Program-made: the position numbers and the translations under genes
From: an uncultured Candidatus Saccharibacteria bacterium
GTDB lineage: Bacteria > Patescibacteriota > JAQUNI01
Assembly: GCA_964555185.1 (NCBI GenBank)
Contig: CAZKRD010000004.1
Location: forward strand, 755-64,754
DNA length: 64,000 bases
Reading direction: 5' to 3'
Notes under the pieces: generated by a model
The model's database searches: none
The model's input: the letters and a program-made list of their open reading frames with translations, nothing else
Told to the model about the DNA's origin: nothing
Shown here: positions 1 through 64,000 of the stretch, one piece after another
Position numbering within the stretch: the stretch's first letter is position 1
Layout of the letters: each line of letters opens with the position of its first letter

Positions 1-1
1 T

Positions 2-3000
2 GCCTATACCCTCTATCTCTATGACACTAACCAATCTCACCTCCTCCATGTCCTATGGAACGAAGACGACTCTGCTCACCGCATCCTAAACCTCGCTGTT
101 GGAGGCGGCAATAGAGCATTCACCCTCAATGAAGACCTCACCATCGGAGACGGCCAGAATGTTACGATCACCGCCTTAGGCCAAGCCAACACCCTAACCT
201 TAAATGAGTCCTTTACGATTGGAGACGGCAATGACGGCACCCTCACTTACTCCGCCTCCTCCAAGACCCTAACCGTAGAAGATGACTCCTATATCAACCA
301 AGACCTAACCACAGACGCCAACCCGACATTCGCAGGACTAAACGCTGATGCTATTAACATTGGCATCACTTCTTCTTTTGAAATAGACACTGATTCAAAT
401 ATCCTTCTTCTAGATTCAAACTCAGGTACAGTCAAGATAGATGATGACCTTTACATCACCGGACAAGTTAAAGGAGACTCAAGCTTCGCATTCGGCGGAG
501 CAGACACGGAAAGCTACAACGTAATTGGAGACACCACTACAAACATGGGTCATTCGCTATCAAGCGATGACGACCTATATATAGAAGGCGATTTAGAGGT
601 AGACGGTTCTGCTTGGTTTGATGCTTCAGTGACAATCGCAGACAAACTGACAGTAGATGGAACTACTCTTCATGTTAATTCTGATACTAACCGAGTGGGG
701 ATTGGGACGGTGAGTCCTGCAAAAAACTTAGATATTTATGATGCTACTGGAGCAGAACTTTTATTAGTGCGAGACGATTCTTCTACTGAAATTAACAATT
801 TACTTGGTCAAATATTATTTGATGCAAATGATGGTTTAAGTTCTGTAGATGCTTCAGTAATGATTAGAGCTTATGCTTCTGAAGAACATATTACAATTAA
901 TAAAGGAGGATATTTAACATTTGAAACAAAACGAGATAATGTAAACGATAATCAACCAGCTAATGAGTGGATGAGATTAACATCAGCAGGATTTCTCGGC
1001 ATAAACACCACACTTCCTGACCGCAAACTAGATGTTTTAGATGCCTCTAACCCCCAACTCCGTCTAACTTACACAGACGGGAGTGTGTATTCCGAATTTC
1101 AAACAGACTCTGGTGGAGACTTAACCATAGATATGTCGGGAGGTAATTTGCTCTTAGCTGATGCAGATACTTTTGCTGTGGGTGGAACATTAGGACAAGC
1201 CTATAATGTAATTGGTGATACTACTACGGGAATGGGTCATTCTTTATCTTCAGATGATGACTTATACCTTGAAGGAGATTTGGAAGTAGACGGCACAGCA
1301 TGGTTTGACGGAGGAATCACGACCCCAAGCCTTGCCATCTCCGGATTAACTGCTTCAAGACTGGTTGCTACAGACGCAGCTAAAAACATTGTCTCTTCTG
1401 ACCTTTACGCCTGGGTAACCGGTACAGCCAATCGAGTCACAGTCGCGGATGATGCAGACGGAACAATCACTCTCTCTGCTCCTCAAGATATCCATACAGC
1501 AGCCAACCCAACATTCGCAGGCTTAAACGCAGACGCGATCAACATCGGAATCACTTCTTCTTTTGAAATAGACACTGATTCAAATATCCTCCTCTTAGAC
1601 TCAAGTTCAGGCACAGTTAAAGTAGACGACAACCTCTATATCACCGGACAAGTTAAAGGAGACTCAAGCTTCGCATTCGGAGGAGCAGACACGGAAAGCT
1701 ACAACATAATCGGAGACACCACCACAAACATGGGCCACTCCCTAGCCTCTGATGATGATTTATATATAGAAGGAGACCTGGAAGTGGACGGTTCTGCTTG
1801 GTTTGATGCTTCGGTCACAATCGCAGACAAACTGACAGTAGATGGAACTACTCTTCATGTGAATTCTGATACTAATCGGGTGGGGATTGGGACGACGGGA
1901 CCAACAGCGAAGTTGGAAGTTTCTGGTGGGAATTTGAAAATGACAAGTGGAAATATAGCTTTGAATGGTAATTGGTTAAGTAAAGATGGTGATAATGAAG
2001 GACTCTACATTCAAAGTAATGGTTATATAAATAATTTCGGCGAGGGTGCAACTCAGAATTTTGTCATAATAGGGACTGCATTATTCCGTGGTGCAACTTT
2101 TAGTATTGAAAATGCAAGTGCTAAGAATATTCTTGTGACATCTGGAAATAATATAAATCTGGTGACTGCCAGCGGCGGCAACGTCGGCATAAACACCGTA
2201 GGCCCCGACCGTAAACTAGACATCTTAGACGCCACTAACCCCCAACTACGCCTAACCCACACAGACGGGAGTGTTTATGTGGATATGCAAGCAACTTCGG
2301 CAGGACATTTAAGTATTTCAGGAAGTGGGGGGAATGTGGGAATTGGGACAACAACACCTACTTCAAAACTTCATATATTTTCACCTGATGATGCAGATTC
2401 GTGGAATAGTGCCCAACCATTAGTGGAAATAACTAATCTTGATGTAAATGCAACCGATGCAGCTGCTTTACTTGTTCGTGGTGGAGCAAATAATGTAGTT
2501 GGTCTAACTTTTCAAGTGCAAGATTATAGTGGGAATACAGATTTTGTAATAACAGGAAACGGCAACGTCGGCATTGGAACTGCGAGTCCCAATCTTAAAG
2601 TTGAATGGGCAGACGCAACAAGAAGTGGATTTTTGGATTTTGGCTTAGGAGGAGTAACAATAGGAGGAGCAGCAGGAAATAATTTAGCATTATGGACTAA
2701 TGGCAATCAACAAGTTACTATAGACACCAACGGCAACGTCGGCATCGGCACCACTGCTCCAGATAAAATTCTTGAAATCAACAAATCCACAGGAGGAGAG
2801 ATCCGCCTTACCTACAATGACTCTGATGGTAGTGCTGCTAACTATGCTGATTTCAGTGTAGGTAGTGGTGGAGATTTAACTATAGATGCCTCTGGTGGAA
2901 ACTTGCTTTTAGCAGATAGTGATACTTTTGCTGTGGGTGGAGCGTTAGGACAAGCCTACAATGTAATTGGAGACACGACCACGAACATGGGCCACTCCCT

Positions 3001-6000
3001 AGCATCAGATGATGATTTATATATAGAAGGAGATCTGGAAGTAGACGGCACAGCATGGTTTGACGGAGGAATCACCACCCCAAGCCTTGCCATCTCCGGA
3101 TTAACTGCTTCAAGACTGGTTGCTACAGACGCAGCTAAAAACATTGTCTCTTCTGACCTTTACGCCTGGGTAACCGGTACAGCCAATCGAGTCACAGTCG
3201 CGGATGATGCAGACGGAACAATCACTCTCTCTGCTCCTCAAGATATCCATACAGCAGCCAACCCAACATTCGCAGGCTTAAACGCAGACGCCATCAACAT
3301 CGGAATCACTTCTTCTTTTGAAATAGACACAGACTCAAACATCCTCCTCTTAGACTCAAGCTCTGGCACAGTCAAAATAGATGATGACCTCTACATCACC
3401 GGACAAGTTAAAGGAGACAGCTCCTTCGCCTTTGGCGGAGCAGACACCCAAAACTACAACGTAATTGGAGACACCACTACGAATATGGGTCACTCCCTAG
3501 CATCAGATGATGACCTCTATATTGAAGGAGATTTGGAAGTAGACGGTTCTGCCTGGTTTGATTCTGCAATTACTGTAGCAGGAGACATCACTCTTACGGG
3601 ACATCTCTTACCTTCTGCTAATGATCAATATGATCTAGGTTCAGATAGTCTGCGCTGGAGAGACCTCTACCTGGGCCCTGGTTCTGTCCATATGGGTGTT
3701 TCTGGCAATGAAGCCATAATCGGCTATGACACTACCTCAAACTACATCACCTTTGACCCAGATGGAGACACCACAGCAGAGATGGTGATTGATGATTCTG
3801 GGAATGTGGGGATTGGGACGACTGGGCCAGACAGAAAGCTAGACATCATAGACTCATCTAACCCTCAATTAAGGTTATCTTATGTCGATTCCAATGCTTA
3901 CGCAGATTTTCAAGTAGAAAGTAACGGATATCTTGGCATACTACCTTCTGGTAAGAATGTCGGCATCGGCACCACTAGTCCCAGCGCCCTTCTCCATGTA
4001 GCTGAAAGTAGAACTTCAGGTACGATCACAAAACTGTCTTATCCTTCTGCCACCACTCTAGCTGGCAGTGTGATTGGCACTGATATTGATCTTTTAACCA
4101 ATCTCACCCCCGGATCCTATGATATTACAGGATTGCAAATCACAATGCCGTCAACAGGCACGGGAGATCATAGCTTTGCCAAGTTTATTGAAGGTTCCAC
4201 TACGCTTTATGACTTTAATACTGTAACTGCCCAATTCGATGTACCAACTTCATTTAATGCCGCTGGCGATGTTTCTTTATCCTATGATTTAATTTTGACC
4301 AATGCCAATGCTAGCTATATTAAATCGAACGGCTCTTTATATATTGAGGCTGGTGATCCAAACCAAAATTATGGTTTGACTCTATCAGCCAATGGATCGG
4401 GCAGAGTTATTGTTAGTGACAATTTTTATGTTACTGGCCCTGTTCAGGGAGATTCTGCCTTCGCCTTTGGCGGAGCAGACACCCAAACCTACAACGTAAT
4501 CGGAGACACCACGACAAACATGGGCCACTCCCTTGCTTCCGATGATGATCTCTACATTGAAGGAGACCTGGAAGTAGACGGTTCTGCTTGGTTTGATGCT
4601 TCTGTTACAATTGCAGACACACTGACTGTAGCTGGAGACATCCTTGCTACTTCTGGTGTCCATATTGGTGTAGATACTACTCCTAATCTTATTGATGACG
4701 CCACTAACGGATCAGATTCTACCACTCTCTACATTGGCAATAAGATTATTAGCACAGAGGCCTCTGATGCCAGAAAAAAGGATGTGATTGGCACAACCGG
4801 GAGAGGTCTCCAAGACATCCTGGAGATGAAGGTAGTAGACTTTACCTGGAAGCCAGACTTTGACATTGATTCCAGCACGATTAACACTGGGATACTGGCC
4901 CAAGAGATGTATCAGATCCTGCCCTCTGTAGTTAGAGTACCCCCGGATGAAGAGACCGGCCTATGGTCTATTCAGTACAACAACATGGTTCCTGTCCTCG
5001 TCAGAGCGATCCAGGAACAACAGGGACAGCTTTCTGTACTTGATGATGAAATGTTATTGGTTAACGATCAGATTATGGAGCTTTCTGGGATTATTTCTGA
5101 TAGTATGCCGGCTTTTTCCGCATTAGATTTAGAGATTGATGGTTTAGGCGAGGAACTGGCGGATTACGGAGCGCAGATTGATGATTTAGAGGTGAGAGTG
5201 GGCGACTTAGAGGGAGGTTCTGATACTGTTCCAGAAACAGACCTTGGAGATAATGGCGACACAACCTCCGAATCTGAAGAGGTGAACCCAGAGTCTTTGC
5301 AAGAGACCTTGCAGACTCTGGTTGACAGCCTGGACGCTCTTTCTGGTTTGACCAGTCAGCTTGGCATTTTAACTGATTCTATCCTAACTGTGATGGAATC
5401 CAATCAAGTGAACACAGCAAGGATTGAAGAACTAGAAGCAGAAGTAGGAGAATTAAAGCAGATTGCGAGGATTGTGGACGAGAAAGTAGTGATTGGCACA
5501 CCCGATCAGTATTTGGTTTTGGACGCGGCAAGCGGACTTGAGATTAACAGTGAGAATTTTGTTCTGGATCCAGACGGCAATGTGACGATCGCTGGTGAGC
5601 TTAACCTGCTTTCCGGCAGGATTAATTCAGAGTCCGGGGTTTTAGAGCTAAATCCGGGTGAGAATGAAGAAGGGGAAAGCAAGGTTGTGGTCCGGGGAGA
5701 CTTGGAAGTGGAAGGAGACTTGTTGGTTTTAGGAACTTCAACAGAACCGGCAGTAGAGGAAGTGGAAGGAGAGGAGGAAGAGAGGGATTCGATCACAGGC
5801 GTGGCTGTAATCTCCGCGGGCGACACCGAGATTGTGGTCGACAATGATAATATAAGCGCAGACTCTTTAATCTATATTACACCCGTGTCGCCTACTCAAG
5901 GCCAGGTCCTGTTTGTTGCGGAAAAGCGCGAGGAAGAGGTTTATGATCAAGATCGGAAGGAATGGTTGGCCCAGGGCTTTACCGTAGCGGTTGAAGAAGA

Positions 6001-6049
6001 GGTGGGGGAGGATATTGAGTTTAATTGGTGGATTGTGGATTCAAACTAA
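2..6049 (+). CDS. Giant repetitive surface/tail-fibre-like protein, 5'-truncated by the window edge (the frame is open from nt 2; the ORF-track Met at 545 is internal). It has repeated Gly/Thr-rich motifs (NVGIGTTxP, GDTTTNMGHSLASDDDLYIEGDLEVDG) and an internal Peptidase_S74-like intramolecular chaperone domain, followed by an ~380-aa acidic coiled-coil tail
   Basis: Translating frame 2 from nt 2 gives no stop codon, and nt 300-545 encode the same repeat seen downstream. The segment SDARKKDVIGTTGRGLQDILEMKVVDFTWKP...GILAQEMYQILPSVVRVPPDEETGLWSIQYNNMVPVLVRAIQEQ matches the endosialidase/tail-spike chaperone (PF13884-like) consensus, including a Ser..Lys dyad. Confidence 0.6.
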   Translation, partial: AYTLYLYDTNQSHLLHVLWNEDDSAHRILNLAVGGGNRAFTLNEDLTIGDGQNVTITALGQANTLTLNESFTIGDGNDGTLTYSASSKTLTVEDDSYINQDLTTDANPTFAGLNADAINIGITSSFEIDTDSNILLLDSNSGTVKIDDDLYITGQVKGDSSFAFGGADTESYNVIGDTTTNMGHSLSSDDDLYIEGDLEVDGSAWFDASVTIADKLTVDGTTLHVNSDTNRVGIGTVSPAKNLDIYDATGAELLLVRDDSSTEINNLLGQILFDANDGLSSVDASVMIRAYASEEHITINKGGYLTFETKRDNVNDNQPANEWMRLTSAGFLGINTTLPDRKLDVLDASNPQLRLTYTDGSVYSEFQTDSGGDLTIDMSGGNLLLADADTFAVGGTLGQAYNVIGDTTTGMGHSLSSDDDLYLEGDLEVDGTAWFDGGITTPSLAISGLTASRLVATDAAKNIVSSDLYAWVTGTANRVTVADDADGTITLSAPQDIHTAANPTFAGLNADAINIGITSSFEIDTDSNILLLDSSSGTVKVDDNLYITGQVKGDSSFAFGGADTESYNIIGDTTTNMGHSLASDDDLYIEGDLEVDGSAWFDASVTIADKLTVDGTTLHVNSDTNRVGIGTTGPTAKLEVSGGNLKMTSGNIALNGNWLSKDGDNEGLYIQSNGYINNFGEGATQNFVIIGTALFRGATFSIENASAKNILVTSGNNINLVTASGGNVGINTVGPDRKLDILDATNPQLRLTHTDGSVYVDMQATSAGHLSISGSGGNVGIGTTTPTSKLHIFSPDDADSWNSAQPLVEITNLDVNATDAAALLVRGGANNVVGLTFQVQDYSGNTDFVITGNGNVGIGTASPNLKVEWADATRSGFLDFGLGGVTIGGAAGNNLALWTNGNQQVTIDTNGNVGIGTTAPDKILEINKSTGGEIRLTYNDSDGSAANYADFSVGSGGDLTIDASGGNLLLADSDTFAVGGALGQAYNVIGDTTTNMGHSLASDDDLYIEGDLEVDGTAWFDGGITTPSLAISGLTASRLVATDAAKNIVSSDLYAWVTGTANRVTVADDADGTITLSAPQDIHTAANPTFAGLNADAINIGITSSFEIDTDSNILLLDSSSGTVKIDDDLYITGQVKGDSSFAFGGADTQNYNVIGDTTTNMGHSLASDDDLYIEGDLEVDGSAWFDSAITVAGDITLTGHLLPSANDQYDLGSDSLRWRDLYLGPGSVHMGVSGNEAIIGYDTTSNYITFDPDGDTTAEMVIDDSGNVGIGTTGPDRKLDIIDSSNPQLRLSYVDSNAYADFQVESNGYLGILPSGKNVGIGTTSPSALLHVAESRTSGTITKLSYPSATTLAGSVIGTDIDLLTNLTPGSYDITGLQITMPSTGTGDHSFAKFIEGSTTLYDFNTVTAQFDVPTSFNAAGDVSLSYDLILTNANASYIKSNGSLYIEAGDPNQNYGLTLSANGSGRVIVSDNFYVTGPVQGDSAFAFGGADTQTYNVIGDTTTNMGHSLASDDDLYIEGDLEVDGSAWFDASVTIADTLTVAGDILATSGVHIGVDTTPNLIDDATNGSDSTTLYIGNKIISTEASDARKKDVIGTTGRGLQDILEMKVVDFTWKPDFDIDSSTINTGILAQEMYQILPSVVRVPPDEETGLWSIQYNNMVPVLVRAIQEQQGQLSVLDDEMLLVNDQIMELSGIISDSMPAFSALDLEIDGLGEELADYGAQIDDLEVRVGDLEGGSDTVPETDLGDNGDTTSESEEVNPESLQETLQTLVDSLDALSGLTSQLGILTDSILTVMESNQVNTARIEELEAEVGELKQIARIVDEKVVIGTPDQYLVLDAASGLEINSENFVLDPDGNVTIAGELNLLSGRINSESGVLELNPGENEEGESKVVVRGDLEVEGDLLVLGTSTEPAVEEVEGEEEERDSITGVAVISAGDTEIVVDNDNISADSLIYITPVSPTQGQVLFVAEKREEEVYDQDRKEWLAQGFTVAVEEEVGEDIEFNWWIVDSN
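1141..1900 (+). repeat. Intragenic near-identical repeat block, copy A, within the giant gene. Related copies lie at ~300-710, 2893-3560 and 4440-4630
   Basis: About 285 nt at 1290-1575 match 3040-3325 with only ~2 mismatches. The motif GDTTTNMGHSL(A/S)SDDDLYIEGDLEVDG recurs 6 times, at nt ~545, 1230, 1728, 2982, 3483 and 4517. Confidence 0.8.
2893..3560 (+). repeat. Intragenic near-identical repeat block, copy B
   Basis: Direct nucleotide comparison with 1141-1900. Confidence 0.8.
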
Positions 6050-6063
6050 GATTTACAATTATT

Positions 6064-6262
6064 CTAATTATACTAATTGTTCTAATTATTCTAAGAAATG
6101 ACCAAGCCCCAATGACCAAATTAATAGAATTATTCTAATTAACCTAATTATTCTAAACAAATCCCAATAACCAATGACCCAAAATTAATTTTATTTTTTG
6201 GGGTTTGGGACTTAGTCATTATTTAGAACAATTAGTATAATTAGAACAATTAGTATAATTTT
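6064..6262. mobile_element. MITE-like non-autonomous element with 18-bp terminal inverted repeats (attatactaattgttcta ... tagaacaattagtataat, the right TIR tandemly doubled). Internal ccaatgacc modules and a central imperfect palindrome
   Basis: The left TIR at ~6067-6084 is the exact reverse complement of tagaacaattagtataat at 6225-6242 and 6243-6260. Confidence 0.55.
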
Positions 6263-6270
6263 CTTCCCTT

Positions 6271-9200
6271 ATGTTGCTAAAAATAAAAAAACCTATTTGT
6301 TGGTTTAAAAAACTAAGCAAACGAGTTCTGTTTTTAATTATCTTAGGCATCTTCTTTGTCGGTGCCGGAGTTTTTACGATCGTAGCGGTTAATAATCGCG
6401 GCAACGAACCGGTTGCTTGGTGGCGGTTAGACGAGGGCTATGGCACAAGCGCTTATGATGCCAGCGCAAACTCCAACACAGGCACGATAATCAATGCTGT
6501 TTGGAAAAACGAACCCTATTGCAAAACAGGAAAATGCCTCTACTTTGACGGAACCAATGATTATTTATCAATAATTAATGATTCAACACTCAATCCAACA
6601 GAAGGAGTAACAATAGAAACATGGGCAAGACCCAACAACTTTGACTCCTCTGCCTCCTTAATTAAAAAAGACCAGCAATATTCATTAGACATTGCTCAAG
6701 GAGTGCCTAACTTCAGAGCTTACGCCAACTCAAGATGGTATTCTGCCATAGGCGGTGAAAGGGCTTGGCTTTTCAGAGAGCCAGCTGACAACCAGCTTAC
6801 AGGCGATGGCGGAGCCACCTTCACAGAAGCTTTTGGTTACCGAGCCCTAACCCCTGCAAACCTCACAGCAGAAAAAGGAGTACTAATTACTGACGCTGAC
6901 GGCAGTGGCTCTGGAAGTGGCGACAACTTACAATACAGCCGTGGAAGCCAGAGCACCCCCGATGGAACTAATGTTGTCTACGAAAACTTTGATCCAAACC
7001 AAGGCACTTTGGAGTTTTGGGTCAGACCTAATTGGGATGGGGATGATGGGTTAAGGCATTATATAACTCAAGGGTGGCATGACACTAATAATCGTTTTCA
7101 AATACGTAAAGATATTAGCACTAATGATTTATATTTTTCTTATTACGCCAACAGTTCTGGGGCTGACGTAGGGGCTTATGATATATCATCTTGGAACGCA
7201 GGAGTTTGGCACCATATTATAGGAGTGTGGGATAAAAATAATGTGACCAATGGCACCGATAATATAACTTTATATGTTGATGGTTCAAGGATAGCTGGTA
7301 ATGTCACTGACCCTGGACAGGCAGAAGGAGTAGATACTGATTTTCATATTGGCTCTGGCAGAGACGGTGCTGATCAATTCAACGGCACAATTGCTGGCAG
7401 AATATTAAATCGGCCACTGACAAGCACTGAAGTCACGGCTCTGTATAATTCTGGGGCTGGCTCAACCGACACCTTTACCGTCACCCCAGACACGGTTTGG
7501 ATGGGGACTTACTCTGACGACTCCACAACAGCCACATATTGGCATACTGGCAAAAGCGTGTCCGCAATCGCAGACGGAGCAAACGAAGACACCCTGACAA
7601 CCGCCAGCGGAGCAGACAACTCCTTCAGCGATAACGACCGCGTCGTAGTTTACGACGGCACGGGCTACAAAGTAGAGGGTTGTGTGGACGGCGCGCCAAG
7701 CGACACCAGCGTTGCAGTTGACAACTGCGCCGACGCTGACCCAGGAACCACTGAAAATATAGGTGTTCATGCTGAACTAGATTCTTCTACTCCTGAATAT
7801 TTCTATAATGCCGCTGCCTCTATGAAGCCAGGCGATGGCGTTGATTTCTATGTTGCCGCGTGGGTAAATCCAGCAGTGGTTGGTACATATATTATTTTTC
7901 AATCAGGTCTGCCTTATGCTTGGGTAGATCGTGCTGGTTATTATTTTTACATGTCTGGTGATAAAATTGGAATTCGTCTTGATGATGAAACTGATACGGG
8001 TGGTGGTGCGTTTACTTCAGAAGCTTGTATTGTAGCTGATAAGTGGCAGCACATAGCAGTGAGAGTAGATAGGGATGATTTAGCTTATTTTTTCTGTAAT
8101 GGTTATGCCGCAGGAACTGCAAATGTATCAGGGTATGATGGTGACTTATCTGATGCTGCTATTACTAGGATTGGAACAGGTTATAATGGAGCAGGTAATC
8201 CGCAATATAGTTTTGATGGTAAGATTCGTGACGTTAGAATACAGGTAGGTGGAACACAGCCCTCAGATGCGCAGATTTTGTATCAAGCAACGCATCCTTT
8301 GGATTATACCGCAAGTTCATGGACACTGAATGGTTCTCGAGGATATTACACTATGACAGACTCTGATATGTCTTCTGGTTTGACAGCTTCAGGAGATGCC
8401 ATTGCTTTGTTAACTGCGGGTGGTGGTAATCCTAGGGAACAAGAAGCGTTTGTTAGCAAAAACCTGATTCAAGACGGGTCAATGGAAAACGGGGGAATAG
8501 GGGAGTGGCAAGTCGGCGATGTAGCAACAACTCTGGCCAAAGATACCACAACAATAAAATACGACAACCAATCATTAAAAATCACTAACGCTGACGCCAG
8601 TCAGGCGTTTGCTCGCCAAAGCATTACCACAGTCGCAGGCGAGGATTATTATTTTAATGGTTGGTTTTATGGTCCCTCTACAGTCAACGGCGCAAGTCAA
8701 TTAGTTGATGTTGATGCTACTGCGGCATTAGGTGTAACAGCCACACAAGCAGGCGCTATTGCCTCAACATGGAAAGAGGTGGATTTTTGCTTTGAAGCTG
8801 GCGACACCTCTACTGACATTGATTTGGGCAGTGGTTCTGTTATTGATACTGAAATTGGCTATTGGGATTCTGTAAAGCTCCTCCCCAACCTTATTGATGA
8901 CGGTGGCATGGAGGGGGCTTATACTAGCTGTGGCGCATCACTTACATTGTCATCAGTCAATACTACGTTTACATCAACTAGAGTAACAGATGGCTCTGCC
9001 TGGACTTTGTCCAGCGTCATTTCAGGATATATAGCCATAGCCAGTGGTGGTTCAAAAGGAATGATTACTGTTGTTGACGACGGTTCTGATTATGTAGATG
9101 TAGAAAATTGGGATGCTGGAACACCAAGCAATGGCGAAACCGTACGTATTTATTATGCGCTACCTGACGGATGGTCAACTTCAATTTGTAATTCTGCGAG

Positions 9201-12200
9201 CAAACCTCGTCGACTTGAAGGTCGTACTGGGAGTTATGCTCAACAACTTAGAATGGGCGCCGCTAGCTGTACCCATTATTTGTATCAAGACATAGCTGGG
9301 TATGAAGATTTTAAAGGTAAATATCTGACCTTAAGCGCTTGGGTTAATGGTAACTGGAGTATTGGCGCTGGCTCTTGCACACCTCCTTATATTATGATTG
9401 ATGATGGTGTGTCAACTGTCTCGTCAGAAACAAAGAGCGTTGATGATGGTTGGGAGAAGTTAATAATCACTAAGCTGATAAGTGATAGCGCAACCAAAAT
9501 CAGAGTAAGATTATATGTGCCTTATTATATTTATTCAACATGGGATGATATTTCTCTTGTTGTCCTTGATGATATTTCTCCAAGTACGGCTACGCCGTCA
9601 ACCGAGGCAAATTCTTTTGGCACAGGTAAGTGGAGCGACACGAACGGCGCATTTCTGGTTGACGGCGGAGATACTTTAACATACACACAATCTGGCAATC
9701 TTGACAACGAGGCAGGCACAGTGGCTTTTTGGGTGAAACCAAATGGCTACGACGAATCAACTCCAGTGGACAAATACTGGATTGACACCCGCGACTCAAC
9801 CCCAGACCAAGGGTTTTATGTGTATATGAACTCAACCGAAGACGATGTGGTATTTGCCGGCAATGACAGCGTTAATGTTTGGGCGGCCACCTCAACAGCA
9901 ATTGATTGGAGCGTTAATGCCTGGCACCACATAGCAGTAACCTACGACTGCTCACAAGCAGGTGGCTCTGACGAAGTCTACTTATATATTGATGGCTCCG
10001 TAGCGGCTTCAGATACTTCAGAAACCTGCGCTTCTTGGACTCTGCCAACTAATATGTATGTAAATAGTGATTATGCTGGAGCAAACCAAGGAGATGCTTA
10101 TCTTGATGATATTAGAACATATGACTCAGTGCTTTCATCAACAGAAATTACTGATATTTATAACAACACAAAATTGCGGACTGTTTCTGCCAACGAATGG
10201 GCGCATTTAACAGGGGTTTATTCAAAAGACGACGCTAATCTAAAAATTTATAAAAATGGGGTGTTGCAGAATACAGTGGCTGTGGGCGCCAGCTACGACT
10301 TAGCAACCAGCTCAAATAATTTAATGCTCGGCGAAGCATTTTTCGGATTTTTAGACGAGCCCCGCATATACGACTATGCTAGAACCGCTGACCAAGTTAA
10401 AGCTGACTATGTTGCTGCTTCGTCTTTGCGTGGAGCTTCTGGCAGAGCTGTAACAGTTGGGGAAGGGATTGACTCAAGCGAAGGGCTTGTGGCTCACTGG
10501 GCAATGGACGAGTCCGCGTGGGACGGCACTACAGATGAGGTTGTTGACTCCTCTGGCAATGCCAACCACGGCGTGCGTGTCGCCGATGCCAACACCACAA
10601 GCACCGCAAAATACGGCAGAGCAGGGACTTTTGATGGCACAGGGGATTATGTGGATATTGGAATCGGCCCCACTGCGGTAAACGTGGTAGCTTTTTGGGC
10701 AAATCCAGGCACCACATCAGATTATTTTATAGACTTGAACGGCTCTGCCTATATTAGCGTATCATCCGGGACTTTATCGGCAACAGGATTTACTGATCCA
10801 ACAATTTATGTAAATGGCGCAGTGTCTAATACTATCGTAGCTAGCGCGTGGCAGCACATTGTTGTTACAACAAATACTAGTATCAATGCCAGTGATTTGG
10901 ATATAGGCAGATTAGAAGGAACAGATGATTATCAAGGGGAAATTGATGATGTTAAGATGTATAGCGTTATTCGTTCAGCCAGTCAAATCCGCAAGGATTA
11001 TGAAACCGGCCCGCCACCTGACCTGCACTTAAAAATGGATGAAAACACCGGCGATACGGTTTATGATACAGCAGGAGAGAATGATGGGATTTTGGGTACT
11101 GGCTCTGGTGTTGATGTAAGGGATCCTTCTTGGGCTCCTGGTAAATATGGCAGTGGCTTAAAGCTTGATGGTTATGATGATCGTATAATAGTAAGCCATG
11201 GAAGCGCTTTTGAATTTGGAAGGGGGAATTTTACGATTGCCTTTTGGGCAAAAATAATCGACAATATTCGTATGGGAAAAGACTATTATTATGGTGAAAG
11301 CCCAGCGGGCGAGAATAGGTGGGCGATTCACTCAGCTGGCTATGGCCAAGGGATTATGTGGCAGTCTGCTAACTGCGGGGATGGCTCCAATGATGTCATG
11401 GTGGGTGCTGGCAGTAGTGGCGATTATGCTGACGGCGAGTGGCGTCATTTTGCTTTTGTTAAAAAGGATCAGATAGGATATTGGTATATCAATAGCGTTG
11501 ATAAAACCAGTTGGCGGTCTGATTCTTTTGCTGATTTTGGTTGTTCTTTGAGTAATGACAGAACTTTAGTAATGGGAAGATATACCAGATATCCTGTTGA
11601 TGGAACTGATTATATGGATGGTTCTTTTGATGATTTTAGAGTTTATAAATATGCCCGGACGCAGAAGCAGATTATGGAGGATATGAACGCAGGCCACCCA
11701 GCAGTTGGCTCGCCTGTTGGCTCGTATGTCGGCTATTGGAAGTTTGATGAGGGCTATGGCACTACTGCTTATGATAATTCTGTTAATGATAATGATTTAA
11801 CCCTTTCTAACGAATCCTGGGAAACAGATTGCAAGTTTGATAGTTGCTGGGACGGAGATGGCACAGAATATGTTTATCGCAATGATGATCCTGACTTTGA
11901 TTTTGGGGCTACTGATGACTTCGCAATCACGGGCTGGTTTAAACACGATACGATCGCTGATAACCCAGATTATCTAGTGGTAAAGAATAATGGCAAGGGC
12001 TACAAAATCTATATGGATTCTGACGGCGACCTTGCCTTTGGCATTGATGATGATGCCAGCTTTGACCCTGATGATGTAGTCGGCGATGATCAATCAAAAA
12101 ACTATGATGATAATACCTGGCACCATTTTGCCGCAATCGCAAACGATACTACTTCAATCAAACTCTATGTTGACGGTATCAAGATAGATGAAGACACCAC

Positions 12201-13827
12201 AATCGAAGCCTCTGGCACCCTAGCAAATGCCGACCCTCTCTACATCGGAGTAGATGATGACGGCTCTTCCAATCCTTGGGATGGTGAGATCGATGAACTT
12301 AAGATCTACCGTTTTACCTTGACGCCAGAAGAGATCAAACAAGAATACAATCAAAGCAAAAGCCTTGTTTTGGGTTCAAAGTCAACAGAATCTGACGGCA
12401 CCACTCCATCCAATTCAGCTTCAAGGGAGTACTGCGTCCCTGGAGACACAACATTTTGTGATCCGCCAGTGGCGCACTGGCGGATGGATACAAAAGGAGG
12501 GGATACGGCTTATGATTTAGCCGGATCGAATGACGGCACCTTGGGCAGCGGCGCTGGCGCTGACTCTGCTGATCCTGTGTGGCGACATGAAGACCGCTGC
12601 CACGAAGCGGGCTGTCTTGATTTTGATGGGGTGGATGATTATGTGGATGCGGGGAACGATGATTCTTTGACTAATATCAGTGAACTTACAATTTCAGCTT
12701 GGATAAATAGCCCTCTTCTATTTGAGGAATCTGCTGGCTCTGATTTAGGGTCTATTGTAGACAACGATGATAATGAAAATTATCAAATGAGAGTTAATGA
12801 GGATGGTCAAGTAATTCTTAATCTAGGTGGCGCATGGAATGCGTGTAGAACTGCAGGTGGAGCTATAACAGCAAATACTTGGCATCATCTTGTAGGCACA
12901 TACGATGGCTCAAATTGTGAAATTTTTGTTGATGGAATTAGTAAAGATACTGGAACAGGTGGAGCATTAATTGATTCTGCAGAACCTGTTTATATTGGCA
13001 AAAGAAAAGATACGGCTACTGAACGTTTTAATGGTATCATAGACGACGTCCGTATATACGACTACGCCCGAACACCAGCCCAAATCGCCTGGGAGTATAA
13101 TAGGGGAGCGCCTGTTGGCTGGTGGAAAATGGATGAGGGTCAGGATTCAGAAACAACCTGCAACGCCACTGGCTCAACTGTGTATGACTACTCTGGCAAC
13201 GGCAATAACGGAACCCTTTCACTCCAACCTGCTGGCAACACAGCCACTACAACTGCATGGTCCGAAGGCAAATACTCCTGCGCCCTCGACTTTGACGGCA
13301 CTGATGATTATGTGGAGATCGGAGATAGTGACTCTTTAGATAACACAAACCAATTGACAATTTCTACTTGGGTTTATCCAGAATCTATTTCCAATAGAGG
13401 TATTTTGGCAAAAAGAGTTGCTTTTCAGGATAATCACTCATATGACCTTTATTTTGCTTCAAGTAAATTATATGTTGATATTGATAGTAATAATGATAGA
13501 TTTAGTAGTAATAAAATTTTCAGCACCAACCAATGGTATCATATTGTGGTTGTGTATGATGGAACATTAGCATCTGCTCAGCGGGCTAAAGTTTATGTAG
13601 ATGGTGTTTTGGACAAAACGGCAACTGAAACAAGCACATCTATTCCAAACTACGCCTCGAATTTTTATATTGGGGTTTTAAAAACAGACCCTGGGACAAC
13701 TTGGGAATTCGACGGTCTCATAGACGACGTCCGCATATACAACTACGCCCTAACCCCGTTGCAAATTCGCACACTTTACAACGAGAATTCAGCGGTGAGA
13801 TTTGGACCTACCGAGGGATTGCCGTAA
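6271..13827 (+). CDS. Giant membrane-anchored multi-lectin protein. N-terminal TM helix, at least 9 LamG-like (Laminin_G_3/concanavalin-A-like jelly-roll) domains and two CBM_4_9-like modules
   Basis: The unit W(W/K)(L/F)DEGxG..aYD.SgN.n.GT.....G..G.al.FDGtdDYv...WhHiavtYD...lYvDG....iDdvRIY(D/N)YA(R/L)T..qI recurs about 9 times. NLIQDGSMENGGIGEWQ and NLIDDGGMEG look like carbohydrate-binding-module starts. The hydrophobic stretch at aa 18-40 is a signal anchor. Confidence 0.75.
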   Translation: MLLKIKKPICWFKKLSKRVLFLIILGIFFVGAGVFTIVAVNNRGNEPVAWWRLDEGYGTSAYDASANSNTGTIINAVWKNEPYCKTGKCLYFDGTNDYLSIINDSTLNPTEGVTIETWARPNNFDSSASLIKKDQQYSLDIAQGVPNFRAYANSRWYSAIGGERAWLFREPADNQLTGDGGATFTEAFGYRALTPANLTAEKGVLITDADGSGSGSGDNLQYSRGSQSTPDGTNVVYENFDPNQGTLEFWVRPNWDGDDGLRHYITQGWHDTNNRFQIRKDISTNDLYFSYYANSSGADVGAYDISSWNAGVWHHIIGVWDKNNVTNGTDNITLYVDGSRIAGNVTDPGQAEGVDTDFHIGSGRDGADQFNGTIAGRILNRPLTSTEVTALYNSGAGSTDTFTVTPDTVWMGTYSDDSTTATYWHTGKSVSAIADGANEDTLTTASGADNSFSDNDRVVVYDGTGYKVEGCVDGAPSDTSVAVDNCADADPGTTENIGVHAELDSSTPEYFYNAAASMKPGDGVDFYVAAWVNPAVVGTYIIFQSGLPYAWVDRAGYYFYMSGDKIGIRLDDETDTGGGAFTSEACIVADKWQHIAVRVDRDDLAYFFCNGYAAGTANVSGYDGDLSDAAITRIGTGYNGAGNPQYSFDGKIRDVRIQVGGTQPSDAQILYQATHPLDYTASSWTLNGSRGYYTMTDSDMSSGLTASGDAIALLTAGGGNPREQEAFVSKNLIQDGSMENGGIGEWQVGDVATTLAKDTTTIKYDNQSLKITNADASQAFARQSITTVAGEDYYFNGWFYGPSTVNGASQLVDVDATAALGVTATQAGAIASTWKEVDFCFEAGDTSTDIDLGSGSVIDTEIGYWDSVKLLPNLIDDGGMEGAYTSCGASLTLSSVNTTFTSTRVTDGSAWTLSSVISGYIAIASGGSKGMITVVDDGSDYVDVENWDAGTPSNGETVRIYYALPDGWSTSICNSASKPRRLEGRTGSYAQQLRMGAASCTHYLYQDIAGYEDFKGKYLTLSAWVNGNWSIGAGSCTPPYIMIDDGVSTVSSETKSVDDGWEKLIITKLISDSATKIRVRLYVPYYIYSTWDDISLVVLDDISPSTATPSTEANSFGTGKWSDTNGAFLVDGGDTLTYTQSGNLDNEAGTVAFWVKPNGYDESTPVDKYWIDTRDSTPDQGFYVYMNSTEDDVVFAGNDSVNVWAATSTAIDWSVNAWHHIAVTYDCSQAGGSDEVYLYIDGSVAASDTSETCASWTLPTNMYVNSDYAGANQGDAYLDDIRTYDSVLSSTEITDIYNNTKLRTVSANEWAHLTGVYSKDDANLKIYKNGVLQNTVAVGASYDLATSSNNLMLGEAFFGFLDEPRIYDYARTADQVKADYVAASSLRGASGRAVTVGEGIDSSEGLVAHWAMDESAWDGTTDEVVDSSGNANHGVRVADANTTSTAKYGRAGTFDGTGDYVDIGIGPTAVNVVAFWANPGTTSDYFIDLNGSAYISVSSGTLSATGFTDPTIYVNGAVSNTIVASAWQHIVVTTNTSINASDLDIGRLEGTDDYQGEIDDVKMYSVIRSASQIRKDYETGPPPDLHLKMDENTGDTVYDTAGENDGILGTGSGVDVRDPSWAPGKYGSGLKLDGYDDRIIVSHGSAFEFGRGNFTIAFWAKIIDNIRMGKDYYYGESPAGENRWAIHSAGYGQGIMWQSANCGDGSNDVMVGAGSSGDYADGEWRHFAFVKKDQIGYWYINSVDKTSWRSDSFADFGCSLSNDRTLVMGRYTRYPVDGTDYMDGSFDDFRVYKYARTQKQIMEDMNAGHPAVGSPVGSYVGYWKFDEGYGTTAYDNSVNDNDLTLSNESWETDCKFDSCWDGDGTEYVYRNDDPDFDFGATDDFAITGWFKHDTIADNPDYLVVKNNGKGYKIYMDSDGDLAFGIDDDASFDPDDVVGDDQSKNYDDNTWHHFAAIANDTTSIKLYVDGIKIDEDTTIEASGTLANADPLYIGVDDDGSSNPWDGEIDELKIYRFTLTPEEIKQEYNQSKSLVLGSKSTESDGTTPSNSASREYCVPGDTTFCDPPVAHWRMDTKGGDTAYDLAGSNDGTLGSGAGADSADPVWRHEDRCHEAGCLDFDGVDDYVDAGNDDSLTNISELTISAWINSPLLFEESAGSDLGSIVDNDDNENYQMRVNEDGQVILNLGGAWNACRTAGGAITANTWHHLVGTYDGSNCEIFVDGISKDTGTGGALIDSAEPVYIGKRKDTATERFNGIIDDVRIYDYARTPAQIAWEYNRGAPVGWWKMDEGQDSETTCNATGSTVYDYSGNGNNGTLSLQPAGNTATTTAWSEGKYSCALDFDGTDDYVEIGDSDSLDNTNQLTISTWVYPESISNRGILAKRVAFQDNHSYDLYFASSKLYVDIDSNNDRFSSNKIFSTNQWYHIVVVYDGTLASAQRAKVYVDGVLDKTATETSTSIPNYASNFYIGVLKTDPGTTWEFDGLIDDVRIYNYALTPLQIRTLYNENSAVRFGPTEGLP

Positions 13828-13871
13828 TAACGATTATATGCGAATTTGCAACGGGGCTAACCCAAACCAAA

Positions 13872-13900
13872 CCCCGTTAGAGGTTTACCTCTAAACGGGG
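13872..13900 (+). terminator. Strong stem-loop (ccccgttagagg-ttta-cctctaaacgggg) in the 3' UTR of the giant LamG gene. It is part of nested inverted repeats that include a 17-bp IR spanning the stop codon (13757 ccccgttgcaaattcgc / 13838 gcgaatttgcaacgggg). No clean U-tract follows
   Basis: Palindromes read directly from the sequence. Confidence 0.35.
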
Positions 13901-14038
13901 CAAATTAAGAATGTATTTAACGAGGGCTCCGTCGTCCGCTTCGGCCCAACAGAAGGATTGCCTTGATAAAACAATTTTTAAATGCCTTGTTTTGGTTAAT
14001 TTTTCTTGTTAAAGTTCAGTTAAACAAAACAATAATAT

Positions 14039-17000
14039 ATGTTTGCAAAAGTTAATCCCAGGCCCAATTTTCCAAAAATCGAAAAAAAGATTTTAGATTA
14101 TTGGGCGAAAAATAAAATATTTAAAAAAAGCGTAGACAAGAAAGCAAGCAAAGGCAACTACGTGTTTTTTGAGGGTCCGCCAACAGCAAATGGCAAACCC
14201 GGCGTGCATCATATAGAGGCGCGGGCTTTTAAGGATTTGTTTCCGCGCTATAAAACAATGCGAGGGCACAGGGTAGTAAGGAAAGCGGGCTGGGACACGC
14301 ACGGATTGCCGGTTGAATTGGAGGTTGAGAAGAATTTAGGGTTCTCGGGCAAGCGCGACATTGAGGAGTATGGGATCGAGAGGTTTAACAGGAAATGTAA
14401 AGTTTCAGTCTGGAAATACAAAGAGGATTGGGAAGAGATGACCCGCCGGATTGGTTTTTGGCTGGATATGGAAGATCCTTATGTTACTTTTGATAATGAT
14501 TATATTGAATCGGTTTGGTGGATAATAAAGCAGGTTTGGGATAAAGGATTGCTCTATCAGGGCCATAAGGTCGTCCCCTATTGTCCGCGGTGCGGAACCG
14601 CGCTTTCGAGCCATGAGGTGGCGCAGGGGTATAAGAAAGTGAAAGAGGAGAGCGTGTTCGTTAAGTTCAAAATCAAAGATCAAATCTCAAAAATCAAAAA
14701 TACAAATCAAAAGTCAAAAATTAAAATCACTTCGCGATTTTTGAATGGAAAAGAGGATGTTTATTTTTTAGCCTGGACCACGACGCCTTGGACTCTGCCA
14801 GGGAATTTGGCATTGGCTTTGGGGGAGGATATTGATTATGTTTTAGTAGAAGTAGGAGCAGGCCTTGTGCCTGCCCTGCATCGGAATGACGCAGAGCCTG
14901 CCCAGGGCGACCACAAGGGTCGCCCCTACAGAGAATGTTTCATTTTGGCCCGAGAGCGGTTGGAAATTTTAGAGGGGAAGTATAAGATAATTAAGGAATT
15001 TAAAGGTAAGGATTTGGCAGGGACCCCCTATGAGCCGTTGTATCCGGTTTTTAGCGGCGAAGAGAGCGAGCATATCTACCATTCTGTTTTGGCCGATTTT
15101 GTAACCACAGATGAGGGCACGGGGATTGTCCATACGGCTGTGATGTATGGGGAGGATGACTATCGGTTGGGAGAGAAGTTGGGGCTGCCGAAAAGACATA
15201 CAGTAAACTTACAAGGTAAATTCAAAGTCAAAAATCAACCTTCGAGTCCTGAGCCTCAGGTCGAGGGAAAGTCAAAAATAGAAGCTGCTTTGCAGCTTTT
15301 GAGAAAGATAGAGGGCAAATTTGTTAAGGATGCGGAGGGTGATATAGTTTCTGATTTAAAGAAGCGCGGATTGTTTTATAAATCCGAGATGTATGAACAT
15401 GATTATCCGTTCTGCTGGCGGTGCAAGACGCCGCTTTTATACTATGCGAAGAAGAGTTGGTTTATTGCGATGAGTAAATTGCGTAAAAAACTAAAGGAGA
15501 ATAATGAAGAAATTAATTGGGTTCCAGACTATCTCAAACACGGCCGTTTTGGTAAATGGCTGGAGGAGGTCAAGGATTGGGCTGTATCGAGGGAGAGGTA
15601 TTGGGGAACGCCGCTGCCGGTTTGGCAATGCCAAACTGGTAATTTCCAATTTCCAATTTCCAATTTCCAAACAAATTACAAATTACAAATTTCAAATTCC
15701 AGACAGTGTGGTAATGTTAGAGTTATTGGTTCTGTAAAAGAGTTAGAAAAATTGAGTAATAGGAAAATTGGGGATTTGCATCGGCCGGATATTGACAAGA
15801 TTAAGTTTAAATGTGAAAAATGCGGCGGGGAGATGAGGAGAGTATTGGAGGTAATTGATTGTTGGTTTGATGCGGGTTCAATGCCGTTTGCCCAGTATCA
15901 TTATCCATTTGAAAATAAGGCAAAGATAGACCGAGGAGAGCAGTACCCTGCTGATTTTATTTGCGAGGCAATCGACCAGACCCGAGGCTGGTTTTATACG
16001 CTTTTGGCGATTTCAACGCTCTTAGATAAGGGCACTTCTTATAAAAATGTGATTTCTTTGGGTCATGTTTTGGACGTTCGAGGCCAAAAAATGAGCAAAT
16101 CGCGTGGGAATGTGGTTGATCCTTTTAAAGCTTTAGAGCAATATAGCGCAGATGCTTTGCGCTGGTTTTTCTATACCGTGAATAAGCCGCAGGAATCAAA
16201 GAATTTTGACCCGCAGATTTTGCGCGATATTGTCTCGCGGTTTATTTTGACGCTGTGGAACTCGTATTCTTTTTTTGTGACGTATGCGAATATTGATAAA
16301 TTTGGTAGGGGCGACCCTAAGTGGTCGCCCGGCACGAGATTTTACAGAAGAGGGCGGCCACACGGGGCCGCCCCTACGGGGAATATTTTGGATAAGTGGA
16401 TTATTTCTAGATTAACAGGGTTGAACAAAAAAATTGTTCAATACTTGGATGATTACAATGTCTTGCGATCAGCCAAAGAGATTGAGAAGTTTGTTGACGA
16501 TTTATCCAATTGGTATATTAGGCGTTCACGCCGCAGGTTTTGGAAGAGCGAAGACGATCAGGATAAAACAGAAGGATATCAAACCTTGTATTTTGTGCTG
16601 GTCAATTTAAGCAAAATCTTAGCTCCTTTTATGCCCTTTGTTTCGGAAGAGATTTATCGCAACTTGACCGGAGACGATTCAGTGCATTTAGCCGCCTTTC
16701 CGGAAATAGATCAGAAATTATTTGATCAGAAGCTGAATCAGCAGATGGAATTTGTCCGTCAGGTTGTGGCTTCGGGCTTAAGCTTAAGGGCAAAGGCGGG
16801 GATTAAAGTTCGCCAGCCTTTAAGTAAATTCAAAGTGCAAAGTGCAAAGTGCCTGCCTTCGCCAAGGCTTCGGCAGGCAGGCAAAGTGACCGCAGGTCAT
16901 CTTGAGCGTCAGCCAAGGATCTCACCTCCTTTGTTAGAGTTGATTAAAGAAGAGCTGAATGTGAAGGAGGTTAAGTTTGTTTCTGGGCTTAAGAAGGCGA

Positions 17001-17338
17001 AAGGCTTCTTGACAGCAGAAGAGGGAGGAATTAAAGTTGGTTTGGATACGAAAGTTACTCCAGAATTAAAGCGCGAAGGGATGGCGCGCGATTTAGTCAG
17101 GGCGATTCAAGAGGCGCGCAAAAAAGCAGGCTTTCAGGTTTCAGATCGGATTGAATTGTTTGTAGAAAGAAAAGGTATGAAGTTCAATAAAGCGATTTCA
17201 GAGTGGGAAGAGTATATTAAGAAAGAGACTTTAGCAGTTAAGATTAGCGATCAGAAGGGTGATGTTGATTATAGTGAGATAGTGAAAATAGAGGGAGAAG
17301 AGGTTTGGGTAGGAGTAAAGAAGATTAAGTCAGATTAA
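14039..17338 (+). CDS. ileS: Isoleucine--tRNA ligase carrying about 6 in-frame repeat-element insertions
   Basis: Class I motifs P..ANG.PGVHH and KMSKSRGN, WTTTPWTLP, and a C-terminal Zn region. Insert coordinates are listed as separate repeat features. Confidence 0.9.
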   Translation: MFAKVNPRPNFPKIEKKILDYWAKNKIFKKSVDKKASKGNYVFFEGPPTANGKPGVHHIEARAFKDLFPRYKTMRGHRVVRKAGWDTHGLPVELEVEKNLGFSGKRDIEEYGIERFNRKCKVSVWKYKEDWEEMTRRIGFWLDMEDPYVTFDNDYIESVWWIIKQVWDKGLLYQGHKVVPYCPRCGTALSSHEVAQGYKKVKEESVFVKFKIKDQISKIKNTNQKSKIKITSRFLNGKEDVYFLAWTTTPWTLPGNLALALGEDIDYVLVEVGAGLVPALHRNDAEPAQGDHKGRPYRECFILARERLEILEGKYKIIKEFKGKDLAGTPYEPLYPVFSGEESEHIYHSVLADFVTTDEGTGIVHTAVMYGEDDYRLGEKLGLPKRHTVNLQGKFKVKNQPSSPEPQVEGKSKIEAALQLLRKIEGKFVKDAEGDIVSDLKKRGLFYKSEMYEHDYPFCWRCKTPLLYYAKKSWFIAMSKLRKKLKENNEEINWVPDYLKHGRFGKWLEEVKDWAVSRERYWGTPLPVWQCQTGNFQFPISNFQTNYKLQISNSRQCGNVRVIGSVKELEKLSNRKIGDLHRPDIDKIKFKCEKCGGEMRRVLEVIDCWFDAGSMPFAQYHYPFENKAKIDRGEQYPADFICEAIDQTRGWFYTLLAISTLLDKGTSYKNVISLGHVLDVRGQKMSKSRGNVVDPFKALEQYSADALRWFFYTVNKPQESKNFDPQILRDIVSRFILTLWNSYSFFVTYANIDKFGRGDPKWSPGTRFYRRGRPHGAAPTGNILDKWIISRLTGLNKKIVQYLDDYNVLRSAKEIEKFVDDLSNWYIRRSRRRFWKSEDDQDKTEGYQTLYFVLVNLSKILAPFMPFVSEEIYRNLTGDDSVHLAAFPEIDQKLFDQKLNQQMEFVRQVVASGLSLRAKAGIKVRQPLSKFKVQSAKCLPSPRLRQAGKVTAGHLERQPRISPPLLELIKEELNVKEVKFVSGLKKAKGFLTAEEGGIKVGLDTKVTPELKREGMARDLVRAIQEARKKAGFQVSDRIELFVERKGMKFNKAISEWEEYIKKETLAVKISDQKGDVDYSEIVKIEGEEVWVGVKKIKSD
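14668..14730 (+). repeat. In-frame AT-rich simple-sequence patch inside ileS (aaatcaaagatcaaatctcaaaaatcaaaaatacaaatcaaaagtcaaaaattaaaatcac, encoding KIKDQISKIKNTNQKSKIKIT)
   Basis: Same caaag/caaaa module family as the intergenic repeats. Codes a low-complexity K/I/N peptide between conserved IleRS blocks. Confidence 0.5.
14858..14930 (+). repeat. In-frame GC-rich insert inside ileS. It ends in a reverse-orientation REP palindrome gggcgaccacaagggtcgcccctac (14905-14929)
   Basis: 8-bp perfect stem gggcgacc/ggtcgccc plus a cccctac tail, which is the reverse complement of the gtaggggcgac head found in the RAYT gene. Confidence 0.6.
15218..15281 (+). repeat. In-frame hairpin mini-element inside ileS, flanked by the direct repeat aagtcaaaaat
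   Basis: caaagtcaaaaatcaacc-ttcgagtcctgagcctcaggtcgaggg-aaagtcaaaaatag. GC-rich palindromic core in an AT-rich gene, with an 11-bp flanking duplication. Confidence 0.5.
15641..15700 (+). repeat. In-frame heptamer microsatellite (ttccaat x4 followed by caaattacaaattacaaatttcaaattcc) inside ileS, encoding NFQFPISNFQTNYKLQISN
   Basis: The identical ttccaatttccaatttcc array also occurs in metG (28938-29003) and in the 55.06-55.14 kb palindrome. Confidence 0.65.
16352..16377 (+). repeat. In-frame REP-like palindrome inside ileS (gggcggccacacggggccgcccctac)
   Basis: Stem ggcggcc/ggccgcc plus a cccctac tail. Encodes RGRPHGAAPTG. Confidence 0.55.
16827..16890 (+). repeat. In-frame type-2 GC hairpin element inside ileS (caaagtgcaaagtgcaaagtg-cctgccttcgccaaggcttcggcaggcagg-caaagtgacc), flanked by the direct repeat gcaaagtg
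   Basis: Inverted ends cctgcc..ggcagg. The same core occurs in tgt (21617-21669) and at 57427-57470. Confidence 0.65.
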
Positions 17339-17339
17339 T

Positions 17340-17472
17340 TTTCAATTTTCAAGTACCAATTTACAATCAATTTTCAATAACCAATGATTAAATGTTCAAA
17401 CGGTTTGAAAATTTAATCATTTAAAATTATGATTTGATTGAAAATTGAGAATTGTAAATTGAAAATTAACCA
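17340..17472. repeat. AT-rich long imperfect palindrome (ttttcaa/ccaatga modules, centre caaacggtttg) filling the ileS-recO spacer
   Basis: The left arm ttttcaattttcaagtaccaatttacaatcaattttcaataaccaatgattaaatgttcaaac is approximately the reverse complement of the right arm. Confidence 0.75.
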
Positions 17473-18210
17473 ATGTATTTTTCGAAAAAAATAAAAGGGA
17501 TTGTGATTAAGCGAAGGAAGCACCAAGAGGCGGATTTGATTTTGACGATTTTTTCTGAAAGTTTAGGCAAGATTGAGGCGCGGGCCAGGGGATTGCGCAA
17601 GGCGAAAAGTAAAATGGCTGGCCAGTTGGAGCTTTTTAATCTAGTAAAAATAGAACTTCATCGCGGCAGGTTTTGGGATTTGATTATTGGCGCGGAAAGC
17701 ATTAATAATTTTTCTAACCTTAAAGCAAACCTTAAAAAATTGGTCCTTGCTCATTTTTTCGCGGAATTTGTTGACAAGTTTACGCCAGAAGGAGGGAAGG
17801 ATATCCGTTTTTACAATATTTTTCGGGATATTTTTTTGGATTTAGATCGTTTTTCAAAGAGGCGAGAGTATTTGAGAGCTTTTATTGGTGGCGAGGTTAG
17901 ACTTTTAAAACATTTAGGCCTCACTCCCTGTTTGGATCGGTGTCTCGGCTGCGGCGCTCTTCTTTCGGGCGGCCGTTTTAAATTGGGAGAAGGAGGGGTC
18001 TATTGCCCAAATTGCTCGACAGGGGTAAAGTACAGTGATTCGATTGACCAGAGGACACTTTCGTTTTTATCCCAAGAGACGCGAAGTCAGGCGCGAGAGG
18101 TCAAAGGCAATGAGCAGGATCTGAAGAAAGTCAGCTTGGCGCTGGCAGGATTCTTTGCCGCGGCCTGTCTTGAGAGGCCAAGGGCGCTTGAGTTTATTAA
18201 AAAGCTTTAA
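17473..18210 (+). CDS. recO: DNA repair protein RecO
   Basis: N-terminal OB-fold pattern (GIVIKRRKHQEADLILTIFSESLGKI) and a C-terminal CxxC...CxxC zinc finger. Confidence 0.7.
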   Translation: MYFSKKIKGIVIKRRKHQEADLILTIFSESLGKIEARARGLRKAKSKMAGQLELFNLVKIELHRGRFWDLIIGAESINNFSNLKANLKKLVLAHFFAEFVDKFTPEGGKDIRFYNIFRDIFLDLDRFSKRREYLRAFIGGEVRLLKHLGLTPCLDRCLGCGALLSGGRFKLGEGGVYCPNCSTGVKYSDSIDQRTLSFLSQETRSQAREVKGNEQDLKKVSLALAGFFAAACLERPRALEFIKKL

Positions 18211-18332
18211 TCAATTTTCAATAACCAATGAATAAATTTTCAAACAAAACCATTTTCGCAGGTTTGAAAATTAAATCATTGAACCTTCGGATTTGATTGA
18301 AAATTGAGATTTGTAAATTGAAAATTACCTTT
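18211..18332. repeat. AT-rich palindromic element, same family, with core ttttcaaacaaaaccattttcgcaggtttgaaaatt
   Basis: The core is the reverse complement of the core at 57200-57240, so the same element is present in both orientations. Confidence 0.75.
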
Positions 18333-20168
18333 ATGATCAACCTTGCCTACCCTAAAGTAGGGCCAAAGAGAAAGTCTTCGGGCAGGAAGCGCGGCATAAT
18401 TTTAGCGGTTTTAGTTTTAGTTTTTCTTTTTGGAGGAGCTTCTGGTTGGTATTTTTTTATTTTTCAAAAACAAGCGGATAATTTTACAGGCCAAGGGGTG
18501 GAAGTAAAAATCGAGGCGCCGGAGGAGGTGATTTCCGGCTCTTCTTATCAATACACGATTGAATACGTTAATAACGAAAAGGTGGCGCTTGAGAATGCCT
18601 CGCTTGTCCTTTATTTCCCCTCCGGTTTTAATTTTACTGATTCTTTACCAGAGCCGGATTCAAAGGGAGAGAGCGAAGAGGCCAATGTCGCTTTTAAGGT
18701 TCAGGGCGATTCCTCTTCCCGTACCTGGGATTTGGGAAGACTGGATCAGGGGGAGCGGGGAATAATTAAGTTTAAAGGGATTATTTTGGGGGATTTGGGT
18801 TCAACCAACGCTTTGAGTGCGCATTTGAGCTACCAGCCGGAGAATTTCAGCTCCAGTTTTTCAGCAGAAGGCGGGACTAGCGTGTTGGTTAAAAAATCGC
18901 TGGTTGATTTTGATTTAGAACTGCCCGAGAAGACAGGAAAGGGGAGAGAGGTTGAGATCGCGGTTTTATACCGTAATATCACCTCGGAAGATTTAGAGAA
19001 TGTGCGGATTATCCTGAATTATCCAGAAGGATTTTCTTTTATCTCATCAGAACCAAGAGCAGATCGCGAGGATCGGGTTTGGGATTTTCGAGTTTTGCGG
19101 CGCGGCGAGCGGGGGCGGATTGATCTTAAGGGGAAGATAGATTCGGGAGAGTCTTTAGCTGCCTTTAGCGCAGAGCTTGGGGTTGTGGATCAGTATAAGC
19201 AGTTTTTCAGCCAAGTCAAGCAGGAGAAGAAGATGATTGTTTTAAACCCCTTATTGGAAATAACCGCTACGATTAACGGCGAGGAGGAGACGAAGATCAA
19301 TCCCGGCGATGAGCTTAGATTTATCTTTACTTATGCTAATCTTGGGGATGTCAGGATTGAGGATGGAACAATCAACTTCTCTATGGAAACAGGGCTTTTG
19401 GATACCAGTTCAATCTCGATTTTAGAAGGTCATTATGATGCTAACGAATTCACTTGGGATGCCGGCTCTTCCTTGGGCTTGGCGAGGGTGGAACCGGGGG
19501 AAAAGGGCAGGGTAGAATTTGGAGCTCAACTTTTACCTGTTTTCCCCTATTCCTCTTTGGATAAGCGGAACTTGGAACTCTCGGGCAAAGCGCGTTTTGA
19601 AAGCAATAGTGTTGACGGACTCCGAGGGTTTGATTTTGAGACCGAGAGCAATGAATTGAGAGCGAAAATCAACACCGAGCTTGATTTGGTTTCGGAAGCG
19701 CGATATTTTGACCTTGATTATGAACAGGCAGGTTCAGGCCCTCTGCCGCCTAAAGTGGGGCAAAAAACCATTTATCGTATTTATTGGACGCTTTCTAACA
19801 CGACTAATGACGCGGAGAATGTTCAAATTAAAACTATCCTGCCGGAAGGGGTGGCTTTCGGGGAGGATTTTTTCTCTTCTTTTGGCAATGAATTAGAGTA
19901 TGATCCGGAGACAAGAGCCGTGATTTGGGATTTGGGCAGGGTGCAGGCCTATGCCGGCAGTGTTTTGGCAGGCGCGCGGGCTTGGTTTGAGGTTGGTGTG
20001 ATCCCGACCGCGGACCAGGTAGGCCAAACTCCGCCATTAACGGAAGAGATTTTTGTTTCGGGACAGGATTTGTTTACCGAAGCCAGAATTGAGAATGAAC
20101 ATCCGAGTTTAAATACAGAATTGACTAATGATTTGGGAGCATTGGGGAAAGGGGAGGTGGTGAAGTAA
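18333..20168 (+). CDS. DUF11 (conserved repeat domain) membrane-anchored protein. The ORF-track start at 18297 lies inside the palindromic repeat, so the ATG at 18333 is preferred
   Basis: N-terminal TM helix followed by about 4 repeats of the pattern ..Y.i...N.g...a.nv.i....P.G..f....p......W.lG.l..Ge.g.i...g. Confidence 0.6.
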   Translation: MINLAYPKVGPKRKSSGRKRGIILAVLVLVFLFGGASGWYFFIFQKQADNFTGQGVEVKIEAPEEVISGSSYQYTIEYVNNEKVALENASLVLYFPSGFNFTDSLPEPDSKGESEEANVAFKVQGDSSSRTWDLGRLDQGERGIIKFKGIILGDLGSTNALSAHLSYQPENFSSSFSAEGGTSVLVKKSLVDFDLELPEKTGKGREVEIAVLYRNITSEDLENVRIILNYPEGFSFISSEPRADREDRVWDFRVLRRGERGRIDLKGKIDSGESLAAFSAELGVVDQYKQFFSQVKQEKKMIVLNPLLEITATINGEEETKINPGDELRFIFTYANLGDVRIEDGTINFSMETGLLDTSSISILEGHYDANEFTWDAGSSLGLARVEPGEKGRVEFGAQLLPVFPYSSLDKRNLELSGKARFESNSVDGLRGFDFETESNELRAKINTELDLVSEARYFDLDYEQAGSGPLPPKVGQKTIYRIYWTLSNTTNDAENVQIKTILPEGVAFGEDFFSSFGNELEYDPETRAVIWDLGRVQAYAGSVLAGARAWFEVGVIPTADQVGQTPPLTEEIFVSGQDLFTEARIENEHPSLNTELTNDLGALGKGEVVK

Positions 20169-20214
20169 TTTTCAATTTTCAATTTTCGAATTTTCAATCA
20201 ATTTTCAATACTCA

Positions 20215-20574
20215 ATGACAAAATTTTCAAACAATAAATTTGACCTTGAGGAAAGAACAGCTAAGTTTGCTGAAAATATTATTGATTTAGTAAGAAGTAT
20301 TAAAAAAGATGATGTTAATCGCCGTATTATTAGCCAAGTAGTTAGCTCTGGAGGTTCATTGGGCGCTAATTACTGCGAGGCCAATGAGGCAGAAAGCAGA
20401 AAAGATTTTGTTCATAAAATAGGTATTTGCAAAAAAGAAACAAAAGAAGTTAAACATTGGCTCCGCTTATTAGCCAGAAGCAACCCAGAGAAAAAAGATA
20501 GAATTAGATTGTTATGGCAGGAAGCCCACGAATTATTATTAATCTTTTCCAAGATTAGAAGATCGTGTGTGTAA
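20215..20574 (+). CDS. Four-helix-bundle protein (TIGR02436 / 23S rRNA intervening-sequence protein family)
   Basis: SSGGSLGANYCEANEAESRKDFVHKIGICKKETKEVKHWLRL matches the family hallmark S..aNi.Eg..r.s..df..f..ia.gS..E. Confidence 0.7.
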   Translation: MTKFSNNKFDLEERTAKFAENIIDLVRSIKKDDVNRRIISQVVSSGGSLGANYCEANEAESRKDFVHKIGICKKETKEVKHWLRLLARSNPEKKDRIRLLWQEAHELLLIFSKIRRSCV

Positions 20575-21901
<1,327 letters not shown>

Positions 21902-21957
21902 AATAGTGTGCTAAAATAAAAAGAGAAATTTGGCTAAAACAGGTCAGACTATAAATC

Positions 21958-23262
21958 ATGAATAAAATTGAAAAAATCACCTCGCTTGCTAAGCGACGGG
22001 GCTTTATTTTTCAGTCCTCGGAGATTTATGGCGGCATTTCTGGCGTTTATGATTATGGGTCGCTGGGTGTGGAGCTTAAGAATAATATTAAAAGATTGTG
22101 GTGGAAGAATATTGTGGGAACCCGAGAGAATGTGGTGGGCTTAGACGCGGCAATCGTGATGCCTCCCAAGGTCTGGGTTGCGTCGGGACACTTGGAGCAT
22201 TTTGTTGATCCGCTTCGTGAATGCAAGAAATGCCGCAAGCGCTTTAGGTCTGATGACTTGAAGAGCAAGAAGAAGTGTCCAGAATGCGGCGGGCTTTTGG
22301 GGCGTGAGCGGACATTTAATATTCTTGTGGAAACCCATCTGGGGCCAGTAAAAGACACTGCGAATCTTGCTTATCTGCGCGGAGAGACAGCGCAGGGAAT
22401 TTTTGTTAATTTTGAGAATGTCAGGGATTCGATGCGCCAGAAGATCCCATTTGGGATTGCCCAGATTGGCAAGGCGTTTCGCAATGAAATCACGCCCGGC
22501 AATTTTATTTTCCGCTTGCGGGAGTTTGAACAAATGGAATTGGAGTATTTCATTGAGCCGGGCAGCCAAAAGAAATGGTTTGACCATTGGAAGCGTGAAC
22601 GGATGGATTGGTATCTCTCTTTAGGTATTGCTCGAGAGAGCCTTCGTTTTTACAAACACAAGAAGAATGAGTTGGCCCATTACGCGGATATGTGTGAGGA
22701 CATAGAATACAAATTTCCCTGGGGCTGGGGGGAATTGGAGGGAATCGCCTCGCGCCGCGATTATGATTTAAAGCAGCACAGCCAGATTTCCGGCAAAGAC
22801 CTTTCCTATTTTGACGAAAAAAAGAATAAGAAGTATATTCCTTTCGTGATTGAGCCGTCAGCCGGTGTTGATCGCCTCGCGCTTGTGCTTTTACTAGATA
22901 GTTATCACGAAGAAGAAGTAAAGGGCCAAAAGCGAGTGGTGATGCGTTTTGACAAGGAACTTGCGCCAGTCAAGGTTGCGGTTCTGCCGCTTCTTAGAAA
23001 CAAAAAAGAATTGACCAAAAAAGCGCGAGAGGTCTATCAGATGCTTTCTGATCAGTTTTTGATTATCTATGACGAGGCCGGTTCGATCGGCCGCCGCTAT
23101 CGCAGGCAGGATGAGATAGGAACCCCTTATTGCGTTACAATTGATTTTGAAAGCCTGGAAGATCAGGCAGTGACTGTTCGGGATCGGGATAGTATGGGGC
23201 AGGAGAGGATAGGGATCAAAGAGTTAGTGGTGTTTTTAGGCGATAGACTAAAAAGGAATTAA
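21958..23262 (+). CDS. glyQS: Glycine--tRNA ligase (class II, alpha2 type)
   Basis: N-terminus IFQSSEIYGGISGVYDYGSLG and an insertion-domain CxxC..CxxC. Confidence 0.85.
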   Translation: MNKIEKITSLAKRRGFIFQSSEIYGGISGVYDYGSLGVELKNNIKRLWWKNIVGTRENVVGLDAAIVMPPKVWVASGHLEHFVDPLRECKKCRKRFRSDDLKSKKKCPECGGLLGRERTFNILVETHLGPVKDTANLAYLRGETAQGIFVNFENVRDSMRQKIPFGIAQIGKAFRNEITPGNFIFRLREFEQMELEYFIEPGSQKKWFDHWKRERMDWYLSLGIARESLRFYKHKKNELAHYADMCEDIEYKFPWGWGELEGIASRRDYDLKQHSQISGKDLSYFDEKKNKKYIPFVIEPSAGVDRLALVLLLDSYHEEEVKGQKRVVMRFDKELAPVKVAVLPLLRNKKELTKKAREVYQMLSDQFLIIYDEAGSIGRRYRRQDEIGTPYCVTIDFESLEDQAVTVRDRDSMGQERIGIKELVVFLGDRLKRN

Positions 23263-23376
23263 AAATTCAAAATTCAAAATTCAAAGTTACAGTTTCAAGT
23301 TTAAAGTTTTTAAATTCACAATTTTTAACTTTGAATTTAACTTTGGACTTTGTACTTTGGACTTTGTACTAAAATT
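23263..23376. repeat. Palindromic simple-sequence element (aaattcaaa tandem on one arm, aactttgNact tandem on the other) abutting the next start codon
   Basis: aaaattcaaaattcaaaattcaaagttacagtttcaagtttaaagttttt / aaattcacaatttttaactttgaatttaactttggactttgtactttggactttgtact. Confidence 0.7.
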
Positions 23377-24315
23377 ATGACTATTGAGCAAATTTATAAA
23401 TTAGCGATCAAGTTAGGTATTAAGGCGGATCCGAGGCCGAAAGAGCAGATCAAGAAGATTTTGGACCGGGAAAAGAAGAAATACAAAGCATTGCGCAAAG
23501 TTTTGCGCGAGATTTTTGATCTGGAGAGACTGGCTAATCCTTACGCGGATACGCGGATTCTGTTCGGAGACCCCAATAAATCGGTTAAGAGGGTACTGAC
23601 AGGGATTGATATTGGTTCAGGCGAGGTAATGTTAGCAGATAAGTTAGGGGATATTGATCTGATTATTTCGCACCATCCGATAGGCCTGGCCCTAGCCGGC
23701 TTGGATGGGGTGATGGAACTGCAGGCGGATGTTTTGGCTTCCTATGGCATTCCGATCAATATTGCCGAGTGTTTGATTGAAAAGAGGATGAGCGAGGTTG
23801 CCCGCGGATTAGCGCCGGTAAATCACGCGAGAGCTTTAGACACCGCGCGGATTTTAGAGATTCCATTGATCTGTACGCATACGCCCTGTGATAATTTGGT
23901 GTATCAAGCAGTGAACAAAAAAATTGTTCAAGCTAAAAATATCAACACGGTCGGGGATGTCATTGATTTGCTCTATACTTTCCCTGAATACAAAGAAGCC
24001 GCCAGGTGTGGCGCTGGCCCAATGGTCTTTGCGGGCAAAAAAGAGCGCAGAGTGGGCAAGATTTGCCTCTCGGAAATCACGGGCGGCACGGAAGGGAACA
24101 AGGAAATCTTTAAATATATGGCCCAGGCAGGGATCGGCACGGTGATTGGGATGCATATGTCTGAGCCCAATCGCAAAGAAGCAGAAAAACATCACCTGAA
24201 TGTGATCATTGCCGGCCACATCGCTTCGGATTCAGTGGGGATGAATGTATTTCTCAACGAGCTAGTAAAAAAAGGCGTTGAGGTTATAACTTGTTCGGGG
24301 CTGATTCGGAAATAA
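23377..24315 (+). CDS. Nif3-like dinuclear metal-centre protein
   Basis: DIDLIISHHP motif and a C-terminal GHIASDSVGMNVFLNEL, which is GHyasE-like. Confidence 0.55.
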   Translation: MTIEQIYKLAIKLGIKADPRPKEQIKKILDREKKKYKALRKVLREIFDLERLANPYADTRILFGDPNKSVKRVLTGIDIGSGEVMLADKLGDIDLIISHHPIGLALAGLDGVMELQADVLASYGIPINIAECLIEKRMSEVARGLAPVNHARALDTARILEIPLICTHTPCDNLVYQAVNKKIVQAKNINTVGDVIDLLYTFPEYKEAARCGAGPMVFAGKKERRVGKICLSEITGGTEGNKEIFKYMAQAGIGTVIGMHMSEPNRKEAEKHHLNVIIAGHIASDSVGMNVFLNELVKKGVEVITCSGLIRK

Positions 24316-24449
24316 ATTCAGAAATCCAAAGTCTAAAACCCAAATGTCAAATCAAAACTAAATGACAAATATCAAATTCTTGGATTTTGGAATTGATTTG
24401 GCATTCGTCTCGCCTGTCGGGAGGCAGGGATTTTGAAATTTGAAATTAA

Positions 24450-25715
24450 ATGTTTTCTAAACACGTTTTCAAAAATGGCTTGCGCGTGGTTACGGTGCCG
24501 CTTAAGAATACCAAGACGGTTACGGTTTTGGTGATGGTGGAGACCGGTTCAAAGTATGAGACTAAAAAGACAAACGGAATTTCCCATTTTTTAGAGCATA
24601 TGTTTTTTAAGGGGACCAAGAGGAGGCCGGATACCTTGAGTTTGGCCTTGGAGATTGACCGGATTGGGGGCGAGCACAATGCTTTTACGGCGAAGGAATT
24701 CACAGGCTATTACGGAAAAGCAGCCAGGAAGCATCAAGATCTGCTCTTGGATCTTATTTCGGATATGTATCTGCATTCTAAGCTAGAGCAAGCAGAGATT
24801 GAGCGGGAGCGGGGCGTGATTTGCGAGGAGATCAATATGCGCCAAGATCTGCCAATGGTTTTGGTTTCTGATCTTTTTGAAAAATTGCTTTATCCTGATC
24901 AGCCGGCAGGCAGGCTGACGATTGGGACAAAGGAGAATATTGGCTCATTTATGAGAGAGGATTTGGAAGAGTACTTGGCGAAACATTATTTAGCTTCTAA
25001 TACCATTATTTTCGCGGCCGGTGATTTAACAGGGGCGGAAGTTCAAAGGAAGGCGCAAAAATATTTTGGCAAAGTGAGAAGCGGCGACCCTCCAAAGAAG
25101 CGGCCGGTTCGGGAGAGACAAAAAGAGTCCCAGATTTTGGTTCGTAAAAAAGAGACGGATCAGACCCATCTTTCTTTAGGTTTGCGGGCCTATTCGGCAA
25201 AACACCCTGATTATTTTAGTTTGAAGGTGTTGTCCGCGGTTTTAGGCGAAGGGATGAGTTCGCGGCTTTTCATTTCAGTGCGGGAAAGAAGAGGTCTTGC
25301 TTACTATATTCAAAGTGAATTGTCCGCCTATACTGATTCAGGCTACCTTGCCGTTCAGGCCGGAGTTCCTAATGATAAATTGGACCAGGCAGTAAAAGTT
25401 ATTTTAGAGGAATTTAATAAGATTAAAGATAAAGAGATAGACAAGAAAGAACTTAAAAAATCAAAAGAATATCTTAAAGGCAAACTCCTTTTAGATTTAG
25501 AAACATCAGACGAGCTTGCTTTTTGGCTGGCTGGCCAGGAGGTTCTAAGGGGCAAGATGCTGGAAGTGCCGCAGGTATTGAAAAGAATTGACGCGGTTTC
25601 TGAATCTGATCTTAAGCGGATCGGGCAAGATATTTTTCAAAACCAGAACTTGAATCTAGCGGTGATTGGTCCTGGGAAGGACGAGGAGGACCTGAAGAAA
25701 ATCTTAAAATTTTAA
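24450..25715 (+). CDS. M16 (pitrilysin/insulinase) family zinc peptidase
   Basis: Inverted zinc motif HFLEHMFFKGT. Confidence 0.8.
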   Translation: MFSKHVFKNGLRVVTVPLKNTKTVTVLVMVETGSKYETKKTNGISHFLEHMFFKGTKRRPDTLSLALEIDRIGGEHNAFTAKEFTGYYGKAARKHQDLLLDLISDMYLHSKLEQAEIERERGVICEEINMRQDLPMVLVSDLFEKLLYPDQPAGRLTIGTKENIGSFMREDLEEYLAKHYLASNTIIFAAGDLTGAEVQRKAQKYFGKVRSGDPPKKRPVRERQKESQILVRKKETDQTHLSLGLRAYSAKHPDYFSLKVLSAVLGEGMSSRLFISVRERRGLAYYIQSELSAYTDSGYLAVQAGVPNDKLDQAVKVILEEFNKIKDKEIDKKELKKSKEYLKGKLLLDLETSDELAFWLAGQEVLRGKMLEVPQVLKRIDAVSESDLKRIGQDIFQNQNLNLAVIGPGKDEEDLKKILKF

Positions 25716-25725
25716 ACAAGAATTT

Positions 25726-26781
25726 ATGATCAAAAAACAAATTACTTTCGACATTTCGTCAATGACGATTGTTAAGATTGTCTTCGTCCTTTTGGGTTTA
25801 ACGGTTTTGTATTTAGTCCGGGACATCATTGCTATTTTATTCACTAGTGTTGTGATCGCCGCGGCCTTAAACAGAACAGTGAATCGGCTGCAAAAGAAGA
25901 AGGTGCCGCGCTCTTTGAGCGTGATTTTGATTTATCTGATTCTGATTAGCGTGATCACCCTGTCTATTTATCTTCTGATCCCGCCGATTACTACTCAAAT
26001 CAAGGAGTTGTCCAGTCAGTTCCCTGATCTTTACGATAGATTCATCCCTCGGATTTTGGGGATAGAGGGTTTTTCCTTGAGAGAGGAGTTTGTTGCCGGC
26101 ACCCAAGGGCTTCTTTCTTCTTTAGGCGATAACATCACCTCTGCCGGCCGGACTGTTTTTAGTACTTTGGGGACTATTTTTGGGGGCATTATTTCCGCGA
26201 TCGCGGTTCTGGCTTTATCTTTTTATTTGATTGTTCAAGAGAATGCTTTGAAAAATTTTATCCGCCTGTGCGTGCCAAAGCGCCGCTCGCCTTACATCAT
26301 TGATTTAATTGACCGGATTAACGGAAAGATTGGGAGATGGCTTTCGGGCCAGATTATTCTTTGTATTGTGGTCGGACTTTTTACTTTCTTGGGTTTATGG
26401 CTTTTGGGAGTGCGGTACGCTTTGGTTTTGGCGATTTTTGCCGGACTGACTGAGATCGTCCCTTATATCGGTCCGATCATTGGCGCAATTCCCGCGATTT
26501 TCCTTGCTTTTATCCAATCGCCTCTCTTGGCCCTGTTTGTGGTTATCCTCTATTTTATAGTCCAACAGCTTGAAAACCATGTTTTTGTTCCTAAGATAAT
26601 GCAGAAAGCGATTGGGCTTAATCCCGTGGTTGTGATCTGCGCTTTGTTGATTGGAGGCAAGCTTGCTGGTATTTTGGGGATGATTTTGGCCGTGCCCGTG
26701 GCCACGGGGATTTCGGTTTTTGTCAAGGATTATGTTCAAGGAAACACGAAGGGCAAAACGAAAAAGGCAAAAGTTAATTAG
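25726..26781 (+). CDS. AI-2E family transporter (UPF0118)
   Basis: Multi-TM topology and a C-terminal QQLENHVFVPKIMQKAIGLNPVVVI..GGKLAGILGMILAVP. Confidence 0.75.
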   Translation: MIKKQITFDISSMTIVKIVFVLLGLTVLYLVRDIIAILFTSVVIAAALNRTVNRLQKKKVPRSLSVILIYLILISVITLSIYLLIPPITTQIKELSSQFPDLYDRFIPRILGIEGFSLREEFVAGTQGLLSSLGDNITSAGRTVFSTLGTIFGGIISAIAVLALSFYLIVQENALKNFIRLCVPKRRSPYIIDLIDRINGKIGRWLSGQIILCIVVGLFTFLGLWLLGVRYALVLAIFAGLTEIVPYIGPIIGAIPAIFLAFIQSPLLALFVVILYFIVQQLENHVFVPKIMQKAIGLNPVVVICALLIGGKLAGILGMILAVPVATGISVFVKDYVQGNTKGKTKKAKVN

Positions 26782-26847
26782 CGAATTAACGGATTAAAGG
26801 ATTAATTTTTAAATTCGTAATCCGTTAATTCGGTAATCCGTCAAATT
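26782..26847. repeat. Short palindrome cgaattaacggattaaaggattaatttttaaattcgtaatccgttaattcg
   Basis: Read directly from the sequence. Confidence 0.6.
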
Positions 26848-27534
26848 GTGTTGTATATCATCGCTACTCCCATTGGTAATTTGGAGGATTTAAGCTTGCG
26901 GGCTCTGCGGGTGTTGCGCGGGGTGGATTTGATTTTGTGTGAAGACACGCGGACTACAGGGAAGCTAGTAAAGCACTATCAAATCAAGACACGTCTTTTA
27001 AGCTATCATACTCATTCAGGCGAGAAACGGACGAGCCGCATTTTGAATTTATTGAAAGAGGGCAAGGATTTAGCCCTGGTTACTGATTCGGGCACACCTG
27101 GGATCTCTGACCCCGGCGCAAGATTGATCGGCCAGTTGGTCTCCGAAGATCCCGAGGCGGAGATTTTTTGTGTTCCCGGGCCTTCTGCTTTGACTGCTGC
27201 TGCTTCTCTTTCTGCTTTTCCGACCAATCGATTTTTATTTTTAGGATTCTTGCCGCGCAAAAAAGGAAGAAAAAAATTATTAGAGTCACTGCCGCAAACC
27301 AAGGGGACCATCATTTTTTACGAGTCCCCTTATCGGATTAAAAAAACCCTCAAAGAATTGCAGGGAATTTTGCAAAATCGGCCAATTGAAGTTTTTCGGG
27401 AATTAACTAAAAAATTTGAAACAATTTACCGCGGTCAGGCCAAAGAGGTTTTGGCGAATCTGCCGGATAAAGTGCGGGGAGAGATTGTGGTCATTATTGG
27501 ACCGTCCTTTTTGACCCGAGAGAACAAATCTTGA
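26848..27534 (+). CDS. rsmI: 16S rRNA (cytidine1402-2'-O)-methyltransferase
   Basis: IATPIGNLEDLSLRAL..DLILCEDTR and TDSGTPGISDPG. Confidence 0.85.
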   Translation: MLYIIATPIGNLEDLSLRALRVLRGVDLILCEDTRTTGKLVKHYQIKTRLLSYHTHSGEKRTSRILNLLKEGKDLALVTDSGTPGISDPGARLIGQLVSEDPEAEIFCVPGPSALTAAASLSAFPTNRFLFLGFLPRKKGRKKLLESLPQTKGTIIFYESPYRIKKTLKELQGILQNRPIEVFRELTKKFETIYRGQAKEVLANLPDKVRGEIVVIIGPSFLTRENKS

Positions 27535-27547
27535 AGCTGTTTAACTC

Positions 27548-27814
27548 TTAAGCTTCTATTTTTGTCTGTTCGTTTGTTCTTCCGCCAGAGACGGCTTTTA
27601 ACGCTTTTTCCTCCAAGATTTTTATAATCTTTTTTGTTATTTGGGATTTTCCGGGATTGTTTGAGAACTGGGTTGCCGCATGGGTAATTTGGGCGATCGC
27701 TGTTCTTTGGTCATCAAGCTGGGAAACAATCTCCAAAGCTTTTTCCGCCAGGGAGTTTTTGCCCGTGTTCAGGACTTCAAAGAACAAGTCCCAAAATGCT
27801 TTCTTTTGATCCAT
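27548..27814 (-). CDS. Hypothetical small protein (88 aa)
   Basis: Only an ORF between rsmI and metG, with no recognisable motif. Confidence 0.3.
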   Translation of the reverse strand: MDQKKAFWDLFFEVLNTGKNSLAEKALEIVSQLDDQRTAIAQITHAATQFSNNPGKSQITKKIIKILEEKALKAVSGGRTNEQTKIEA

Positions 27815-27855
27815 TTTAGATAGTTAATTTTCTAAGATATTTAATTTTAGCACAA

Positions 27856-29277
27856 TTGAAATCTGTGTCAACAGAGAAGAAATTTTATATCACCACCCCG
27901 ATTTATTATGTCAATGATAAACCGCATGCCGGCCACGCTTACACCACGATTGCAGCGGATGTTTTAGCGCGCTGGCATAGAATCCAAGGAAAGGATGTTT
28001 TCTTTTTGACTGGGACGGATGAGCATGGAGCGAAAGTAGCAGAAGCAGCAAGCGTGGCTGGTAGAAAACCAAAAGAATTTTGTGATCAAATCGCAGGCAA
28101 GTTTAAGCAGGCCTGGCAAAACCTGAATATTGATTATGACTATTTTATTCGCACTACTGATCCCAAACACCAAAAGGGAGTTATTGATTTTTTGACTCGG
28201 CTAAAAAAGGAAGGTTATCTGTATGAAAAGGATTACTCCGGATTATACTGCGTTGGTTGTGAGAAGTTTATTACGGAAAAGGAATTAGTAGGCGGGAAAT
28301 GTCCAGACCACGGCCAGGTGCCGGAACAAGTCACGGAAAAGAACTGGTTTTTTAAACTCAAGGAATTTTTGCCTCGGGTGAAAAAAAAGATATCAAAAGG
28401 TGAACTCAAGATTGAGCCAGAGAGCGCTCTCGGGGAGACGATGGGACTCTTGAAGCAAGACTTAGATGACTTTTCTGTTTCGCGCCAGAGAGTAGATTGG
28501 GGGATTAAACTCCCCTGGGATCAGAAACAGAGTATCTACGTTTGGATAGACGCGCTGTTGAATTATTGGACCGCGGTAAAAGAAGCGGGGCGCGGGAAAT
28601 ATTGGCCGCCGGATTTGCATTTGATTGGCAAGGATATTTTGAAATTTCACGCTGTCTTCTGGCCGGCAATGCTGCTCGCGGCAGGCGAAGATTTGCTGCC
28701 TCGCCAGATTTTTGTCCATGGTTACTTCACGATCAATGGCCAGAAGATGTCCAAGACCCTGGGTAATGTGATTGACCCCAATGACCTGGTAAAGAAATAC
28801 GGCGCGGACGCAACCCGCTATTTGCTCTTGAGCCAATTTCCTTTTGGGAGCGATGGAGATATATCCCTTGCGAAATTAACCACAACCTATAATGCGGATT
28901 TAGCGAACGGTTTAGGGAACTTGGTGGCCAGAGTAATAAATTTCCAATTTCCAATTTCCAATTTCCAAATAAATCCCAATTTCCAATTTCCAAACTCCAA
29001 ACTTCGTAAATATAATGATTTAATGAAAGAATTAAAGTTGTTTGAGGTAGTAAAGTTTATTAGAGAGAAGATTAAAGAGTGCAATAATCTTATTGAAAAA
29101 GAGAAACCCTGGGAAATAAAAGAAAGGAATAAATTAGAGAAAATTATTGATCCGATTCTTTTGAAAATTATTACTGTCGCTGAAATGATTCGGCCTTTTA
29201 TGCCGGATACGTATAATAAGATTCAGAGGATACTGAAAACAGGAAAGAAAGAGATATTGTTTCCGAGGGTAAAATAA
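27856..29277 (+). CDS. metG: Methionine--tRNA ligase with an in-frame repeat insertion
   Basis: PIYYVNDKPHAGHAYTTIAADVLARW (HIGH-type) and KMSKTLGN. Confidence 0.9.
   Translation: MKSVSTEKKFYITTPIYYVNDKPHAGHAYTTIAADVLARWHRIQGKDVFFLTGTDEHGAKVAEAASVAGRKPKEFCDQIAGKFKQAWQNLNIDYDYFIRTTDPKHQKGVIDFLTRLKKEGYLYEKDYSGLYCVGCEKFITEKELVGGKCPDHGQVPEQVTEKNWFFKLKEFLPRVKKKISKGELKIEPESALGETMGLLKQDLDDFSVSRQRVDWGIKLPWDQKQSIYVWIDALLNYWTAVKEAGRGKYWPPDLHLIGKDILKFHAVFWPAMLLAAGEDLLPRQIFVHGYFTINGQKMSKTLGNVIDPNDLVKKYGADATRYLLLSQFPFGSDGDISLAKLTTTYNADLANGLGNLVARVINFQFPISNFQINPNFQFPNSKLRKYNDLMKELKLFEVVKFIREKIKECNNLIEKEKPWEIKERNKLEKIIDPILLKIITVAEMIRPFMPDTYNKIQRILKTGKKEILFPRVK
28938..29003 (+). repeat. In-frame ttccaat-heptamer array inside metG, encoding INFQFPISNFQINPNFQFPNSKL
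   Basis: Same array as ileS 15641-15700. It sits right after the conserved GNLVAR block. Confidence 0.65.
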
Positions 29278-29307
29278 CTTTTAACTTTGCACTTTGCACT
29301 TTAAACT
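29278..29307 (+). promoter_or_regulatory. actttgcact tandem motif (cttttaactttgcactttgcactttaaact) directly abutting the tatD ATG, with no Shine-Dalgarno sequence
   Basis: Same motif family lies upstream of hisS (58160-58206) and the Nif3-like gene (23330-23376). It is present as the reverse complement inside ileS (16827-16850). Confidence 0.3.
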
Positions 29308-30087
29308 ATGATTGATACCCATGGTCATTTGAATTTTGAAGCCTTTGTGGAGGATTATAGGGAGGTGATTGCCAGGTCAGAGCAAGGAGGGATCAAGGCG
29401 ATTGTCAATGTCGGCTCCCAGTTTGAGACAAGCGCTAAGGCTCTACGGATCGCGGAAGAGAGCAAAATCTGTTTTGCCAGCATTGGCGTGCACCCGATCC
29501 ATTCTTCAGGGGTTCAGGATCTAGGGAAAAAGGAAATTTTTACTAAACTTTCTAAATTAGCGGAAAATAAAAAAGTTGTCGCGATTGGGGAGACAGGCCT
29601 GGACTATTATCACCTACCCCCGGATTCTCCAGCAGAGGCGCGGCAAGAGCAAAAAGAATTATTTAGAATTCATCTGGAAGCAGCAGAAAAGAAAAAACTG
29701 CCAATTATTTTGCATTGCCGGAATGCTTACGAGGATTTATTGGAGATTCTTCCAAAGGGAACGAAGGGAGTAATCCATTGTTTTTGCGGGAGCAAGGAGA
29801 TCGCCCAAAAGTTTTTAAACCTTGGTTTTTACATCGGCTTTACGGGCATGATCACTTATCCGGGCAATCAGTTTTTAGAGGAGGCAGTAAAAGCAGTACC
29901 TTTAGAGAAAATTTTGGCGGAAACCGATTGTCCTTATCTCGCGCCGCAGGCAAAGCGGGGCGAGCGCAACGAGCCGCTGTTTGTGCGGTATGTGATTTTA
30001 AAGATCGCGGAGGTTTTGGGTTTGACCCTCCAACAGGTGGAGCAGGCGACAGATCAGAACGCGAGGAGGTTGTTTGAATTAAGATAG
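29308..30087 (+). CDS. tatD: TatD-family metal-dependent hydrolase/DNase
   Basis: MIDTHGHLNFEAF, HCR..Y and the overall TIM-barrel pattern. Confidence 0.8.
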   Translation: MIDTHGHLNFEAFVEDYREVIARSEQGGIKAIVNVGSQFETSAKALRIAEESKICFASIGVHPIHSSGVQDLGKKEIFTKLSKLAENKKVVAIGETGLDYYHLPPDSPAEARQEQKELFRIHLEAAEKKKLPIILHCRNAYEDLLEILPKGTKGVIHCFCGSKEIAQKFLNLGFYIGFTGMITYPGNQFLEEAVKAVPLEKILAETDCPYLAPQAKRGERNEPLFVRYVILKIAEVLGLTLQQVEQATDQNARRLFELR

Positions 30088-30093
30088 TCATTT

Positions 30094-30693
30094 ATGCAGA
30101 AGTCGCAACATCACCGAAGATCGATTAGGTTGCCGACGTATGATTATTCGCTACCGGGACATTATTTTGTGACGATTTGTTCTTATCAATGGCAGGAAAT
30201 ATTCGGGGAGATTGCTGTAGGGGCGACCCGTGGGTCGCCCGTGATGGCTTTGAATAAATACGGTGAAATTGTTCGTAATATTTGGCATACAATTCCGGAT
30301 CACCACCCCGTTGCTTTAGACGCGTTTCAAATGATGCCTAACCATATACATTTTATCATTCAACTATTGGGCAATCGTTCGGGCGGGTCACGACCCGCCC
30401 CTACGCTGGGTATTGTTGTCGGTCTATTTAAATCCGAATGCACAAAACAGATCAGACGGGCTATGGGCGATGCTAACAAAATTATTTGGCAGCGCAACTA
30501 TTACGAACACATCATCAAAACCGAAGAGTCCCTAAACCAAACCCGCGAATACATAGTTAAAAATCTAATCAGCTGGGAATTTGATTGCAACAATCCACTT
30601 AACATTTATGGAAAAATACAATCCTCAAAAAATCGAACCCAAGTGGCAAAAACAGTGGGAGAAGGAGGGCTTGAACCGGGCCCGGGATTTTAG
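30094..30693 (+). CDS. IS200/IS605-family Y1 HUH transposase of the REP-associated tyrosine transposase (RAYT)-like type. Its 3' end overlaps the leuS start
   Basis: HUH motif MPNHIHFIIQ and catalytic Tyr region IWQRNYYEHIIKTEESLNQTREYIVKN. Two REP palindromes lie inside the CDS at 30217-30240 and 30381-30404. Confidence 0.7.
   Translation: MQKSQHHRRSIRLPTYDYSLPGHYFVTICSYQWQEIFGEIAVGATRGSPVMALNKYGEIVRNIWHTIPDHHPVALDAFQMMPNHIHFIIQLLGNRSGGSRPAPTLGIVVGLFKSECTKQIRRAMGDANKIIWQRNYYEHIIKTEESLNQTREYIVKNLISWEFDCNNPLNIYGKIQSSKNRTQVAKTVGEGGLEPGPGF
30217..30240 (+). repeat. REP palindrome gtaggggcgacccgtgggtcgccc inside the RAYT gene, forward orientation
   Basis: 9-bp stem ggggcgacc/ggtcgcccc. Confidence 0.75.
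30381..30404 (+). repeat. REP palindrome gggcgggtcacgacccgcccctac inside the RAYT gene, inverted orientation. With 30217-30240 it forms a REPIN-like inverted pair
   Basis: Stem gcgggtc/gacccgc plus a cccctac tail. Confidence 0.7.
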
Positions 30694-33025
30694 CAAAAAA
30701 AAGAAGTTTTATTGTTTGGATATGTTCCCCTATCCTTCCGGAGCCGGTCTGCACGTTGGCCACCCCGAAGGGTATACGGCCACGGATGTTGTTTCGAGGT
30801 ATCATAGGATGAAAGGCGATAATGTCCTCCATCCGATCGGCTGGGACGCTTTTGGTCTGCCTGCTGAAAACTACGCGATTTCCCAAAAAGTTCATCCAGA
30901 CAAGAGCACGCACGATAACATCAAGCGTTTTAAGTCCCAGATCAAATCCTTGGGCTTTTCCTATGATTGGGAGCGGGAAATAGACACCTCGGATCCAGAG
31001 TATTATCGCTGGACCCAGTGGTTTTTTCTTTTCTTATACAAAAACGGCTGGGCTTACCGGGCCCGGGCGCCGGTGAATTGGTGTCAAAGCTGCCAGACGG
31101 TTTTAGCCAATGAACAAGTGGTAAACGGCAAGTGCGACCGCTGTGAGGGCGCGATCAGCCAGAAAAATTTGAAGCAGTGGTTTTTTAAGGTAACTGATTT
31201 TGCGGATGATTTAATTGCCGGTTTAGATAAAATCGATTGGCCCGAGTCAACCAAGCTGATGCAGAAGAATTGGATTGGCAAAAGCAAGGGCGCGATTATA
31301 AAATTTCAAATTACAAATGACAAATTACAAACAAATTCCAAATCCAACATTCCAAAAAATTACTTTTTAGAGGCTTTTACTACTCGTCCCGATACTATTT
31401 ATGGGACAACTTATATGGTCGTAGCGCCGGAACATAAGATAATTGAAGGATTAAAAGTTAAGATAAAAAATTATAGCGAGGTTTTAAAATATGTGAAGCA
31501 AGCGAAAGAAAAAAGTGATCTGGATCGAATTGATTTGACTAAAGAGAAAACTGGGGTGAAACTCGAGGGAATTTGGGCAATTAATCCGGTAAATAAGGAA
31601 AAAATTCCAATCTATATTGCTGATTATGTTTTAATTTCTTATGGCTTGGGCGCGATTATGGCTGTGCCAGCGCATGATCAGCGCGATTGGGAATTTGCGA
31701 AAAAATTTAATCTTCCGATCAGGCAAGTGATCCAGGGAGGAGATATTAAAAAGAAGGCTTATATTGGTGATGGCAAATTAATAAACTCAAAGATTATTGA
31801 TGGACTTAATGTGCAGGCGGCGATTACTAAAATTAGTTCTTGGCTTGAGCAGAAGGAACTAGGGGGAAAGATGACAAACTACAAGCTCCGCGATTGGCTG
31901 ATCTCGCGGCAGAGGTATTGGGGCGCGCCGATTCCGATTGTTTATTGCGAGCAGTGCGGCGAGGTGCCGGCAGCAGAGCGCGATTTACCAATAAAATTGC
32001 CAAAGGATGTTGACTTTATGCCAACCGGCGAATCACCGCTTCACGGGTCCCGCGAATTTCACAAGGTAGAGTGCCCAAAGTGCGGGAGACGAGCGCGCAG
32101 AGAATCAGACACGATGGATACTTTTGTCTGCTCTTCTTGGTACTTTTTCCGCTACTGCGATCCGAGAAACAGCAAGGAATTTGCCTCCAAGAAATTATTA
32201 AAATACTGGCTGCCGGTTGATCTTTATGTGGGCGGAGCAGAACATACGGTTTTGCACTTGATGTACTCCCGTTTTTTCACCAGAGCTTTATATAGGAAGG
32301 GCTTGATTGATTTTGATGAACCTTTTTTGAAATTACGGCATCAGGGCATGGTTTTAGCTCCTGACGGCCGCAAGATGAGCAAGTCTTTGGGCAATGTCGT
32401 CAATCCTGATGACGTGATTTCAAAATACGGCGCGGATACAATGCGGCTTTATGAGATGTTTATGGGGCCCTTTGCGGATAGTATTCCTTGGAGCACAAAG
32501 GGAGTGATCGGCATGCGTCGGTTTTTAGAAAAGGTTTGGAAGATAAGGTCAAAGATTAAACCTCAAAGTCAAAAATTAGAGAAGTTGGTGCATCAGACTA
32601 TCAAGAAGGTCAGTGAGGATATTGAGAATTTTAAATTCAACACCGCGGTTTCGGCTTTGATGATCTTGGTCAAGGCAATGAAAAAAGAGGTTCAAAAAGA
32701 ACACTTTGAGGCACTTTTGCTTCTACTTTCTCCTTTTGCCCCGCATCTTTCGGAAGAGCTGTGGCAAGGTTTAGGAAATAAAGAAAGTATATTTAGGCAA
32801 AACTGGCCCAAGTACGATCCAGATCGGGTCTGGGAACAAGAAATCGAACTTGTGATCCAAGTCAATGGCAAGGTGCGGGCGCGGGTTGAAGCGCCGGCTG
32901 ATATTTCTCGAGATAAAGCTAAGAAGCTTGCCCTTGCGCAAGACAATGTCAAGAAATGGGTAGGGGATAAAAAGATTAAACGTCTTGTTTTTATCCAAGG
33001 CAGGTTAGTCAATATCGTGGTTTGA
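30608..33025 (+). CDS. leuS: Leucine--tRNA ligase. The ATG at 30608 is preferred over the ORF-track TTG at 30581. Carries one in-frame AT-rich insert
   Basis: HVGHPEGY (HIGH-type), KMSKSLGN, TTRPDT and the editing domain. Confidence 0.9.
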   Translation: MEKYNPQKIEPKWQKQWEKEGLNRARDFSKKKKFYCLDMFPYPSGAGLHVGHPEGYTATDVVSRYHRMKGDNVLHPIGWDAFGLPAENYAISQKVHPDKSTHDNIKRFKSQIKSLGFSYDWEREIDTSDPEYYRWTQWFFLFLYKNGWAYRARAPVNWCQSCQTVLANEQVVNGKCDRCEGAISQKNLKQWFFKVTDFADDLIAGLDKIDWPESTKLMQKNWIGKSKGAIIKFQITNDKLQTNSKSNIPKNYFLEAFTTRPDTIYGTTYMVVAPEHKIIEGLKVKIKNYSEVLKYVKQAKEKSDLDRIDLTKEKTGVKLEGIWAINPVNKEKIPIYIADYVLISYGLGAIMAVPAHDQRDWEFAKKFNLPIRQVIQGGDIKKKAYIGDGKLINSKIIDGLNVQAAITKISSWLEQKELGGKMTNYKLRDWLISRQRYWGAPIPIVYCEQCGEVPAAERDLPIKLPKDVDFMPTGESPLHGSREFHKVECPKCGRRARRESDTMDTFVCSSWYFFRYCDPRNSKEFASKKLLKYWLPVDLYVGGAEHTVLHLMYSRFFTRALYRKGLIDFDEPFLKLRHQGMVLAPDGRKMSKSLGNVVNPDDVISKYGADTMRLYEMFMGPFADSIPWSTKGVIGMRRFLEKVWKIRSKIKPQSQKLEKLVHQTIKKVSEDIENFKFNTAVSALMILVKAMKKEVQKEHFEALLLLLSPFAPHLSEELWQGLGNKESIFRQNWPKYDPDRVWEQEIELVIQVNGKVRARVEAPADISRDKAKKLALAQDNVKKWVGDKKIKRLVFIQGRLVNIVV
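31300..31368 (+). repeat. In-frame AT-rich repeat inside leuS (aaatttcaaattacaaatgacaaattacaaacaaattccaaatccaacattccaaaaaattac)
   Basis: Same caaattacaaa modules as ileS 15670-15700. It lies just before the conserved TTRPDT block. Confidence 0.55.
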
Positions 33026-33056
33026 ATTTTTCAACAATTAAACAAAAAACAAAAAA

Positions 33057-33503
33057 ATGAAACAAGCAAACAACAGGGTGACGAAAGGTTTTGCAGCGGT
33101 CCTTGCGGTTATCATTGTCGTATTGGTTCTGGCGGCAGGGGGCGGGGTCTTTTATTATTTCCAAAAGAATCAGTCAGCGGGAGATGTCGTAACCAGCAAT
33201 GATCTTTTAGAGGTGAGTTCTCCTGTTCCTGGCCAGAAGATCAGAAGTCCGGTTTTGGTTTCGGGCAAGTCCAATTTTTTTGAGGCCCACACCCGGATTC
33301 GGATTACCGATGATAACGGTCAGATCCTCGCCGACACTTTTACCACGGCAGAGGGGTGGATGGATCAGCTCTATCCTTTTTCCAAGGAGGTTTCTTATGG
33401 AAATCCATCAGCTAAAAAAGGTATTGTCGAGGTTTTTGCAGAGTCAGCCAAAGACGGAAGCGAAATCAGCAAGATCACGATTCCGGTAGTTTTTCAGGAT
33501 TAG
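33057..33503 (+). CDS. Membrane-anchored Gmad2-like immunoglobulin-fold protein
   Basis: N-terminal TM helix. SPVPGQKIRSPVLVSGKSNFFEAHTRIRITDDNGQILAD resembles the Gmad2 family. Confidence 0.45.
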   Translation: MKQANNRVTKGFAAVLAVIIVVLVLAAGGGVFYYFQKNQSAGDVVTSNDLLEVSSPVPGQKIRSPVLVSGKSNFFEAHTRIRITDDNGQILADTFTTAEGWMDQLYPFSKEVSYGNPSAKKGIVEVFAESAKDGSEISKITIPVVFQD

Positions 33504-33657
33504 ATGAGATTTTTTTAGATTTCATTCAGAATGAAAACCTGTGGATAAGTTCCGCAGGTTTTTAGGCTGTGTAGGTTTTTTTCTGACAAGAGATATATGA
33601 TTTTTCATTTATTTTAAGCCGAAAAATCAAACAATTGAAATTTTTGCAGAAAAAAAC

Positions 33658-33692
33658 TTGACAAGATTTCTAGAAGGTTTATAATGTAGAAG
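33658..33692 (+). promoter_or_regulatory. Sigma70-like promoter TTGACA-17-ATAATG/TATAAT for the TrmB-like gene
   Basis: cttgacaagatttctagaaggtttataatgtag. Confidence 0.5.
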
Positions 33693-33704
33693 TATTTTCA
33701 AATT

Positions 33705-34493
33705 ATGCTGATTACGACTTTAGAACAATTAGGGCTTTCGGAAAAGCAGGCCAAGACTTATCTGGCTTGTCTTAGATTAGGCCCGGCGCCTGTCCGCAGG
33801 ATCGCGGAAGAGACCAATTTGAATCGGGGCACGTGTTATGACACCCTGAAGGGATTAATGGAGAAGGGTTTGGTCAGTTACTATCATCAAGATAAACATA
33901 AATATTTTGTGGCCGAGGATCCGGGGAAACTAAAAGAGCTGATTAGATCCCGGGAGCGGGAGCTCAAAGAAGCAGGGCAGAGGGTTGCTAAAATTATTCC
34001 AGAATTAAAATCAATTTATGATAATGCCGAAGACAAGCCGGTAGTGAAATATTATGAGGGTCTTCCCGGGATCAAAACAGTCTTGAAGGATTTGCTGCAT
34101 TCTTTTGAGGGAGCGAAAAAGAAAGGATATTTTGTTTATTCGGCTGCTGACATCCGGGATTATTTATACCGAGCTTACCCCGAGTTTACTGGAGAGAGGA
34201 TCCGGGCAAAGATTCGGGTCAAGGTGATCGCGATTGGTTCGGGCGGGCGGCTCTGCGGTCTGGACGAACGCAAGTGGCTGTCTCGGGCCAAGAGCTCGCC
34301 TACTTATATTTTGGTTTATCAAAACAAAACAGCTTTGATTTCAGTTGATAAAAACAAAATCTCTCACGGAGTGATTATTGAAGACGAGGGAATTTATTAC
34401 ACCCAAATTCTTTTGTTTGAGAAAATGTGGAAGTCTTTGGAGCTAGCAAAGAGAGTGAAGGGTCGCGGGTGCGGGAGGTGCAAAGAAGATTAA
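33705..34493 (+). CDS. TrmB-family HTH transcriptional regulator
   Basis: N-terminal winged-helix LSEKQAKTYLACLRLGPAPVRRIAEETNLNRGTCYDTLKGLMEKGLV. Confidence 0.6.
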   Translation: MLITTLEQLGLSEKQAKTYLACLRLGPAPVRRIAEETNLNRGTCYDTLKGLMEKGLVSYYHQDKHKYFVAEDPGKLKELIRSRERELKEAGQRVAKIIPELKSIYDNAEDKPVVKYYEGLPGIKTVLKDLLHSFEGAKKKGYFVYSAADIRDYLYRAYPEFTGERIRAKIRVKVIAIGSGGRLCGLDERKWLSRAKSSPTYILVYQNKTALISVDKNKISHGVIIEDEGIYYTQILLFEKMWKSLELAKRVKGRGCGRCKED

Positions 34494-34543
34494 TTTTAAA
34501 ATAAGAGCGGCTTTTTTAAAAACAGATTTTTTGGGATAAAACC

Positions 34544-34578
34544 TGGGGTCCCCGAAAAATCGAAGATTTTATGGGGTA
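34544..34578 (+). promoter_or_regulatory. 35-nt double-dyad motif tggggtccccgaaaaatcgaagattttatggggta upstream of glmS. Copy 2 is at 54811-54845
   Basis: 33/35 identity between the two copies. Contains the ggggtcccc palindrome and the aaaatc-gaa-gatttt inverted repeat. Confidence 0.5.
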
Positions 34579-34670
34579 TCTAAAAAGACTAACCCATCGC
34601 GATTTGGTCGGTCCGATAGGTTAGTCTTCCTTGATCGTATAATAAAGCGGCTCTCTCGTCAATTTTTTCT

Positions 34671-36440
34671 ATGTGCGGAATTATTGCCTATTGGGGAAGA
34701 CAAGAGGCGGCCAAAGTGATTTGGGAGGGCTTGCGCAGTCTTGAGTACCGCGGTTATGACTCTTGGGGGATTGCGATTTTTAAAAACAAAAGGATTGGGC
34801 TTTGCAAGAGGATAGGCAAGATCAGCAGAGCGCGGCTGCCCCGGTTTGCTTTGAAGCAAGCAAGGGTCGGCTTGGGGCACACCCGTTGGGCCACGCACGG
34901 CAGGGTGACCAAGGCCAATACCCATCCCCATTTATCGCAATCCGGGCAAGTGGTCGTGGTTCATAACGGGATCGTGGAGAATTTTAGTTCTTTAAAAACA
35001 GAATTGAAGAGCAAGGGTTATCAGTTTCAAAGCGAAACAGATACAGAGATTATTGCCAATCTTTTTGATTATTATCTTAACAAAAATTCTTTGGAGCGGG
35101 CGGCGCGGAAGGTTTTCGGGAGACTCAAGGGCAGGAACGCGGTAGTCTGTTATCATCGCAAGACAGAGACCCTGGTTGGTTTCAAATCCGGCTCACCCCT
35201 TATTTTCGGTTTGAAGGATAAAAAAGAGATTTTCTTTGCTTCGGACCAAACCGCTCTTTTGCAAGATAAGCCCCAGGTCAGACATCTTCAAGACGGCGAG
35301 ATGGTTTTGGCCCGGCCCGAAGAGTTTGTTTTTTACAAGATGGGGACCAATCAGAAATTAGCGCCGCGTTTTAGGCGATTAACAGGCGAAAAGGAAAGAG
35401 TGAGTAAACGAGGCTATGCTCATTTTATGCTTAAAGAGATCTGTGAACAGCCGCGGAGCATTATGCGAGCGCTTGCTCAATCCGAAGAAGATTTGAAGAG
35501 GGTGAGCAGAGCAGTCAGGAAGGCGAGAAGAGTGTTTTTGACCGGGGTCGGGACAGCAGGGCAGGTCTGTAATTTTGTCCGGTATTTTTTCGCTAATTTC
35601 CTAGCCCGCGAATTCGACTTTATCTTGGGCTCGGAACTTGTTCACTTTACTTCTCTACTCAAACAAGGAGACTTATTGATTGCTGTTTCTCAAAGCGGGG
35701 AAACCGCGGACACGATTGGGGCGATTGAACTTGCCAAAGAGAAGGGTCTCAAAATAGTTTCTGTGATTAATGTTCAACATTCCACTATTGATCGCCTTGC
35801 TGATTACAGTTTATTAATTCGGGCAGGCGTCGAAAAAGCGGTTGCCTCGACCAAGGCCGCGACCGGGCAAATCGCGGTTTTGGCGCTCTTGGCCTTTACC
35901 CTTTGGGGAAGACTCTCTGAAGGCAAGAGGATTTTGGAGAAATTAGCAACAGAAAGCGAACGGATTTTAAGTTACTCTTATCGGTTAAAAGTGAGAAAGC
36001 TGGCGGCGCTCCTGACAACCAAGAAAGATATTTATATTATTGGACGAGGATTAAATTATCCGATTGCCCGCGAGGCGGCAATCAAACTGCAGGAGGTGAC
36101 TTATATTCACGCCGAGGGATTTCCCGGCGGCGAGTTAAAACACGGCCCGCTCGCCTTAATCGAGAAGGGGACACCGGTTGTTGTTTTGGTGGACAGCGAG
36201 ACGCGAGAGGAGATTTTGAGTAATGCCCAGGAAGTGAAGGCCCGGGGCGGCTTGCTTTTAGGGATCGGGCCGGGGAAAGAGGAAGGTTTTGATTTTTGGC
36301 TCCCGACCGCTAACCTCGGGCTTTTGCAGGGAATGCTGAATCTGTTTCCGGTCCAGCTTTTGGCCTATTATTTAGCTGTCGCTCGAGGGATTGATCCGGA
36401 TATGCCGCGGAATTTAGCCAAGGCCGTAACCGTGAAATAG
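34671..36440 (+). CDS. glmS: Glutamine--fructose-6-phosphate aminotransferase
   Basis: N-terminal MCGI nucleophile and two SIS domains. Confidence 0.9.
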   Translation: MCGIIAYWGRQEAAKVIWEGLRSLEYRGYDSWGIAIFKNKRIGLCKRIGKISRARLPRFALKQARVGLGHTRWATHGRVTKANTHPHLSQSGQVVVVHNGIVENFSSLKTELKSKGYQFQSETDTEIIANLFDYYLNKNSLERAARKVFGRLKGRNAVVCYHRKTETLVGFKSGSPLIFGLKDKKEIFFASDQTALLQDKPQVRHLQDGEMVLARPEEFVFYKMGTNQKLAPRFRRLTGEKERVSKRGYAHFMLKEICEQPRSIMRALAQSEEDLKRVSRAVRKARRVFLTGVGTAGQVCNFVRYFFANFLAREFDFILGSELVHFTSLLKQGDLLIAVSQSGETADTIGAIELAKEKGLKIVSVINVQHSTIDRLADYSLLIRAGVEKAVASTKAATGQIAVLALLAFTLWGRLSEGKRILEKLATESERILSYSYRLKVRKLAALLTTKKDIYIIGRGLNYPIAREAAIKLQEVTYIHAEGFPGGELKHGPLALIEKGTPVVVLVDSETREEILSNAQEVKARGGLLLGIGPGKEEGFDFWLPTANLGLLQGMLNLFPVQLLAYYLAVARGIDPDMPRNLAKAVTVK

Positions 36441-36453
36441 GAATTAATCTTTA

Positions 36454-37533
36454 GTGATTTTTATGCGCGTTATTTACTTTGACGACGATAAAGTAAAACA
36501 GTTGTCCCCGGTAACCTTAACCCGGAGAGCAAGTCAAATCAGTTGTGGAAGCTACACGCTGGAGCGGCTTGTTACTGAAATTTTTAAACCCAGCTCTTTC
36601 TCTTATCGTAAAGCTAAGATGGATTCCGGCTGGAAATTTGTTAATAATGCTTTATACTTAAATAGCCGCACCCTCCCTTGGGTCCGCTCTCTTTTAAAAT
36701 TAAAAAAGGCCCTGGAGTACGGAGGAAAAGAAGGCGATTTGTTCCTGCTTTCTTATCCTTGGCAAATAGTTTTAGAGAGCAACCGCATTTTGGGCGATAA
36801 TCTTACTTACAGGATGTGCGAGTTTACGAGGCACGCAAACGGGGTTTATTTGGGCGATAATGTTGAGTTGCACAAGAGCGCGATTTGCGATTTGACAAAA
36901 GGACCGATCATTTTGGATCGTGGTGTCAAGGTTTCTCCCTTTGTGGTCTTGCGCGGTCCTCTCTACGTGGGCCCAGAAACCAAGATTCGTGACTTTACTT
37001 CGCTTGCTCATTCCAGCATCGGCAAGGTCTGCAAGCTGGCTGGCGAGATTGAAGAGAGTGTGATTTCCGGCTACACTAACAAACAGCACTATGGTTTTGT
37101 CGGCCATAGTTATATTGGCTCTTGGGTCAATTTAGGGGCAGGCACTACTTTTTCCGATTTAAAGAATACTTATGGCGAGATTAAGGTGAATTTTTTGGGC
37201 AAGAGACGGGGGATTGGGACCCAGTTCTTTGGCGCGGTCGTGGGTGATTATGTTAAGACGGCAATCAATACTTCTGTAAGCTCTGGGAGATTGATTGGTC
37301 CGAATAGCTTTTTGTACGGCCTGGTTAGCGAGGATGTCCCGCCTTTTGTCAATTATTTTCAAGGCAGGATGGTGGAGTTTTATTTAGAGGAAGCATACAA
37401 GGTGCAGAAGAGGATGTTTTTGCGGCGCGGCCGCAAGGCCAGAGCTCGAGATCGCCTTATTTTGCGGCAGGCTTTTTTAAAAAGTAAAGCGGAGCGTGAG
37501 GGGAGGGTGGAGAGAAAGGAGTTTAGTTTGTGA
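36454..37533 (+). CDS. Left-handed beta-helix (hexapeptide-repeat) protein, possibly a sugar-nucleotidyltransferase-associated protein
   Basis: Hexapeptide periodicity in ..VYLGDNVELHKSAICD..GPIILDRGVKVSPFVVLRGPLYVG. Confidence 0.5.
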   Translation: MIFMRVIYFDDDKVKQLSPVTLTRRASQISCGSYTLERLVTEIFKPSSFSYRKAKMDSGWKFVNNALYLNSRTLPWVRSLLKLKKALEYGGKEGDLFLLSYPWQIVLESNRILGDNLTYRMCEFTRHANGVYLGDNVELHKSAICDLTKGPIILDRGVKVSPFVVLRGPLYVGPETKIRDFTSLAHSSIGKVCKLAGEIEESVISGYTNKQHYGFVGHSYIGSWVNLGAGTTFSDLKNTYGEIKVNFLGKRRGIGTQFFGAVVGDYVKTAINTSVSSGRLIGPNSFLYGLVSEDVPPFVNYFQGRMVEFYLEEAYKVQKRMFLRRGRKARARDRLILRQAFLKSKAEREGRVERKEFSL

Positions 37534-37564
37534 CTATTATTATATTTATTAAAATATAATTGTT

Positions 37565-38569
37565 ATGGCTAAAAGAAAAAAACCAAATATTGTCTGCCTT
37601 GGGGCAGGCACAGGGCAAGCTACGGTCTTGCGCGGCTTGAGAAAATATGACTGTAATTTGACCGGCATTGTCGGCGGGACGGACAATGGCGGTTCTTCAG
37701 GCGTCCTTCGCCAGGAGATGGGGATTCCCCAGCCAGGAGACACCAGGAATTGCCTTGAGAATGTTTCGGATCCAAATCATATCTTGACTAAGATTTTTGC
37801 TTATCGGTTTACCGAAGGATCATTTAAAGGGGTGAGCTTGGGGAATCTGATTTTAGCGGCCTTGACTCGGATCACCGGGGATTTCGGCGAAGCGGTAATG
37901 GCAGCCAATTCGCTTTTGAAGACCAGGGTTAGGATTTATCCAGTCAGCGCGACTAGCACCCACATTGCTTGTGAATTAAAGAATGGTAAAAAAATCCGCG
38001 GAGAATGGGAGATTATTCTCCGTAAAGACCCAAGTTCGATCAAGAGAATTTTTTTAACCAAAAAATCCGAGGCCTTTCCACCTGTGCTCACCGCTCTTTC
38101 AAAAGCCAACCTGATTATTATTGGTCCAGGATCTTTGTTTACGGGCGTTTTACCCCATTTTTTGGTCAAAGGACTGCCAGAAGCAATTAAGGCCTCGCCC
38201 GCTAAGAGGGTCTATATCTGCAATATGATGACCCAGCCCGGTCAGACCATGAACTTTAAGGTTTCAGATCATATCAAGCAGGTGAAGAAATATTTGGGCC
38301 AGAATCCTGACTGGGTTGTCGTGAACAGCGGCAAGATCAGCCAGGAGATTTTAGAGCACTACAAAAATTTTAACTCGGCCCCAGTTAAGGTGGATAAGGT
38401 GCGAGGGGTGAAGACGATCGCGAGAGCTTTGGCCCTAAACCAGGTAGGCGAGGCAGTGCACAGGGAGAACGTACGGATGCGGCATTTTCGCGTCTGGCGG
38501 GAATGGACCCATCTTCTGCGGCATGATTCGGATAAGTTAGCGAAGATTTTGATTGGATTGGTGAAGTAA
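37565..38569 (+). CDS. YvcK/CofD-family (UPF0052) gluconeogenesis-factor-like protein
   Basis: CLGAGTGQATVLRGL and GGTDNGGSSGVLRQEMG..PGDTRNCL. Confidence 0.8.
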   Translation: MAKRKKPNIVCLGAGTGQATVLRGLRKYDCNLTGIVGGTDNGGSSGVLRQEMGIPQPGDTRNCLENVSDPNHILTKIFAYRFTEGSFKGVSLGNLILAALTRITGDFGEAVMAANSLLKTRVRIYPVSATSTHIACELKNGKKIRGEWEIILRKDPSSIKRIFLTKKSEAFPPVLTALSKANLIIIGPGSLFTGVLPHFLVKGLPEAIKASPAKRVYICNMMTQPGQTMNFKVSDHIKQVKKYLGQNPDWVVVNSGKISQEILEHYKNFNSAPVKVDKVRGVKTIARALALNQVGEAVHRENVRMRHFRVWREWTHLLRHDSDKLAKILIGLVK

Positions 38570-38599
38570 CAGAGGCAATAGATTTATCCGTTTTTATTT

Positions 38600-40423
38600 A
38601 TGAAATTAAAAGCAGTGATTTTGGCGGCAGGCGAGGGGACTCGCCTGCACCCTTTTTCAACAAAAGAATACCCTAAGGTTTTGTTTCCTTTTCGGGGCAA
38701 GCCCTTGCTTTGTTATCACATTGAGGAGTTTTTGGAGGCCGGTGTTCGCGATTTTATCGTGGTTTGCAATCCAGAGAATAAAGTGGCAGTGAGTGGAATT
38801 GTTAAGAAGGAACACCCTAATTTAAAGATTGCTTTGGTTGTCCAGGATAAGCAGTTAGGGCCTGCCCATTCTGCTTACGCGGCAAAAGATCAGCTTCGGG
38901 GCACTGATTTTTTTATTTTGAAATATGGCGATAGTTGGACCAAGGCCTCGAGGTTGAAGATGATTCTGTCCCAGTTTCCCAAGGATCCGCGGGATGGGAT
39001 AGTTTTTTTAACCAAGGTTTCTGACTTTAAACGATTTGGCATTGCTCGCTTTGAGGGAGAGACTCTTGTTAAGATTGTGGAGAAGCCAGCTAAAAATCCT
39101 CCTTCTGATTTGGCTTGGCGGGGAATCAGTGTTTTGAGTGTTCAGAAGTTTTTAGCCGGTTTTTCAAAAGATAAAGTTGGGCCGGGCAAAAAAGAGGTTC
39201 CCCCGCCAGAATACGTTTTAAGGGCCAAGGGTCGGTTAAACTACAGGATTGTGAAATACTCTAAACTGGATTTAGGCTATCCTTGGGATATTCTGTTATT
39301 AAACAGAGCGGTCTTGGATAGATTCGGCGGTCAAAATTTAGGCAGAAGAATCGGAGCAGGAGCATCTATTTCTCCCAAGAGTTTCATCGGTCCGAGAGCA
39401 GTGATTGGGCCTGGAGTCCGGATCGGAGATTATGTTTCTTTGGAGAGAGCCTGGGTCGGCAAGGACGCGGTGATTGAGGATTCCTATTTAATGCCGGGCG
39501 CTAGAATTGGATCAGGAGCGAAAATTAAGAGAACCGTTGTTGGCCGCAAAACAGAAATTGGTCCGGGTTTTGTTACTAAAGACCAGACCAGAGGGAAAAA
39601 CAAAGTTTTTGTTAAAGGGGAATACAGGGAAGCGCCCTTTTCTGCTTTGGGTTGTTTCTTGGGCCACAGGGTCAAGGTCGGACCAAAACTTTTTTCAGAT
39701 TCTGGCAGAGTGGTTTATTCAGGGAGAGAGGTGAACAAAAATATTGTTCACGATATTTTGCCGATTCGCGCTGTGTTTTTTGACGCGGACAACACAATTT
39801 ACAATACTCGAAAAGTAGCGAAGCTCGCGGACAAACGGGCAATGGCTTATTTGGCTTCTGGTACTCCGTATCGGCCGGAAGATTTATATGATTATTGGCA
39901 CGACAAGATCGTTGCCAAATTAAAACAGAGCCAGAACCCAAAACTGCGCCACAGACATTATTCCTATCAGAGGTTGATCAAGGAATTTAAGCTTGGAAAG
40001 AGCAGCCAAAGAACTTTTTTGGCTTTTCGCAGTGAATTGGTTAAGCATTTGGAGCCAGCGGCCCATCTTAAAGGCGTGCTTGGGAGGCTGGGAGACTATC
40101 AAAAGGCAATAGTTTCCGAGGACAACCGAGATTTAATTGATTTTAAACTTAAGGCCTTGGGACTTTGGAAGTATTTTGATTTGGTGATTGCCGCTTCCGA
40201 TATTGGCACAATGAAGCCCTCATCAACATATTTTCAATCCACCTTGGCTAAATTAAAGCTCTACCCAGGCCAGGCAGTGATGATCGGAGATGATTGGGAA
40301 AAGGACTTGGCTTTGGCTTTTGATTTGGGCTTGCGGACAATAATCTGGGGCAAGAAGGACTCGCGAGCGCACAGGGCTCTTAAGGATTTTAGGAAGTTGC
40401 CGGGACTTTTGAAGATCATCTAA
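38600..40423 (+). CDS. Fusion protein: sugar-phosphate nucleotidyltransferase, LbH domain and C-terminal HAD hydrolase
   Basis: N-terminus KAVILAAGEGTRLHP, central hexapeptide repeats, and C-terminal VFFDADNTIY...GDDWEKD (HAD motifs I and IV). Confidence 0.65.
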   Translation: MKLKAVILAAGEGTRLHPFSTKEYPKVLFPFRGKPLLCYHIEEFLEAGVRDFIVVCNPENKVAVSGIVKKEHPNLKIALVVQDKQLGPAHSAYAAKDQLRGTDFFILKYGDSWTKASRLKMILSQFPKDPRDGIVFLTKVSDFKRFGIARFEGETLVKIVEKPAKNPPSDLAWRGISVLSVQKFLAGFSKDKVGPGKKEVPPPEYVLRAKGRLNYRIVKYSKLDLGYPWDILLLNRAVLDRFGGQNLGRRIGAGASISPKSFIGPRAVIGPGVRIGDYVSLERAWVGKDAVIEDSYLMPGARIGSGAKIKRTVVGRKTEIGPGFVTKDQTRGKNKVFVKGEYREAPFSALGCFLGHRVKVGPKLFSDSGRVVYSGREVNKNIVHDILPIRAVFFDADNTIYNTRKVAKLADKRAMAYLASGTPYRPEDLYDYWHDKIVAKLKQSQNPKLRHRHYSYQRLIKEFKLGKSSQRTFLAFRSELVKHLEPAAHLKGVLGRLGDYQKAIVSEDNRDLIDFKLKALGLWKYFDLVIAASDIGTMKPSSTYFQSTLAKLKLYPGQAVMIGDDWEKDLALAFDLGLRTIIWGKKDSRAHRALKDFRKLPGLLKII

Positions 40424-40539
40424 GAATTAATTTTCAATTTTCAAACTAAGACTTAGGTAATTTTTTTAAAAATTAGTTATTGGAAATCCCACTTCGCGAG
40501 GCGAGTATTTGGAAATTGGTCATTGGAAATTAAAGAAAC

Positions 40540-41196
40540 ATGAATATTATCAAAATTAACCCAGCCAATCCTGATCCCAAAGTAATAGAAAAAGCCGCCC
40601 GAGTTATCCTCAAGGGCGGTTCTGTTGTTTTACCCACAGACACAGCTTATGGTTTGGCAGTCAATGCTTTGGATCGGAAAGCAGTGAAAAAGCTTTTTAG
40701 AATCAAAACCAGGGCGAAAAATAAGCCTCTGCCGGTTGCGGTTTTAGAGATAAAGCAGGCGCAAAAATTAGCTTTTTTTGATAGCCGGGCTTTGAGTTTG
40801 GCAAAAGAATTTTGGCCGAGCGCTTTGACCTTGGTCTTACGAAAGAAAGAAGTCGTGCCGAAAGAAGTTACTGGCTATGAAGAGACGATTGGTTTGCGGA
40901 TTCCTGATTCCAGGGTTTGTTTGACTCTTGCCGACAGGGCGCAAGTTCCGTATACTATAACTAGCGCTAACATAAGCGGAGGAGAAATTCCCTATTCTGT
41001 TTTGGAAGTGGTTAGGCAATTTGAGAATAGAAAGTGGCAACCCGATTTGATTTTAGACGGCGGGACTTTGGTTAAAATAAAGCCTTCAACAGTGGTTGAT
41101 TTGTCAGAAGAAGGTGAAATAAAAGTGTTAAGACAGGGAGAAGTAGAAATAAACGCAAAACGCAAAAATCAAATCTCAAAATGTAATCCAAAATAG
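40540..41196 (+). CDS. tsaC: L-threonylcarbamoyladenylate synthase (YrdC/Sua5/TsaC family)
   Basis: ILKGGSVVLPTDTAYGLAVNA. Confidence 0.8.
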   Translation: MNIIKINPANPDPKVIEKAARVILKGGSVVLPTDTAYGLAVNALDRKAVKKLFRIKTRAKNKPLPVAVLEIKQAQKLAFFDSRALSLAKEFWPSALTLVLRKKEVVPKEVTGYEETIGLRIPDSRVCLTLADRAQVPYTITSANISGGEIPYSVLEVVRQFENRKWQPDLILDGGTLVKIKPSTVVDLSEEGEIKVLRQGEVEINAKRKNQISKCNPK

Positions 41197-41256
41197 AAAA
41201 AGCCTCTATTAAATCCTTCTTTTTACATTTTGAATTTTCATTTTGCATTTTGACAT

Positions 41257-42432
41257 TTGATTTTTGCATTGTCTATCATGTCCATTTTTTTTGAAGATTA
41301 CTCGGTTAAGCACGCGCTAAAGCGCGAGATTACTGAATTATATATTTCAGTCGCGATCAAAAATTTTGCGGTTTCAATGATTGCGCTTTTTGAGCCGATT
41401 TATCTTTATGATAAATTAGGCCTCTCTCTGGCCGAGATTATGCTTTATTTCGCGGCTGTTTATACCTTGTATTTGTTCTTACTGCCGATTGGGGGCAAGA
41501 TCTGCGCCCGCTTTGGCTTTGAACATTCTATTCTTTATAGCGCGCCGATCAGTGTTCTCTATTTCAGCACGCTTTATTTTGCTGGCGAAACAAGGGCCTT
41601 GATCTACTTTGCTCCGGTTTTTTTGGCGGTTTACAAGGCCCTGTTCTGGCCTGCTTATCATGCTAATTTTGCTCGCTATACCAGCTTAGGCAAGCGGGGA
41701 AAACGGATCAGCCGCTTGGGCGCTTTGAATGCTTTGGTTATCGTTGCCGGCCCGCTCCTAGGAGGGATGCTGATTACCCTTTTCGGGTTTAATGTTTTGT
41801 TTATTATTGTTGCTGTTCTGATTTTGGTTTCCGTGATCCCTCTTTTTACCACTCAGGAGGTTTTCAAGCCGAGTTCTTTTGGCTACTTCCATGCCTTTGC
41901 CCGTCTTTTTAAGTCTTATTACCGACGTTATACTTTGGGTTTTATGGGTTATGCAGAGGAGCTGATTAAAGTGACGGTCTGGCCGATTTTTATCTTTGTG
42001 ATTTTGAAGAGTTATTTGAGCTTAGGCATACTTTCTTCAATGACGATTTTTTTGACCGCTGCTTTTGGTTTGTTGATTGGCCGGATTGTGGACAAGAAAG
42101 GCGGCAGGCAGATTCTGCGGTTTTCAACCATCGGATATTCCATTGTTTGGTTTGTCCGTTTGGCGGTGCAGAGCACAGTCGGGGTCTTTGTTGTTGACGG
42201 CCTGTCCCGGCTTTCGGGTCAGGGCGTGGGGATCCCGATGCAGACTTTGGTTTATGACAAAGGGACGGAAAGAGGGAATTTGAATTTCAGCGTCTTTTTT
42301 GAGATGGCTTTGGTTGTCGGCAAGATGCTGATTGCCTGGGTTTTGTTTTTCATTTTTTTGTACACCCAGAATGTCGGGATCGCCTTTATTTTGGGAGGGG
42401 TTTTGAGTTTATTATATCTTTTATTAAAATGA
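41257..42432 (+). CDS. Polytopic membrane transporter, MFS-like
   Basis: About 10-12 predicted TM helices. The start may be the ATG at 41278. Confidence 0.45.
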   Translation: MIFALSIMSIFFEDYSVKHALKREITELYISVAIKNFAVSMIALFEPIYLYDKLGLSLAEIMLYFAAVYTLYLFLLPIGGKICARFGFEHSILYSAPISVLYFSTLYFAGETRALIYFAPVFLAVYKALFWPAYHANFARYTSLGKRGKRISRLGALNALVIVAGPLLGGMLITLFGFNVLFIIVAVLILVSVIPLFTTQEVFKPSSFGYFHAFARLFKSYYRRYTLGFMGYAEELIKVTVWPIFIFVILKSYLSLGILSSMTIFLTAAFGLLIGRIVDKKGGRQILRFSTIGYSIVWFVRLAVQSTVGVFVVDGLSRLSGQGVGIPMQTLVYDKGTERGNLNFSVFFEMALVVGKMLIAWVLFFIFLYTQNVGIAFILGGVLSLLYLLLK

Positions 42433-42484
42433 CCGCAAGGTCAAATATTAAAGTGCTACTTTAAGGAGGATAGTAGTAAAATAA

Positions 42485-43729
42485 ATGGAGAATATTCTTA
42501 AAATGCAGGATCCGCCGGCTTTCCGTGCCCTGCAGGGTGAGATCCAAAGACAAAAGAATGGCATTGAATTGATTGCTTCAGAGAATTACGTGTCAAAAGC
42601 GGTTTTGGCGGCAATGGGTTCGGTTTTGACCAACAAATATTCCGAAGGTTATCCCGGGAAGCGCTATTATGGCGGCAATCAGTATATTGATCAGGCAGAA
42701 AAGCTCGCAATCCGGCGCGCCAAGCAGTTATTTGGCGCCGAACATGTTAATGTTCAGCCTTATTCTGGTTCGCCGGCAAATCTTGAGGTTTATTGGGCCT
42801 TGGTGCCTTTGGGGGGCAAGATCATGGGTTTAAGTCTAGCCCACGGCGGCCACTTAACCCACGGTCACAAAGTTAATTTCTCCGGCAAAGCTTACGAAGT
42901 GGCCTCTTACGGCGTGGAGCGGAGCGGCCGGATTTCTTATGCCAAGGTCCGAGCTTTGGCTAGAGAAGAAAAACCGGATTTGATTATTTCCGGCTATACC
43001 GCTTATCCGCGCAAGATTGATTTTAAAAAGTTCAAAGAAATCGGGGACGAGGTCGGCGCGATCTCAATGGCTGATATCTCGCATATCGCGGGTTTGATCG
43101 CGGCCGGCTTGCATCCCAATCCCGTTCCCTATTTTGACGTGGTTACAACCACGACCCACAAGACCCTGCGCGGACCGCGGGGGGCGATGATTATGTGTAA
43201 GCGCAAGTGGGCAAAAGCGATTGACCGCGCGGTTTTTCCGGGGATGCAGGGCGGGCCGCATAATCATATTAATCTTGCTAAAGCAGTTGCTTTTGGCGAG
43301 GCGCAAGAGCCGGAATTTAAAACCTATTGCCGCCAGATTATTAAGAATGCCAAAATCTTAGCTCGCGCTTTGATTGCTTTGAAATTTGATCTGGTGTCCG
43401 GAGGCACGGATACTCATTTGATGCTTCTCGATTTAACCAATAAAAAGATTACGGGCAAGCGGGCGGAGCACACTTTAGAGCAGGCCGGGATCACTTTAAA
43501 CAAAAACATGGTTCCCTTTGATCCCCGTTCGCCGTTCGATCCGTCAGGAGTCAGGATCGGGACGCCGGCTGTCACCAGCCGCGGGATGGCAGAACCCGAG
43601 ATGAAGAAGATCGCGGCCTGGATTGACCGCGCGATTAAAGCAAAGGGCCGCAAGGCAAGCTTAAAGAAGATCGCTCGCGAAATTAAGGATTTCTGCCAAG
43701 ATTTTCCCGTACCAGGGATTGATCAATAA
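42485..43729 (+). CDS. glyA: Serine hydroxymethyltransferase
   Basis: LIASENYVS, PLP-lysine region TTTTHKTLRGPRG. Confidence 0.9.
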   Translation: MENILKMQDPPAFRALQGEIQRQKNGIELIASENYVSKAVLAAMGSVLTNKYSEGYPGKRYYGGNQYIDQAEKLAIRRAKQLFGAEHVNVQPYSGSPANLEVYWALVPLGGKIMGLSLAHGGHLTHGHKVNFSGKAYEVASYGVERSGRISYAKVRALAREEKPDLIISGYTAYPRKIDFKKFKEIGDEVGAISMADISHIAGLIAAGLHPNPVPYFDVVTTTTHKTLRGPRGAMIMCKRKWAKAIDRAVFPGMQGGPHNHINLAKAVAFGEAQEPEFKTYCRQIIKNAKILARALIALKFDLVSGGTDTHLMLLDLTNKKITGKRAEHTLEQAGITLNKNMVPFDPRSPFDPSGVRIGTPAVTSRGMAEPEMKKIAAWIDRAIKAKGRKASLKKIAREIKDFCQDFPVPGIDQ

Positions 43730-43755
43730 TCCAACCTTTTATTTAGATTATTTAG

Positions 43756-43793
43756 AGCAGGGGTTGAATATATTAAACCCCTGCTTTTATTTT
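43756..43793 (+). terminator. Rho-independent terminator for glyA (agcaggggtt-gaatatatta-aacccctgct, then ttttatttt)
   Basis: 10-bp stem, 10-nt loop and a U-tract. Confidence 0.75.
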
Positions 43794-44022
43794 AATTAAA
43801 AAACAGCCTTTTTTTTGGGCTCTTGCCAGCTTGTTTAGCTGCCTGGGCATTTTTCGTGCCATGCTCATCTGTGCCTGTGGAAAATAATACCTCCTCCCCC
43901 AAAACTTGGTGATACCGAGCCAAAACATCTGCCTGGATAATCTCCAAAGCAAATCCAACATGGGGAATCCGATTTGTATAAACAATACTGGTGGGAATAT
44001 AGAACTTTTTCATTAAATCCAT
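43792..44022 (-). pseudogene. N-terminal ~70-aa fragment of a second, divergent methionyl-tRNA synthetase gene
   Basis: YIPTSIVYTNRIPHVGFALEIIQADVLARYHQVLGEEVLFSTGTDEHGTKNAQAAKQAGKSP aligns with metG residues 12-80. The frame terminates at an A8 tract. Confidence 0.65.
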
Positions 44023-44136
44023 TCTATCATATTTTTTGATAATTTCCAGTTGAAATAAAGAAGCGCTGACAATCTTGTCAGCGCTTATTTTTGATATGTT
44101 TGACGTCGCAAGTTAAACATTGTATTTGTGAAGGTG

Positions 44137-44379
44137 CTACAATTCTTCTGGATTTTTAATGTACTGTACTACCCATCCTCCGACAATTATGGCAGCACCA
44201 GCAATAGCTCCCCAGATGAATACTTTATCGACTAGGCAGACAAGCGATAATATGATAAGAGCCGATCCAACTCTTTGCATAATGTCCCATGGTTGCTTCG
44301 TTGTGCGCCATAGAATCAAAGCAGCTACGAACAAAGAGGCAAATAACTTTGGCCAAGTGAACAGAAACATTGCTTTCAC
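44137..44379 (-). CDS. Hypothetical small two-TM membrane protein (80 aa)
   Basis: Hydrophobic segments only. Confidence 0.3.
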   Translation of the reverse strand: MKAMFLFTWPKLFASLFVAALILWRTTKQPWDIMQRVGSALIILSLVCLVDKVFIWGAIAGAAIIVGGWVVQYIKNPEEL

Positions 44380-44388
44380 CTCCTAGAA

Positions 44389-45072
44389 TTATTCTTTATG
44401 GACTATAACCACAAATTCTCCTCTTACCTTACCACTTTTTATTTTATTTGCAACCTCTGCTGGGGTGCCGCGGTAGGTTGTTTCAAATTTTTTGGTTAGT
44501 TCGCGGCAAACCATTATTTGTCGGGATTCTTCGCTAACGCTCAGAATGACAGCCAATTCATTAAGGGTTTTTAAAATTCTGTGCGGTGATTCATACAAAA
44601 TGACCGGGTATTTTGAAGCTACGACCTGTTCAAAAAACTTCTTGCGCTTGCGCTTGGCTGGCGGAAACCCTAAAAACAGAAACTTGTCCATTGGAAAACC
44701 GGAAATACTAGCTGCAGCTGTTACTGTCGACGGCCCAGACACCGGCATAATCTTCACACTATGTTTAAGGTCGGGTTGTAAACATTGTTTAATTAGTTTG
44801 TTGCCCGGGTCGGAGATGCCGGGCGTGCCGGCGTCAGAAACCAGGGCTAAATTCTTCCCTCTCTCTAAAAGTTTCAAAATATAGTCAACTTTTTTTAATT
44901 TGCTGTGCTGGTGATAAGAAAGCGTGGGAGTGACTATTTTATAGCGGCCTAACAATTTTTTAGTTACCCTGGTATCTTCGCACAAAATTAAATCAACCCC
45001 CTGCAACACTTCTAAAGCTCGGGGGCTGATTTCTTTGAGATTTCCAATCGGAGTCGCAACGATATATAGAAT
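44389..45072 (-). CDS. rsmI: Second, divergent rsmI paralog (about 55% identical to 26848-27534). It has no ATG: the ORF-track start at 45009 is GTG (V), and the conserved N-terminus ILYIVATPIGNLKEISPRALEV continues upstream to ~45072 with only ATT/ATA/GTG candidate starts
   Basis: Translating upstream of 45009 gives the RsmI N-terminal motif ATPIGNL, with a stop at 45082-45084. Confidence 0.6.
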   Translation of the reverse strand: MLYIVATPIGNLKEISPRALEVLQGVDLILCEDTRVTKKLLGRYKIVTPTLSYHQHSKLKKVDYILKLLERGKNLALVSDAGTPGISDPGNKLIKQCLQPDLKHSVKIMPVSGPSTVTAAASISGFPMDKFLFLGFPPAKRKRKKFFEQVVASKYPVILYESPHRILKTLNELAVILSVSEESRQIMVCRELTKKFETTYRGTPAEVANKIKSGKVRGEFVVIVHKE

Positions 45073-45104
45073 AGATATATCTTAATATATCTTAATATAT
45101 CTTA
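45067..45104. repeat. Tandem repeat atatatcttaat x3 abutting the 5' end of the rsmI paralog
   Basis: gatatatcttaatatatcttaatatatcttac. A related atatcttaatatcttac run lies at 57361-57390. Confidence 0.6.
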
Positions 45105-45347
45105 CAAAACTACTGCTTTTGCGTCTTTTCGCTTTTTCAGGAAATCCCTAAGAAATTCAAACAATATGCCGGCCAAAGGGATAGCCAGGAGCGCTCCTAA
45201 AAAGCCCCAGAGTTTTCCGCCAACAAACAAAGCAACCAGAACCAAAACCGGAGGGATGCCAATGAATTTCTTGCTTAAAATCGGCGTCAAGATACCACCT
45301 TCAATCTGCTGAATCAGAACAAAAATTATTTTTGCATTCGCAACCAT
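45102..45347 (-). pseudogene. C-terminal 81-aa fragment of an AI-2E family transporter
   Basis: IQQIEGGILTPILSKKFIGIPPVLVLVALFVGGKLWGFLGALLAIPLAG aligns with the C-terminus of the intact AI-2E gene at 25726-26781. No upstream remainder is present. Confidence 0.6.
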
Positions 45348-46008
45348 AAAAAGGCTTAATGGAAATCAGTAGTTCCGGCATAAATTCTTCACATTTCTGG
45401 TGTCGCAATTCCTGGAGATTTCTAATTTCTTCCGCACTTTCCCCTTTGTTTATGCAGGTTAAATCAGTTCCTCCTAATTTATTTTCCGACAACAGCTCCG
45501 CCACAATACAATCCTTATCAGCTGAGCAACTTTTATTTAACTCTGTGATTTTTTTGTTAATTTCATCAAGGAGATCCTCGCAATATGTTTTTATCTCTGC
45601 CTTCGGCTCTTCTTTAATCGGTGAGTAAGATATAACATTAATTGTTTTCCCTTCGGATCGACAGAAATACTCCTCAACAATGTTTCCTTCGATAGTTAAT
45701 GTCGTATTTTGAAGATTCCACAACTCATCTTCAAGTGGACCAATTAGACAATAAGTTTTTTCTCCCTCGATCTCTAAACCTAATTTTGTAAAAGGTTCAT
45801 TTCCAAAAACATAAACTCGTCCCGTTTTTGTAATTGTTGATGGTTTTTCATCTGCAGGAACCGAAGGAGCTTTCCCTTCTGGCGCTTCCAAATATTGCCA
45901 GGCTAAAATCCCTCCGGCCAAAAGTGTAACTAGAACAATAATAAAAATTCCTACAGGTGTAGAAATTCTTTTATTTGAAAATTTGGGTTGATTATCCATA
46001 AATTTCAC
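45301..46008 (-). CDS. Hypothetical Cys-rich membrane-anchored or secreted protein
   Basis: N-terminal TM helix and 9 Cys in the C-terminal half. Confidence 0.4.
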   Translation of the reverse strand: MKFMDNQPKFSNKRISTPVGIFIIVLVTLLAGGILAWQYLEAPEGKAPSVPADEKPSTITKTGRVYVFGNEPFTKLGLEIEGEKTYCLIGPLEDELWNLQNTTLTIEGNIVEEYFCRSEGKTINVISYSPIKEEPKAEIKTYCEDLLDEINKKITELNKSCSADKDCIVAELLSENKLGGTDLTCINKGESAEEIRNLQELRHQKCEEFMPELLISIKPFYGCECKNNFCSDSAD

Positions 46009-46168
46009 TTTTTAATTAAATGATTATTTCGACTTTTATAAAAATTTTCTTTTACAGTTCCGCTCTGCGGGACACAAAACCAAAAATTAAATTTTGACTG
46101 GAAAATCCCGTATAATTTGGTCGCCGAGCGAAGCGAGGCGACCTCCAAATCATTGACTTTTTCTCGGT

Positions 46169-46213
46169 GGTGCCGCGGGTGGGAGTTGAACCCACACGGG
46201 CTTGAGGCTCATA
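46169..46213 (-). pseudogene. Orphan 3'-half tRNA fragment (T-arm gtgggttcaactcccac, acceptor 3' strand ccgcggc, ACCA) lacking a 5' half
   Basis: No complementary gccgcgg 5' acceptor strand within 100 nt. It sits immediately downstream of tRNA-Leu. Confidence 0.5.
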
Positions 46214-46234
46214 CGATATAGCATATTTATCAAT

Positions 46235-46324
46235 TGGTGGGGATGGAGGGATTTGAACCCTCACGGACTTTGAAAGCCCAATGGTTTTTGAAACCATCCT
46301 GTCTACCAGTTCCAGCACATCCCC
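46235..46324 (-). tRNA. tRNA-Leu(CAA), with a long variable arm and an encoded CCA
   Basis: Reverse complement gives GGGGATG..(anticodon loop tt-CAA-aa)..long V-arm..GAGGGTTCAAATCCCTC..CATCCCC-ACCA. Confidence 0.8.
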
Positions 46325-46334
46325 GTTCCTTTAA

Positions 46335-46380
46335 AATATATCTTTTTTCACTTGACTTTGTCAATTGGAGATTTTATGAT
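46335..46380. promoter_or_regulatory. Divergent promoter pair sharing the palindromic -35 TTGACTTTGTCAA. Plus strand: TTGACT-17-TATGAT for parA. Minus strand: TTGACA-18-TATATT for tRNA-Leu
   Basis: Hexamers read directly, with appropriate spacing. Confidence 0.45.
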
Positions 46381-46422
46381 AAGATAGAAACAAAGCGAAT
46401 AGATTAAAACAAAAAGGATAAA

Positions 46423-47190
46423 ATGGCGCAAATCATTGCTTTGGTTAATCAAAAAGGAGGCGTGGGCAAGACCACAACCGCGGTTAATCTTGCTTCTTAT
46501 TTAGCTGATTTTGGCAAGAAGATTTTATTTTGCGATTTAGACCCGCAAGGCAATGCCACTTCGGGCTTAGGGATTAATAAGAAAGGGCTAAAACAAAACA
46601 TTTATGATGTTTTGTGCGGGCGGGCGGCTTTGTCCGATATTCTATATCAAAGCTCCTCTCCCGATATGCATATTGCGCCCGCCTCTTCTGATCTGGCTGG
46701 CGCTTCGATCGAATTGGTCTCTGTGCCCGAGCGCGAGTTTTTGTTAAAGAAATTTTTAGAGCCGGCAAAGCAAGACTACGACTATATCATTATTGATTCC
46801 CCTCCTTCTTTGGGAATTTTAACGATCAATGCCCTGACCGCTTGCCAGAGTGTTATGATTCCAGTCCAGTGTGAGTATTATGCCCTGGAAGGACTTTCTG
46901 AACTTCTTTACACCATTGATCTTGTCCAAAAGAACCTAAATCCTGATTTGAATATCTTGGGCATTGTTTTAACGATGCGGGATCGGAAAACGCGGATTGC
47001 CGCTGATGTGGTCTGCGAGGTCCAAAGGAACTTTCCGGACAAGGTTTTTGAGACAATCATTCCCCGTAATGTGAGATTGGCGGAAGCCCCGAGCTTTGGC
47101 CAGGCGATTTTAAACTACGAGCCGATGTGCAAGGGCGCGCGTGCTTACAAGCACCTGACAGAGGAGGTTATGGAGATGGGGGGAGAATAA
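46423..47190 (+). CDS. parA: Chromosome partitioning ATPase ParA/Soj
   Basis: Deviant Walker A KGGVGKTT. Confidence 0.9.
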   Translation: MAQIIALVNQKGGVGKTTTAVNLASYLADFGKKILFCDLDPQGNATSGLGINKKGLKQNIYDVLCGRAALSDILYQSSSPDMHIAPASSDLAGASIELVSVPEREFLLKKFLEPAKQDYDYIIIDSPPSLGILTINALTACQSVMIPVQCEYYALEGLSELLYTIDLVQKNLNPDLNILGIVLTMRDRKTRIAADVVCEVQRNFPDKVFETIIPRNVRLAEAPSFGQAILNYEPMCKGARAYKHLTEEVMEMGGE

Positions 47191-47349
47191 TTCTTAATTC
47201 TTAATTCTTAATTTTTATTGAATTTTTAATGACCTAATTTTTAATTTTTAAACATCCTATTATTCCAAATTTATCTTGTTTAAAAATTAAATCATTAAAA
47301 ATTAAACATTGATTAAGAATTTAAAATTTAAAATTATAAATTCAAATTT
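47191..47349. repeat. AT-rich palindromic spacer (ttcttaatt x3 followed by aatttttaatgacctaatttttaattttt ... aaaaattaaatcattaaaaattaaacattgattaagaatt)
   Basis: Inverted arms read directly. Confidence 0.65.
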
Positions 47350-48207
47350 ATGCAAAAACTTGGTTTGGGCAAGGGATTGTCCGCCTTAATTCCTAATAAA
47401 GTCGAGGAGACTGAAGACAAGGCACCCGTCTCGCAGTCGGGCAAGCAGATAATGCGAGAGATTGCGATTTCAGCGATTAAGCCTAATCCTAATCAGCCCC
47501 GTCAGAGGATTGAAGAAGATAAATTGCTGGAATTGGCTGATTCGATTAAGCTTTACGGCCTGCTTCAGCCATTGGTGATTGATCAGAACAACACCTTGAT
47601 CGCTGGTCAGCGGCGCTTGGAGGCGGCAAAGCTAGCCGGGCTGGAAAGGGTGCCGGCGGTTATTAGAGAGAGTGATATGAAGCAGAGCTTGGAGATGAGT
47701 TTGATTGAGAATGTACAGCGGGAGAATTTGAATCCGGTTGAACAGGCCTTGGGCTATAAGGCACTGGTTGACAAATTCGGCTTAAGTCATGTGGAGGTGG
47801 CAGAAAGAGTCGGAAAGAAGAGACCGACAATCAGCAATTATCTCCGTCTCCTAAAACTGCCGCTTACGATTCAAAAAGGATTAAGAGAAGGCATGCTTTC
47901 CGAGGATCAGGCCAAGGCGCTTTTAGAGGTTAGGAATCAGGAAAAACAGATGGTTTTTTACAGAAGAATTATCAAGGAGGGTTTAAACGGTGCAGATGCA
48001 AGAATACTTTTGCGGAAATATCGGAAGCGGCGGCCGCGCAAAAGGAAGCCGAGAGAACCGATTTTAGTAGAGGCGGAGGAGAAGCTTGAAGGATTTTTGG
48101 ACACGCGGGTTAAGGTTACCCGCGACGGCCGGATTGGAAAGATCTACATTGAATTTTATTCTCCGGAAGAACTTGAAGGGCTTTTGGAAAAGGTAATCAA
48201 GAAGTGA
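47350..48207 (+). CDS. parB: Chromosome partitioning protein ParB/Spo0J
   Basis: ParB box GLLQPLVIDQNNTLIAGQRRLEAA and HTH. Confidence 0.9.
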   Translation: MQKLGLGKGLSALIPNKVEETEDKAPVSQSGKQIMREIAISAIKPNPNQPRQRIEEDKLLELADSIKLYGLLQPLVIDQNNTLIAGQRRLEAAKLAGLERVPAVIRESDMKQSLEMSLIENVQRENLNPVEQALGYKALVDKFGLSHVEVAERVGKKRPTISNYLRLLKLPLTIQKGLREGMLSEDQAKALLEVRNQEKQMVFYRRIIKEGLNGADARILLRKYRKRRPRKRKPREPILVEAEEKLEGFLDTRVKVTRDGRIGKIYIEFYSPEELEGLLEKVIKK

Positions 48208-48334
48208 TTTTGGGTAACGATATCGTGTCGCGCAAAATAGTTAAAAAACAGCGTCTAATTAAAGGAAACAACAGATAGGTTAATCTCCTTTTAAGACGAA
48301 GACGCTTTTTTTAATCTTTAAATCCGTCAACCCG

Positions 48335-50551
48335 TCAACTCACAGATCCACATTCTTTATTGCTGCAGACTTCTGTTTTTTCTTTGCCATAGACCATTAG
48401 ACTGCCGCATTCGGGACATTTCTTGCCGGTGGGTTTGCTCCAGAGCGCGAACTCGCATTTAGGATACTGATTGCAGGCATAGAAGGTTCGGCCTTTCTTG
48501 CTGCGCTTTTCGATAATATCTCCCTTTTCACATTTGGGGCAGGTGACGCCAGTCTTCTTTTCAATCGACTTGATGTTTTTACAATCAGGATATCCAGAAC
48601 AACCGAGGAAAGGGCCAAACCGGCCGTGTCGGAGCACCATTGCCTTGCCGCATTTCTCGCATTTCTTGGCACCGATTGCTTTAGCGAGGGTCTTTTCTTC
48701 GCCTAAGGGCTTTGTGTGTTTACATTCTGGAAAACCAGTACAGGCTAAGAATTTGCCAAAGCGGCCGAGTTTGATCACAAGCTTCTTGCCGCACTTGGGG
48801 CATTTTTTGCGGGTTTTGGTTTCGGCAATATCTTTTTTTTGCACTTGTTTTTCTTTTTTCTTTAGGTTTTTAAGAAAGGGGTCATAGAATTCGCGCACGA
48901 CCGGCACCCATTCCTTTTTATTTTGAGCAATCGCGTCTAGGTCATTTTCGATCTTGGCGGTAAATTTGAGATCAACGATCTGGGGGAAATGCCGGACCAA
49001 GACATCGTTGACTACGATTCCGATTTCTTTAGGGTGAAGTTTTTTTTCCTTTTTTTCTACATAACCGCGCGCCTGGATCGTGGAAATGATCGCCGCGTAG
49101 GTGGAGGGGCGGCCAATCCCGTTTGCTTCAAGAGCGCGGACCAGGGTTGCCTCGCCGTAGCGCGCCGGCGGTTCAGTGAAGTGCTGGTTTGGGAGAAGTT
49201 TTTTAAGGTCGACGATCTCGCCCTTTTTTAAAACGGGGAGGATGTTCTCTTTGGTTGAGGACGGATAGACTTTGGTAAAACCGTCAAATTTGACGATCGC
49301 TCCCTCGGCGCGGAAGGTATGGTCGCGAGCCTGTATGTCCACTTTCGTGGAGTCGATAATCGCTTCTTGCATCTGGCAGGCGATCGTCCGTTTCCAGATT
49401 AGTTCGTAGAGCTTATACTGTCTAGCGTCAAGAAAGGGTTTTACTTTTTCGGGGGGCAAGCTTTTTGGTTCAGTGGGGCGGATCGCTTCGTGGGCTTCTT
49501 GCGCGAGCTTTGATTTGGTTTTATAAATGCGAGGGTCCCTGGGCAGGTATTTGGGACCAAATTGTTTTTTGATTTGATTGCGGATCTCTGACACTGCCTT
49601 TTTAGCGAGGTTTGTTGAATCGGTGCGCATATAGGTGATTAAGCCCTCTGCTTCTCCTTTATTAAGCTTGATTCCTTCATAAAGCTTTTGCGCTAAATAC
49701 ATTGTCTGTTTGGTTGAAAACCCTAATGTCCCCGCGGCTGTTTGCTGCAGGGTGGAGGTGGTAAACGGCGGCAAGGGAGATTTTTTGATTTCTTTCCGCT
49801 CAACCTTGCAGACCGTAAAGCGGGCTTTCTTGAGGGACCTCACAATTTCCTGGACCCTCCTTTTGTTTTTAAGCCCCAGTTTTCCTAAAAGCTTCCCATT
49901 CTGTTTGGTAAGGAGGGCGCGGAAGACATCTTCCGTTTTTGGTTTAGCTTTTCTTCTTTTTTGCAGATTTGCTTCCAGGGTCCAGTATTCTTCAGATTTG
50001 AATTTTTTGATTTTCTTTTCACGGTCAACAATCAAGCGCAGGGCGGCTGATTGGACTCGGCCGGCAGAGAGGCCTCTTGCCACTTTGCGCCAAAGAAAAG
50101 GGGAGAGTTTGTACCCGACCAGCCGATCCAAAATTCTTCTGGCCTGCTGGGCGTCAACCAGGTTCATATTAATCTGGCGCGGTTTTTTGAAGGAAGCTAA
50201 AACAGCCCTCCGGGTTATTTCGTGAAAAGCGATTCTTTGGATTTTTTTTGGGTCAAGCTTCAAAGCATAGGTTAAGTGCCAGGAGATCGCTTCGCCCTCG
50301 CGGTCTTCGTCAGTGGCTAGATATATTTCTTTTGACTTGGCGGCTAGATCTTTTAGTTTTTTGACTTGTTTTTTTGCTTCTTCTGGGATTACGTATTCAG
50401 GCTCAAAGTTTTTCCGGGTATTGACCCCTAACCCCTTTTTTGGCAAGTCCCGGATATGGCCATAGGATGATTCGACGCGGAAACTAGAATCCAAAAAGCG
50501 AGAAATTGTATTTGCTTTGGTCGGGGATTCGACAATCACGAGTTTTTTCAT
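48335..50551 (-). CDS. topA: DNA topoisomerase I with C-terminal zinc-ribbon repeats
   Basis: Toprim N-terminus LVIVESPTKA, and four CPKCG-type zinc fingers. Confidence 0.9.
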   Translation of the reverse strand: MKKLVIVESPTKANTISRFLDSSFRVESSYGHIRDLPKKGLGVNTRKNFEPEYVIPEEAKKQVKKLKDLAAKSKEIYLATDEDREGEAISWHLTYALKLDPKKIQRIAFHEITRRAVLASFKKPRQINMNLVDAQQARRILDRLVGYKLSPFLWRKVARGLSAGRVQSAALRLIVDREKKIKKFKSEEYWTLEANLQKRRKAKPKTEDVFRALLTKQNGKLLGKLGLKNKRRVQEIVRSLKKARFTVCKVERKEIKKSPLPPFTTSTLQQTAAGTLGFSTKQTMYLAQKLYEGIKLNKGEAEGLITYMRTDSTNLAKKAVSEIRNQIKKQFGPKYLPRDPRIYKTKSKLAQEAHEAIRPTEPKSLPPEKVKPFLDARQYKLYELIWKRTIACQMQEAIIDSTKVDIQARDHTFRAEGAIVKFDGFTKVYPSSTKENILPVLKKGEIVDLKKLLPNQHFTEPPARYGEATLVRALEANGIGRPSTYAAIISTIQARGYVEKKEKKLHPKEIGIVVNDVLVRHFPQIVDLKFTAKIENDLDAIAQNKKEWVPVVREFYDPFLKNLKKKEKQVQKKDIAETKTRKKCPKCGKKLVIKLGRFGKFLACTGFPECKHTKPLGEEKTLAKAIGAKKCEKCGKAMVLRHGRFGPFLGCSGYPDCKNIKSIEKKTGVTCPKCEKGDIIEKRSKKGRTFYACNQYPKCEFALWSKPTGKKCPECGSLMVYGKEKTEVCSNKECGSVS

Positions 50552-51687
50552 AAATTCGTTAACTGATTAATGATATAGTTTCCTGACCCAACATTGCGGA
50601 CCATACCTTTCATTTCTAGGAGTGTCAAGATTGTGGATACTTGCCCGGAACTAAATTTACCCTTCCTGATTACTTCGTTGATATGGGTTGGTTCTTGGGA
50701 GAGATATTTTAAAATTATGGCCTCTTCTTGGGTGGCGCTCGGCTTTTGGATTGTTTTGGAAGTTTTTAAAGAGAGGTTTAGATTGAGCTCGTCTAGGATG
50801 TCTTGGGTGTCTGATACCAATTTTGCGCCCATTTTAATCAGGTTGTTGGTGCCGCGGGAATAGGGATTATAGATTGAGCCCGGGATCGCGAAAATGTCGC
50901 GATTCTGATCCAAGGCGGCGCGGGCAGTGATCGAAGTCCCGCTTCTTTCCGCCGCCTCAATGACCAGGAGGCCGCGGGACAAGCCGGCGATGATCCGGTT
51001 GCGCTGGGGAAAGTTTTGTTTTCGGGCCGGGGCGCCGGGAGGATATTCCGAGATTAAGGCGCCGCCGTGTCCTAAAATTCTTTGGGCCAACTTAAAGTTA
51101 GTGCGCGGATAGATTGACTGATCATCAATGCCGCTTCCTAAAACAGCGATCGTGTGGCCGGCAAAGGAAAGACAGGCCTGATGGGCGAGGGCGTCAATGC
51201 CCAGGGCGAGACCGGAGACAATGCTGATTTTGATTTGGGAGAGGAGTCCGACGATTTGGAAGGTTACCTGCCGTCCGTAGCTGGTCGGCTTCCGCGTGCC
51301 GACCACGCTTAGATAGATATTGCCGGGTTTCTTGATTTCTCCTTTTAAATACAAGAGGGCGGGCGGGTCGTAAATTTCTTTCAAACTTTTTGGATACTTT
51401 TTGTTTTGAATCGTAATGATCTTGATTCCTTGTTGTCGAACCTTCTGGAGTGCTTCTGCGGGATTAATTCCAGAACGTGCGGATATGATTTGTCTTGCTT
51501 CTTTTTCTTCTAGCCCTGCCCGCTTGAGTTCCAAGAGAGGAGCAAACCAGGCTTGTTCTAAATCGGGGAAATAAGAGAGCAATTTTTTGAAACAAAGAGG
51601 GCCCACACCGGGGATGAGGTTAAAACCGTGGTAATATTGGCTGACAGATTCCATGGCTTTTTGACAATTAAGGGAGGGGGGTGGCAA
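50548..51687 (-). CDS. dprA: DNA processing protein DprA (SMF family)
   Basis: GLALGIDALAHQACL..GHTIAVLGSGID Rossmann core and a C-terminal winged helix. Confidence 0.8.
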   Translation of the reverse strand: MPPPSLNCQKAMESVSQYYHGFNLIPGVGPLCFKKLLSYFPDLEQAWFAPLLELKRAGLEEKEARQIISARSGINPAEALQKVRQQGIKIITIQNKKYPKSLKEIYDPPALLYLKGEIKKPGNIYLSVVGTRKPTSYGRQVTFQIVGLLSQIKISIVSGLALGIDALAHQACLSFAGHTIAVLGSGIDDQSIYPRTNFKLAQRILGHGGALISEYPPGAPARKQNFPQRNRIIAGLSRGLLVIEAAERSGTSITARAALDQNRDIFAIPGSIYNPYSRGTNNLIKMGAKLVSDTQDILDELNLNLSLKTSKTIQKPSATQEEAIILKYLSQEPTHINEVIRKGKFSSGQVSTILTLLEMKGMVRNVGSGNYIINQLTNL

Positions 51688-51710
51688 GATAGCGGCTCGG
51701 TGACGTTTTT

Positions 51711-54700
51711 TTAGTTGGCCAGTATTTTAAGATTTTGTTTTAATTTTTTAAGCCAATTCTTACCTAAGGAAGAAAAATCAATTTTGAGCCGGCAAGGGCC
51801 TTCGGTTTCGCTGATGATCCAGGCGGGGTTTGTCTTAAAGAGTTGATCCAAAGTATTGCTTTCCGGTGTTTCTACAAAATCCAGGACGATCCTTTTTCTG
51901 GATTGATGATCCAAGCCAAAGACGTTAATCGTGTCAATTGTTTTAATTCTTGCTCTCCGGGCAAGGATTTTTATTTTTAAAATCTCAAAAAGATTTTTAA
52001 ATTCCAGGGGCAGAAGACCGTACTTGCCTTCAATTTTATTTTTGAGGCGGCGGATTTCCGGGAAATTTTTTGCTCGGCTCAAGCAATGGTAGGCAGTGAG
52101 TCTTTTTTTCTCGCTTGAAATAAAAGAAGGAGGAATCCGAGCGGGAAGCGGCAGATCAATGCTTACTTCCAAGACGGGTTTTGCCTTTTTGCCGGTAGTA
52201 AGTTCGGAAATTGTCTGTTTGAGCAGTTCGGTATAGAGGTGGAGACCCACGGAATTGACACTGCCAGACTGTTTGCGGCCCAGGATATTGCCGGCGCCGC
52301 GTATTTCAAGATCGCGCAGAGCGATATTGAAGCCGGAGCCAAGGCCTTGCAGGGCGAGCAGGGCAGAGAGCCGCTCCCGGGCGTTAGCAGGAAGTTTTTC
52401 TCTTTGATAGAGGAGATAAGCGTAGGCCTGGCGTGTTCCTCGGCCAATTCGGCCCCGGATCTGATAGAGCTGGGAGAGGCCAAAATTGGGGCTGTTGTGG
52501 ACAATCAAGGTATTAACATTGGGCAGGTCCAGCCCGTTTTCAATGATCGTGGTGGCGACCAGAATGTCAATCCGGCCTTGATCGAATTCGTGCATCACCG
52601 AAGAGAGGTCATGATCAGACAGTCTGCCGTGGGCAATGTCAATTCGCGCCCGCGGCGCTAATTTCTGGATTTTTTTAGCCTGGGCGAGAATAGTTTCTAC
52701 TTTGTTGTAAAGGTAGTAGACTTGGCCTTTTCGTTTCAGTTCAAAATCGATTGCTTTTTTTATAATATCATCTTTGCGCAATTTAACATATGTTTTGACC
52801 GACTTCCGGCCCGCGGGGGGAGTTTTAATTGGGCTGACTTCCCGCAAACCAGAGAGGGCCAAATGGAGGGTGCGGGGGATCGGGGTGGCGGAAAGGGTTA
52901 GGATGTCCAGATTGGCGCGCAGCTGTTTTAGTTTTTCTTTATGGCGGACGCCGAATCTCTGTTCTTCGTCAATAATCAGGAGGCCTAGGTTTTCGAAGTT
53001 AACATCGCGCGAGAGGAGACGGTGAGTGCCGATTATGATCTCTATTTTGCCTTGGGAAAGTTTTTTGACAATTCTTTTTTGTTCTGATTTTGACTGGAAG
53101 CGGCTCAAAAGTTCAATTTTAGAGGAGAATTTTTTGAATCTTTCTCGGAAGGTGCCTAGGTGTTGCTGGGCGAGAATGGTGGTCGGCGCGAGGAGACAAA
53201 CCTGTTTCCCGTTATTCAGCGCTTTGAAGGCCGCGCGCATCGCGATTTCGGTTTTACCAAAGCCGACATCGCCGCAAATCAAGCGGTCCATCGGTTTATC
53301 GCTTTCCATATCTTTTTTAACCTTTTGGATCGCCTTTTCTTGGTCAGGGGTTTCCGGGTAGGGAAAGGAATTTTCAAATTTTCTCTGGGCAGGGGTATCT
53401 ACTCCAAAGACGAAGCCTTTTTGGGTTTGGCGCTTGGCCTGGATTTTAAGCAATTCCTCGGCCATTTTTTTCGCGTCTTCTTCGACCTGTCTTTTGATTT
53501 GGTGCCAGAGGGCTCCGTGCAGGCGGTGGATCGGGGGATTAGCCCGCCCCAGATAGCGGGCGATCCGGTCAGCTTGATCAATCGGCAGAAAGAGTTTGTC
53601 GCCTTGGGCGTATTCAAGCAAGTAATATTCCCGCGTGATTCCGTTAATTTCCTTTTGGACCATGCCGCGGAACAGGCCGATGCCGTGATTGAGGTGGACT
53701 ACGTGCATCCCCGAGACAAGGCCGGCGATAAATTCGTAATCAATCTGGTAGCGCGGCTGGCGGGATGACCGGCGCCAATGCCCAAAGATTTCCGTGTCGG
53801 TGAGGACCAGGACTTTTGCTTGGTCATTTTGGAAACCTCTTTGGAGTTTAATCGGTATCAAGGAGCAGTCGGTTTTGAGATTTTCTTTTTTAAGTTTTTT
53901 TGTGGAGACAAAGATCCTGTATTTATTTTTTTTAAAGCGGCGGATCGCTGTCCAGAATTTGTCTTGATTGCCAAAAAAGAGAGGAGGATTTTTAAACTGA
54001 AATTCGCGGCTGTTTTTCGTTTTTGGCGGGCTTGTCCGCCGAAGCCTATTGAGCGAAGGCGGAAAGGCCTGGAAAATAATTAAATTCTGCTTCAATTTAT
54101 TTTTTAAAAGGTTTTCTGGTTCGTTAAGGATTACTCTTGCTTGAGGAGCGAGCCAGTCCAAAATACTGCCTTGCGGCTTTTTGATCCTTGCCGGGAGAAT
54201 GGTTATTCTATTGTTCCATTTTTTCCCCGCGGGCTTGTGAAGCGAACCTTTTAGGGCTTCATTGTTGTTTTTTGGGGACCTGATTGTTTCGACTTTGTTG
54301 CCAAACAGTTCAATCCAAATACAGTGTTTTTGGAAGAAAGGGAAGATCTCCAAGATATTTCCCCGGCGGGCAAAGTTGCCTGGGATAAGCGCCCTTTTTT
54401 CTTTTTGGTAGCCAGCACTCAAAAGGAAGCCAATCAATTTTGGCAGATTAATTTTTTCTCCTTTTTCAAGGACCAATCCTGCTTTTTCCAATTCTTGAGG
54501 CGCGGGCAGTTTTACCTCCAGAATTTTAATCGGCGCCACGATCAGGCAGTTTTGATTTTCTTTTAGGAGCGATAATAGGGATAATCCCTCTCTGCCTGTT
54601 GTTAGCTCTGGAATCAGTTTCAGAATTTGCTTTTGTCTTTTTTGAGCCGTATTTTCAAGCCAGAATTTAATTCGCTTAAACCAAATTCTTGGATTTTTGA

Positions 54701-54800
54701 CTAATAGAAGAGAAGCCCCTTGCCAAAAGAGGGGGGAGTGGATCAAGAGCCAGGGTTTTGCTTCTTCCGGGACCAAGGCCAAGTATCTAGTTTTAGCCAA
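51711..54800 (-). CDS. mfd: Transcription-repair coupling factor
   Basis: CGDVGFGKTEIA (Walker A), DEEQRFGV and a TRCF C-terminal domain. Confidence 0.9.
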   Translation of the reverse strand: MAKTRYLALVPEEAKPWLLIHSPLFWQGASLLLVKNPRIWFKRIKFWLENTAQKRQKQILKLIPELTTGREGLSLLSLLKENQNCLIVAPIKILEVKLPAPQELEKAGLVLEKGEKINLPKLIGFLLSAGYQKEKRALIPGNFARRGNILEIFPFFQKHCIWIELFGNKVETIRSPKNNNEALKGSLHKPAGKKWNNRITILPARIKKPQGSILDWLAPQARVILNEPENLLKNKLKQNLIIFQAFPPSLNRLRRTSPPKTKNSREFQFKNPPLFFGNQDKFWTAIRRFKKNKYRIFVSTKKLKKENLKTDCSLIPIKLQRGFQNDQAKVLVLTDTEIFGHWRRSSRQPRYQIDYEFIAGLVSGMHVVHLNHGIGLFRGMVQKEINGITREYYLLEYAQGDKLFLPIDQADRIARYLGRANPPIHRLHGALWHQIKRQVEEDAKKMAEELLKIQAKRQTQKGFVFGVDTPAQRKFENSFPYPETPDQEKAIQKVKKDMESDKPMDRLICGDVGFGKTEIAMRAAFKALNNGKQVCLLAPTTILAQQHLGTFRERFKKFSSKIELLSRFQSKSEQKRIVKKLSQGKIEIIIGTHRLLSRDVNFENLGLLIIDEEQRFGVRHKEKLKQLRANLDILTLSATPIPRTLHLALSGLREVSPIKTPPAGRKSVKTYVKLRKDDIIKKAIDFELKRKGQVYYLYNKVETILAQAKKIQKLAPRARIDIAHGRLSDHDLSSVMHEFDQGRIDILVATTIIENGLDLPNVNTLIVHNSPNFGLSQLYQIRGRIGRGTRQAYAYLLYQREKLPANARERLSALLALQGLGSGFNIALRDLEIRGAGNILGRKQSGSVNSVGLHLYTELLKQTISELTTGKKAKPVLEVSIDLPLPARIPPSFISSEKKRLTAYHCLSRAKNFPEIRRLKNKIEGKYGLLPLEFKNLFEILKIKILARRARIKTIDTINVFGLDHQSRKRIVLDFVETPESNTLDQLFKTNPAWIISETEGPCRLKIDFSSLGKNWLKKLKQNLKILAN

Positions 54801-54810
54801 ATTTATTGCT

Positions 54811-54845
54811 TGGGGTCCCCGGAAAATCGAAGATTTTTTGGGGTA
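54811..54845 (+). promoter_or_regulatory. Second copy of the 35-nt double-dyad motif (tggggtccccggaaaatcgaagattttttggggta), immediately followed by TTGACA-17-TAAGCT
   Basis: 33/35 identity to 34544-34578. Confidence 0.5.
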
Positions 54846-54884
54846 CTTGATTGACAGGGCTTTCTCCTTATGCTAAGCTTATTC

Positions 54885-55060
54885 GATTTGCCGCTATATC
54901 GGGAATTATATATTCTTTACTATCCCGCTTGCAAGTGGTGAAAGTAGAAAGCCAATCCCTCCTTAGACTTTTTACGAGTAACTGTCAACATAAAGTTCGG
55001 GTCCTCGTGACTTTCTGAATTTTAGACTTACAAGTGGGATAGTGGAGGATATTTTTTTTA
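54885..55060 (+). ncRNA. Candidate structured small RNA in the pth-mfd spacer. A 16-bp long-range helix (tatcccgcttgcaagt / acttacaagtgggata) encloses ~95 nt and is followed by ggaggat and a T8 tract
   Basis: Helix and U-tract read directly. It does not match RNase P, SRP or tmRNA cores. Confidence 0.25.
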
Positions 55061-55061
55061 A

Positions 55062-55143
55062 TTTCCAATGACCAATTTCCAATTTTCAAATAACAAGAAG
55101 CTTGGTTATTGATTGGAAATTGGGATTTGGAAATTGAAAATTA
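55062..55143. repeat. Perfect palindrome centred on aagctt (ttccaatgaccaatttccaattttcaaataacaag-aagctt-ggttattgattggaaattgggatttggaaattgaaaatt). The pth stop codon lies at its centre, and the right arm encodes the pth C-terminus ELIFNFQIPISNQ
   Basis: Reverse-complement check. The pth stop is at 55106-55108. Confidence 0.8.
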
Positions 55144-55645
55144 ACTCCCCCAGGGCTTCCTGGGTTGTTTTTTTTATTTTAATTTTTTCGTTGAAGGGCA
55201 GTTTTTGGAGAACAAATTTCTCGGTTGGTATCCTGCTTGGGGTTTCGGGCTTGATTCCTATCCGCAGGCGGTGAAAGGCGTGGGTGCCCAGCGAGTCTAT
55301 AATCGATTGGACGCCCTTATGCCCGGCAGAGCTTATGTTTTTTTGAATTTTGAATTTACCTGAACTGATGTCAATGTCGTCGTGGATTACCCAGAGGTTT
55401 TCCGGTTTCAGTTTATAGAAGTTGACCAGGGCAGCGACACTTTGGCCGGAGTTGTTCATATAGGTTTGGGGTTTTGCTAGAATCAGGTTATCTTTTTTAG
55501 AGATTTTGGCTTTAAATTTTTTTCGGACCGTAAAAGCAGGGAAGTCTAATTTTTTTTTGAGCGCCTGGACTACAAAAAAACCGACATTATGTCGACTCGC
55601 TTTGTATTTTCCCCCAGGGTTGCCAAGTCCTACGATTAAGTCCAT
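55106..55645 (-). CDS. pth: Peptidyl-tRNA hydrolase, starting at MDLIVGLGNPG. The C-terminal tail derives from the palindromic repeat
   Basis: GLGNPG..Y..TRHN(V)GF N-terminal motif. Confidence 0.85.
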   Translation of the reverse strand: MDLIVGLGNPGGKYKASRHNVGFFVVQALKKKLDFPAFTVRKKFKAKISKKDNLILAKPQTYMNNSGQSVAALVNFYKLKPENLWVIHDDIDISSGKFKIQKNISSAGHKGVQSIIDSLGTHAFHRLRIGIKPETPSRIPTEKFVLQKLPFNEKIKIKKTTQEALGELIFNFQIPISNQ

Positions 55646-55658
55646 AGGTTTTTGTTTT

Positions 55659-57122
55659 TTAGAGTTCCTGGTCATAACCCAAAACAATCACAAAGTCGGC
55701 TTCATCTCCCGGTCCGGCTTCTGATTGATCAAGAAAGAAGTTTTTTCCTGCCGATACGTTAGCGTCTAGTTCTGTCTTGAGGTCCTTCAAGGCCTCCTCT
55801 TTGCTTCCTTCGGTGTGATCAAAGATTACGGTTTTTTCATAGTCATGGGAATCAGCATTCAGAACCCCTACTATTTGATAGCCCTCCGCTTCTAGCTCTA
55901 AAGCCACCTTGTCGGCTAAACCGACGATGTCAGTTCCATTCCTTACTTGAATTTTGACTTTGTCGTCGTCTGGTTCTTTCCCAACTGCTTTAGTAGCTTG
56001 GTTCTGGTTTTCCGAATTAAAAATATTTTGGGCCAGACTTTGGATTTCCTCAAAATTACCGGCCCGCGGCACGAGAATAGAAGCTCCTGCATTACTGCGA
56101 GAGGCAACCAAGAGGCCGTCCGGACTATCGTCTAAAACCCTGTTCTTGATTTTATCCAGTTCGATCTGCTTAGAGAGCTGGATCAGTTCTTTGGCTTTGC
56201 CCAAATCCAAATTTGTGATTAAATGGTTCCCCATTGAATCAATCAGTTTAGCAAGCTTCAAAGGATTTAGGATCGTGCCAATAGAAAAGATTTTGTCTTT
56301 AGTTGCGGCTAAGACTTTCTGCTGTCGTCTGCTGCGAGCGAAATCAGAGCCCTCGCCATTGGTTCCGTGCCTGGAGCGGACGAACTTTAAAGCTTTGTCG
56401 CCGTCCATATGCTGCGGTCCAGCTTGAAAGGAAATGGTTTGATATTCATAGTCCCAGGTGGGATAGAGATAATCAGTGAAGGGCTGATCTACGACTAGAT
56501 CAATCCCGCCGATGGTGTCAATCGCTTGCTCAAAGCCGGTAAAGTCCACAAGCAGATAGTAGTCAATCGGGATACCGGCTATCTTCTCGACGGTTTGACT
56601 TAAAAGGCGGGATCCGCCCTCTCGCGAATTTTCTCTTAAACCATAAGCATAGGTGGCGTTTATTTTCATTTGGCCGTAGTTCGCGGTCTCAATCCAAAGA
56701 TCACGTGGAATTGAGAGCATAGCCACTTCCTTGGTTTGGGGCTTGAGACTCAAGATCATAATCGTGTCTGCCAGGAAAGGCCCGCCGCCCTGATCTTTAT
56801 TATGGCCAACGCCGCGGATGCCGATTAGGAGGATATCGATCCTTTCTTCTTGGTTTAAGATTTCTTCTTCCGACAAGATCAATCTTTTGATCTGGTTCAG
56901 AATAGAATTTTCGTCTTTGCCTAAGAATATTTTTTTGCTGGCGGAAAAAATTCGATAAGAGAAGAGGATGCCCCCAACGACAATAATAATTCCTAAGATT
57001 AAGAGCACCTTTCTAAACCAATGTGTTTTAGGCTTTTCCGGCCTTTGCTCTATTGGATCTTCTAGGTCGGGAGGGGTCAGTTCCAAATTGTTGTTGTGAT
57101 AAGTCTGGTAAAAATTTTTCAT
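55659..57122 (-). CDS. LCP (LytR-CpsA-Psr) family cell-envelope phosphotransferase
   Basis: N-terminal TM helix and LCP core NILLIGIRG...ADTIMILSL....MLSIPRDLW. Confidence 0.75.
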   Translation of the reverse strand: MKNFYQTYHNNNLELTPPDLEDPIEQRPEKPKTHWFRKVLLILGIIIVVGGILFSYRIFSASKKIFLGKDENSILNQIKRLILSEEEILNQEERIDILLIGIRGVGHNKDQGGGPFLADTIMILSLKPQTKEVAMLSIPRDLWIETANYGQMKINATYAYGLRENSREGGSRLLSQTVEKIAGIPIDYYLLVDFTGFEQAIDTIGGIDLVVDQPFTDYLYPTWDYEYQTISFQAGPQHMDGDKALKFVRSRHGTNGEGSDFARSRRQQKVLAATKDKIFSIGTILNPLKLAKLIDSMGNHLITNLDLGKAKELIQLSKQIELDKIKNRVLDDSPDGLLVASRSNAGASILVPRAGNFEEIQSLAQNIFNSENQNQATKAVGKEPDDDKVKIQVRNGTDIVGLADKVALELEAEGYQIVGVLNADSHDYEKTVIFDHTEGSKEEALKDLKTELDANVSAGKNFFLDQSEAGPGDEADFVIVLGYDQEL

Positions 57123-57350
57123 ACACCAAAGATTTGAATTACCAATTTACATAATTACCAATTTACAAGTACCAATTTTCAATCAAATCCCAATTTTCAA
57201 TGATTTAATTTTCAAACCTGCGAAAATTGTTTTGTTTGAAAATTTATTCATTGGTTATTGAAAATTGGTACTTGTAAATTGAAAATTGATTAGTACATTG
57301 GTACTTGAAAATTGAAAATTGATTAGTACATTGGTACTTGAAAATATTGT
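57123..57350. repeat. Large AT-rich palindromic element (centre ttttcaaacctgcgaaaattgttttgtttgaaaat, the reverse-orientation copy of 18215-18290) plus a tandem duplication of gattagtacattggtacttgaaaattgaaaatt
   Basis: Direct comparison with 18211-18332 and with 20720-20750. Confidence 0.8.
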
Positions 57351-57426
57351 TCAATATCTTTCGATATCTAATGATATCTTAATATCTTACAGATGTATTA
57401 TATAAGATGAGGATAAGGCGAGTCAA

Positions 57427-57492
57427 GGCGGACAGGCCTGCCTTCGCTCACGAGCTTCGGCGGGCAAGCAGAATGCTTTTTTGCTTTTCCAT
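57427..57492 (+). repeat. Type-2 GC hairpin element (ggcggacaggcctgccttcgctcacgagcttcggcgggcaagc) followed by gcagaatgc and a T6..T4 tract. Terminator-like, but no plus-strand gene lies upstream
   Basis: Shares the cctgccttcgc..gcttcggc core with the tgt and ileS inserts. Confidence 0.5.
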
Positions 57493-57546
57493 ATTGTTTA
57501 TGTTATAATTCAAATGCAAAATTATCTAAATCACAAAGCATACTAA

Positions 57547-58155
57547 ATGTCTCAAGCAGAAGAACAAGGACTGGAAAAAAGGGGTTTAGTTTGGAGACTA
57601 GGGCGTTTTATTTGGGAAATTACCAAAGTTGTGGCAATATCTTTGGCGATTGTTCTGCCGGTCCGTTATTTTTTGATTCAGCCATTTTTTGTGAAGGGCG
57701 CTTCAATGGAGCCCAATTTTGAAGATGGTGAATACCTGATTGTTGACGAATTAAGTTATAATCTGGGGAGCCCGGAACGGGGAGAGGTAGTCGTGTTTCG
57801 TTACCCCAAGGAGCCCTCCCAGTATTATATCAAGAGGATTATCGGTTTGCCGGGCGAACGAATTAAGATTTCCGGCGGTCAGATAACAATTTTCAATTCT
57901 CTTCACCCAGACGGCTTTGTCTTGAATGAATCTGATTATTTGTACAACTTGTCCCGTACACCAGGCAGTATTGATCTTATGCTGGGAGCGGGCGAATATT
58001 TTGTTTTAGGAGACAACAGAGGGGCAAGTTCAGATTCGCGGGTTTTCGGCCCGGTAAATAAAGATGATATAATTGGCCGGGCTTGGATTCGGGCTTGGCC
58101 CGCCAATAGAATCACTAAGTTTGATTACCCCAGCTTCTTGCAGGATTTAAAGTAG
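57547..58155 (+). CDS. lepB: Signal peptidase I
   Basis: GASMEPNF (catalytic Ser) and GDNRGASSDSR. Confidence 0.85.
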   Translation: MSQAEEQGLEKRGLVWRLGRFIWEITKVVAISLAIVLPVRYFLIQPFFVKGASMEPNFEDGEYLIVDELSYNLGSPERGEVVVFRYPKEPSQYYIKRIIGLPGERIKISGGQITIFNSLHPDGFVLNESDYLYNLSRTPGSIDLMLGAGEYFVLGDNRGASSDSRVFGPVNKDDIIGRAWIRAWPANRITKFDYPSFLQDLK

Positions 58156-58206
58156 AAATTTTAATTATAACTTTGAACTTTGAACTTTTAACTTTGCACT
58201 AAACTC

Positions 58207-59556
58207 ATGCCTCGCAAAAAACAAACAAAAGCAAAAATTCAAGAGCCTGTCCGCAGAAGACGGTCATCATTTAAGACGGTTAAAGGGACCAAGGATATTT
58301 TGCCTGATGAGCAGCCTTGCTGGGATCTGGTCCGGGGCGCGGTTCGCGATTTAGCCCGAAGCTACAATTTCAGCCGGATCGATACTCCGATTATTGAAGA
58401 CGCCAATCTTTTTGTGCGGGGAGTGGGTTTGGGAACGGATATTGTTGATAAAGAGATGTTCAGTTTGAGAGGCAGAGGCGGAGGAGCGATTGCGCTCCGG
58501 CCAGAAAACACAGCCGGAGTGGCAAGGGCCTACGTTGAACACGGCCTTGCCAGGAATCCGCAGCCTGTGAAGCTGTATTATTTCGGTCCGATGTTCCGAT
58601 ATGATCAGCCGCAAGCCGGCCGGCAGAGGCAGTTTTATCAATTCGGTTTTGAGGTTTTAGGATCTGCCTCTCCTGCCTCTGACGCGCAGATGGTTTTGAT
58701 CACTATTGTTCTTTTGAAGGACTTGGGGCTTTCGGATGTGACCGTGCAGATTAATAGCGTAGGGTGCGCTAATTGCTGTGCGGATTACAAACAGAATCTA
58801 GTGAGCTATTATCAGGGTCAGACTAGTAAACTTTGTGCTGACTGTAAGCGGCGTTTGAGGGCAAATCCGCTGCGCCTTTTGGATTGCAAGGAAGAGAAAT
58901 GTCAGCGCCTTTCTAATCAGGCGCCGGTTTTGATTGATTCTCTGTGCAAAGAATGCCATAACCACTTCAAGGAAGTGCTGGAGCACCTTGATCAGTTGGA
59001 AATCCCCTATAATTTTAATCCCAAGTTAGTGAGGGGTTTGGATTATTATACTAAAACCGTTTTTGAAATTTGGCCTTCCAATATTAAAAAGGGCGCGGGT
59101 TCGCGGCAGGCTGCTTTGGCTGGCGGGGGGAGGTATGATGATTTAATTGAAGAATTAGGAGGAGAGCCAACGCCGGCAGTAGGGGTTTCCTGCGGCGTGG
59201 AAAGAATCATTTCAAAATTATTGGAAGAGGGGATAAGCATTCCCTCTTCACCTGGGCCGCAGATTTTTTTGGCTCAACTGGGAGAGCTAGCCAAAAGGAA
59301 AGCATTGGGCCTTTTTGAGGAGCTGCGCCGAAAAGGGATTCCAATCGCCGCCTCTTTCTCGCGAGATAGTCTTGGGTCTCAATTAAGAGTAGCCAATCGT
59401 CTTAAAGTCAAACTGGCTTTGATTTTGGGACAGAAAGAGGCTTTAGAGGGGGCGATTTTGGTGCGGGATATGGAGACGGGTGTCCAGGAGCTTGTTGATA
59501 TTAAGAAGGTGGCAGGAGAGATTAAAAGAAGATTGAAGAGAGCCAGAAAGAAATAA
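58207..59556 (+). CDS. hisS: Histidine--tRNA ligase
   Basis: Class II motifs, FRYDQPQAGRQRQFYQFG, GGGRYD. Confidence 0.9.
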   Translation: MPRKKQTKAKIQEPVRRRRSSFKTVKGTKDILPDEQPCWDLVRGAVRDLARSYNFSRIDTPIIEDANLFVRGVGLGTDIVDKEMFSLRGRGGGAIALRPENTAGVARAYVEHGLARNPQPVKLYYFGPMFRYDQPQAGRQRQFYQFGFEVLGSASPASDAQMVLITIVLLKDLGLSDVTVQINSVGCANCCADYKQNLVSYYQGQTSKLCADCKRRLRANPLRLLDCKEEKCQRLSNQAPVLIDSLCKECHNHFKEVLEHLDQLEIPYNFNPKLVRGLDYYTKTVFEIWPSNIKKGAGSRQAALAGGGRYDDLIEELGGEPTPAVGVSCGVERIISKLLEEGISIPSSPGPQIFLAQLGELAKRKALGLFEELRRKGIPIAASFSRDSLGSQLRVANRLKVKLALILGQKEALEGAILVRDMETGVQELVDIKKVAGEIKRRLKRARKK

Positions 59557-59670
59557 ATTCTACGCTGGCTTGCCAGCGGTTAACCCCTGCCAAGAGCAGG
59601 GTAGAAGGCGGTGTTAGAGGCAGTTTTTGACCAAAAACAAAACAAGAGATTAATTAGCACAATTCGTAAG

Positions 59671-59988
59671 ATGTGTATTTTTTGTGACATTGTGCAGGAA
59701 AAACACAAGGCCGACCTAGTGCATCGCGGTAAAAATTTGATCGCTTTTTCTGATATTAATCCCAAGGCGCCGGTCCATATTTTAATTGTGCCCAAAAAAC
59801 ACATTGAGTCAATCCAGAAATTAAAGGCAGAAGATGCTCCTTTGGTTTCAGAACTTATTTTCACGGCCCAGAAGATTGCAAAGGAAAAGGGCATTAGTGC
59901 TGGTTATAAATTAATCTTTAACTGCGGTCCGGGCGGCGGCCAGGTGGTTTCACACCTCCATTTGCATTTGCTGGGAGGATGGAAATAG
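59671..59988 (+). CDS. HIT-family (histidine triad) protein
   Basis: C-terminal HLHLHLLGG. Confidence 0.75.
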   Translation: MCIFCDIVQEKHKADLVHRGKNLIAFSDINPKAPVHILIVPKKHIESIQKLKAEDAPLVSELIFTAQKIAKEKGISAGYKLIFNCGPGGGQVVSHLHLHLLGGWK

Positions 59989-60170
59989 TTTGACCAAAGC
60001 AGCTAATCAGTGTTATTATGATTTATACTAACCAGCTTCTTCCTTCTTCCAAATTCCACCCTATATAACCAGGGTGACCATTCAAAGCTCCTAAATTATT
60101 CAGTTCAGGAGCGAAGGGTGGCATCATTCATCATACATAATTCATAATTTCAAAAGGGAGGTGAATACAC

Positions 60171-60413
60171 TTGATCGAAGTTAAAAAGAAAGGATCTGAA
60201 TCTCTGTCCAGCCTTCTTCGTAGATTTAACCGCAAGGTGCAGCAGAGCGGTATTTTAGTTCAAGCGCGAAAAATCAGATTTTACGCGCGGCCCAAAAGCA
60301 AAAAGAAGGTCAAAGAAAGCGCGATTCGGTGCGCCAAGATTGCCAAAGAGAAAGAATATTTGAGAAAGATAGGCAAAGAGATGGAGTTTGTTCACAAAAG
60401 AAGGCGACGTTAA
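60171..60413 (+). CDS. rpsU: 30S ribosomal protein S21. TTG start after the RBS aaagggaggtg. The TAA stop overlaps the ATG of the next gene (TAATG)
   Basis: LRRFNRKVQQSGIL..RK..FY.RP..KKK.K, a basic 80-aa protein. Confidence 0.75.
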   Translation: MIEVKKKGSESLSSLLRRFNRKVQQSGILVQARKIRFYARPKSKKKVKESAIRCAKIAKEKEYLRKIGKEMEFVHKRRRR

Positions 60414-60862
60414 TGAATATTAAAGAACAAATCGAGGAGGATTTTAAGCAGGCCTACCTTAAAAAAGATAAGGAGAAGGCGGCTGTTTTGGCTATGCTGA
60501 AGAGCACTCTCCAGAACGAGGAGATCGCTCGCAAGCGAGAAGGTTTGTCGGAAGAAGACGTGATTGGTATTATTAAAAGAGAGGTAAAGATGCGAAAGGA
60601 GGCTCTTTCAGAGTGGGAAAAAGCGGGGCGCAAAGAGGAGGCTGCAACTGAGAAGGAGGCAATTAAGATTTTAGAGCATTATTTGCCCGCAATGCTTTCT
60701 CGGGCAGAGATAGAGAAGATGGTAAAAGAGACGATTAGTGAAGTAAAGGCGGCATCTCCCCAAGATTTAGGCAAGGTGATGGGAGGTTTGATGCCCAAAT
60801 TGAAGGGGAAAGCAGACGGCGGAATGGTGAGCAAGATCGTGCAGGAACTATTATCAGATTAG
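60413..60862 (+). CDS. yqeY: GatB/YqeY-domain protein
   Basis: N-terminal IKEQIEEDFKQAYLKKDKEKAAVLAMLKSTL. Conserved rpsU-yqeY synteny. Confidence 0.7.
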   Translation: MNIKEQIEEDFKQAYLKKDKEKAAVLAMLKSTLQNEEIARKREGLSEEDVIGIIKREVKMRKEALSEWEKAGRKEEAATEKEAIKILEHYLPAMLSRAEIEKMVKETISEVKAASPQDLGKVMGGLMPKLKGKADGGMVSKIVQELLSD

Positions 60863-60913
60863 ATTCTTGAATATAATACAATAAAATAATTTACAAAATA
60901 AAAATATAAATTT

Positions 60914-62230
60914 ATGCCGGCGCCACCTCCAAACAATTTACCCATTAATAACCCTAACCTTCGTAATAACCCTGATTCCTCTCCTTCTTCTGGAGACCTG
61001 CGGGCGAAGGGTCCATCTCCTACTCTGCCGGGACAAAATGCCCTGGCAGGGGGCTTGGAGCGGAAACTTTCGGTTAAGGATGTTAGAGGGGCAGAAGCTC
61101 CAAACCAAAATTTTCAAAGCTCTCTTCGGGAAGAGAGAGGGGGCATGGCGTCTGTTCCTCCGTCCCAGGGAGCAGACAGGCCTTTTTTAGAAAGACCCGC
61201 TGGCGAGACAGTAGAAAGTAACAGTTTGCGAGAACAATCCCAGCGAGTAATGCCCGAGCAGTATCGAGGAACGAAGGGAGCAAGGGACTGGAAGGCAGAT
61301 TCTTCGCTTCCGCCTCTGCCGGAACCGCCGTCAAAGGCAGGCGGCCGGGCAAACCCGTCTTTAGAACAACAACCCAAGAAAAAAATTATATCCGGCAAAA
61401 TGGTTGTCGTTCTCATTATTTTGATTATTATTGGAGGCGGCGTCTTTGCTTACTTTAATTGGTTCGCGGGTCTTGAAACATTGCCTTGGGAAAAATCTAC
61501 TGAACTGCCGGAAGAGCTCCCGGAAGCACCCCCCGCTCTGCCCGAAGAGCCAGGGGAAATTCCATCAGAGCCCGAGCCTACGACCAAGGAAGGAATTCCT
61601 CCTTCTGATTTAGATACTGATGGCGACGGTTTGAGCGATCAAGAAGAAGAGGAGTTGGGGACTAATTTAGAGGACGCGGATTCTGATCGAGACGGGATCC
61701 CAGATGGCTGGGAAGTGGAAGCTGGGCTTGATCCCCTAGATCCTTCTGACAATACCCAGGATCCGGATGCGGACGGCTTGGATAATTCCAATGAATATTA
61801 TTACAACAGCGATCCTAAAAACAGCGATACAGACGGAGATTCTTACCCTGACGGGATGGAGGTAGATAACGGGTATGACCCAACCAAGGCTGACGCGAAG
61901 TTAGGAGCAAAATCACAAGAGCAGCTGGGTGTTGTTACGGACGCCCAAAACAGAGACAGGACGCGCAAGAACGACCTCAAGGCACTAGAGCTTGCTTTGG
62001 AATTATATTACGATGACAACGGCTTTTTCCCAGAATCCTTAGCAAGTCTAACCCCTGATTATGTGATCAGGATACCTAATGATCCTTTAAACCCCCAGTA
62101 TTCTTATCAATACGAAATGATTTCTCCGGTCAGTTACGCTTTAGAAGCGGTTATTGAATCAGAGGGCGATCCTGATGATCTAAAAGACGGGTCAGAGGAT
62201 CATTTATATCAAGTGAGAGTGAGGGAGTAA
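60914..62230 (+). CDS. Hypothetical envelope protein: Pro-rich N-terminus, single TM helix, Asp-rich calcium-binding (thrombospondin-type-3-like DxDxDG) repeats, and a C-terminal type-II-secretion pseudopilin (GspG)-like domain
   Basis: DTDGDGLSDQEE..DSDRDGIPDGWE..DPDADGLDN..DTDGDSYPDGME. The C-terminus RKNDLKALELALELYYDDNGFFPESL...IPNDPLNPQYSYQY resembles the pilin-fold consensus (A.sD....al..Y..dnG.YP..l......P.DPwg..Y.Y). Confidence 0.45.
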   Translation: MPAPPPNNLPINNPNLRNNPDSSPSSGDLRAKGPSPTLPGQNALAGGLERKLSVKDVRGAEAPNQNFQSSLREERGGMASVPPSQGADRPFLERPAGETVESNSLREQSQRVMPEQYRGTKGARDWKADSSLPPLPEPPSKAGGRANPSLEQQPKKKIISGKMVVVLIILIIIGGGVFAYFNWFAGLETLPWEKSTELPEELPEAPPALPEEPGEIPSEPEPTTKEGIPPSDLDTDGDGLSDQEEEELGTNLEDADSDRDGIPDGWEVEAGLDPLDPSDNTQDPDADGLDNSNEYYYNSDPKNSDTDGDSYPDGMEVDNGYDPTKADAKLGAKSQEQLGVVTDAQNRDRTRKNDLKALELALELYYDDNGFFPESLASLTPDYVIRIPNDPLNPQYSYQYEMISPVSYALEAVIESEGDPDDLKDGSEDHLYQVRVRE

Positions 62231-62668
62231 AACTTGTAACCTGTAGCTTGTAACCTGTAACCCAAGAGAAAGAATATGGAGAGAAAAAACAGGTTTCATC
62301 GCGATTTAAAGTTGTTAATGGACGGGTTTGTTAATAAGGTTTACGATTATACTCAAAATTTTCCTAAAGAAGAACGGTTTGGTGTTACTTCTCAATTACG
62401 CAGAGCAGCCTTGTCAGTAATTTTGAATTATATTGAGGGTTACGCTAGGCAAAGGAAAGCTGTTTTAAGAAACTTTCTAGAGATTTCTTACGGTTCCTTA
62501 AAAGAAGCAAAGTACCTTATTTATTTTTCATATAAAAGAAGATATCTTAAATTGAAAGAATCTAAAGAACTGTTAGAGCTTACGGAGAAGATTGGGGCAA
62601 TGCTCTGGGGGATTATTTCAAAACTCGTAACTTGAGTTACAAGTTACAGGTTACAAATTACAAGTATA
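62231..62668. repeat. Inverted repeats bracketing the second four-helix-bundle gene (ttgtaacctgtagcttgtaacctgtaaccc at 62231-62262, and gttacaagttacaggttacaaattacaag at 62637-62668)
   Basis: gttacaggttacaa is the reverse complement of ttgtaacctgtaac. Confidence 0.6.
62276..62635 (+). CDS. Four-helix-bundle protein (TIGR02436 family), second copy
   Basis: FPKEERFGVTSQLRRAALSVILNYIEGYARQRKAVLRNFLEISYGSLKEAKYLIY. Confidence 0.7.
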   Translation: MERKNRFHRDLKLLMDGFVNKVYDYTQNFPKEERFGVTSQLRRAALSVILNYIEGYARQRKAVLRNFLEISYGSLKEAKYLIYFSYKRRYLKLKESKELLELTEKIGAMLWGIISKLVT

Positions 62669-63082
62669 ATGGTTTTCTACTTCCGAAATTTAACCTCTGA
62701 AAAATTGGATCAGATTTTTTTTCAAAGAGTTTTAAAGAAGACAGCGGAGTTTGAGTCGGAATTGAATCATTTTGAGATCAGTCTGGTTTTGGTGGATGAT
62801 CAGAAAATGCGCGGCTTGAATAAAAAACATCGCGGGAGCGATGCGATCACCGATGTTTTATCTTTTAATCTGGGCAGTGGGATTGGTGAGATTTTTATTT
62901 CGGGAGAGAGAGCCAAGTCCCAGGCGCGGGCCTGCGGCTGGAGTTTCAAGAGAGAATTAGCTACCCTGTTTGTTCACGGACTGCTTCACCTGTTAGACTA
63001 TAATGATCAAGGTCTCAAAGAGCGCCAGGAGATGTTTAAACTTCAAGACGAAGTCGTAGATAGTTTAAGAATTAAGGATTGA
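62669..63082 (+). CDS. ybeY: Endoribonuclease YbeY (rRNA maturation factor)
   Basis: HGLLHLLDY, a H..H.....H-like zinc motif. Confidence 0.8.
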   Translation: MVFYFRNLTSEKLDQIFFQRVLKKTAEFESELNHFEISLVLVDDQKMRGLNKKHRGSDAITDVLSFNLGSGIGEIFISGERAKSQARACGWSFKRELATLFVHGLLHLLDYNDQGLKERQEMFKLQDEVVDSLRIKD

Positions 63083-63089
63083 AATTCCA

Positions 63090-63458
63090 TTGATGTCTTT
63101 TTTGAGCGTAGGAAAATTATTCCGCAGCTTTCATTATGCCTCTCGCGGCATTTACCGGGCTTTTCTTCGTGAACAGAATTTCAGGATTGGTATTTTTTTC
63201 AGTTTGATCGTCATTTTCCTTATGGTATACTATGAGGTAGTGGTTTGGGAGAAGGTGCTTTTGATTTTAGCGATTGTTGTCGGTTTGATTTTGGAGCTAT
63301 TTAACACGGTCTTGGAGAAAGTAGTCAACGTTTTGAAACCGCGCAGCCACCCTTATGCAGAGGTGATTAAAGATATGATGGCGGGATCAGTGCTTCTTGT
63401 TTTCACTGGCGGGGTGGTGATCGCGATATTAATTTTTTGGTCTTATGTTTTTAAATAA
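63090..63458 (+). CDS. dgkA: Diacylglycerol/undecaprenol kinase (DgkA family)
   Basis: Three TM helices and ELFNTVLEKVVN (Ala/Glu-rich catalytic helix). Confidence 0.7.
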   Translation: MMSFLSVGKLFRSFHYASRGIYRAFLREQNFRIGIFFSLIVIFLMVYYEVVVWEKVLLILAIVVGLILELFNTVLEKVVNVLKPRSHPYAEVIKDMMAGSVLLVFTGGVVIAILIFWSYVFK

Positions 63459-63523
63459 AGTCAAAAGAGAATTTTTTGGCTCTTTATTCTTTATTATTGT
63501 ATTTTCATTTTGATTTAATCTTT

Positions 63524-64000
63524 ATGTCAAAACAAGAAATAATTTGCGGGATTGATATTGGTTGTTCTAAGGTTAGAGTAGTAGTGGTAGAGAAATGGGG
63601 CGCGGAAGAAAAGCTTCAGATTTTAGGCTTGGGCGAGGTTTCCGCTGCCGGGATCAGGAAGGGAGCGGTGGTTGATTCAGAGGAGGTGATTAGCAGCATC
63701 TCGGAGGCCCTAGAGAAAGCAGAGCGAGTGGCCGGCCTGCCGATTGAACGAGCCTTTATTTCCGTGGGCGGTCCCCATATTTCCTATTTAGAATCAAGAG
63801 GAGTGATCGCTATTTCAAGAGCAGACGGCGAGATCTCGCGAGCAGACGTCAATCGGGCAATGGAAGCCGCTTCCGCGATCACGGTCCCCTCTAATCATGA
63901 AATTATGCATATCCTGCCGCGCGATTTCACGGTTGATGACGAGAGCGGCGTTAAAGATCCGACCGGGATGAGCGGGGTTCGTTTGGAAGTGGTTACCACT
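63524..64000 (+). CDS. ftsA: Cell division protein FtsA, 3'-truncated by the window edge
   Basis: ICGIDIGCSKVRVVVVE actin-fold phosphate-1 motif and downstream ISVGGPHI. Confidence 0.8.
   Translation, partial: MSKQEIICGIDIGCSKVRVVVVEKWGAEEKLQILGLGEVSAAGIRKGAVVDSEEVISSISEALEKAERVAGLPIERAFISVGGPHISYLESRGVIAISRADGEISRADVNRAMEAASAITVPSNHEIMHILPRDFTVDDESGVKDPTGMSGVRLEVVTT

Follow-up and report, generated by a model that had tools for sequence, protein, structure and literature searches.

AT-rich palindromes of a Candidatus Saccharibacteria genome as probable ORF-less members of a family of hairpin cassettes carrying a four-helix-bundle protein gene

The window, the whole 64-kb stretch of DNA analysed here out of a 707-kb genome, contains 35 intergenic spacers longer than 25 nt, which were classed by reading; counts given for the window cover this stretch. 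Re-reading of the sequence located palindromic repeats at the coordinates given in a preliminary description, which had reported AT-rich palindromes in nearly every intergenic spacer. Palindromes do lie in the spacers, but the family sharing the TTTTCAA and CCAATGA motifs occupies only six or seven of the 35, and heptamer-built tracts of any sequence are found in ∼17, about half. The earlier observation is real, yet overstated.

Copy 1 of the solo palindrome lies between the IleRS and RecO genes (17336–17469, z = −6.1) and consists of arm A (17336–17401), the apex TTCAAAC-GG-TTTGAA and arm B′ (17402–17469), with pairing that runs from the U of the IleRS UAA stop codon to 4 nt before the RecO ATG; 17335–17401 pairs with 17403–17469 at 79%. 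Copy 2 (18208–18327, z = −3.0) is located between RecO and a DUF11 gene, the true start of which is the ATG at 18333; in this copy the left arm is shortened, the apex holds an insert of 17 nt (18246–18262) and the right arm carries the substitution CCTTCGG. Copy 3 (20589–20750, z = −3.2), between the gene IVP1 and tgt (true start at 20759), has the arms B–A′, inverted with respect to copy 1, and includes a 33-nt tandem module at 20682–20749. Copy 4 (57137–57350, z = −10.8), in the divergent LytR/signal-peptidase spacer, belongs to the subfamily of copy 2, apex insert included, in the opposite orientation, and contains 25 perfect pairs in a run and two and a half repeats of the 33-nt module (57264–57345). 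None of the palindromes or hairpins is assigned to a strand.

More divergent elements accompany these copies. An AATTTCC-variant palindrome (55055–55147, z = −5.6) sits at the 3′ end of pth on the minus strand, where the mechanically called pth ORF reaches ∼38 nt into its right arm, and a 160-nt palindrome built of different heptamers (TAATTCT/TTTTTAA) fills the parA|parB spacer (47188–47349, z = −6.6). A degenerate relative at 40424–40539 has TTTTCAA and TTGGAAA arms around a GC mini-hairpin, and a palindrome with 9-mer arms (6050–6270; arms AATTATTCT, modules CCAATGACC, hairpin score of 41 points) separates two giant surface-protein genes. Hairpins are also found at 23254–23376 (AAATTCA/AACTTTG heptamer arms, z = −3.6), in the NIF3|M16 spacer at 24316–24449 (AAATC/CAAAT-type arms with a nested GC hairpin, z = −3.4) and, as a short form with period-8 arms (AATTAACG / TAATCCGT), in the spacer between AI-2E and an rsmI-like TP_methylase gene at 26782–26847 (z = −6.4). 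A single-arm AACTTTG heptamer tract on the plus strand (29274–29307) fills the MetRS|TatD spacer, with similar single-arm tracts at 41217–41270 and 58165–58200. RNA folding was better than dinucleotide shuffles in nine of 10 elements (z from −3.0 to −10.8), the fold of 40424–40539 being no better than its shuffles (z = −0.9).

The arms of these elements are degenerate tandem heptamers. Strict period-7 tracts amount to 454 nt in the window and tracts of periods 4–6, 11 and 12 to zero, making 7 the sole short period present, and period-7 coverage is 4.6% in intergenic DNA compared with 0.37% in coding DNA. Some of the tracts lie in frame within genes. The Cys knuckle of IleRS includes a 63-nt tract on the plus strand (15637–15703), comprised of AATTTCC four times and further units, where nine heptamers equal 21 codons; this tract is missing in a more distant relative (L005). 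Other in-frame heptamer tracts are found at 14663–14726, 16825–16853, 28936–29005 (MetRS) and 31301–31363 (LeuRS). In Rickettsia palindromic elements, likewise, repeat DNA has entered essential genes in frame, although the in-frame pieces here in IleRS, MetRS and LeuRS are single arms and not whole palindromes. The heptamer arms, the in-frame tracts in tRNA synthetase genes and the small genes lying between pairs of spacers were all missed in the preliminary description.

Two such small genes, both encoding 119 residues on the plus strand, belong to PF05635, the four-helix-bundle "23S rRNA intervening-sequence protein" (IVP, also S23p or Avd-like). IVP1 (20215–20574) scores 54 bits against Pfam PF05635 (cutoff 33.8) and 73 bits against TIGR02436 (cutoff 24), has a relative of known structure in PDB entry 2RLD, and has relatives of 70–89% identity in other contigs. 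IVP2 (62276–62635), between a TSP3-repeat protein gene and ybeY, scores 95.8 and 97 bits against the same two profiles, again above the curated cutoffs (33.8 and 24), has a PDB relative in 2GSC, and has relatives of up to 75% amino acid identity in differently named candidate groups of the Patescibacteria. Inverted repeats bracket both genes, with z scores of 14.3 for IVP1 and 11.7 for IVP2 against shuffles that keep mononucleotide composition only. Arm A of IVP1 (20166–20232, plus strand) is 79% complementary to 20659–20721 over 63 nt and enters the ORF itself, the start codon being the ATG of the CAATGA module and codons 1–6 (MTKFSN) being arm sequence. For IVP2, the left arm (62231–62262, plus strand; CTTGTAA/CCTGTAA) is the inverse of the right arm (62636–62665, plus strand; GTTACAA/GTTACAG).

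Inverted and direct matches within the window bear out a dispersed family of imperfect palindromes with copies in both orientations. Residues 18212–18327 and 57152–57267 are 92% complementary over 116 nt, and 17334–17418 and 20642–20726 are 94% complementary over 85 nt. The cores of copies 2 and 4, described earlier as exact reverse complements at 18230–18265 and 57205–57240, are indeed complementary but match at 25 of 26 bases (18241–18266 and 57213–57238), and the original coordinates were ∼9 nt out of register. Of the three reported copies of the module GATTAGTACATTGGTACTTGAAAATT, those at 20724 and 57288 are exact and the one at 57321 has a single mismatch. Beyond the window, copy 3 shares 99.3% identity over 140 nt with a copy in contig L010 and 100% over 113 nt with one in L011a; such near-identical copies (99–100%) sit at unlinked loci, namely rpsE|rplO, a glycosyltransferase gene and tgt, the first of these in a related contig with the order L18-S5-[element]-L15. 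The 116-nt subfamily with the diagnostic 17-nt apex insert is found in both orientations. These identities mark the AT-rich palindromes as a real repeat family and show that solo hairpins were recently copied to unlinked sites in either orientation.

The elements are not an assembly artefact, because two independent Logan assemblies carry an identical 17339 element; both of these assemblies break inside the 18211 element. At the gathering threshold, Rfam matched only a tRNA-Leu in the whole window. The core of the element had no exact-pattern match among GTDB species genomes and the corresponding scan of JGI metagenomes gave two contigs only, so the family is narrow in sequence. In form, the elements correspond to MITEs: they are short (115–215 nt), non-coding and multi-copy, with six or seven copies in 64 kb and others in L004, L010, L011 and L092, and they share the terminal inverted repeats TAATTTTCAATTTTCAA ... 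TTGAAAATTGAAAATTA. Both of their arms recur in an ORF-bearing cassette, but the ORF of that cassette is PF05635, a family without known transposase activity.

This relation of the palindromes to PF05635 gene cassettes, which the sequence alignments indicate was the key point overlooked earlier, is clearest in contig L096. Its IVP gene is 83% identical to IVP1, and its flanks align to the solo element at 17339–17472, the left at 86% over 57 nt, first six codons included, and the right at 80% over 87 nt. The left arm of L096 runs into the start of the IVP ORF as in IVP1, and L092 carries an IVP1-type gene with the same arms as in the window. As both arms align to the L096 cassette flanks, the solo palindromes appear to be MITE-like derivatives of the cassette that lack the ORF. 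Either a cassette may have lost its ORF, or a hairpin may have acquired one at its apex.

The preliminary description had made its reading depend on variation between close relatives, and relatives do differ in both the presence and the content of the elements. In L005–L009, 25–27-nt spacers without an element are found. In the sister contig L004, the spacer of copy 1 is 97% identical to that in the window, the counterpart of copy 2 is without both inserts, and the 23254–23376 spacer (47% identity) carries a TTTTCAA-type arm instead. Spacers are either 97–98% or only 29–59% identical between the window and L004, and coding DNA is mostly 83–95% identical (NIF3, 77%; the IVP gene, 59%). At the IVP1 site L004 has a non-orthologous IVP protein of 45% identity, although relatives of 70–89% identity exist elsewhere, and the sequence 5′ of IleRS is completely different, which left that region out of the filled/empty comparison. 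These alignments show that solo hairpins and cassettes have been replaced episodically at fixed spacers. No target-site duplication was definable from filled sites and the empty L005 spacers, between which no junction could be aligned, or from the in-frame IleRS site, because the terminal TA, itself palindromic, belongs to the inverted repeat; no recognized transposase was found with the ends of the element.

The arrangement of a gene between inverted heptamer arrays recurs across phyla, as a comparison of IVP loci shows. Inverted repeats with z > 5 flank 49 of 75 IVP loci from many phyla but only seven of 110 neighbouring genes (6%), and the self-match of the arms is 0.49 at a lag of 7 compared with ∼0.27 at other lags. 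IVP genes are co-oriented with the upstream neighbour at 42 of 48 loci and with the downstream neighbour at 40 of 47, with median gaps of 41 and 33 nt, respectively; within operons of co-directional genes, cassettes and solo hairpins separate one cistron from the next. S23/four-helix-bundle genes on plasmids of Calothrix and Nostoc are likewise flanked by heptamer arrays. In Xanthomonas, Stenotrophomonas and Dyella, a PF05635 gene (the XCC0516 family in Xanthomonas) lies between accB and accC with GGGAATC arrays, those already published for Xanthomonas, as its arms. In Xanthomonadales this cassette is inherited vertically and remains stable from one genus to another, so IVS-type cassettes need not be mobile or selfish. 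The 7-nt register is strict and the unit sequence varies between cassettes, following the IVP clade, with CTTGTAA-type arms beside IVP2-like genes and TTTTCAA-type arms beside IVP1-like genes. A C-rich 5′ arm with a G-rich 3′ arm was considered as a family rule; it holds in the window but fails across 40 independent cassettes (13 versus 10). IVP genes have also been reported in insertions in the 16S and 23S rRNA of CPR bacteria and between cmr3 and cmr2. Literature searches yielded no report of a general link between PF05635 genes and heptamer arrays.

Taken together, these data make it probable that the AT-rich palindromes are ORF-less, MITE-like members of a family of IVS-type hairpin cassettes. 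A full cassette comprises a PF05635 gene of ∼120 codons between two arrays of degenerate heptamers, the right one being the reverse complement of the left one, and the ORF-less form would retain both arms, joined at the apex TTCAAAC-NN-GTTTGAA. In eight of 12 stop-to-start spacers, the outermost predicted pair extends from the U of the stop codon to 1–15 nt before the start codon. In a polycistronic transcript, pairing of the arms may begin at the stop codon of the upstream gene and reach to within a few nucleotides of the following start codon, which would loop the insertion out and bring the two codons together, so that the host operon could keep working. Such a loop-out would parallel the IVS stem that holds the two halves of 23S rRNA together. 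By the same analogy, the long A-U duplex would probably be cut by RNase III; the stems, with up to 25 consecutive pairs, are predicted to be long enough for this enzyme, and no rnc gene is present in the 64-kb window. Both cleavage by RNase III and translational coupling may operate at the elements. Mismatches in the stems have no wobble bias on the sense strand, either in 48 cassettes (64 G·U versus 65 A·C) or in 17 solo elements (34 versus 44), and selection for pairing at the RNA level is consequently unsupported in these lineages. The complementarity of the arms could be maintained at the DNA level. Candidate copying agents are the IVP, with its own heptamer arrays as substrate, arm-to-arm recombination and a RAYT-like enzyme encoded in the window.

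The closest known system is the rRNA IVS with an S23p ORF found in Coxiella, Leptospira and others (PMC4990558). Shared features are an inverted-repeat stem around an optional PF05635 ORF, the existence of ORF-less versions, tandem heptamers of variable copy number adjoining the ORF and a position inside a transcribed unit, both sides of which must remain functional. The Coxiella IVS combines an S23p ORF, adjoined by two to three tandem heptamers, with a terminal inverted-repeat stem of 28 bp that RNase III cuts (PMC4990558). Unlike rRNA IVSs, all copies in the window lie between or within protein-coding genes, with no rRNA gene present; the host is a protein-coding operon and not an rRNA helix, the arms are heptamer arrays of 30–100 nt, a dispersed family has arisen by multiplication of the ORF-less form, and excision by RNase III is putative.

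The third candidate agent leads to an alternative in which the palindromes are REP/REPIN-like elements, moved as single-stranded DNA hairpins by a RAYT-like Y1 (HUH) transposase, with the link to IVP incidental. Y1 enzymes act on DNA hairpins, to which the absence of a G·U over A·C bias would be suited, and the window holds both dispersed hairpin repeats and a RAYT-like gene (30094–30693; NCBIfam NF047646, E = 3e-18) with HIHFII (HUH) and WQRNYYEH motifs. This gene, however, scores 66 bits, under the equivalog cutoff of 80 (NCBIfam), and abuts tatD and leuS with no AT-rich element alongside. The AT-rich elements are three to five times longer than REPINs and are without the GTAG/CTAC head or the GC-rich 20–40-nt REP form, and separate GC-rich GTAGG...CCTAC doublets in the window fit REPINs much better. 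Movement by a RAYT-like enzyme would moreover leave the arrays around PF05635 genes in many phyla unexplained, and this alternative is unlikely. Integron attC sites and CRISPR arrays were also considered. The outer ends TAATTTTC / GAAAATTA differ from RYYYAAC / GTTRRRY, the neighbours are housekeeping genes and Pfam scans of the window found no integrase; CRISPR was ruled out on sequence features.

Loci, and likewise sister genomes, vary in the number and sequence of their heptamers, single-arm tracts occur and no target-site duplication was found, all of which would suit simple sequence repeats (SSRs) made in place by slippage and local inverted duplication, without transposition, the similarity between loci being convergence or gene conversion. 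Heptamer SSRs are over-represented in bacteria (PMC4692102). Against such an origin, copies of 113–140 nt that include non-repetitive loops and the 17-nt apex insert are 92–100% identical at unlinked sites in both orientations, arms accompany related IVP genes into different genomic contexts, and slippage alone makes no matched inverted arrays around one gene family. It is quite improbable as the full account.

A further reading makes the heptamer arrays protein-binding sites, whether for a pentameric IVP, a cold-shock/S1-type RNA binder or a nucleoid protein, with the hairpin secondary. It draws on the strict 7-nt register with free unit sequence, on the arm type that tracks the IVP clade and on the conservation of GGGAATC arms across three genera, and CspB binds one heptamer per monomer (as cited in PMC4679880). 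The agreement of arm and ORF could, however, be plain co-inheritance, and the binding of single-stranded RNA needs no inverted symmetry of arms. This reading overlaps the hairpin-cassette explanation without excluding it and, as an account in its own right, there is little likelihood that it is correct.

Least probable of all is the earlier view that the palindromes are transcription signals, bidirectional terminators or promoters, for the flanking genes, since their A-U-rich stems have no GC-rich segment followed by a U-tract, none was terminator-like in the scan and promoter matches are weak (9–10 of 12 positions) and not conserved between copies. RNA polymerase can pause at long hairpins, the Correia elements of Neisseria supply promoters, and a weak σ70-like TTGAAA-17-TATGAT match (10 of 12) lies in the right arm of copy 1 (17405–17433); the copies at 18261 and in L096 no longer have it. 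Rather than replacing promoters, the elements are intercistronic in housekeeping operons, from the upstream stop codon to 1–15 nt before the next start, and are found within parA|parB and L18-S5|L15, units usually transcribed as one. Element-free spacers, in contrast, contain a perfect TTGACA-16-TATAAT promoter (33658–33685) and a hairpin near 43750 that looks by eye like a canonical terminator, although the scan did not call it. As to the suggestion that Shine-Dalgarno sequences are replaced, RecO and the DUF11 gene have no obvious motif by eye, but TGT has AAGG in its 8-nt gap.

Under the preferred explanation, an IVS-type hairpin cassette and its ORF-less form, several other repeat classes bear comparison. 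Correia/CREE of Neisseria, ERIC/IRU of enterobacteria and MIRU of mycobacteria are multi-copy, non-coding repeats of 100–200 bp with terminal inverted repeats, found in both orientations and transcribed together with adjacent genes; RNase III acts on Correia hairpins, and MIRUs lie between cistrons, overlapping the stop and start codons. The palindromes described here share the short, non-coding, multi-copy form with inverted ends in both orientations but differ in their heptamer-built arms, in the lack of a visible target-site duplication and in an ORF-bearing parent that encodes a four-helix-bundle protein and not a known transposase. Head-to-tail 7-nt units concentrated in spacers, as found here, are the defining feature of STRR-type arrays, which Mazel et al. 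reportedly described in cyanobacteria in 1990. TAACTGA arrays are found in Beggiatoaceae, Cyanobacteria and Bacteroidetes (PMC4679880). Both lie in spacers as tandem heptamers, often ending just 5′ of start codons, but are described mainly as direct repeats, and the literature found on them reports neither a hairpin organization nor a link to IVP. Xanthomonas genomes carry 70–75 convergent inverted pairs of GGGAATC heptamer arrays each (Rehm et al. 2015, PMC4692102), likewise intergenic and tandem though unrelated in sequence to the AT-rich arms; being G-rich, they were studied as quadruplex formers, and S23/IVP genes were not linked to them in PMC4692102.

A broader proposal, put forward tentatively, is that IVP genes with inverted heptamer arrays constitute a widespread, unrecognized class of element inside transcription units, both rRNA genes and operons. 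STRR, the Xanthomonas GGGAATC pairs, TAACTGA arrays and the AT-rich palindromes of Patescibacteria could then be its ORF-less derivatives. The trans-acting factor would be a pentameric IVP that recognizes the 7-nt register and serves to copy, maintain or process the arrays.

These repeats have practical consequences for annotation. Gene callers, misled by them, place TTG starts of tgt and the DUF11 gene within arms and lengthen ORFs through stop-free heptamers, and short-read assemblies are broken by them.

PF05635 is a very large family, with >7,600 relatives of one query at E ≤ 1e-10. To our knowledge, it has solved structures and no known function, save for the distant relative Avd of diversity-generating retroelements, and we know of no mechanism for tandem heptamer arrays, which have been reported since 1990. 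The window ties the two together, the dispersed palindromes probably being IVP cassettes that lack the gene. The cassette, whose design is common to Patescibacteria, cyanobacteria and Xanthomonas, resides within essential operons while leaving them unbroken, and provides a testable model for the nature of IVS elements, for the tolerance of insertions in rRNA and operons and for the origin of heptamer arrays, with accB|XCC0516|accC of Xanthomonas as a culturable test case. The same design may account for the long-puzzling heptamer repeats of bacteria.

The 64-kb window is part of a 706,972-bp metagenome scaffold (ENA ERZ23486238, BAEC19-1 scaffold_1) from a compact genome with mostly co-directional genes, the housekeeping genes including those for IleRS, RecO, a DUF11 protein and further tRNA synthetases, together with tgt, parAB, topA, dprA, mfd, pth and ybeY. 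The fetched contigs related to it come from Patescibacteria (CPR) genomes. The palindromes are a real repeat family and were found where the preliminary description had placed them. As it proposed, the element is present in both orientations at distant loci, with 18212-18327 and 57152-57267 complementary at 92% over 116 nt (17334-17418 and 20642-20726, 94% over 85 nt), and every element is also an imperfect palindrome by itself. Nine of 10 elements folded better as RNA than dinucleotide shuffles (z -3.0 to -10.8), with the degenerate copy at 40424-40539 folding no better than its shuffles. The 17339 element is identical in two independent short-read assemblies, both of which break within the next element, the behavior expected of a real dispersed repeat. 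The core described as an exact reverse complement is near-exact, matching at 25 of 26 bases (18241-18266 and 57213-57238), and the 26-nt module repeats are present, the third copy with one mismatch. The claim that the family fills nearly every spacer was too strong: among 35 spacers longer than 25 nt, judged by reading, the TTTTCAA/CCAATGA family occupies 6-7, and heptamer-built tracts of any sequence occupy ∼17.

The arms of the palindromes are built from degenerate heptamers in tandem, for example AATTTTC, AATTTCC, ACAAATT, AACTTTG, and AACCTGT. Strict period-7 tracts total 454 nt in the window, making up 4.6% of the intergenic DNA and 0.37% of the coding DNA, and the same test returned zero tracts for periods 4-6, 11, and 12. 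Two spacer pairs are not simple palindromes, and each brackets a 119-codon gene (IVP1, 20215-20574; IVP2, 62276-62635). Both genes belong to PF05635/TIGR02436, the four-helix-bundle "23S rRNA intervening-sequence protein" (IVP) family, with solved relatives 2RLD and 2GSC, and their flanks are inverted repeats (z 14.3 and 11.7 versus shuffles). IVP1 begins at the ATG of a CAATGA module, and its codons 1-6 consist of arm sequence. In public gene calls, the DUF11 gene (18297) and tgt (20741) each begin at a TTG inside the right arm of a palindrome; comparison with the sister contig L004 indicates ATG 18333 and ATG 20759, respectively, as the actual starts. Mechanical ORFs are also lengthened by stop-free heptamers.

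Close relatives of IVP1 are numerous in other contigs. In the cassette of contig L096, whose IVP is 83% identical, the left arm reads TTTTCAAGTACCAATTTCCAATGAATTTTCAATTTACAA followed by ATGACTCAATTTTCAAAC, the latter forming the first six codons of the IVP gene, and the right arm ends ...GATTTGATTGAAAATTGGTACTTGAAAATTGAAAATTA. The solo element at 17339-17472 aligns at 86% with this left arm, as far as TTCAAAC, and at 80% over 87 nt with the right arm. As both halves align to the arms, the apex TTCAAAC-GG-TTTGAA is the place of the missing ORF. IVP1 of the window shows the same arm-ORF junction as L096, and the 89% identical relative in contig L092 carries these arms too, in unrelated genomic surroundings beside an Avd-like gene. 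From these alignments, the solo palindromes appear to be gene-less IVP cassettes. The relationship could run either way, by loss of the ORF from a cassette or by its gain at a hairpin apex. Since a single junction is common to solo copies at different loci, it was most likely the gene-less form itself that spread. The elements are best read as hairpin cassettes of the IVS type, together with MITE-like derivatives, whose hosts are operons instead of rRNA genes. The region upstream of the IVP1-like gene in L092 (1-927) contains the Avd-like gene (119-451) and two near-repeats, ...AATACTCCCACGAATACGAACACGAACATTGGGTTCCGTTGCGTCAG and TACTCCCGCGAGTACGGGCACGTACATTGGGTTCCGTTGTGTCAG, which differ mainly at adenines, a pair that looks like the template and variable repeats of a diversity-generating retroelement.

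A copy between rpsE and rplO matches the element upstream of tgt at 99.3% identity over 140 nt, and one upstream of a glycosyltransferase gene matches it at 100% over 113 nt, both copies being on contigs of another metagenome assembly. A subfamily with a 17-nt apex insert is found at three loci in both orientations. Presence/absence variation among relatives was also borne out, the recO-flanking spacers being filled in the window and element-free (27 and 25 nt) in the more distant contigs L005-L009 (RecO 69% identical). L004 (RecO 89% identical) is syntenic with the window over 14 kb. Coding DNA is mostly 83-95% identical between the two (NIF3, 77%), with spacers either 97-98% or merely 29-59% identical and some L004 spacers carrying a different heptamer family. 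At the DUF11|tgt site both have an IVP gene, with proteins 45% identical and different arms, and relatives of IVP1 at 70-89% identity are found elsewhere. This is cassette replacement at a fixed site rather than ordinary divergence.

Candidate agents of copying are the IVP protein working on its own arrays, arm-arm recombination, and a RAYT-like Y1/HUH transposase encoded between tatD and leuS (30094-30693, + strand). The last of these matches the NCBIfam model "REP-associated tyrosine transposase" (E 3e-18; 66 bits, under the cutoff of 80) and Pfam Y1_Tnp (30 bits), with motifs HIHFII and WQRNYYEH. Its gene has its own GC-rich hairpin, GGGCGACC...GGTCGCCC (30221-30240), and the enzyme fits better with separate GC-rich, REPIN-like doublets (GTAGG-hairpin-spacer-hairpin-CCTAC) that lie in frame in IleRS at 14852-14929 and 16305-16377. 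The first doublet, which encodes ...VGAGLVPALHRNDAEPAQGDHKGRPYR..., is missing from both L004 and L005; a further IleRS insert at ∼16853-16890 (SAKCLPSPRLRQAGK) is also window-specific. Heptamer tracts likewise lie in frame in IleRS (14663-14726, 15637-15703, and 16825-16853), MetRS (28936-29005), and LeuRS (31301-31363), a pattern reminiscent of Rickettsia with its in-frame palindromic elements. Identity between the IleRS and MetRS tracts is 86%, and a 63-nt IleRS tract (nine heptamers, 21 codons), absent from L005, splits a Cys knuckle.

Other repeats were observed in the window. A TP_methylase (rsmI-like) gene at 26848-27534 and another on the opposite strand at 44389-45009 share inverted stretches of 74-84% identity (27040-27117/44803-44880 and 27391-27434/44468-44511) and are a diverged inverted paralogue pair. 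A 26-nt motif, GGGGTCCCCG(A/G)AAAATCGAAGATTTT, is shared by two unrelated spacers, one upstream of glmS and the other downstream of mfd (34545-34570 and 54812-54837), where zero chance matches are expected; no Rfam family matched it. The 10-mer ATATATCTTA is directly repeated three times in the spacer at 45075-45104, and related ATATCTTA-type repeats at 57350-57389 adjoin the palindrome at 57137-57350; these may be a regulator binding site.

The preliminary description had suggested that the palindromes act as terminators, promoters, or nucleoid-protein sites, guesses that are mostly unsupported: no element scored as terminator-like, and promoter-like matches within elements are weak and unconserved. 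A + strand scan of the 20-kb co-directional gene string holding elements found no intergenic consensus promoter. A perfect promoter (TTGACA-16-TATAAT, 33658-33685) and, by eye, a canonical-looking terminator hairpin near 43750 each lie in an element-free spacer. The ATTTTGA heptamer tract upstream of an MFS transporter gene (41217-41279) contains an 11/12 sigma-70-like match (TTGACA-18-TATCAT), and in this one case the array may supply a promoter. Elements are found between cistrons, as in parA|parB in the window and L18-S5-[element]-L15 in contig L010. In eight of 12 stop-to-start spacers the outermost predicted pair extends from the U of the upstream UAA to 1-15 nt short of the next start codon. 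Pairing of the arms would loop the insertion out of the transcript and set stop and start codons side by side, and the operon would still work, much as the IVS stem holds the two 23S rRNA halves together. Correia elements are one precedent for RNase III cleavage. IVSs are another (PMC4990558), and cleavage of the present elements would be plausible. Stem mismatches on the sense strand showed no excess of G.U over A.C in 48 cassettes (64 versus 65) or in 17 solo elements (34 versus 44), leaving RNA-level selection unsupported; stem complementarity may be kept up at the DNA level.

A survey of GTDB species genomes covered 80 loci with IVP relatives, mostly from Patescibacteria but also from Omnitrophota, Planctomycetota, Margulisiibacteriota, and Bacteroidota. 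Upstream-versus-downstream inverted repeats (z > 5) flanked 49 of the 75 testable IVP genes compared with seven of 110 neighboring genes, the top scorers among the latter directly abutting an IVP arm. Self-match of the arms was 0.49 at lag 7 and 0.45 at lag 14, compared with ∼0.27 at other lags, and the heptamer unit varies by locus (CTTATAA, CATGTAG, CACATAT, CCATAAC, CAGCCAT, GGGGCTG/CCCCAGT, and others). The IVP gene has the orientation of its upstream neighbor at 42 of 48 loci and of its downstream neighbor at 40 of 47, with median gaps of 41 and 33 nt, approximately an arm length. The pattern recurs in cultured organisms. On a Calothrix brevissima plasmid an S23 gene is flanked by GGGTGTA and ACACCCT arrays (z 14.4), and on Nostoc punctiforme pNPUN02 one is flanked by CAGGAGT-type arrays. 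In Xanthomonas, Stenotrophomonas, and Dyella (L100-L107), the XCC0516 (PDB 2GSC) family of PF05635 sits between accB and accC, with left arm GGGAATCGGGAGTGGAGAATCGGGAATCGG and right arm CCCATTCCCCATTCCCGACTCCCTATTCCC, the latter ending exactly at the accC ATG (z 12-15). Pairing holds at 99 of 120 arm positions across the three genera and includes one compensatory change (G-C to A-T). These are the GGGAATC arrays of Rehm et al. 2015 (PMC4692102), who reported 70-75 convergent pairs per genome and did not link them to the XCC0516-family gene. The Xanthomonadales cassette, found in culturable bacteria, is an old one passed on by vertical inheritance, and cassettes are thus not always mobile. Tandem heptamers adjoin the S23p ORF in the Coxiella IVS (PMC4990558), and IVP genes have been reported in CPR 16S and 23S rRNA insertions and between cmr3 and cmr2; no published statement of a general rule placing IVP genes between inverted heptamer arrays was found in the literature. 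The reading of the elements as operon-borne and IVS-type implies a wider connection, open to testing, of PF05635 genes with the heptamer arrays of bacteria.

Follow-up and report, generated by a model that had tools for sequence, protein, structure and literature searches.

The question raised by this locus is whether the open reading frame (ORF) at 30094-30693 encodes a REP-associated tyrosine transposase (RAYT), and how REP palindromes came to lie in frame within it and within tgt and ileS. The window analysed is a stretch of 64,000 nucleotides from a 707-kb scaffold of an uncultured Candidatus Saccharibacteria bacterium (Patescibacteria), and all positions given are those of the window. The features of the gene are:

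30094..30693, + strand: RAYT/TnpA-REP-like Y1 HUH gene, 199 aa (Pfam Y1_Tnp, alignment A1, AF2 model and 4ER8 fold)
30340..30351, + strand: HUH motif N-H-I-H (H84, H86), read from the sequence; strand 84-91 of the model
30487..30516, + strand: W132-Q133...E138-H139...K142 block (A1), equivalent of W94/Q95/E100/H101/R104 of E. coli TnpA-REP
30550..30552, + strand: catalytic tyrosine Y153 in YIVKNL (the YIxNNP motif), from invariance in A1 and spacing from W132; helix 144-161 of the model
30608..30693, + strand: overlap of the RAYT tail with leuS, 86 nt; the true leuS start is ATG 30608 (MEKYNPQKIEPKWQ...) and the RAYT stop ends at 30693

In agreement with the original prediction, ORF 30094-30693 encodes a Y1 enzyme of the RAYT/TnpA-REP type; it is an intact, small domesticated transposase gene. 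Pfam profile Y1_Tnp (PF01797) matched residues 57-156 with 30.3 bits (gathering cut-off 23), and the best NCBIfam family was REP_Tyr_transpos, with 66 bits and E = 3.3e-18, under its cut-off of 80. A sequence search of the PDB returned marginal matches only. Comparison of an AF2 model of the protein (mean pLDDT 77) with the PDB using Foldseek gave 4ER8, E. coli TnpA-REP bound to REP, as the top match (E = 5.4e-7), and the TnpA structures of ISDra2, IS200 and IS608 came next. Alignment A1 comprises the RAYT protein and its homologues, and invariance was judged across 33 homologues: N83, H86, Q133 and Y153 are invariant, and H84, W132, E138 and H139 are nearly so. The HUH motif was correctly placed at NHIH. 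The tyrosine motif YYEHII, previously taken as catalytic, is not; the nucleophile is Y153, whose distance from W132 (21 residues) is the same as that from W94 to Y115 in E. coli TnpA-REP. In the E. coli enzyme GTAG is recognised by W94, Q95, E100, H101 and R104 (PMC6006769). Position 142 is K in the RAYT protein versus R in at least 90% of homologues, and YIVKNL stands where most A1 homologues have YIxNNP. Judging from its sequence, the ORF represents a single REP-associated tyrosine transposase that is probably functional.

The tatD gene lies 6 nt upstream of the RAYT ORF, and the downstream end runs into leuS. The conserved domain occupies 30094-30603, homology in A1 stops at about residue 170, and the final ~29 codons are leuS read through in a different frame, with no stop codon of the RAYT gene's own ahead of leuS. 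The overlap had been put at about 85 nt, close to the 86 nt found here; the public gene call shortens leuS to TTG at 30671. Together, K142, YIVKNL and the missing stop may mark mild decay of the gene. RAYT homologues occupy non-syntenic contexts.

The two palindromes within the gene are as follows:

30217..30240, + strand: in-gene REP site 1, GTAGGGGCGACCCGTGGGTCGCCC; GTAG, 8-bp stem and 4-nt loop; in frame, VGATRGSP
30381..30404, - strand: in-gene REP site 2, GTAGGGGCGGGTCGTGACCCGCCC; GTAG foot on the minus strand; in frame, GGSRPAPT

Both palindromes were already recognised in the original prediction as an in-frame, inverted pair, and both are REPs tagged with GTAG. Their GTAG feet point outward, with 140 nt between the two units. 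Folded as single-stranded DNA, site 1 gives -9.9 kcal/mol (z = -4.0) and site 2 gives -10.4 kcal/mol (z = -4.5). On the AF2 model, site 1 maps to the tip of the beta-hairpin 38-53, and site 2 to the loop joining the HUH strand and the next helix. Distant homologues in A1 lack the site 1 insertion, and the stretch at site 2 is hypervariable, which supports the proposal that the peptides VGATRGSP and ...GGSRPAPT are insertions. REPs were sought on either side of the RAYT gene and none was found, and it is therefore not a classical REPtron; flanking REPs are present in most non-Patescibacteria homologues, and the homologous locus L205 has REPs upstream.

Elsewhere in the window, REPs of the same family were located in two housekeeping genes:

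21374..21397, + strand: REP singlet in tgt; in frame, VGATRGSP, same phase as RAYT site 1; net +5 aa
14852-14876 (+) and 14905-14929 (-): ileS REP dimer A, feet outward, 28-nt spacer; encodes VGAGLVPALHRNDAEPAQGDHKGRPY
16305-16330 (+) and 16352-16377 (-): ileS REP dimer B, feet outward, 21-nt spacer; encodes GRGDPKWSPGTRFYRRGRPHGAAPT

The 64-kb window thus holds seven GTAG-hairpin units of one REP family, of the form GTAG-GGGC-N4-loop-N4-GCCC: two in the RAYT gene, one in tgt and four in ileS. The tgt copy, with its phase and peptide, had been anticipated; for ileS, the two minus-strand units had been seen and are real, but their plus-strand partners had been overlooked. The 24-mer REP pattern had 0 matches in shuffles of the window, and a looser pattern was observed 4 times against a shuffle mean of 0.15. 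Hairpins of the window REPs are perfect or near perfect, with energies of -7.7 to -11.1 kcal/mol (z = -3.4 to -5.4). In an alignment of 28 in-gene REPs, 98.2% of the cells pair, two-sided changes occur in 62 cells, a result matched by 0/500 shuffles, and columns 5-7 pair with columns 22-24 as G-C in 27-28 of the 28 sequences. A scan of the entire window with Rfam at gathering thresholds gave one match, a tRNA at 46238-46324, and none at the REPs; 6 kb added downstream of the window contained no more REPs of this family. The GTAG was also examined for a conserved CT cleavage dinucleotide on its 5' side, which was dropped as inconsistent, the flanks being GCT/GTAG at RAYT site 1 and CTC/GTAG in tgt, and neither at the ileS dimers. 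Enrichment of REPs in coding sequence was also rejected: with ~89% coding and about 5 events, the chance that all are coding is 0.89^5 = 0.56, and for REP placement in the window only the absence of the usual coding depletion is notable.

The TGT segment at the REP has the short form in 115/120 homologues, including the 75%-identical P0123. At dimer A the IleRS is ~23 aa longer than PDB IleRS, and the dimer is missing in L207, a syntenic close relative whose IleRS is ~80% identical. Dimer B is present in L207 in a degraded state, with a different 30-nt palindrome nested in its right arm, and the tgt unit is degraded there as well. Both dimer sites are length-variable linkers, that of dimer A being hypervariable. 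These comparisons support the view that the tgt and ileS copies are lineage-specific insertions, and since dimer A is absent from L207 and the tgt REP is younger than the split from P0123, the gains are fairly recent.

The notion of a REP specific to the source genome did not hold. A contig scan with GTAGGGGCGACN{6,8}GTCGCCC returned at least 120 loci, with the same core in more than 15 phyla among the matches listed and no source-genome locus among them. In the matches listed, the REP core appears to be pan-bacterial and, elsewhere, mostly extragenic: an ORF of at least 250 codons spans 38% of REP sites versus 84% of random sites. At loci homologous to the RAYT gene the picture is different, an in-gene REP being present in 71/83 loci in a first scan and 76/86 in a second, mostly at a distance of 243-300 nt from where homology starts and nearly always directly past the HUH strand. 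Site 2 is filled in 68/86 loci, across phyla; site 1 is occupied only in some homologues, most of the family having site 2 without site 1. The HUH-to-W segment stays open in 84/86 loci, with spacers of 90-291 nt in relatives, and double-foot REPs are common. In 31/55 loci, 2 edits or fewer separate the in-gene REP from a flanking REP, compared with 7/275 of the between-locus pairs. Family-wide, plus-oriented REPs occupy the three phases in the ratio 38:19:0, with 0/57 in the phase that creates TAG. The shared phase had been taken as a sign of selection; exclusion of the stop-creating phase (xxG TAG) is upheld, but nothing beyond it, and given the family ratio the 3:1 phase split in the window is unremarkable.

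The reading that we favour, with a probability of about 0.85, is that the locus encodes a RAYT with REPs as its cognate substrates, that two REP copies lie within the gene, and that ileS and tgt have received copies from the same REP family; as part of it, the ORF belongs to or adjoins TnpA-REP subclass 2.4 (Bertels group 4). The cognate substrates of the enzyme would be GTAG-footed GC hairpins, as TnpA-REP cuts single-stranded REP guided by GTAG (Corneloup 2021; PMC8266576). The in-gene REPs lie in two surface loops, one at the hairpin tip after beta-1 and the other in the connection from the HUH strand to the following helix, where they add 7-8 residues and leave the catalytic core untouched. 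Copies of the same family would have entered loops or linkers of ileS, as two inverted dimers, and of tgt, as one unit; the copying was presumably the work of the RAYT enzyme on DNA that is single-stranded at the replication fork, by analogy with the biochemistry of other TnpA-REPs. In an ~89%-coding genome, the surviving copies would be those that kept the frame, avoided the TAG-creating phase and fell in tolerant loops. We infer that the enzyme moves these REPs, and that either ongoing RAYT-mediated turnover or selection keeps the in-gene copies homogeneous.

How far selection is responsible is the point on which the main rival differs. According to it, the in-gene REPs are selected cis-elements, serving either as the gene's own binding or cleavage sites for self-limitation or autoregulation, or as a protected 'master copy' reservoir through which the REP family would persist although the genome has hardly any intergenic space. 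The site 1 REP has the same nucleotides in the homologous loci L122 and L123, and the site 2 REP in L122, L123 and L205; both are identical at 48/48 nt across the window, L122 and L123, although the proteins are just 56-63% identical. Where amino acids are identical, the codons are the same in 59/59 cases in REP1 and 58/72 in REP2, versus 51-56% elsewhere in the gene. Loop residues right beside REP1 vary in number and sequence while REP1 is constant, and the REP variants of L205 and L206 carry compensatory stem changes by which the peptide becomes VGVGRDRP or VGARRDSP. REPs in ileS and tgt, in contrast, show substitutions, an indel and the nested insertion between relatives whose proteins are ~80-89% identical. 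The filling of site 2 across phyla also speaks for a selected element. However, repeated overwriting or re-insertion from an active, homogeneous REP pool gives the same pattern; the phase at site 2 varies by lineage (45 P-T, 19 P-L, 4 P-Y), which indicates turnover, not one ancestral element; and in ~10 homologous loci an in-gene REP could not be recognised, so it is dispensable. We regard selection on cis-elements as possible but less likely than not.

A history of decay, in which the RAYT gene survives as a relic, the REPs of ileS and tgt are old fossils and nothing is active now, is improbable. The signs of mild decay in the gene (K for R at position 142, KNL for NNP, no stop codon of its own) and the degraded state of dimer B and the tgt unit in L207 would fit such a history. 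Yet the ORF is intact, with its HUH, W-Q and E-H residues and Y153, the window hairpins have kept their pairing, and the gains of dimer A and the tgt REP postdate the splits from L207 and P0123.

Less credible still is the proposal that the stretches are conserved for the function of the protein, as structural or DNA-binding loops, with the hairpins incidental. The closest homologues keep VGATRGSP and GGSRPAPT, and almost the whole family has P103 (A1). Against this, synonymous positions are frozen as well, and variants retain the hairpin and alter the peptide; on these two grounds, codon identity and compensatory stem changes, protein-level selection on the REP peptides was rejected. The near-invariant proline is accounted for by the REP foot, whose CCCC specifies Pro whatever the frame, and the P-T, P-L and P-Y phases agree with this. 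Blocks containing the in-gene REP loops average a pLDDT of 68 in the model, and the variable region lies away from the DNA-binding and catalytic surface according to Quentin et al. (PMC6006769).

The idea that the in-gene pair forms one REPIN-like mobile unit, a ~190-nt HUH-encoding cassette exchanged between RAYT genes, draws on the inverted arrangement with outward GTAG feet, as in the ileS dimers, but can hardly be maintained, for nucleotide identity is 0.65 between the REPs versus 0.61 in both the N-terminal and the C-terminal region, codon identity is 0.56 versus 0.56 and 0.51, most of the family has site 2 alone, L124 has both REPs at site 2, and the spacer aligns with homologues that have no site 1. 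The region-wise identity led us to reject the cassette. The REPIN-like pair of the original prediction likewise gives way to a family-wide site 2, a site 1 inserted separately in some members and 140 nt of ordinary coding sequence in between; the in-gene REPs are two separate loop insertions and not a transposed REPIN.

Returning to the favoured reading of a RAYT with its REPs as cognate substrates, three points are possibly new: nucleotide-identical in-gene REPs in relatives that are 56-63% identical in protein, a Patescibacteria member of the RAYTs with in-gene REPs that lacks flanking REPs, and the variation or decay of the ileS and tgt copies among close relatives. Although the RAYT genes compared have diverged deeply, the synonymous sites of their in-gene REPs are frozen, while the ileS and tgt copies drift and degrade. 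Essential enzymes of this ultra-compact genome have kept REPs as in-frame additions, and the differences between close relatives point to activity in the fairly recent past. Should the conservation of the in-gene REPs be functional, it would offer a handle on the role and regulation of RAYTs; otherwise the locus neatly illustrates a phenomenon already known. A bolder extension, which we consider unlikely, is that the Patescibacteria REP-RAYT system is almost wholly intragenic, that the gene preserves its own inverted substrates as a selected cis-element (an expression brake or a master copy), and that daughter REPs and at least two other mini-palindrome families decorate essential proteins in frame. 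Were it true, such elements would be a major source of odd protein insertions in Patescibacteria.

Among known systems, the TnpA of IS200/IS605 shares with the RAYT protein its fold and its HUH/Y chemistry. The RAYT gene differs in having neither IS ends nor tnpB, in occurring as one copy in the ~70 kb examined of the scaffold, and in scoring only 22.6 bits with the NCBIfam IS200 model, for which the cut-off is 55.

The REPINs of Bertels and Rainey 2011 resemble the ileS dimers, which are inverted REP pairs with 21-28-nt spacers and so have the REPIN/HH dimer architecture. They differ in that the two ileS dimers are mutually unlike in stems, loops and spacers, and in that 140 nt of conserved coding sequence separates the two units of the RAYT pair.

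Short palindromes in frame in housekeeping genes are known from the GTAG/CGTC REPs that Di Nocera, De Gregorio and Rocco (2013; PMC3733652) found within genes, and from the Rickettsia palindromic elements (Ogata et al. 2000, as cited there). The genes that carry them include tRNA synthetases; the elements are singlets and dimers and add 8-30 residues, presumably in loops. Patescibacteria are not among the organisms treated, which include Opitutus, Rickettsia and Xanthomonas, and no RAYT-internal copies are reported. The RPE-1 elements are longer and have no known dedicated transposase.

With the E. coli TnpA-REP/REPtron (4ER8; Ton-Hoang 2012, Messing 2012, Corneloup 2021) the RAYT protein shares the HUH/Y1 fold and the association with hairpins that have GTAG at the 5' foot, and the counterparts of W94, Q95, E100, H101 and Y115 are kept. 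Identity between the two proteins is only 20%, however, and the E. coli REPs are bulged, extragenic and gene-flanking. The E. coli enzyme also has the motifs DHLH and YIHYNP and a C-terminal extension.

Subclass 2.4 of TnpA-REP, as numbered in Quentin 2018 (BMC Genomics 19:475), is identical with group 4 of the RAYTs in Bertels et al. 2017. The RAYT protein resembles its members in several respects. [quoted passage not shown] It differs in its host, Patescibacteria being a phylum unnamed in the Quentin study, in the lack of flanking REPs, in having a second in-gene site at the beta-1/alpha-A hairpin, where Quentin lists an insertion for 2.3 only, in YIVKNL versus YIxNNP, and in a distance from the HUH motif (H86) to Y153 of 67 aa versus the subclass median of 88, the shorter distance being due to site 2 holding only one 24-nt REP. 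In-frame REPs within tnpA-REP genes are the hallmark of subclass 2.4 (Quentin et al. 2018; PMC6006769). To call in-transposase and in-CDS copies atypical was therefore an overstatement, the former being published for this subclass and the latter as intragenic REPs (PMC3733652); the oddity of the in-gene REPs is real, yet it was described in 2018 for this RAYT subfamily. That in-gene target hairpins are habitual in one RAYT subfamily is here confirmed in a phylum outside the original surveys.

Scanning of the window for GT[AG]G directly 5' of a GC-rich hairpin revealed seven units of one REP family, GTAG-G[G/A]GC...GCCC, all of which (7/7) lie in frame inside coding sequence:

14852-14876, plus strand, left arm of dimer A, ileS
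14905-14929, minus strand, right arm of dimer A, ileS
16305-16330, plus strand, left arm of dimer B, ileS
16352-16377, minus strand, right arm of dimer B, ileS
21374-21397, plus strand, REP in tgt
30217-30240, plus strand, REP1 (site 1) in the RAYT gene
30381-30404, minus strand, REP2 (site 2) in the RAYT gene
30094-30693, plus strand, RAYT ORF enclosing REP1 and REP2, 199 aa

As single-stranded DNA the units gave -7.7 to -11.1 kcal/mol (z = -3.4 to -5.4), and the 24-mer pattern had zero matches in shuffled window sequence. REPs are defined by GTAG at the 5' foot of a hairpin, and this tetranucleotide guides cleavage by TnpA-REP (PMC3733652, PMC8266576). The in-frame inverted pair within the RAYT CDS and its relatives in tgt and ileS were thus recovered as originally predicted; the two reverse copies predicted in ileS are real, but each is the right arm of an inverted dimer with GTAG feet outward, whose left arm had been overlooked. 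These numbers cover about 70 kb of the 707-kb scaffold, and the all-coding placement is statistically unremarkable, because ~89% of the sequence is coding and about five events are involved.

The RAYT ORF starts 6 nt after the end of tatD and overlaps leuS, whose conserved N-terminus runs from ATG 30608, by 86 nt (about 85 nt had been predicted). In the public gene calls for the same scaffold both genes are trimmed: RAYT starts at an internal GTG (window 30169), with loss of the conserved RRSIRLxxYDYS N-terminus, and leuS at a TTG (window 30671) 63 nt 3' of the conserved ATG, apparently chosen to sidestep the overlap. The RAYT gene has no flanking REPs and sits between unrelated genes, as do its homologues on three other Patescibacteria contigs (L122, L123, L124), unlike a fourth (L205), where REPs lie upstream.

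Comparison with homologues supported the reading of the REP-encoded peptides as insertions, since VGATRGSP (site 1) is absent in distant RAYT homologues, which align 'VD---GEM' in its place, and the site 2 stretch past the HUH strand is hypervariable in all homologues aligned. In tgt the REP makes the protein 5 residues longer than in solved structures; 115/120 homologues, including P0123 (75% identity), have the short form of this segment, and an 89% identical orthologue (P0122) carries a variant REP at the same site. Against PDB 8c8w, dimers A and B add about 23 and about 16 residues to IleRS, both at linkers of variable length among 70 representatives. In L207, a syntenic contig from a close relative (IleRS about 80% identical), dimer A is absent, dimer B is degraded with an unrelated 30-nt palindrome nested within its right arm, and two substitutions plus a 3-nt indel distinguish the tgt REP. 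Both gain and decay of REPs have therefore taken place over the time that separates these relatives.

The 30-nt palindrome (CCTGCCTTCGCCAAGGCTTCGGCAGGCAGG) represents a second in-frame mini-palindrome family, and a third, AT-rich family (AATTTCCAATTTCC...) is in frame in three aminoacyl-tRNA synthetase genes, where it encodes peptides like NFQFPISNFQ (a 23-aa IleRS insertion relative to PDB), and forms long inverted repeats occupying intergenic gaps:

16852-16881, ileS, 30-nt palindrome, LPSPRLRQAG, within a 17-aa insertion missing from L207
21626-21655, tgt, 30-nt palindrome with 3 mismatches, part of an 18-aa insertion that solved TGT structures lack
about 2530-2560 of L207, 30-nt palindrome, in the dimer B right arm
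15627-15704 (ileS), 28939-29034 (metG), 31294-31357 (leuS), AT-rich repeat in genes
17335-17469, 18206-18327, 20160-20754, 47187-47342, 55043-55170, 57152-57351, AT-rich repeat, intergenic

Elsewhere, a pair of very large ORFs (1834 and 2518 aa; 545-13827), probably encoding repetitive surface proteins, show internal direct repeats about 280-300 nt long with 72-88% identity, and a tRNA gene (46238-46324, minus strand) was the sole Rfam gathering-level match in the 64-kb window.

The two in-gene REPs match at 48/48 nt between the window and both L122, whose protein is 63% identical, and L123 (56%). Across five Patescibacteria genes, residues that agree were encoded by the same codon in 59/59 cases in REP1 and 58/72 in REP2, against 51-56% elsewhere (pairwise counts, not independent), and the residues next to REP1 differ in number and sequence. 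In divergent in-gene REPs (L205 site 1, GTAGGGGTCGGGCGTGACCGACCC; L206 site 1, GTAGGGGCGAGGCGTGACTCGCCC, and site 2, GTAGGGGCGCGGCGTGACGCGCCC, with a common loop) the stem has changed in compensatory fashion, which alters the peptide. The ileS and tgt copies, unlike these, drift between much closer relatives. Taken together, codon identity, compensatory changes and this drift point to maintenance of the in-gene REPs at the DNA level. Such constancy could stem from repeated overwriting by an active REP pool, a turnover favoured by the differing site 2 phases among lineages, or from selection for a function in cis. Peptide-level selection on the encoded residues is contradicted by the codon identity and by compensatory stems with changed peptides. 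The predicted REPIN-like pair did not hold up either: the 140-nt segment between the REPs is conserved no better than the remaining gene, and so is not REPIN cargo.

The pattern extended to 80 metagenome loci encoding RAYT homologues, compared together with five Patescibacteria loci. A GT[AG]G hairpin was present within the RAYT gene in 71/83 loci (76 by a second scan), nearly always 243-300 nt past the homology start, directly 3' of the HUH strand, and often as a 'double foot' (GTAG...CTAC). The segment from the HUH motif to the conserved Trp contained a minus-oriented REP in 68/86 loci and was an open reading frame in 84/86; site 1 REPs beyond Patescibacteria were sporadic (L128, L139, L149, L193). 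In 31/55 loci the in-gene REP matched one of that gene's flanking REPs to within 2 edits, compared with 7/275 cross-locus pairs, and an alignment of 28 showed 98.2% pairing with 62 cells changed on both sides, a level reached by 0/500 shuffles. The near-invariant Pro after site 2 arises because CCCC of the REP foot encodes Pro in any frame, in agreement with the P-T, P-L and P-Y phases observed. None of 57 plus-oriented REPs lay in the TAG-creating phase, the remaining phases dividing 38:19; this exclusion and the family-wide 2:1 preference suffice to account for the phase shared by RAYT and tgt, which had been taken to suggest selection for orientations and phases free of stop codons. In a Gemmatimonadales locus (L048 1050-1733), the tblastn match is split into HUH and Tyr halves by a gap of ~240 nt holding a REP (1265-1288), and hence a large in-frame site 2 insertion.

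REPs are usually described as species-specific. Against this, the conservation of the exact core GTAGGGGCGAC...GTCGCCC across phyla is striking: the matches listed from a contig scan (loci L002-L121) span >15 bacterial phyla, with Chloroflexota, Gemmatimonadota, Acidobacteriota, Planctomycetota, Clostridia, Gammaproteobacteria, Bacteroidota and Parcubacteria among them. Among these matches the core tends to avoid long ORFs: 38% of REP sites are spanned by one of >=250 codons, versus 84% of random sites. A different GTAG hairpin (GTAGGGACAGGGCATGCCCTGTCC; L122 7490-7513) falls inside rpiB as called there (7331-7765), an indication that REPs within genes are common in Patescibacteria.

The Y1 transposase assignment was upheld by profile search, the RAYT protein scoring 30.3 bits with Pfam Y1_Tnp (cut-off 23); its top NCBIfam family was REP_Tyr_transpos (66 bits, under the cut-off of 80), and the IS200 model reached only 22.6 bits. 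An AlphaFold model (33 homologues as input, mean pLDDT 77) comprised:

residues 22-30, beta1
residues 38-42/49-53, hairpin
residues 55-70, helix
residues 73-80, beta
residues 84-91, beta-HUH
residues 92-104, loop
residues 105-124, helix
residues 132-141, beta
residues 144-161, helix

The closest solved structure was 4ER8 (E. coli TnpA-REP with REP hairpin), followed by IS200/IS605 transposases. N83, H86, Q133 and Y153 are invariant among homologues, and H84 and W132 nearly so. The distance from W132 to Y153 is 21 residues, as from W94 to Y115 in the E. coli enzyme, which identifies Y153 as the nucleophile; YYEHII, previously proposed as the Tyr motif, is instead part of the W-Q...E-H block, to which GTAG recognition has been ascribed. 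The window gene may be slightly decayed, since its product has K142 in place of R and KNL in place of NNP and it lacks a stop codon of its own.

Judged by its sequence, the window gene is a subclass-2.4-like RAYT with predicted cognate REPs in frame, the same REP family being present in ileS and tgt. No description of REP/RAYT systems in Patescibacteria was found in the literature searched, and the absence of flanking REPs, the 48-nt in-gene identity, the compensatory variants and the contrast with drifting ileS/tgt copies may be new. In-CDS and in-transposase REPs, predicted to be atypical, have been published: TnpA-REP subclass 2.4 (Bertels group 4), whose genes characteristically carry REP sequence in frame, was defined by Quentin, Siguier, Chandler and Fichant in 2018 (PMC6006769), and intragenic GTAG and CGTC REPs, tRNA synthetase genes included, were catalogued by Di Nocera et al. 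in 2013 and related to Rickettsia palindromic elements (PMC3733652). The core finding is therefore a fresh instance of a known phenomenon, its main value lying in the nucleotide-level constancy of the in-gene REPs and the Patescibacteria setting.

Follow-up and report, generated by a model that had tools for sequence, protein, structure and literature searches.

The window, by which we mean the whole 64,000-nucleotide stretch of DNA analysed here from an uncultured Candidatus Saccharibacteria bacterium, carries a complete resident block of genes for an AI-2E family permease, the methyltransferase RsmI (rsmI-1) and methionyl-tRNA synthetase (25726..29277, plus strand), which lies in the conserved order M16 peptidase-AI-2E-rsmI-metG-tatD. 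Homologs of all three genes recur on the minus strand, and the preliminary description had located their open reading frames correctly: an 81-residue ORF (45102-45347) matching positions 264-325 of the 327 in the Pfam profile AI-2E_transport; a frame for a foreign 16S rRNA C1402 2'-O-methyltransferase (rsmI-2; 44389-45072, or 44389..45078 and 229 codons when counted from an ATA), which does lack a canonical start as reported; and a 76-residue ORF (43792-44022) matching positions 2-65 of the 391 in tRNA-synt_1g and ending, as described, at a run of eight A residues. Homology to genuine AI-2E and metG genes extends only from about 45325 to about 43817. The gene-derived parts are the last 71 codons and stop codon of a foreign AI-2E family permease gene (AI-2E', 45102..45325) and the first 70 codons of a foreign metG (metG', 43813..44022); the first six codons of the 81-residue ORF and the last six of the 76-residue ORF do not derive from these genes. 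The C-terminal AI-2E fragment is thus real, but shorter than the 81 residues assigned to it.

Two features interrupt this block. Three perfect tandem copies of TAAGATATAT (45075..45104, minus strand) run from the AI-2E' stop codon to rsmI-2, and an insertion of 350 nt (44051..44400, minus strand), found in none of the equivalent loci L005, L006 and L007, cuts rsmI-2 eight codons ahead of its natural stop. The displaced 3' end is still recognisable at 44027..44050 (minus strand; ACTGGAAATTATCAAAAAATATGA, encoding TGNYQKI*, with SGNSQKM* as its counterpart in L005). The insertion contains a terminator-like hairpin (44061-44086) and orf77 (44137-44370, minus strand), which has an AGGAGG ribosome-binding site; no second copy of the insertion was found in the window or in any fetched locus. 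An 80-residue ORF had been described here as part of the repeated gene order. It exists, with 77 residues from its ATG, but belongs to the insertion and not to the syntenic block, and it neither aligns with nor is homologous to the resident 88-residue ORF. Since the latter lies on the minus strand, opposite to the resident rsmI, the order is shared by three genes rather than four. We could not identify homologs of orf77 among 1.84 billion cluster representatives, nor any match to it in Pfam or NCBIfam.

The pairwise alignment and the RsmI phylogeny that the preliminary description had proposed were both carried out. Between the resident and second blocks, amino acid identity is 38% for AI-2E, 57.7% for RsmI (E 3e-83; about 55% had been estimated, against the 58% measured) and 56-58% for MetRS, whereas the second block shares 75-94% with the equivalent block in other Patescibacteria. 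The complete AI-2E-rsmI-metG block is present in L005 and L007, and L006 has rsmI-metG plus the end of AI-2E at a contig edge. AI-2E' is 86-87% identical in amino acid sequence to L005/L007, metG' 94% (86% in nucleotides) to L005/L006, and RsmI-2 75-79% to L005/L006/L007; identity between the host's own genes and those of L005-L007 is 30-58%. All 119 retrieved homologs are closer to RsmI-2 (66-79% identity) than RsmI-1 is, and RsmI-2 groups as sister to P0002-P0004 when the tree is rooted on RsmI-1. GC and GC3 of the block are intermediate between host and donor-clade values (GC3 of 42% for rsmI-2; 48.6 +/- 4.6% for host genes). The nearest relatives thus belong to another lineage and the composition departs from that of the host, as is expected after horizontal transfer. 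No donor closer than 79% in amino acids (76% in nucleotides) was found among the 5.8 billion proteins searched, and with a closest match at 79% the donor is inferred at the level of a lineage.

The locus can be compared with that of a close host relative, L198, which is 88-92% (about 91%) identical in nucleotide sequence over 21 kb and has the same gene order. In L198, positions 43825-46169 of the window (2,345 bp) are replaced by 8 nt, TTTAAACA, with collinear sequence on either side, the arrangement expected of an empty site. The block was correctly described as ending inside AI-2E and inside metG, but the inserted DNA is larger than the limits then drawn. The L198-like empty junction reads GGGCTCTTTTTAAACAGTGCCGCGGG, and the insertion site is a short spacer between the glyA terminator and the gene for tRNA-Leu(CAA). 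Other genes occupy this interval in two more distant relatives, L099 and L101, and we therefore regard it as a variable spot. The right junction (43817..43824) is an 8-nt microhomology, GGGCTCTT (plus strand), common to the empty site of L198 and to donor-like metG (the reverse complement of L005), as would be left by illegitimate recombination. The left junction falls inside a remnant of a tRNA-Leu 3' end, with native alignment restarting at 46170; GTGCCGCGGGTG, within the remnant, is shared at this junction, and the remnant is a possible left anchor (the window and L198 agree exactly over 12 nt there, and at about 80% over about 58 nt). Target-site duplications and terminal inverted repeats were looked for around the block and around the 350-nt insertion, and none was found. 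A search of GTDB genomes with glyA gave no close host relative; the best matches, at no more than 67%, were DPANN archaea and Gracilibacteria.

Several parts make up the inserted stretch, a tRNA-type end and its flank being followed by orf235 and then by the block; they may have arrived in one event or in several. The tRNA-Leu remnant (46168..46215, minus strand) comprises variable arm, T arm, acceptor and CCA; its 24-nt core has exact matches in 96 metagenome contigs, of which 20 were scanned, and in every one of these 20 the core forms the 3' end of a tRNA-Leu (CAA in most). The resident tRNA-Leu(CAA) gene (46235..46324, minus strand), divergent to parA, is a conserved neighbour of the insertion site, identical to that of L198 over the part compared and 90% identical in L099. 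Rfam models detected nothing but tRNA-Leu between 43.5 and 46.6 kb. The adjoining flank (46085..46167, minus strand), which includes the hairpin GGTCGCCTCGCTTCGCTCGGCGACC (46119-46143), is missing from L198 and is 73-80% identical in nucleotides to L194, L107 and L145; in other genomes it comes after a tRNA-Leu of this type. Between flank and block, and likewise within the stretch missing from L198, lies orf235 (45301..46008, minus strand), predicted to encode a membrane-anchored, Cys-rich protein. Its last seven or so codons are read from AI-2E' DNA in another frame, and apart from an N-terminal membrane anchor shared with P0122 it has no homologs, in viral contigs or elsewhere.

The rsmI paralog had been called intact and possibly functional. 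Its frame is open, but function is doubtful. The position at which 111 of 119 homologs start, an ATG in the family, is occupied by an ATA (45078-45076; the sequence at 45078-45067 is ATA TCT ATT CTA, with an in-frame TAA at 45084-45082); there is no ATG, GTG or TTG at or near this position, and no purine-rich ribosome-binding site upstream. The first canonical start is a GTG at 45009, from which a 206-residue product would lose the conserved TPIGNL..D...R motif and with it eight conserved columns. Relatives have a single short junction where rsmI-2 has the 3x10-nt tandem repeat, and the tight stop-start arrangement of L007 is broken here by the triplication, just as the natural 3' end is severed by the insertion. 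Two substitutions, P112S and A116T, fall in the conserved PGPSA motif, one of them at a 100% conserved Ala. The chance of finding the frame open at no more than 4% neutral divergence is 0.27-0.72, and we attribute its survival to there having been too little time for breakage; rsmI-2 is probably a young pseudogene. The contrary reading has rsmI-2 as a working second RsmI or a variant methyltransferase under selection, translated from the ATA or ATT or by re-initiation after AI-2E', with the stumps as ragged ends of the transfer. It can point to the 229-codon frame itself; to a TIGR00096 score of 231.6 bits for the 227-residue conceptual product, above both the cut-off (167.9) and resident RsmI-1 (225.4), with 184.9 bits for the 206-residue product; to the 88 of 91 columns (conserved at 95% or more) that are kept, the three deviations being within the range of homologs; to a branch dN/dS of about 0.15, similar to relatives and not clearly relaxed; and to the lack of a strong terminator from the orf235 region to rsmI-2, which makes read-through transcription possible. 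Against the start, junction and 3'-end defects, and with a complete rsmI already in the genome, we judge it unlikely.

The two stumps cannot encode functional proteins, and no part of the block is likely to work. The stumps are well preserved: measured against relatives, metG' has a dN/dS of 0.023 and AI-2E' one of 0.03-0.08 (dS about 1-2.4), and neither contains stops or frameshifts, from which we infer little decay since transfer. Neutral decay is capped by the total dN of metG' (0.025) and by a branch estimate of about 0.04 for AI-2E'. These caps lie below the roughly 0.1 per lineage given by a dS of 0.16-0.24 between the host and L198, which suggests that the insertion is later than the split of the two. 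The polarity of the event, insertion here as opposed to deletion in L198, would follow from parsimony and from this decay argument rather than from an outgroup with the same spacer.

Taken together, these comparisons make it likely that the block is part of 2,345 bp of foreign Patescibacteria DNA, inserted into the spacer between the glyA terminator and tRNA-Leu(CAA) after the split from the closest sampled relative. Of the two origins offered in the preliminary description, acquisition of a homologous segment from a related organism agrees with the affinity of the block to other Patescibacteria, with the position of RsmI-2 in the tree and with the empty site. An old in-genome duplication of the resident AI-2E-rsmI-metG genes, now decaying, would account for the same gene order and the similar length (about 1.5 kb). 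It is rejected: the paralogs are less alike than each is to orthologs elsewhere, whereas copies made within the genome should be closest to one another; functionless stumps of that age would be unrecognisable, yet these still share 86-94% with foreign genes; and a relative at 91% nucleotide identity lacks the block. A chimeric join, named in the preliminary description as the outcome that would overturn its reading, is very unlikely in view of the assemblies examined (contigs rather than reads). That a donor-clade member, L006, occurs in the same metagenome lends the idea some substance; this relative is just 76% identical in nucleotides to the block, however, and the junctions share only 8 and 12 nt, which argues against a k-mer mis-join. 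Both junctions are reproduced at 100% identity in Logan contigs assembled from SRR8482191 and SRR8482198, and the right one also in a contig from SRR8482192; the ENA assembly is the source scaffold of the window itself. The context is the same in seven of seven contigs encoding the exact RsmI-2 or glyA product. Exact-protein look-ups of glyA and parA gave no alternative context for this species. Logan contigs break at 46113-46142, for which strain variation was considered and rejected; since the breaks fall at the GC hairpin, and one contig continues across it, they were treated as repeat-induced graph breaks. Acquisition before the host-L198 split, followed by deletion in L198, is improbable: non-synonymous change in the stumps is far below the neutral expectation, metG' has four amino acid differences in 70 codons in total, donor-lineage divergence included, and the deletion would need to end exactly at the metG-derived GGGCTCTT. 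What speaks for it is that the two more distant relatives carry different genes at this spot, so that none shares the spacer, and that the 8-nt filler TTTAAACA in L198 is unaccounted for.

A reading with more to recommend it, although we hold it to be doubtful, is that the 2.3-kb stretch is a decayed site-specific integrative element, of the large serine recombinase or tRNA-targeting type, with captured chromosomal cargo, in place of naked uptake and illegitimate joining. The stretch lies directly beside tRNA-Leu(CAA), and its first part is a tRNA-Leu 3' end with a conserved flank; in L194 a large serine recombinase gene (502 aa) next to a tRNA-Leu is enclosed by a 101-nt inverted repeat (91%), of which this flank makes up one arm; earlier events at the site are suggested by the more degenerate tRNA-Leu remnant that L198 has there; and orf235 is atypical in composition (GC 35.9% and GC3 27%, against 45.5% and 48.6% for host genes). 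However, no recombinase or integrase gene or fragment was found in 43825-46169: neither orf235 nor orf77 has a Pfam recombinase domain, and tblastn with the L194 recombinase returned only a 41-residue stretch that corresponds to the repeat arm. Only one border has a tRNA 3' end, which lies 31 nt away from the intact tRNA; at the other border, that of glyA, there is nothing comparable to the remnant and no second att-like repeat, just an 8-nt microhomology in a housekeeping gene. The remnant has no match, and the stretch nothing similar, in the viral contig collection, and of the 96 loci that share this tRNA end just one has the recombinase. Since one other genome ties the flank to a large serine recombinase, a mobile element may have been involved.

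Under the favoured reading, insertion of foreign DNA after the split from L198, the block would be a random chromosomal piece of another Patescibacterium, cut within its AI-2E permease gene and within metG, from the lineage represented by L005, L006 and L007, one member of which lives in the same community. On the glyA side it would have been joined by illegitimate recombination at the 8-nt microhomology, and on the tRNA side within a pre-existing tRNA-Leu 3'-end remnant. The likeliest route would be DNA uptake by the competence machinery followed by microhomology-mediated integration. The window encodes dprA; competence genes are conserved throughout the CPR, Saccharibacteria have been shown to undergo natural transformation (PMC10633639), and horizontal transfer among groundwater Patescibacteria is documented (PMC12455944). 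Tentatively, the locus could be seen as a footprint, datable and with its junctions resolved, that DNA uptake has left in an uncultivated Patescibacterium, the donor being distantly related and co-occurring; the tRNA-Leu remnant would perhaps be a recurrent landing pad, possibly linked to the recombinase cassette with the 101-nt repeat. If such debris were common in CPR genomes, it would give a direct gauge of transformation, in both rate and range, for organisms that resist cultivation. The event is of a known kind, a tidy but ordinary trace of gene transfer. Its value lies in correcting the tempting but mistaken view of the locus as an ancient duplication of housekeeping genes that supplies a spare rsmI, and in offering a worked example of recent transfer between lineages of Patescibacteria, complete with an empty site, donor-clade relatives in the same sample and a microhomology junction resolved at one end. 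Screens for horizontal transfer are geared to whole genes and usually overlook fragments of this sort; searching for them systematically could show how frequently competence results in illegitimate integration in these reduced genomes. In annotations, the 206-residue “TP_methylase,” the 81-residue “AI-2E” and the unannotated metG stump are best treated as pseudogene remnants.

Among known systems, one close parallel is the illegitimate or homology-facilitated illegitimate integration that follows natural transformation in Acinetobacter, Streptococcus pneumoniae and Pseudomonas stutzeri (reviewed in PMC3240628). As in those cases, the inserted DNA is a linear, unrelated chromosomal piece with gene-internal end points, in a recipient with competence genes, and one end lies at a microhomology of a few nucleotides with the other in a short similar sequence. 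Unlike in those cases, the possible anchor is a remnant of a tRNA, about 45 nt long with an exact match of 12 nt, and so far shorter than experimental anchors, the inserted DNA is composite, and the event is deduced from genomes and not from an experiment. With regard to the protein family, the translation of 44389-45072 passes the equivalog cut-off of RsmI (TIGR00096), but rsmI-2 departs from that family in having no canonical start at the family position, a displaced 3' end and a complete resident counterpart, and is better classed as a pseudogene derived from rsmI. The locus also resembles the genomic islets and islands found next to tRNA genes, in its tRNA neighbour, the partial copy of a tRNA 3' end and the atypical composition, and in that a close relative lacks it while more distant ones have other content. 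It differs from these islets in that there is no integrase, the size is only 2.3 kb, the far border has a microhomology where an att repeat would be expected, and the cargo consists of the debris of housekeeping genes in place of accessory genes.

The resident locus is composed as the preliminary description had it, with genes for an AI-2E permease (25726-26781), RsmI (rsmI-1, 26848-27534) and MetRS (metG, 27856-29277), and an 88-aa ORF (27548-27814) on the strand opposite to rsmI-1. The second locus, bordered by glyA (42485-43729) and a tRNA-Leu(CAA) gene (46235-46324), contains on the minus strand an 81-aa ORF with an AI-2E permease C-terminus at residues 7-77 (AI-2E'), an rsmI frame of 227 codons without a canonical start (rsmI-2), a small ORF, and a 76-aa ORF that begins with 70 residues of a MetRS N-terminus (metG'). 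It is real where it had been placed, although its boundaries have since been refined and the inserted stretch is larger than the block first described. Pfam supports AI-2E', rsmI-2 and metG' as gene-derived, each of the two stumps matching the end of its family profile only. Identity to the resident copies is 38% for AI-2E, 57.7% for RsmI and 58% for MetRS; nucleotide homology between the two loci is confined to these three gene-derived parts, and their small ORFs are unrelated.

Scaffold_1 of ENA assembly ERZ23486238, 707 kb long, is the source of the window. A chimeric join with another organism's contig, raised earlier as a possible explanation, is contradicted at the assembly level by the independently assembled Logan contigs of SRR8482198, SRR8482191 and SRR8482192, which are 100% identical to the window; those of SRR8482198 and SRR8482191 bridge both ends of the region. 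The context is the same in every contig that encodes the exact glyA or RsmI-2 protein, and the sequence common to the junctions and neighbouring DNA is only 8 and 12 nt, too short for a k-mer assembler to be likely misled there; together with the independent contigs, both points make an assembly artefact very unlikely. Coordinates mapped on the 706,972-bp scaffold_1 for window 1-19426 put the window start past the scaffold end, and the window probably derives from a record of that genome that was circularised or re-oriented. At 46113-46142, three or more runs have Logan contigs that start or stop inside a hairpin (GGTCGCCTCGCTTCGCTCGGCGACC; 30-nt overlaps), while one contig passes through; because the window has this motif only once, it is probably repeated elsewhere in the community.

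A query with RsmI-2 retrieved thousands of Patescibacteria RsmI proteins, the best 119 of them at 66-79% identity to RsmI-2, against 57.7% for RsmI-1, which rejects the suggestion of an old segmental duplication. In a neighbour-joining tree rooted on RsmI-1, homologues P0002-P0004 are the sister of RsmI-2. The full order M16 peptidase-AI-2E-rsmI-metG is found in two donor-like Patescibacteria loci (L005 and L007), and a third (L006), which shares its metagenome assembly with the host, has rsmI-metG and the end of AI-2E, the latter at the contig edge. The block is 86-87% identical to these loci in AI-2E, 75-79% in RsmI and 94% in MetRS (L005 and L006 only); for the host genes the figures are 30, 57 and 45%, with 49% for M16 and 43% for TatD. 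Base composition agrees with a foreign origin: host genes average 45.5% GC and 48.6% GC3, rsmI-2 has 42% for both, and the donor-like contigs 38.5-40% GC. The alternative suggestion, acquisition of a homologous segment, is thus supported by the identities and the tree, and extended by an empty site in a close relative.

Several features of these proteins deserve mention in their own right. The loop before the CRELTKKF motif (RsmI-2 residues about 175-188, window 44500-44560) is hypervariable across the 119 homologues and frequently looks like a translated palindrome (FQVSSSKFQV, LQTTNYKLQT, AKTYNLEPE). Some 50-90 nt at this loop are 95-97% identical between RsmI-2 and L007 (about 1990-2080), versus 76% for the whole gene; either gene conversion or an in-frame mini-insertion could explain this. 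Repeat-like in-frame peptides resembling these inserts occur in the resident MetRS (NFQFPISNFQINPNFQFPNSK, about 28960-29040) and LeuRS (FQITNDKLQTNSKSN, about 31300-31370). Donor-clade MetRS (window 43813-44022; L005 6701-6910; L006 894-1103) reads PH(I/V)GFALEII, versus PHAGHAYTTI in the resident enzyme, so that Phe takes the place of the final His of the class I HIGH motif in otherwise complete 491-aa enzymes.

The empty site lies on a JGI contig (L198) found via a protein in the 90% cluster of the neighbouring MFS transporter. This contig is 88-92% identical to the window in nucleotides across 21 kb; gene order matches from leuS to mfd, and the tRNA-Leu(CAA) is shared. Its position 12546 aligns with window 43824 and 12555 with 46170, so that TTTAAACA stands there for 2,345 bp of the window. 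From the tRNA side, the inserted stretch consists of a tRNA-type 3' end and flank, the low-GC gene orf235, AI-2E', rsmI-2, a 350-nt insertion with orf77, and metG'. Since more distant relatives hold other genes in the glyA-tRNA-Leu interval (an FAD oxidoreductase in L099; a protease, an rve transposase and an M16 peptidase in L101), it is a variable spot. Elsewhere on L198 (9526-9962), a NUDIX gene flanked by sua5 and the MFS gene is likely a pseudogene, because TGA replaces the expected conserved Trp of ...W.LPGG; the host has only 65 nt at this position (41167-41232).

The glyA-side junction has the classic form of a microhomology join. Eight plus-strand nucleotides, GGGCTCTT (43817-43824), are also present in the empty site, and are donor-like metG sequence exactly where metG homology stops. 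On the tRNA side, the last ~45 nt of the insert are a tRNA-Leu end including CCA, whose 24-nt core is matched exactly in 96 metagenome contigs and is a tRNA-Leu 3' end in all 20 scanned (anticodon mostly CAA). A more degenerate copy of this remnant is already there in L198, and incoming DNA and recipient thus had short homology in common; GTGCCGCGGGTG is an exact match at this junction. The 85 nt past the remnant are similar to DNA downstream of such tRNA-Leu genes in three other loci, and in one of them (L194) the flank makes up one arm of an inverted repeat (101 nt, 91% complementary) that encloses a gene for a 502-aa large serine recombinase; the window has no recombinase left. Remnant and ~85-nt flank, with a GC hairpin, occupy 46085-46215; the L194 counterpart (5793-7476) adjoins tRNA-Leu, as does the flank in L145 and, next to parB, in L107. 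It is possible that this flank is a site of recombination or a cassette that can invert or move.

Between the block and L005/L007, dS is 0.9-2.4, with synonymous sites near saturation, and non-synonymous change is small (dN/dS 0.023 for metG', 0.03-0.08 for AI-2E' and 0.12-0.19 for rsmI, compared with 0.147 between the rsmI genes of L005 and L007), which suggests that the genes were still functional, in the donor lineage, when nearly all the divergence arose. Neutral decay after transfer would then be capped at 0.025 by the total dN of metG' and at ~0.04 by a three-point estimate for the AI-2E' branch. Host and L198 differ by a dS of 0.16-0.24, or ~0.1 per lineage; by this measure the insertion appears younger than their split, and the decay figures also argue against loss of the stretch in L198.

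The preliminary description held that rsmI-2 may still be functional, which now seems unlikely. Whereas 111 of the 119 homologues start two codons ahead of the LYIV motif, rsmI-2 has ATA there (45078-45076) with an in-frame TAA before it, and ATT at the alternative start position of L007. Its first canonical start, GTG at 45009, would lose eight columns that are at least 95% conserved (TPIGNL, D and R). Directly upstream lie three repeats of TAAGATATAT, where L007 has a tight stop-start junction, and the 350-nt insertion sits eight codons ahead of the natural stop, the displaced end being still recognisable; orf77 within it has a ribosome-binding site of good quality and a hairpin resembling a terminator, and none of 1.84 billion cluster representatives is homologous to it. 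The PGPSA motif carries two substitutions, P112S and A116T, the second at a residue that is invariant across the 119 homologues. These lesions make it improbable that rsmI-2 is a weakly translated gene, even though its conceptual protein, at 231.6 bits, still scores above the TIGR00096 cut-off of 167.9. The open frame is uninformative on function: 4.8% of single substitutions create a stop codon, and the probability that none arises is 0.44 for a neutral divergence of 2.5% and 0.27 for one of 4%. We conclude that rsmI-2 is most probably a young pseudogene.

Other observations concern the surroundings. A 199-aa ORF between tatD and leuS (30094-30693, plus strand), which overlaps the start of the longest leuS ORF, matches Pfam Y1_Tnp (IS200-like transposase; 30.3 bits). 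Among GTDB representative genomes, the top matches of glyA (62-67% aa) are DPANN archaea, Gracilibacteria/Peregrinibacteria and assorted bacteria, close Patescibacteria relatives being absent from the best matches, which hints at a patchy, transfer-prone history. Large ORFs left of glyA-tRNA-Leu-parAB are all on the plus strand (545-43729) and those right of parB on the minus strand (48335-57122); because genes converge here, the insertion site may be near a replication landmark. GC skew has no clear sign switch across 38-52 kb.

Foreign origin, an empty site, one microhomology junction and another in a tRNA-derived repeat are directly supported. The host would have taken up environmental DNA, and integration would have been illegitimate or weakly assisted by homology, types of recombination described previously (PMC3240628). 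The host encodes DprA; conservation of Com genes extends across CPR, and Saccharibacteria have been shown to undergo natural transformation (PMC10633639). HGT has been reported in groundwater Patescibacteria and credited partly to competence (PMC12455944). The event is thus of a known kind, in a little-studied group.
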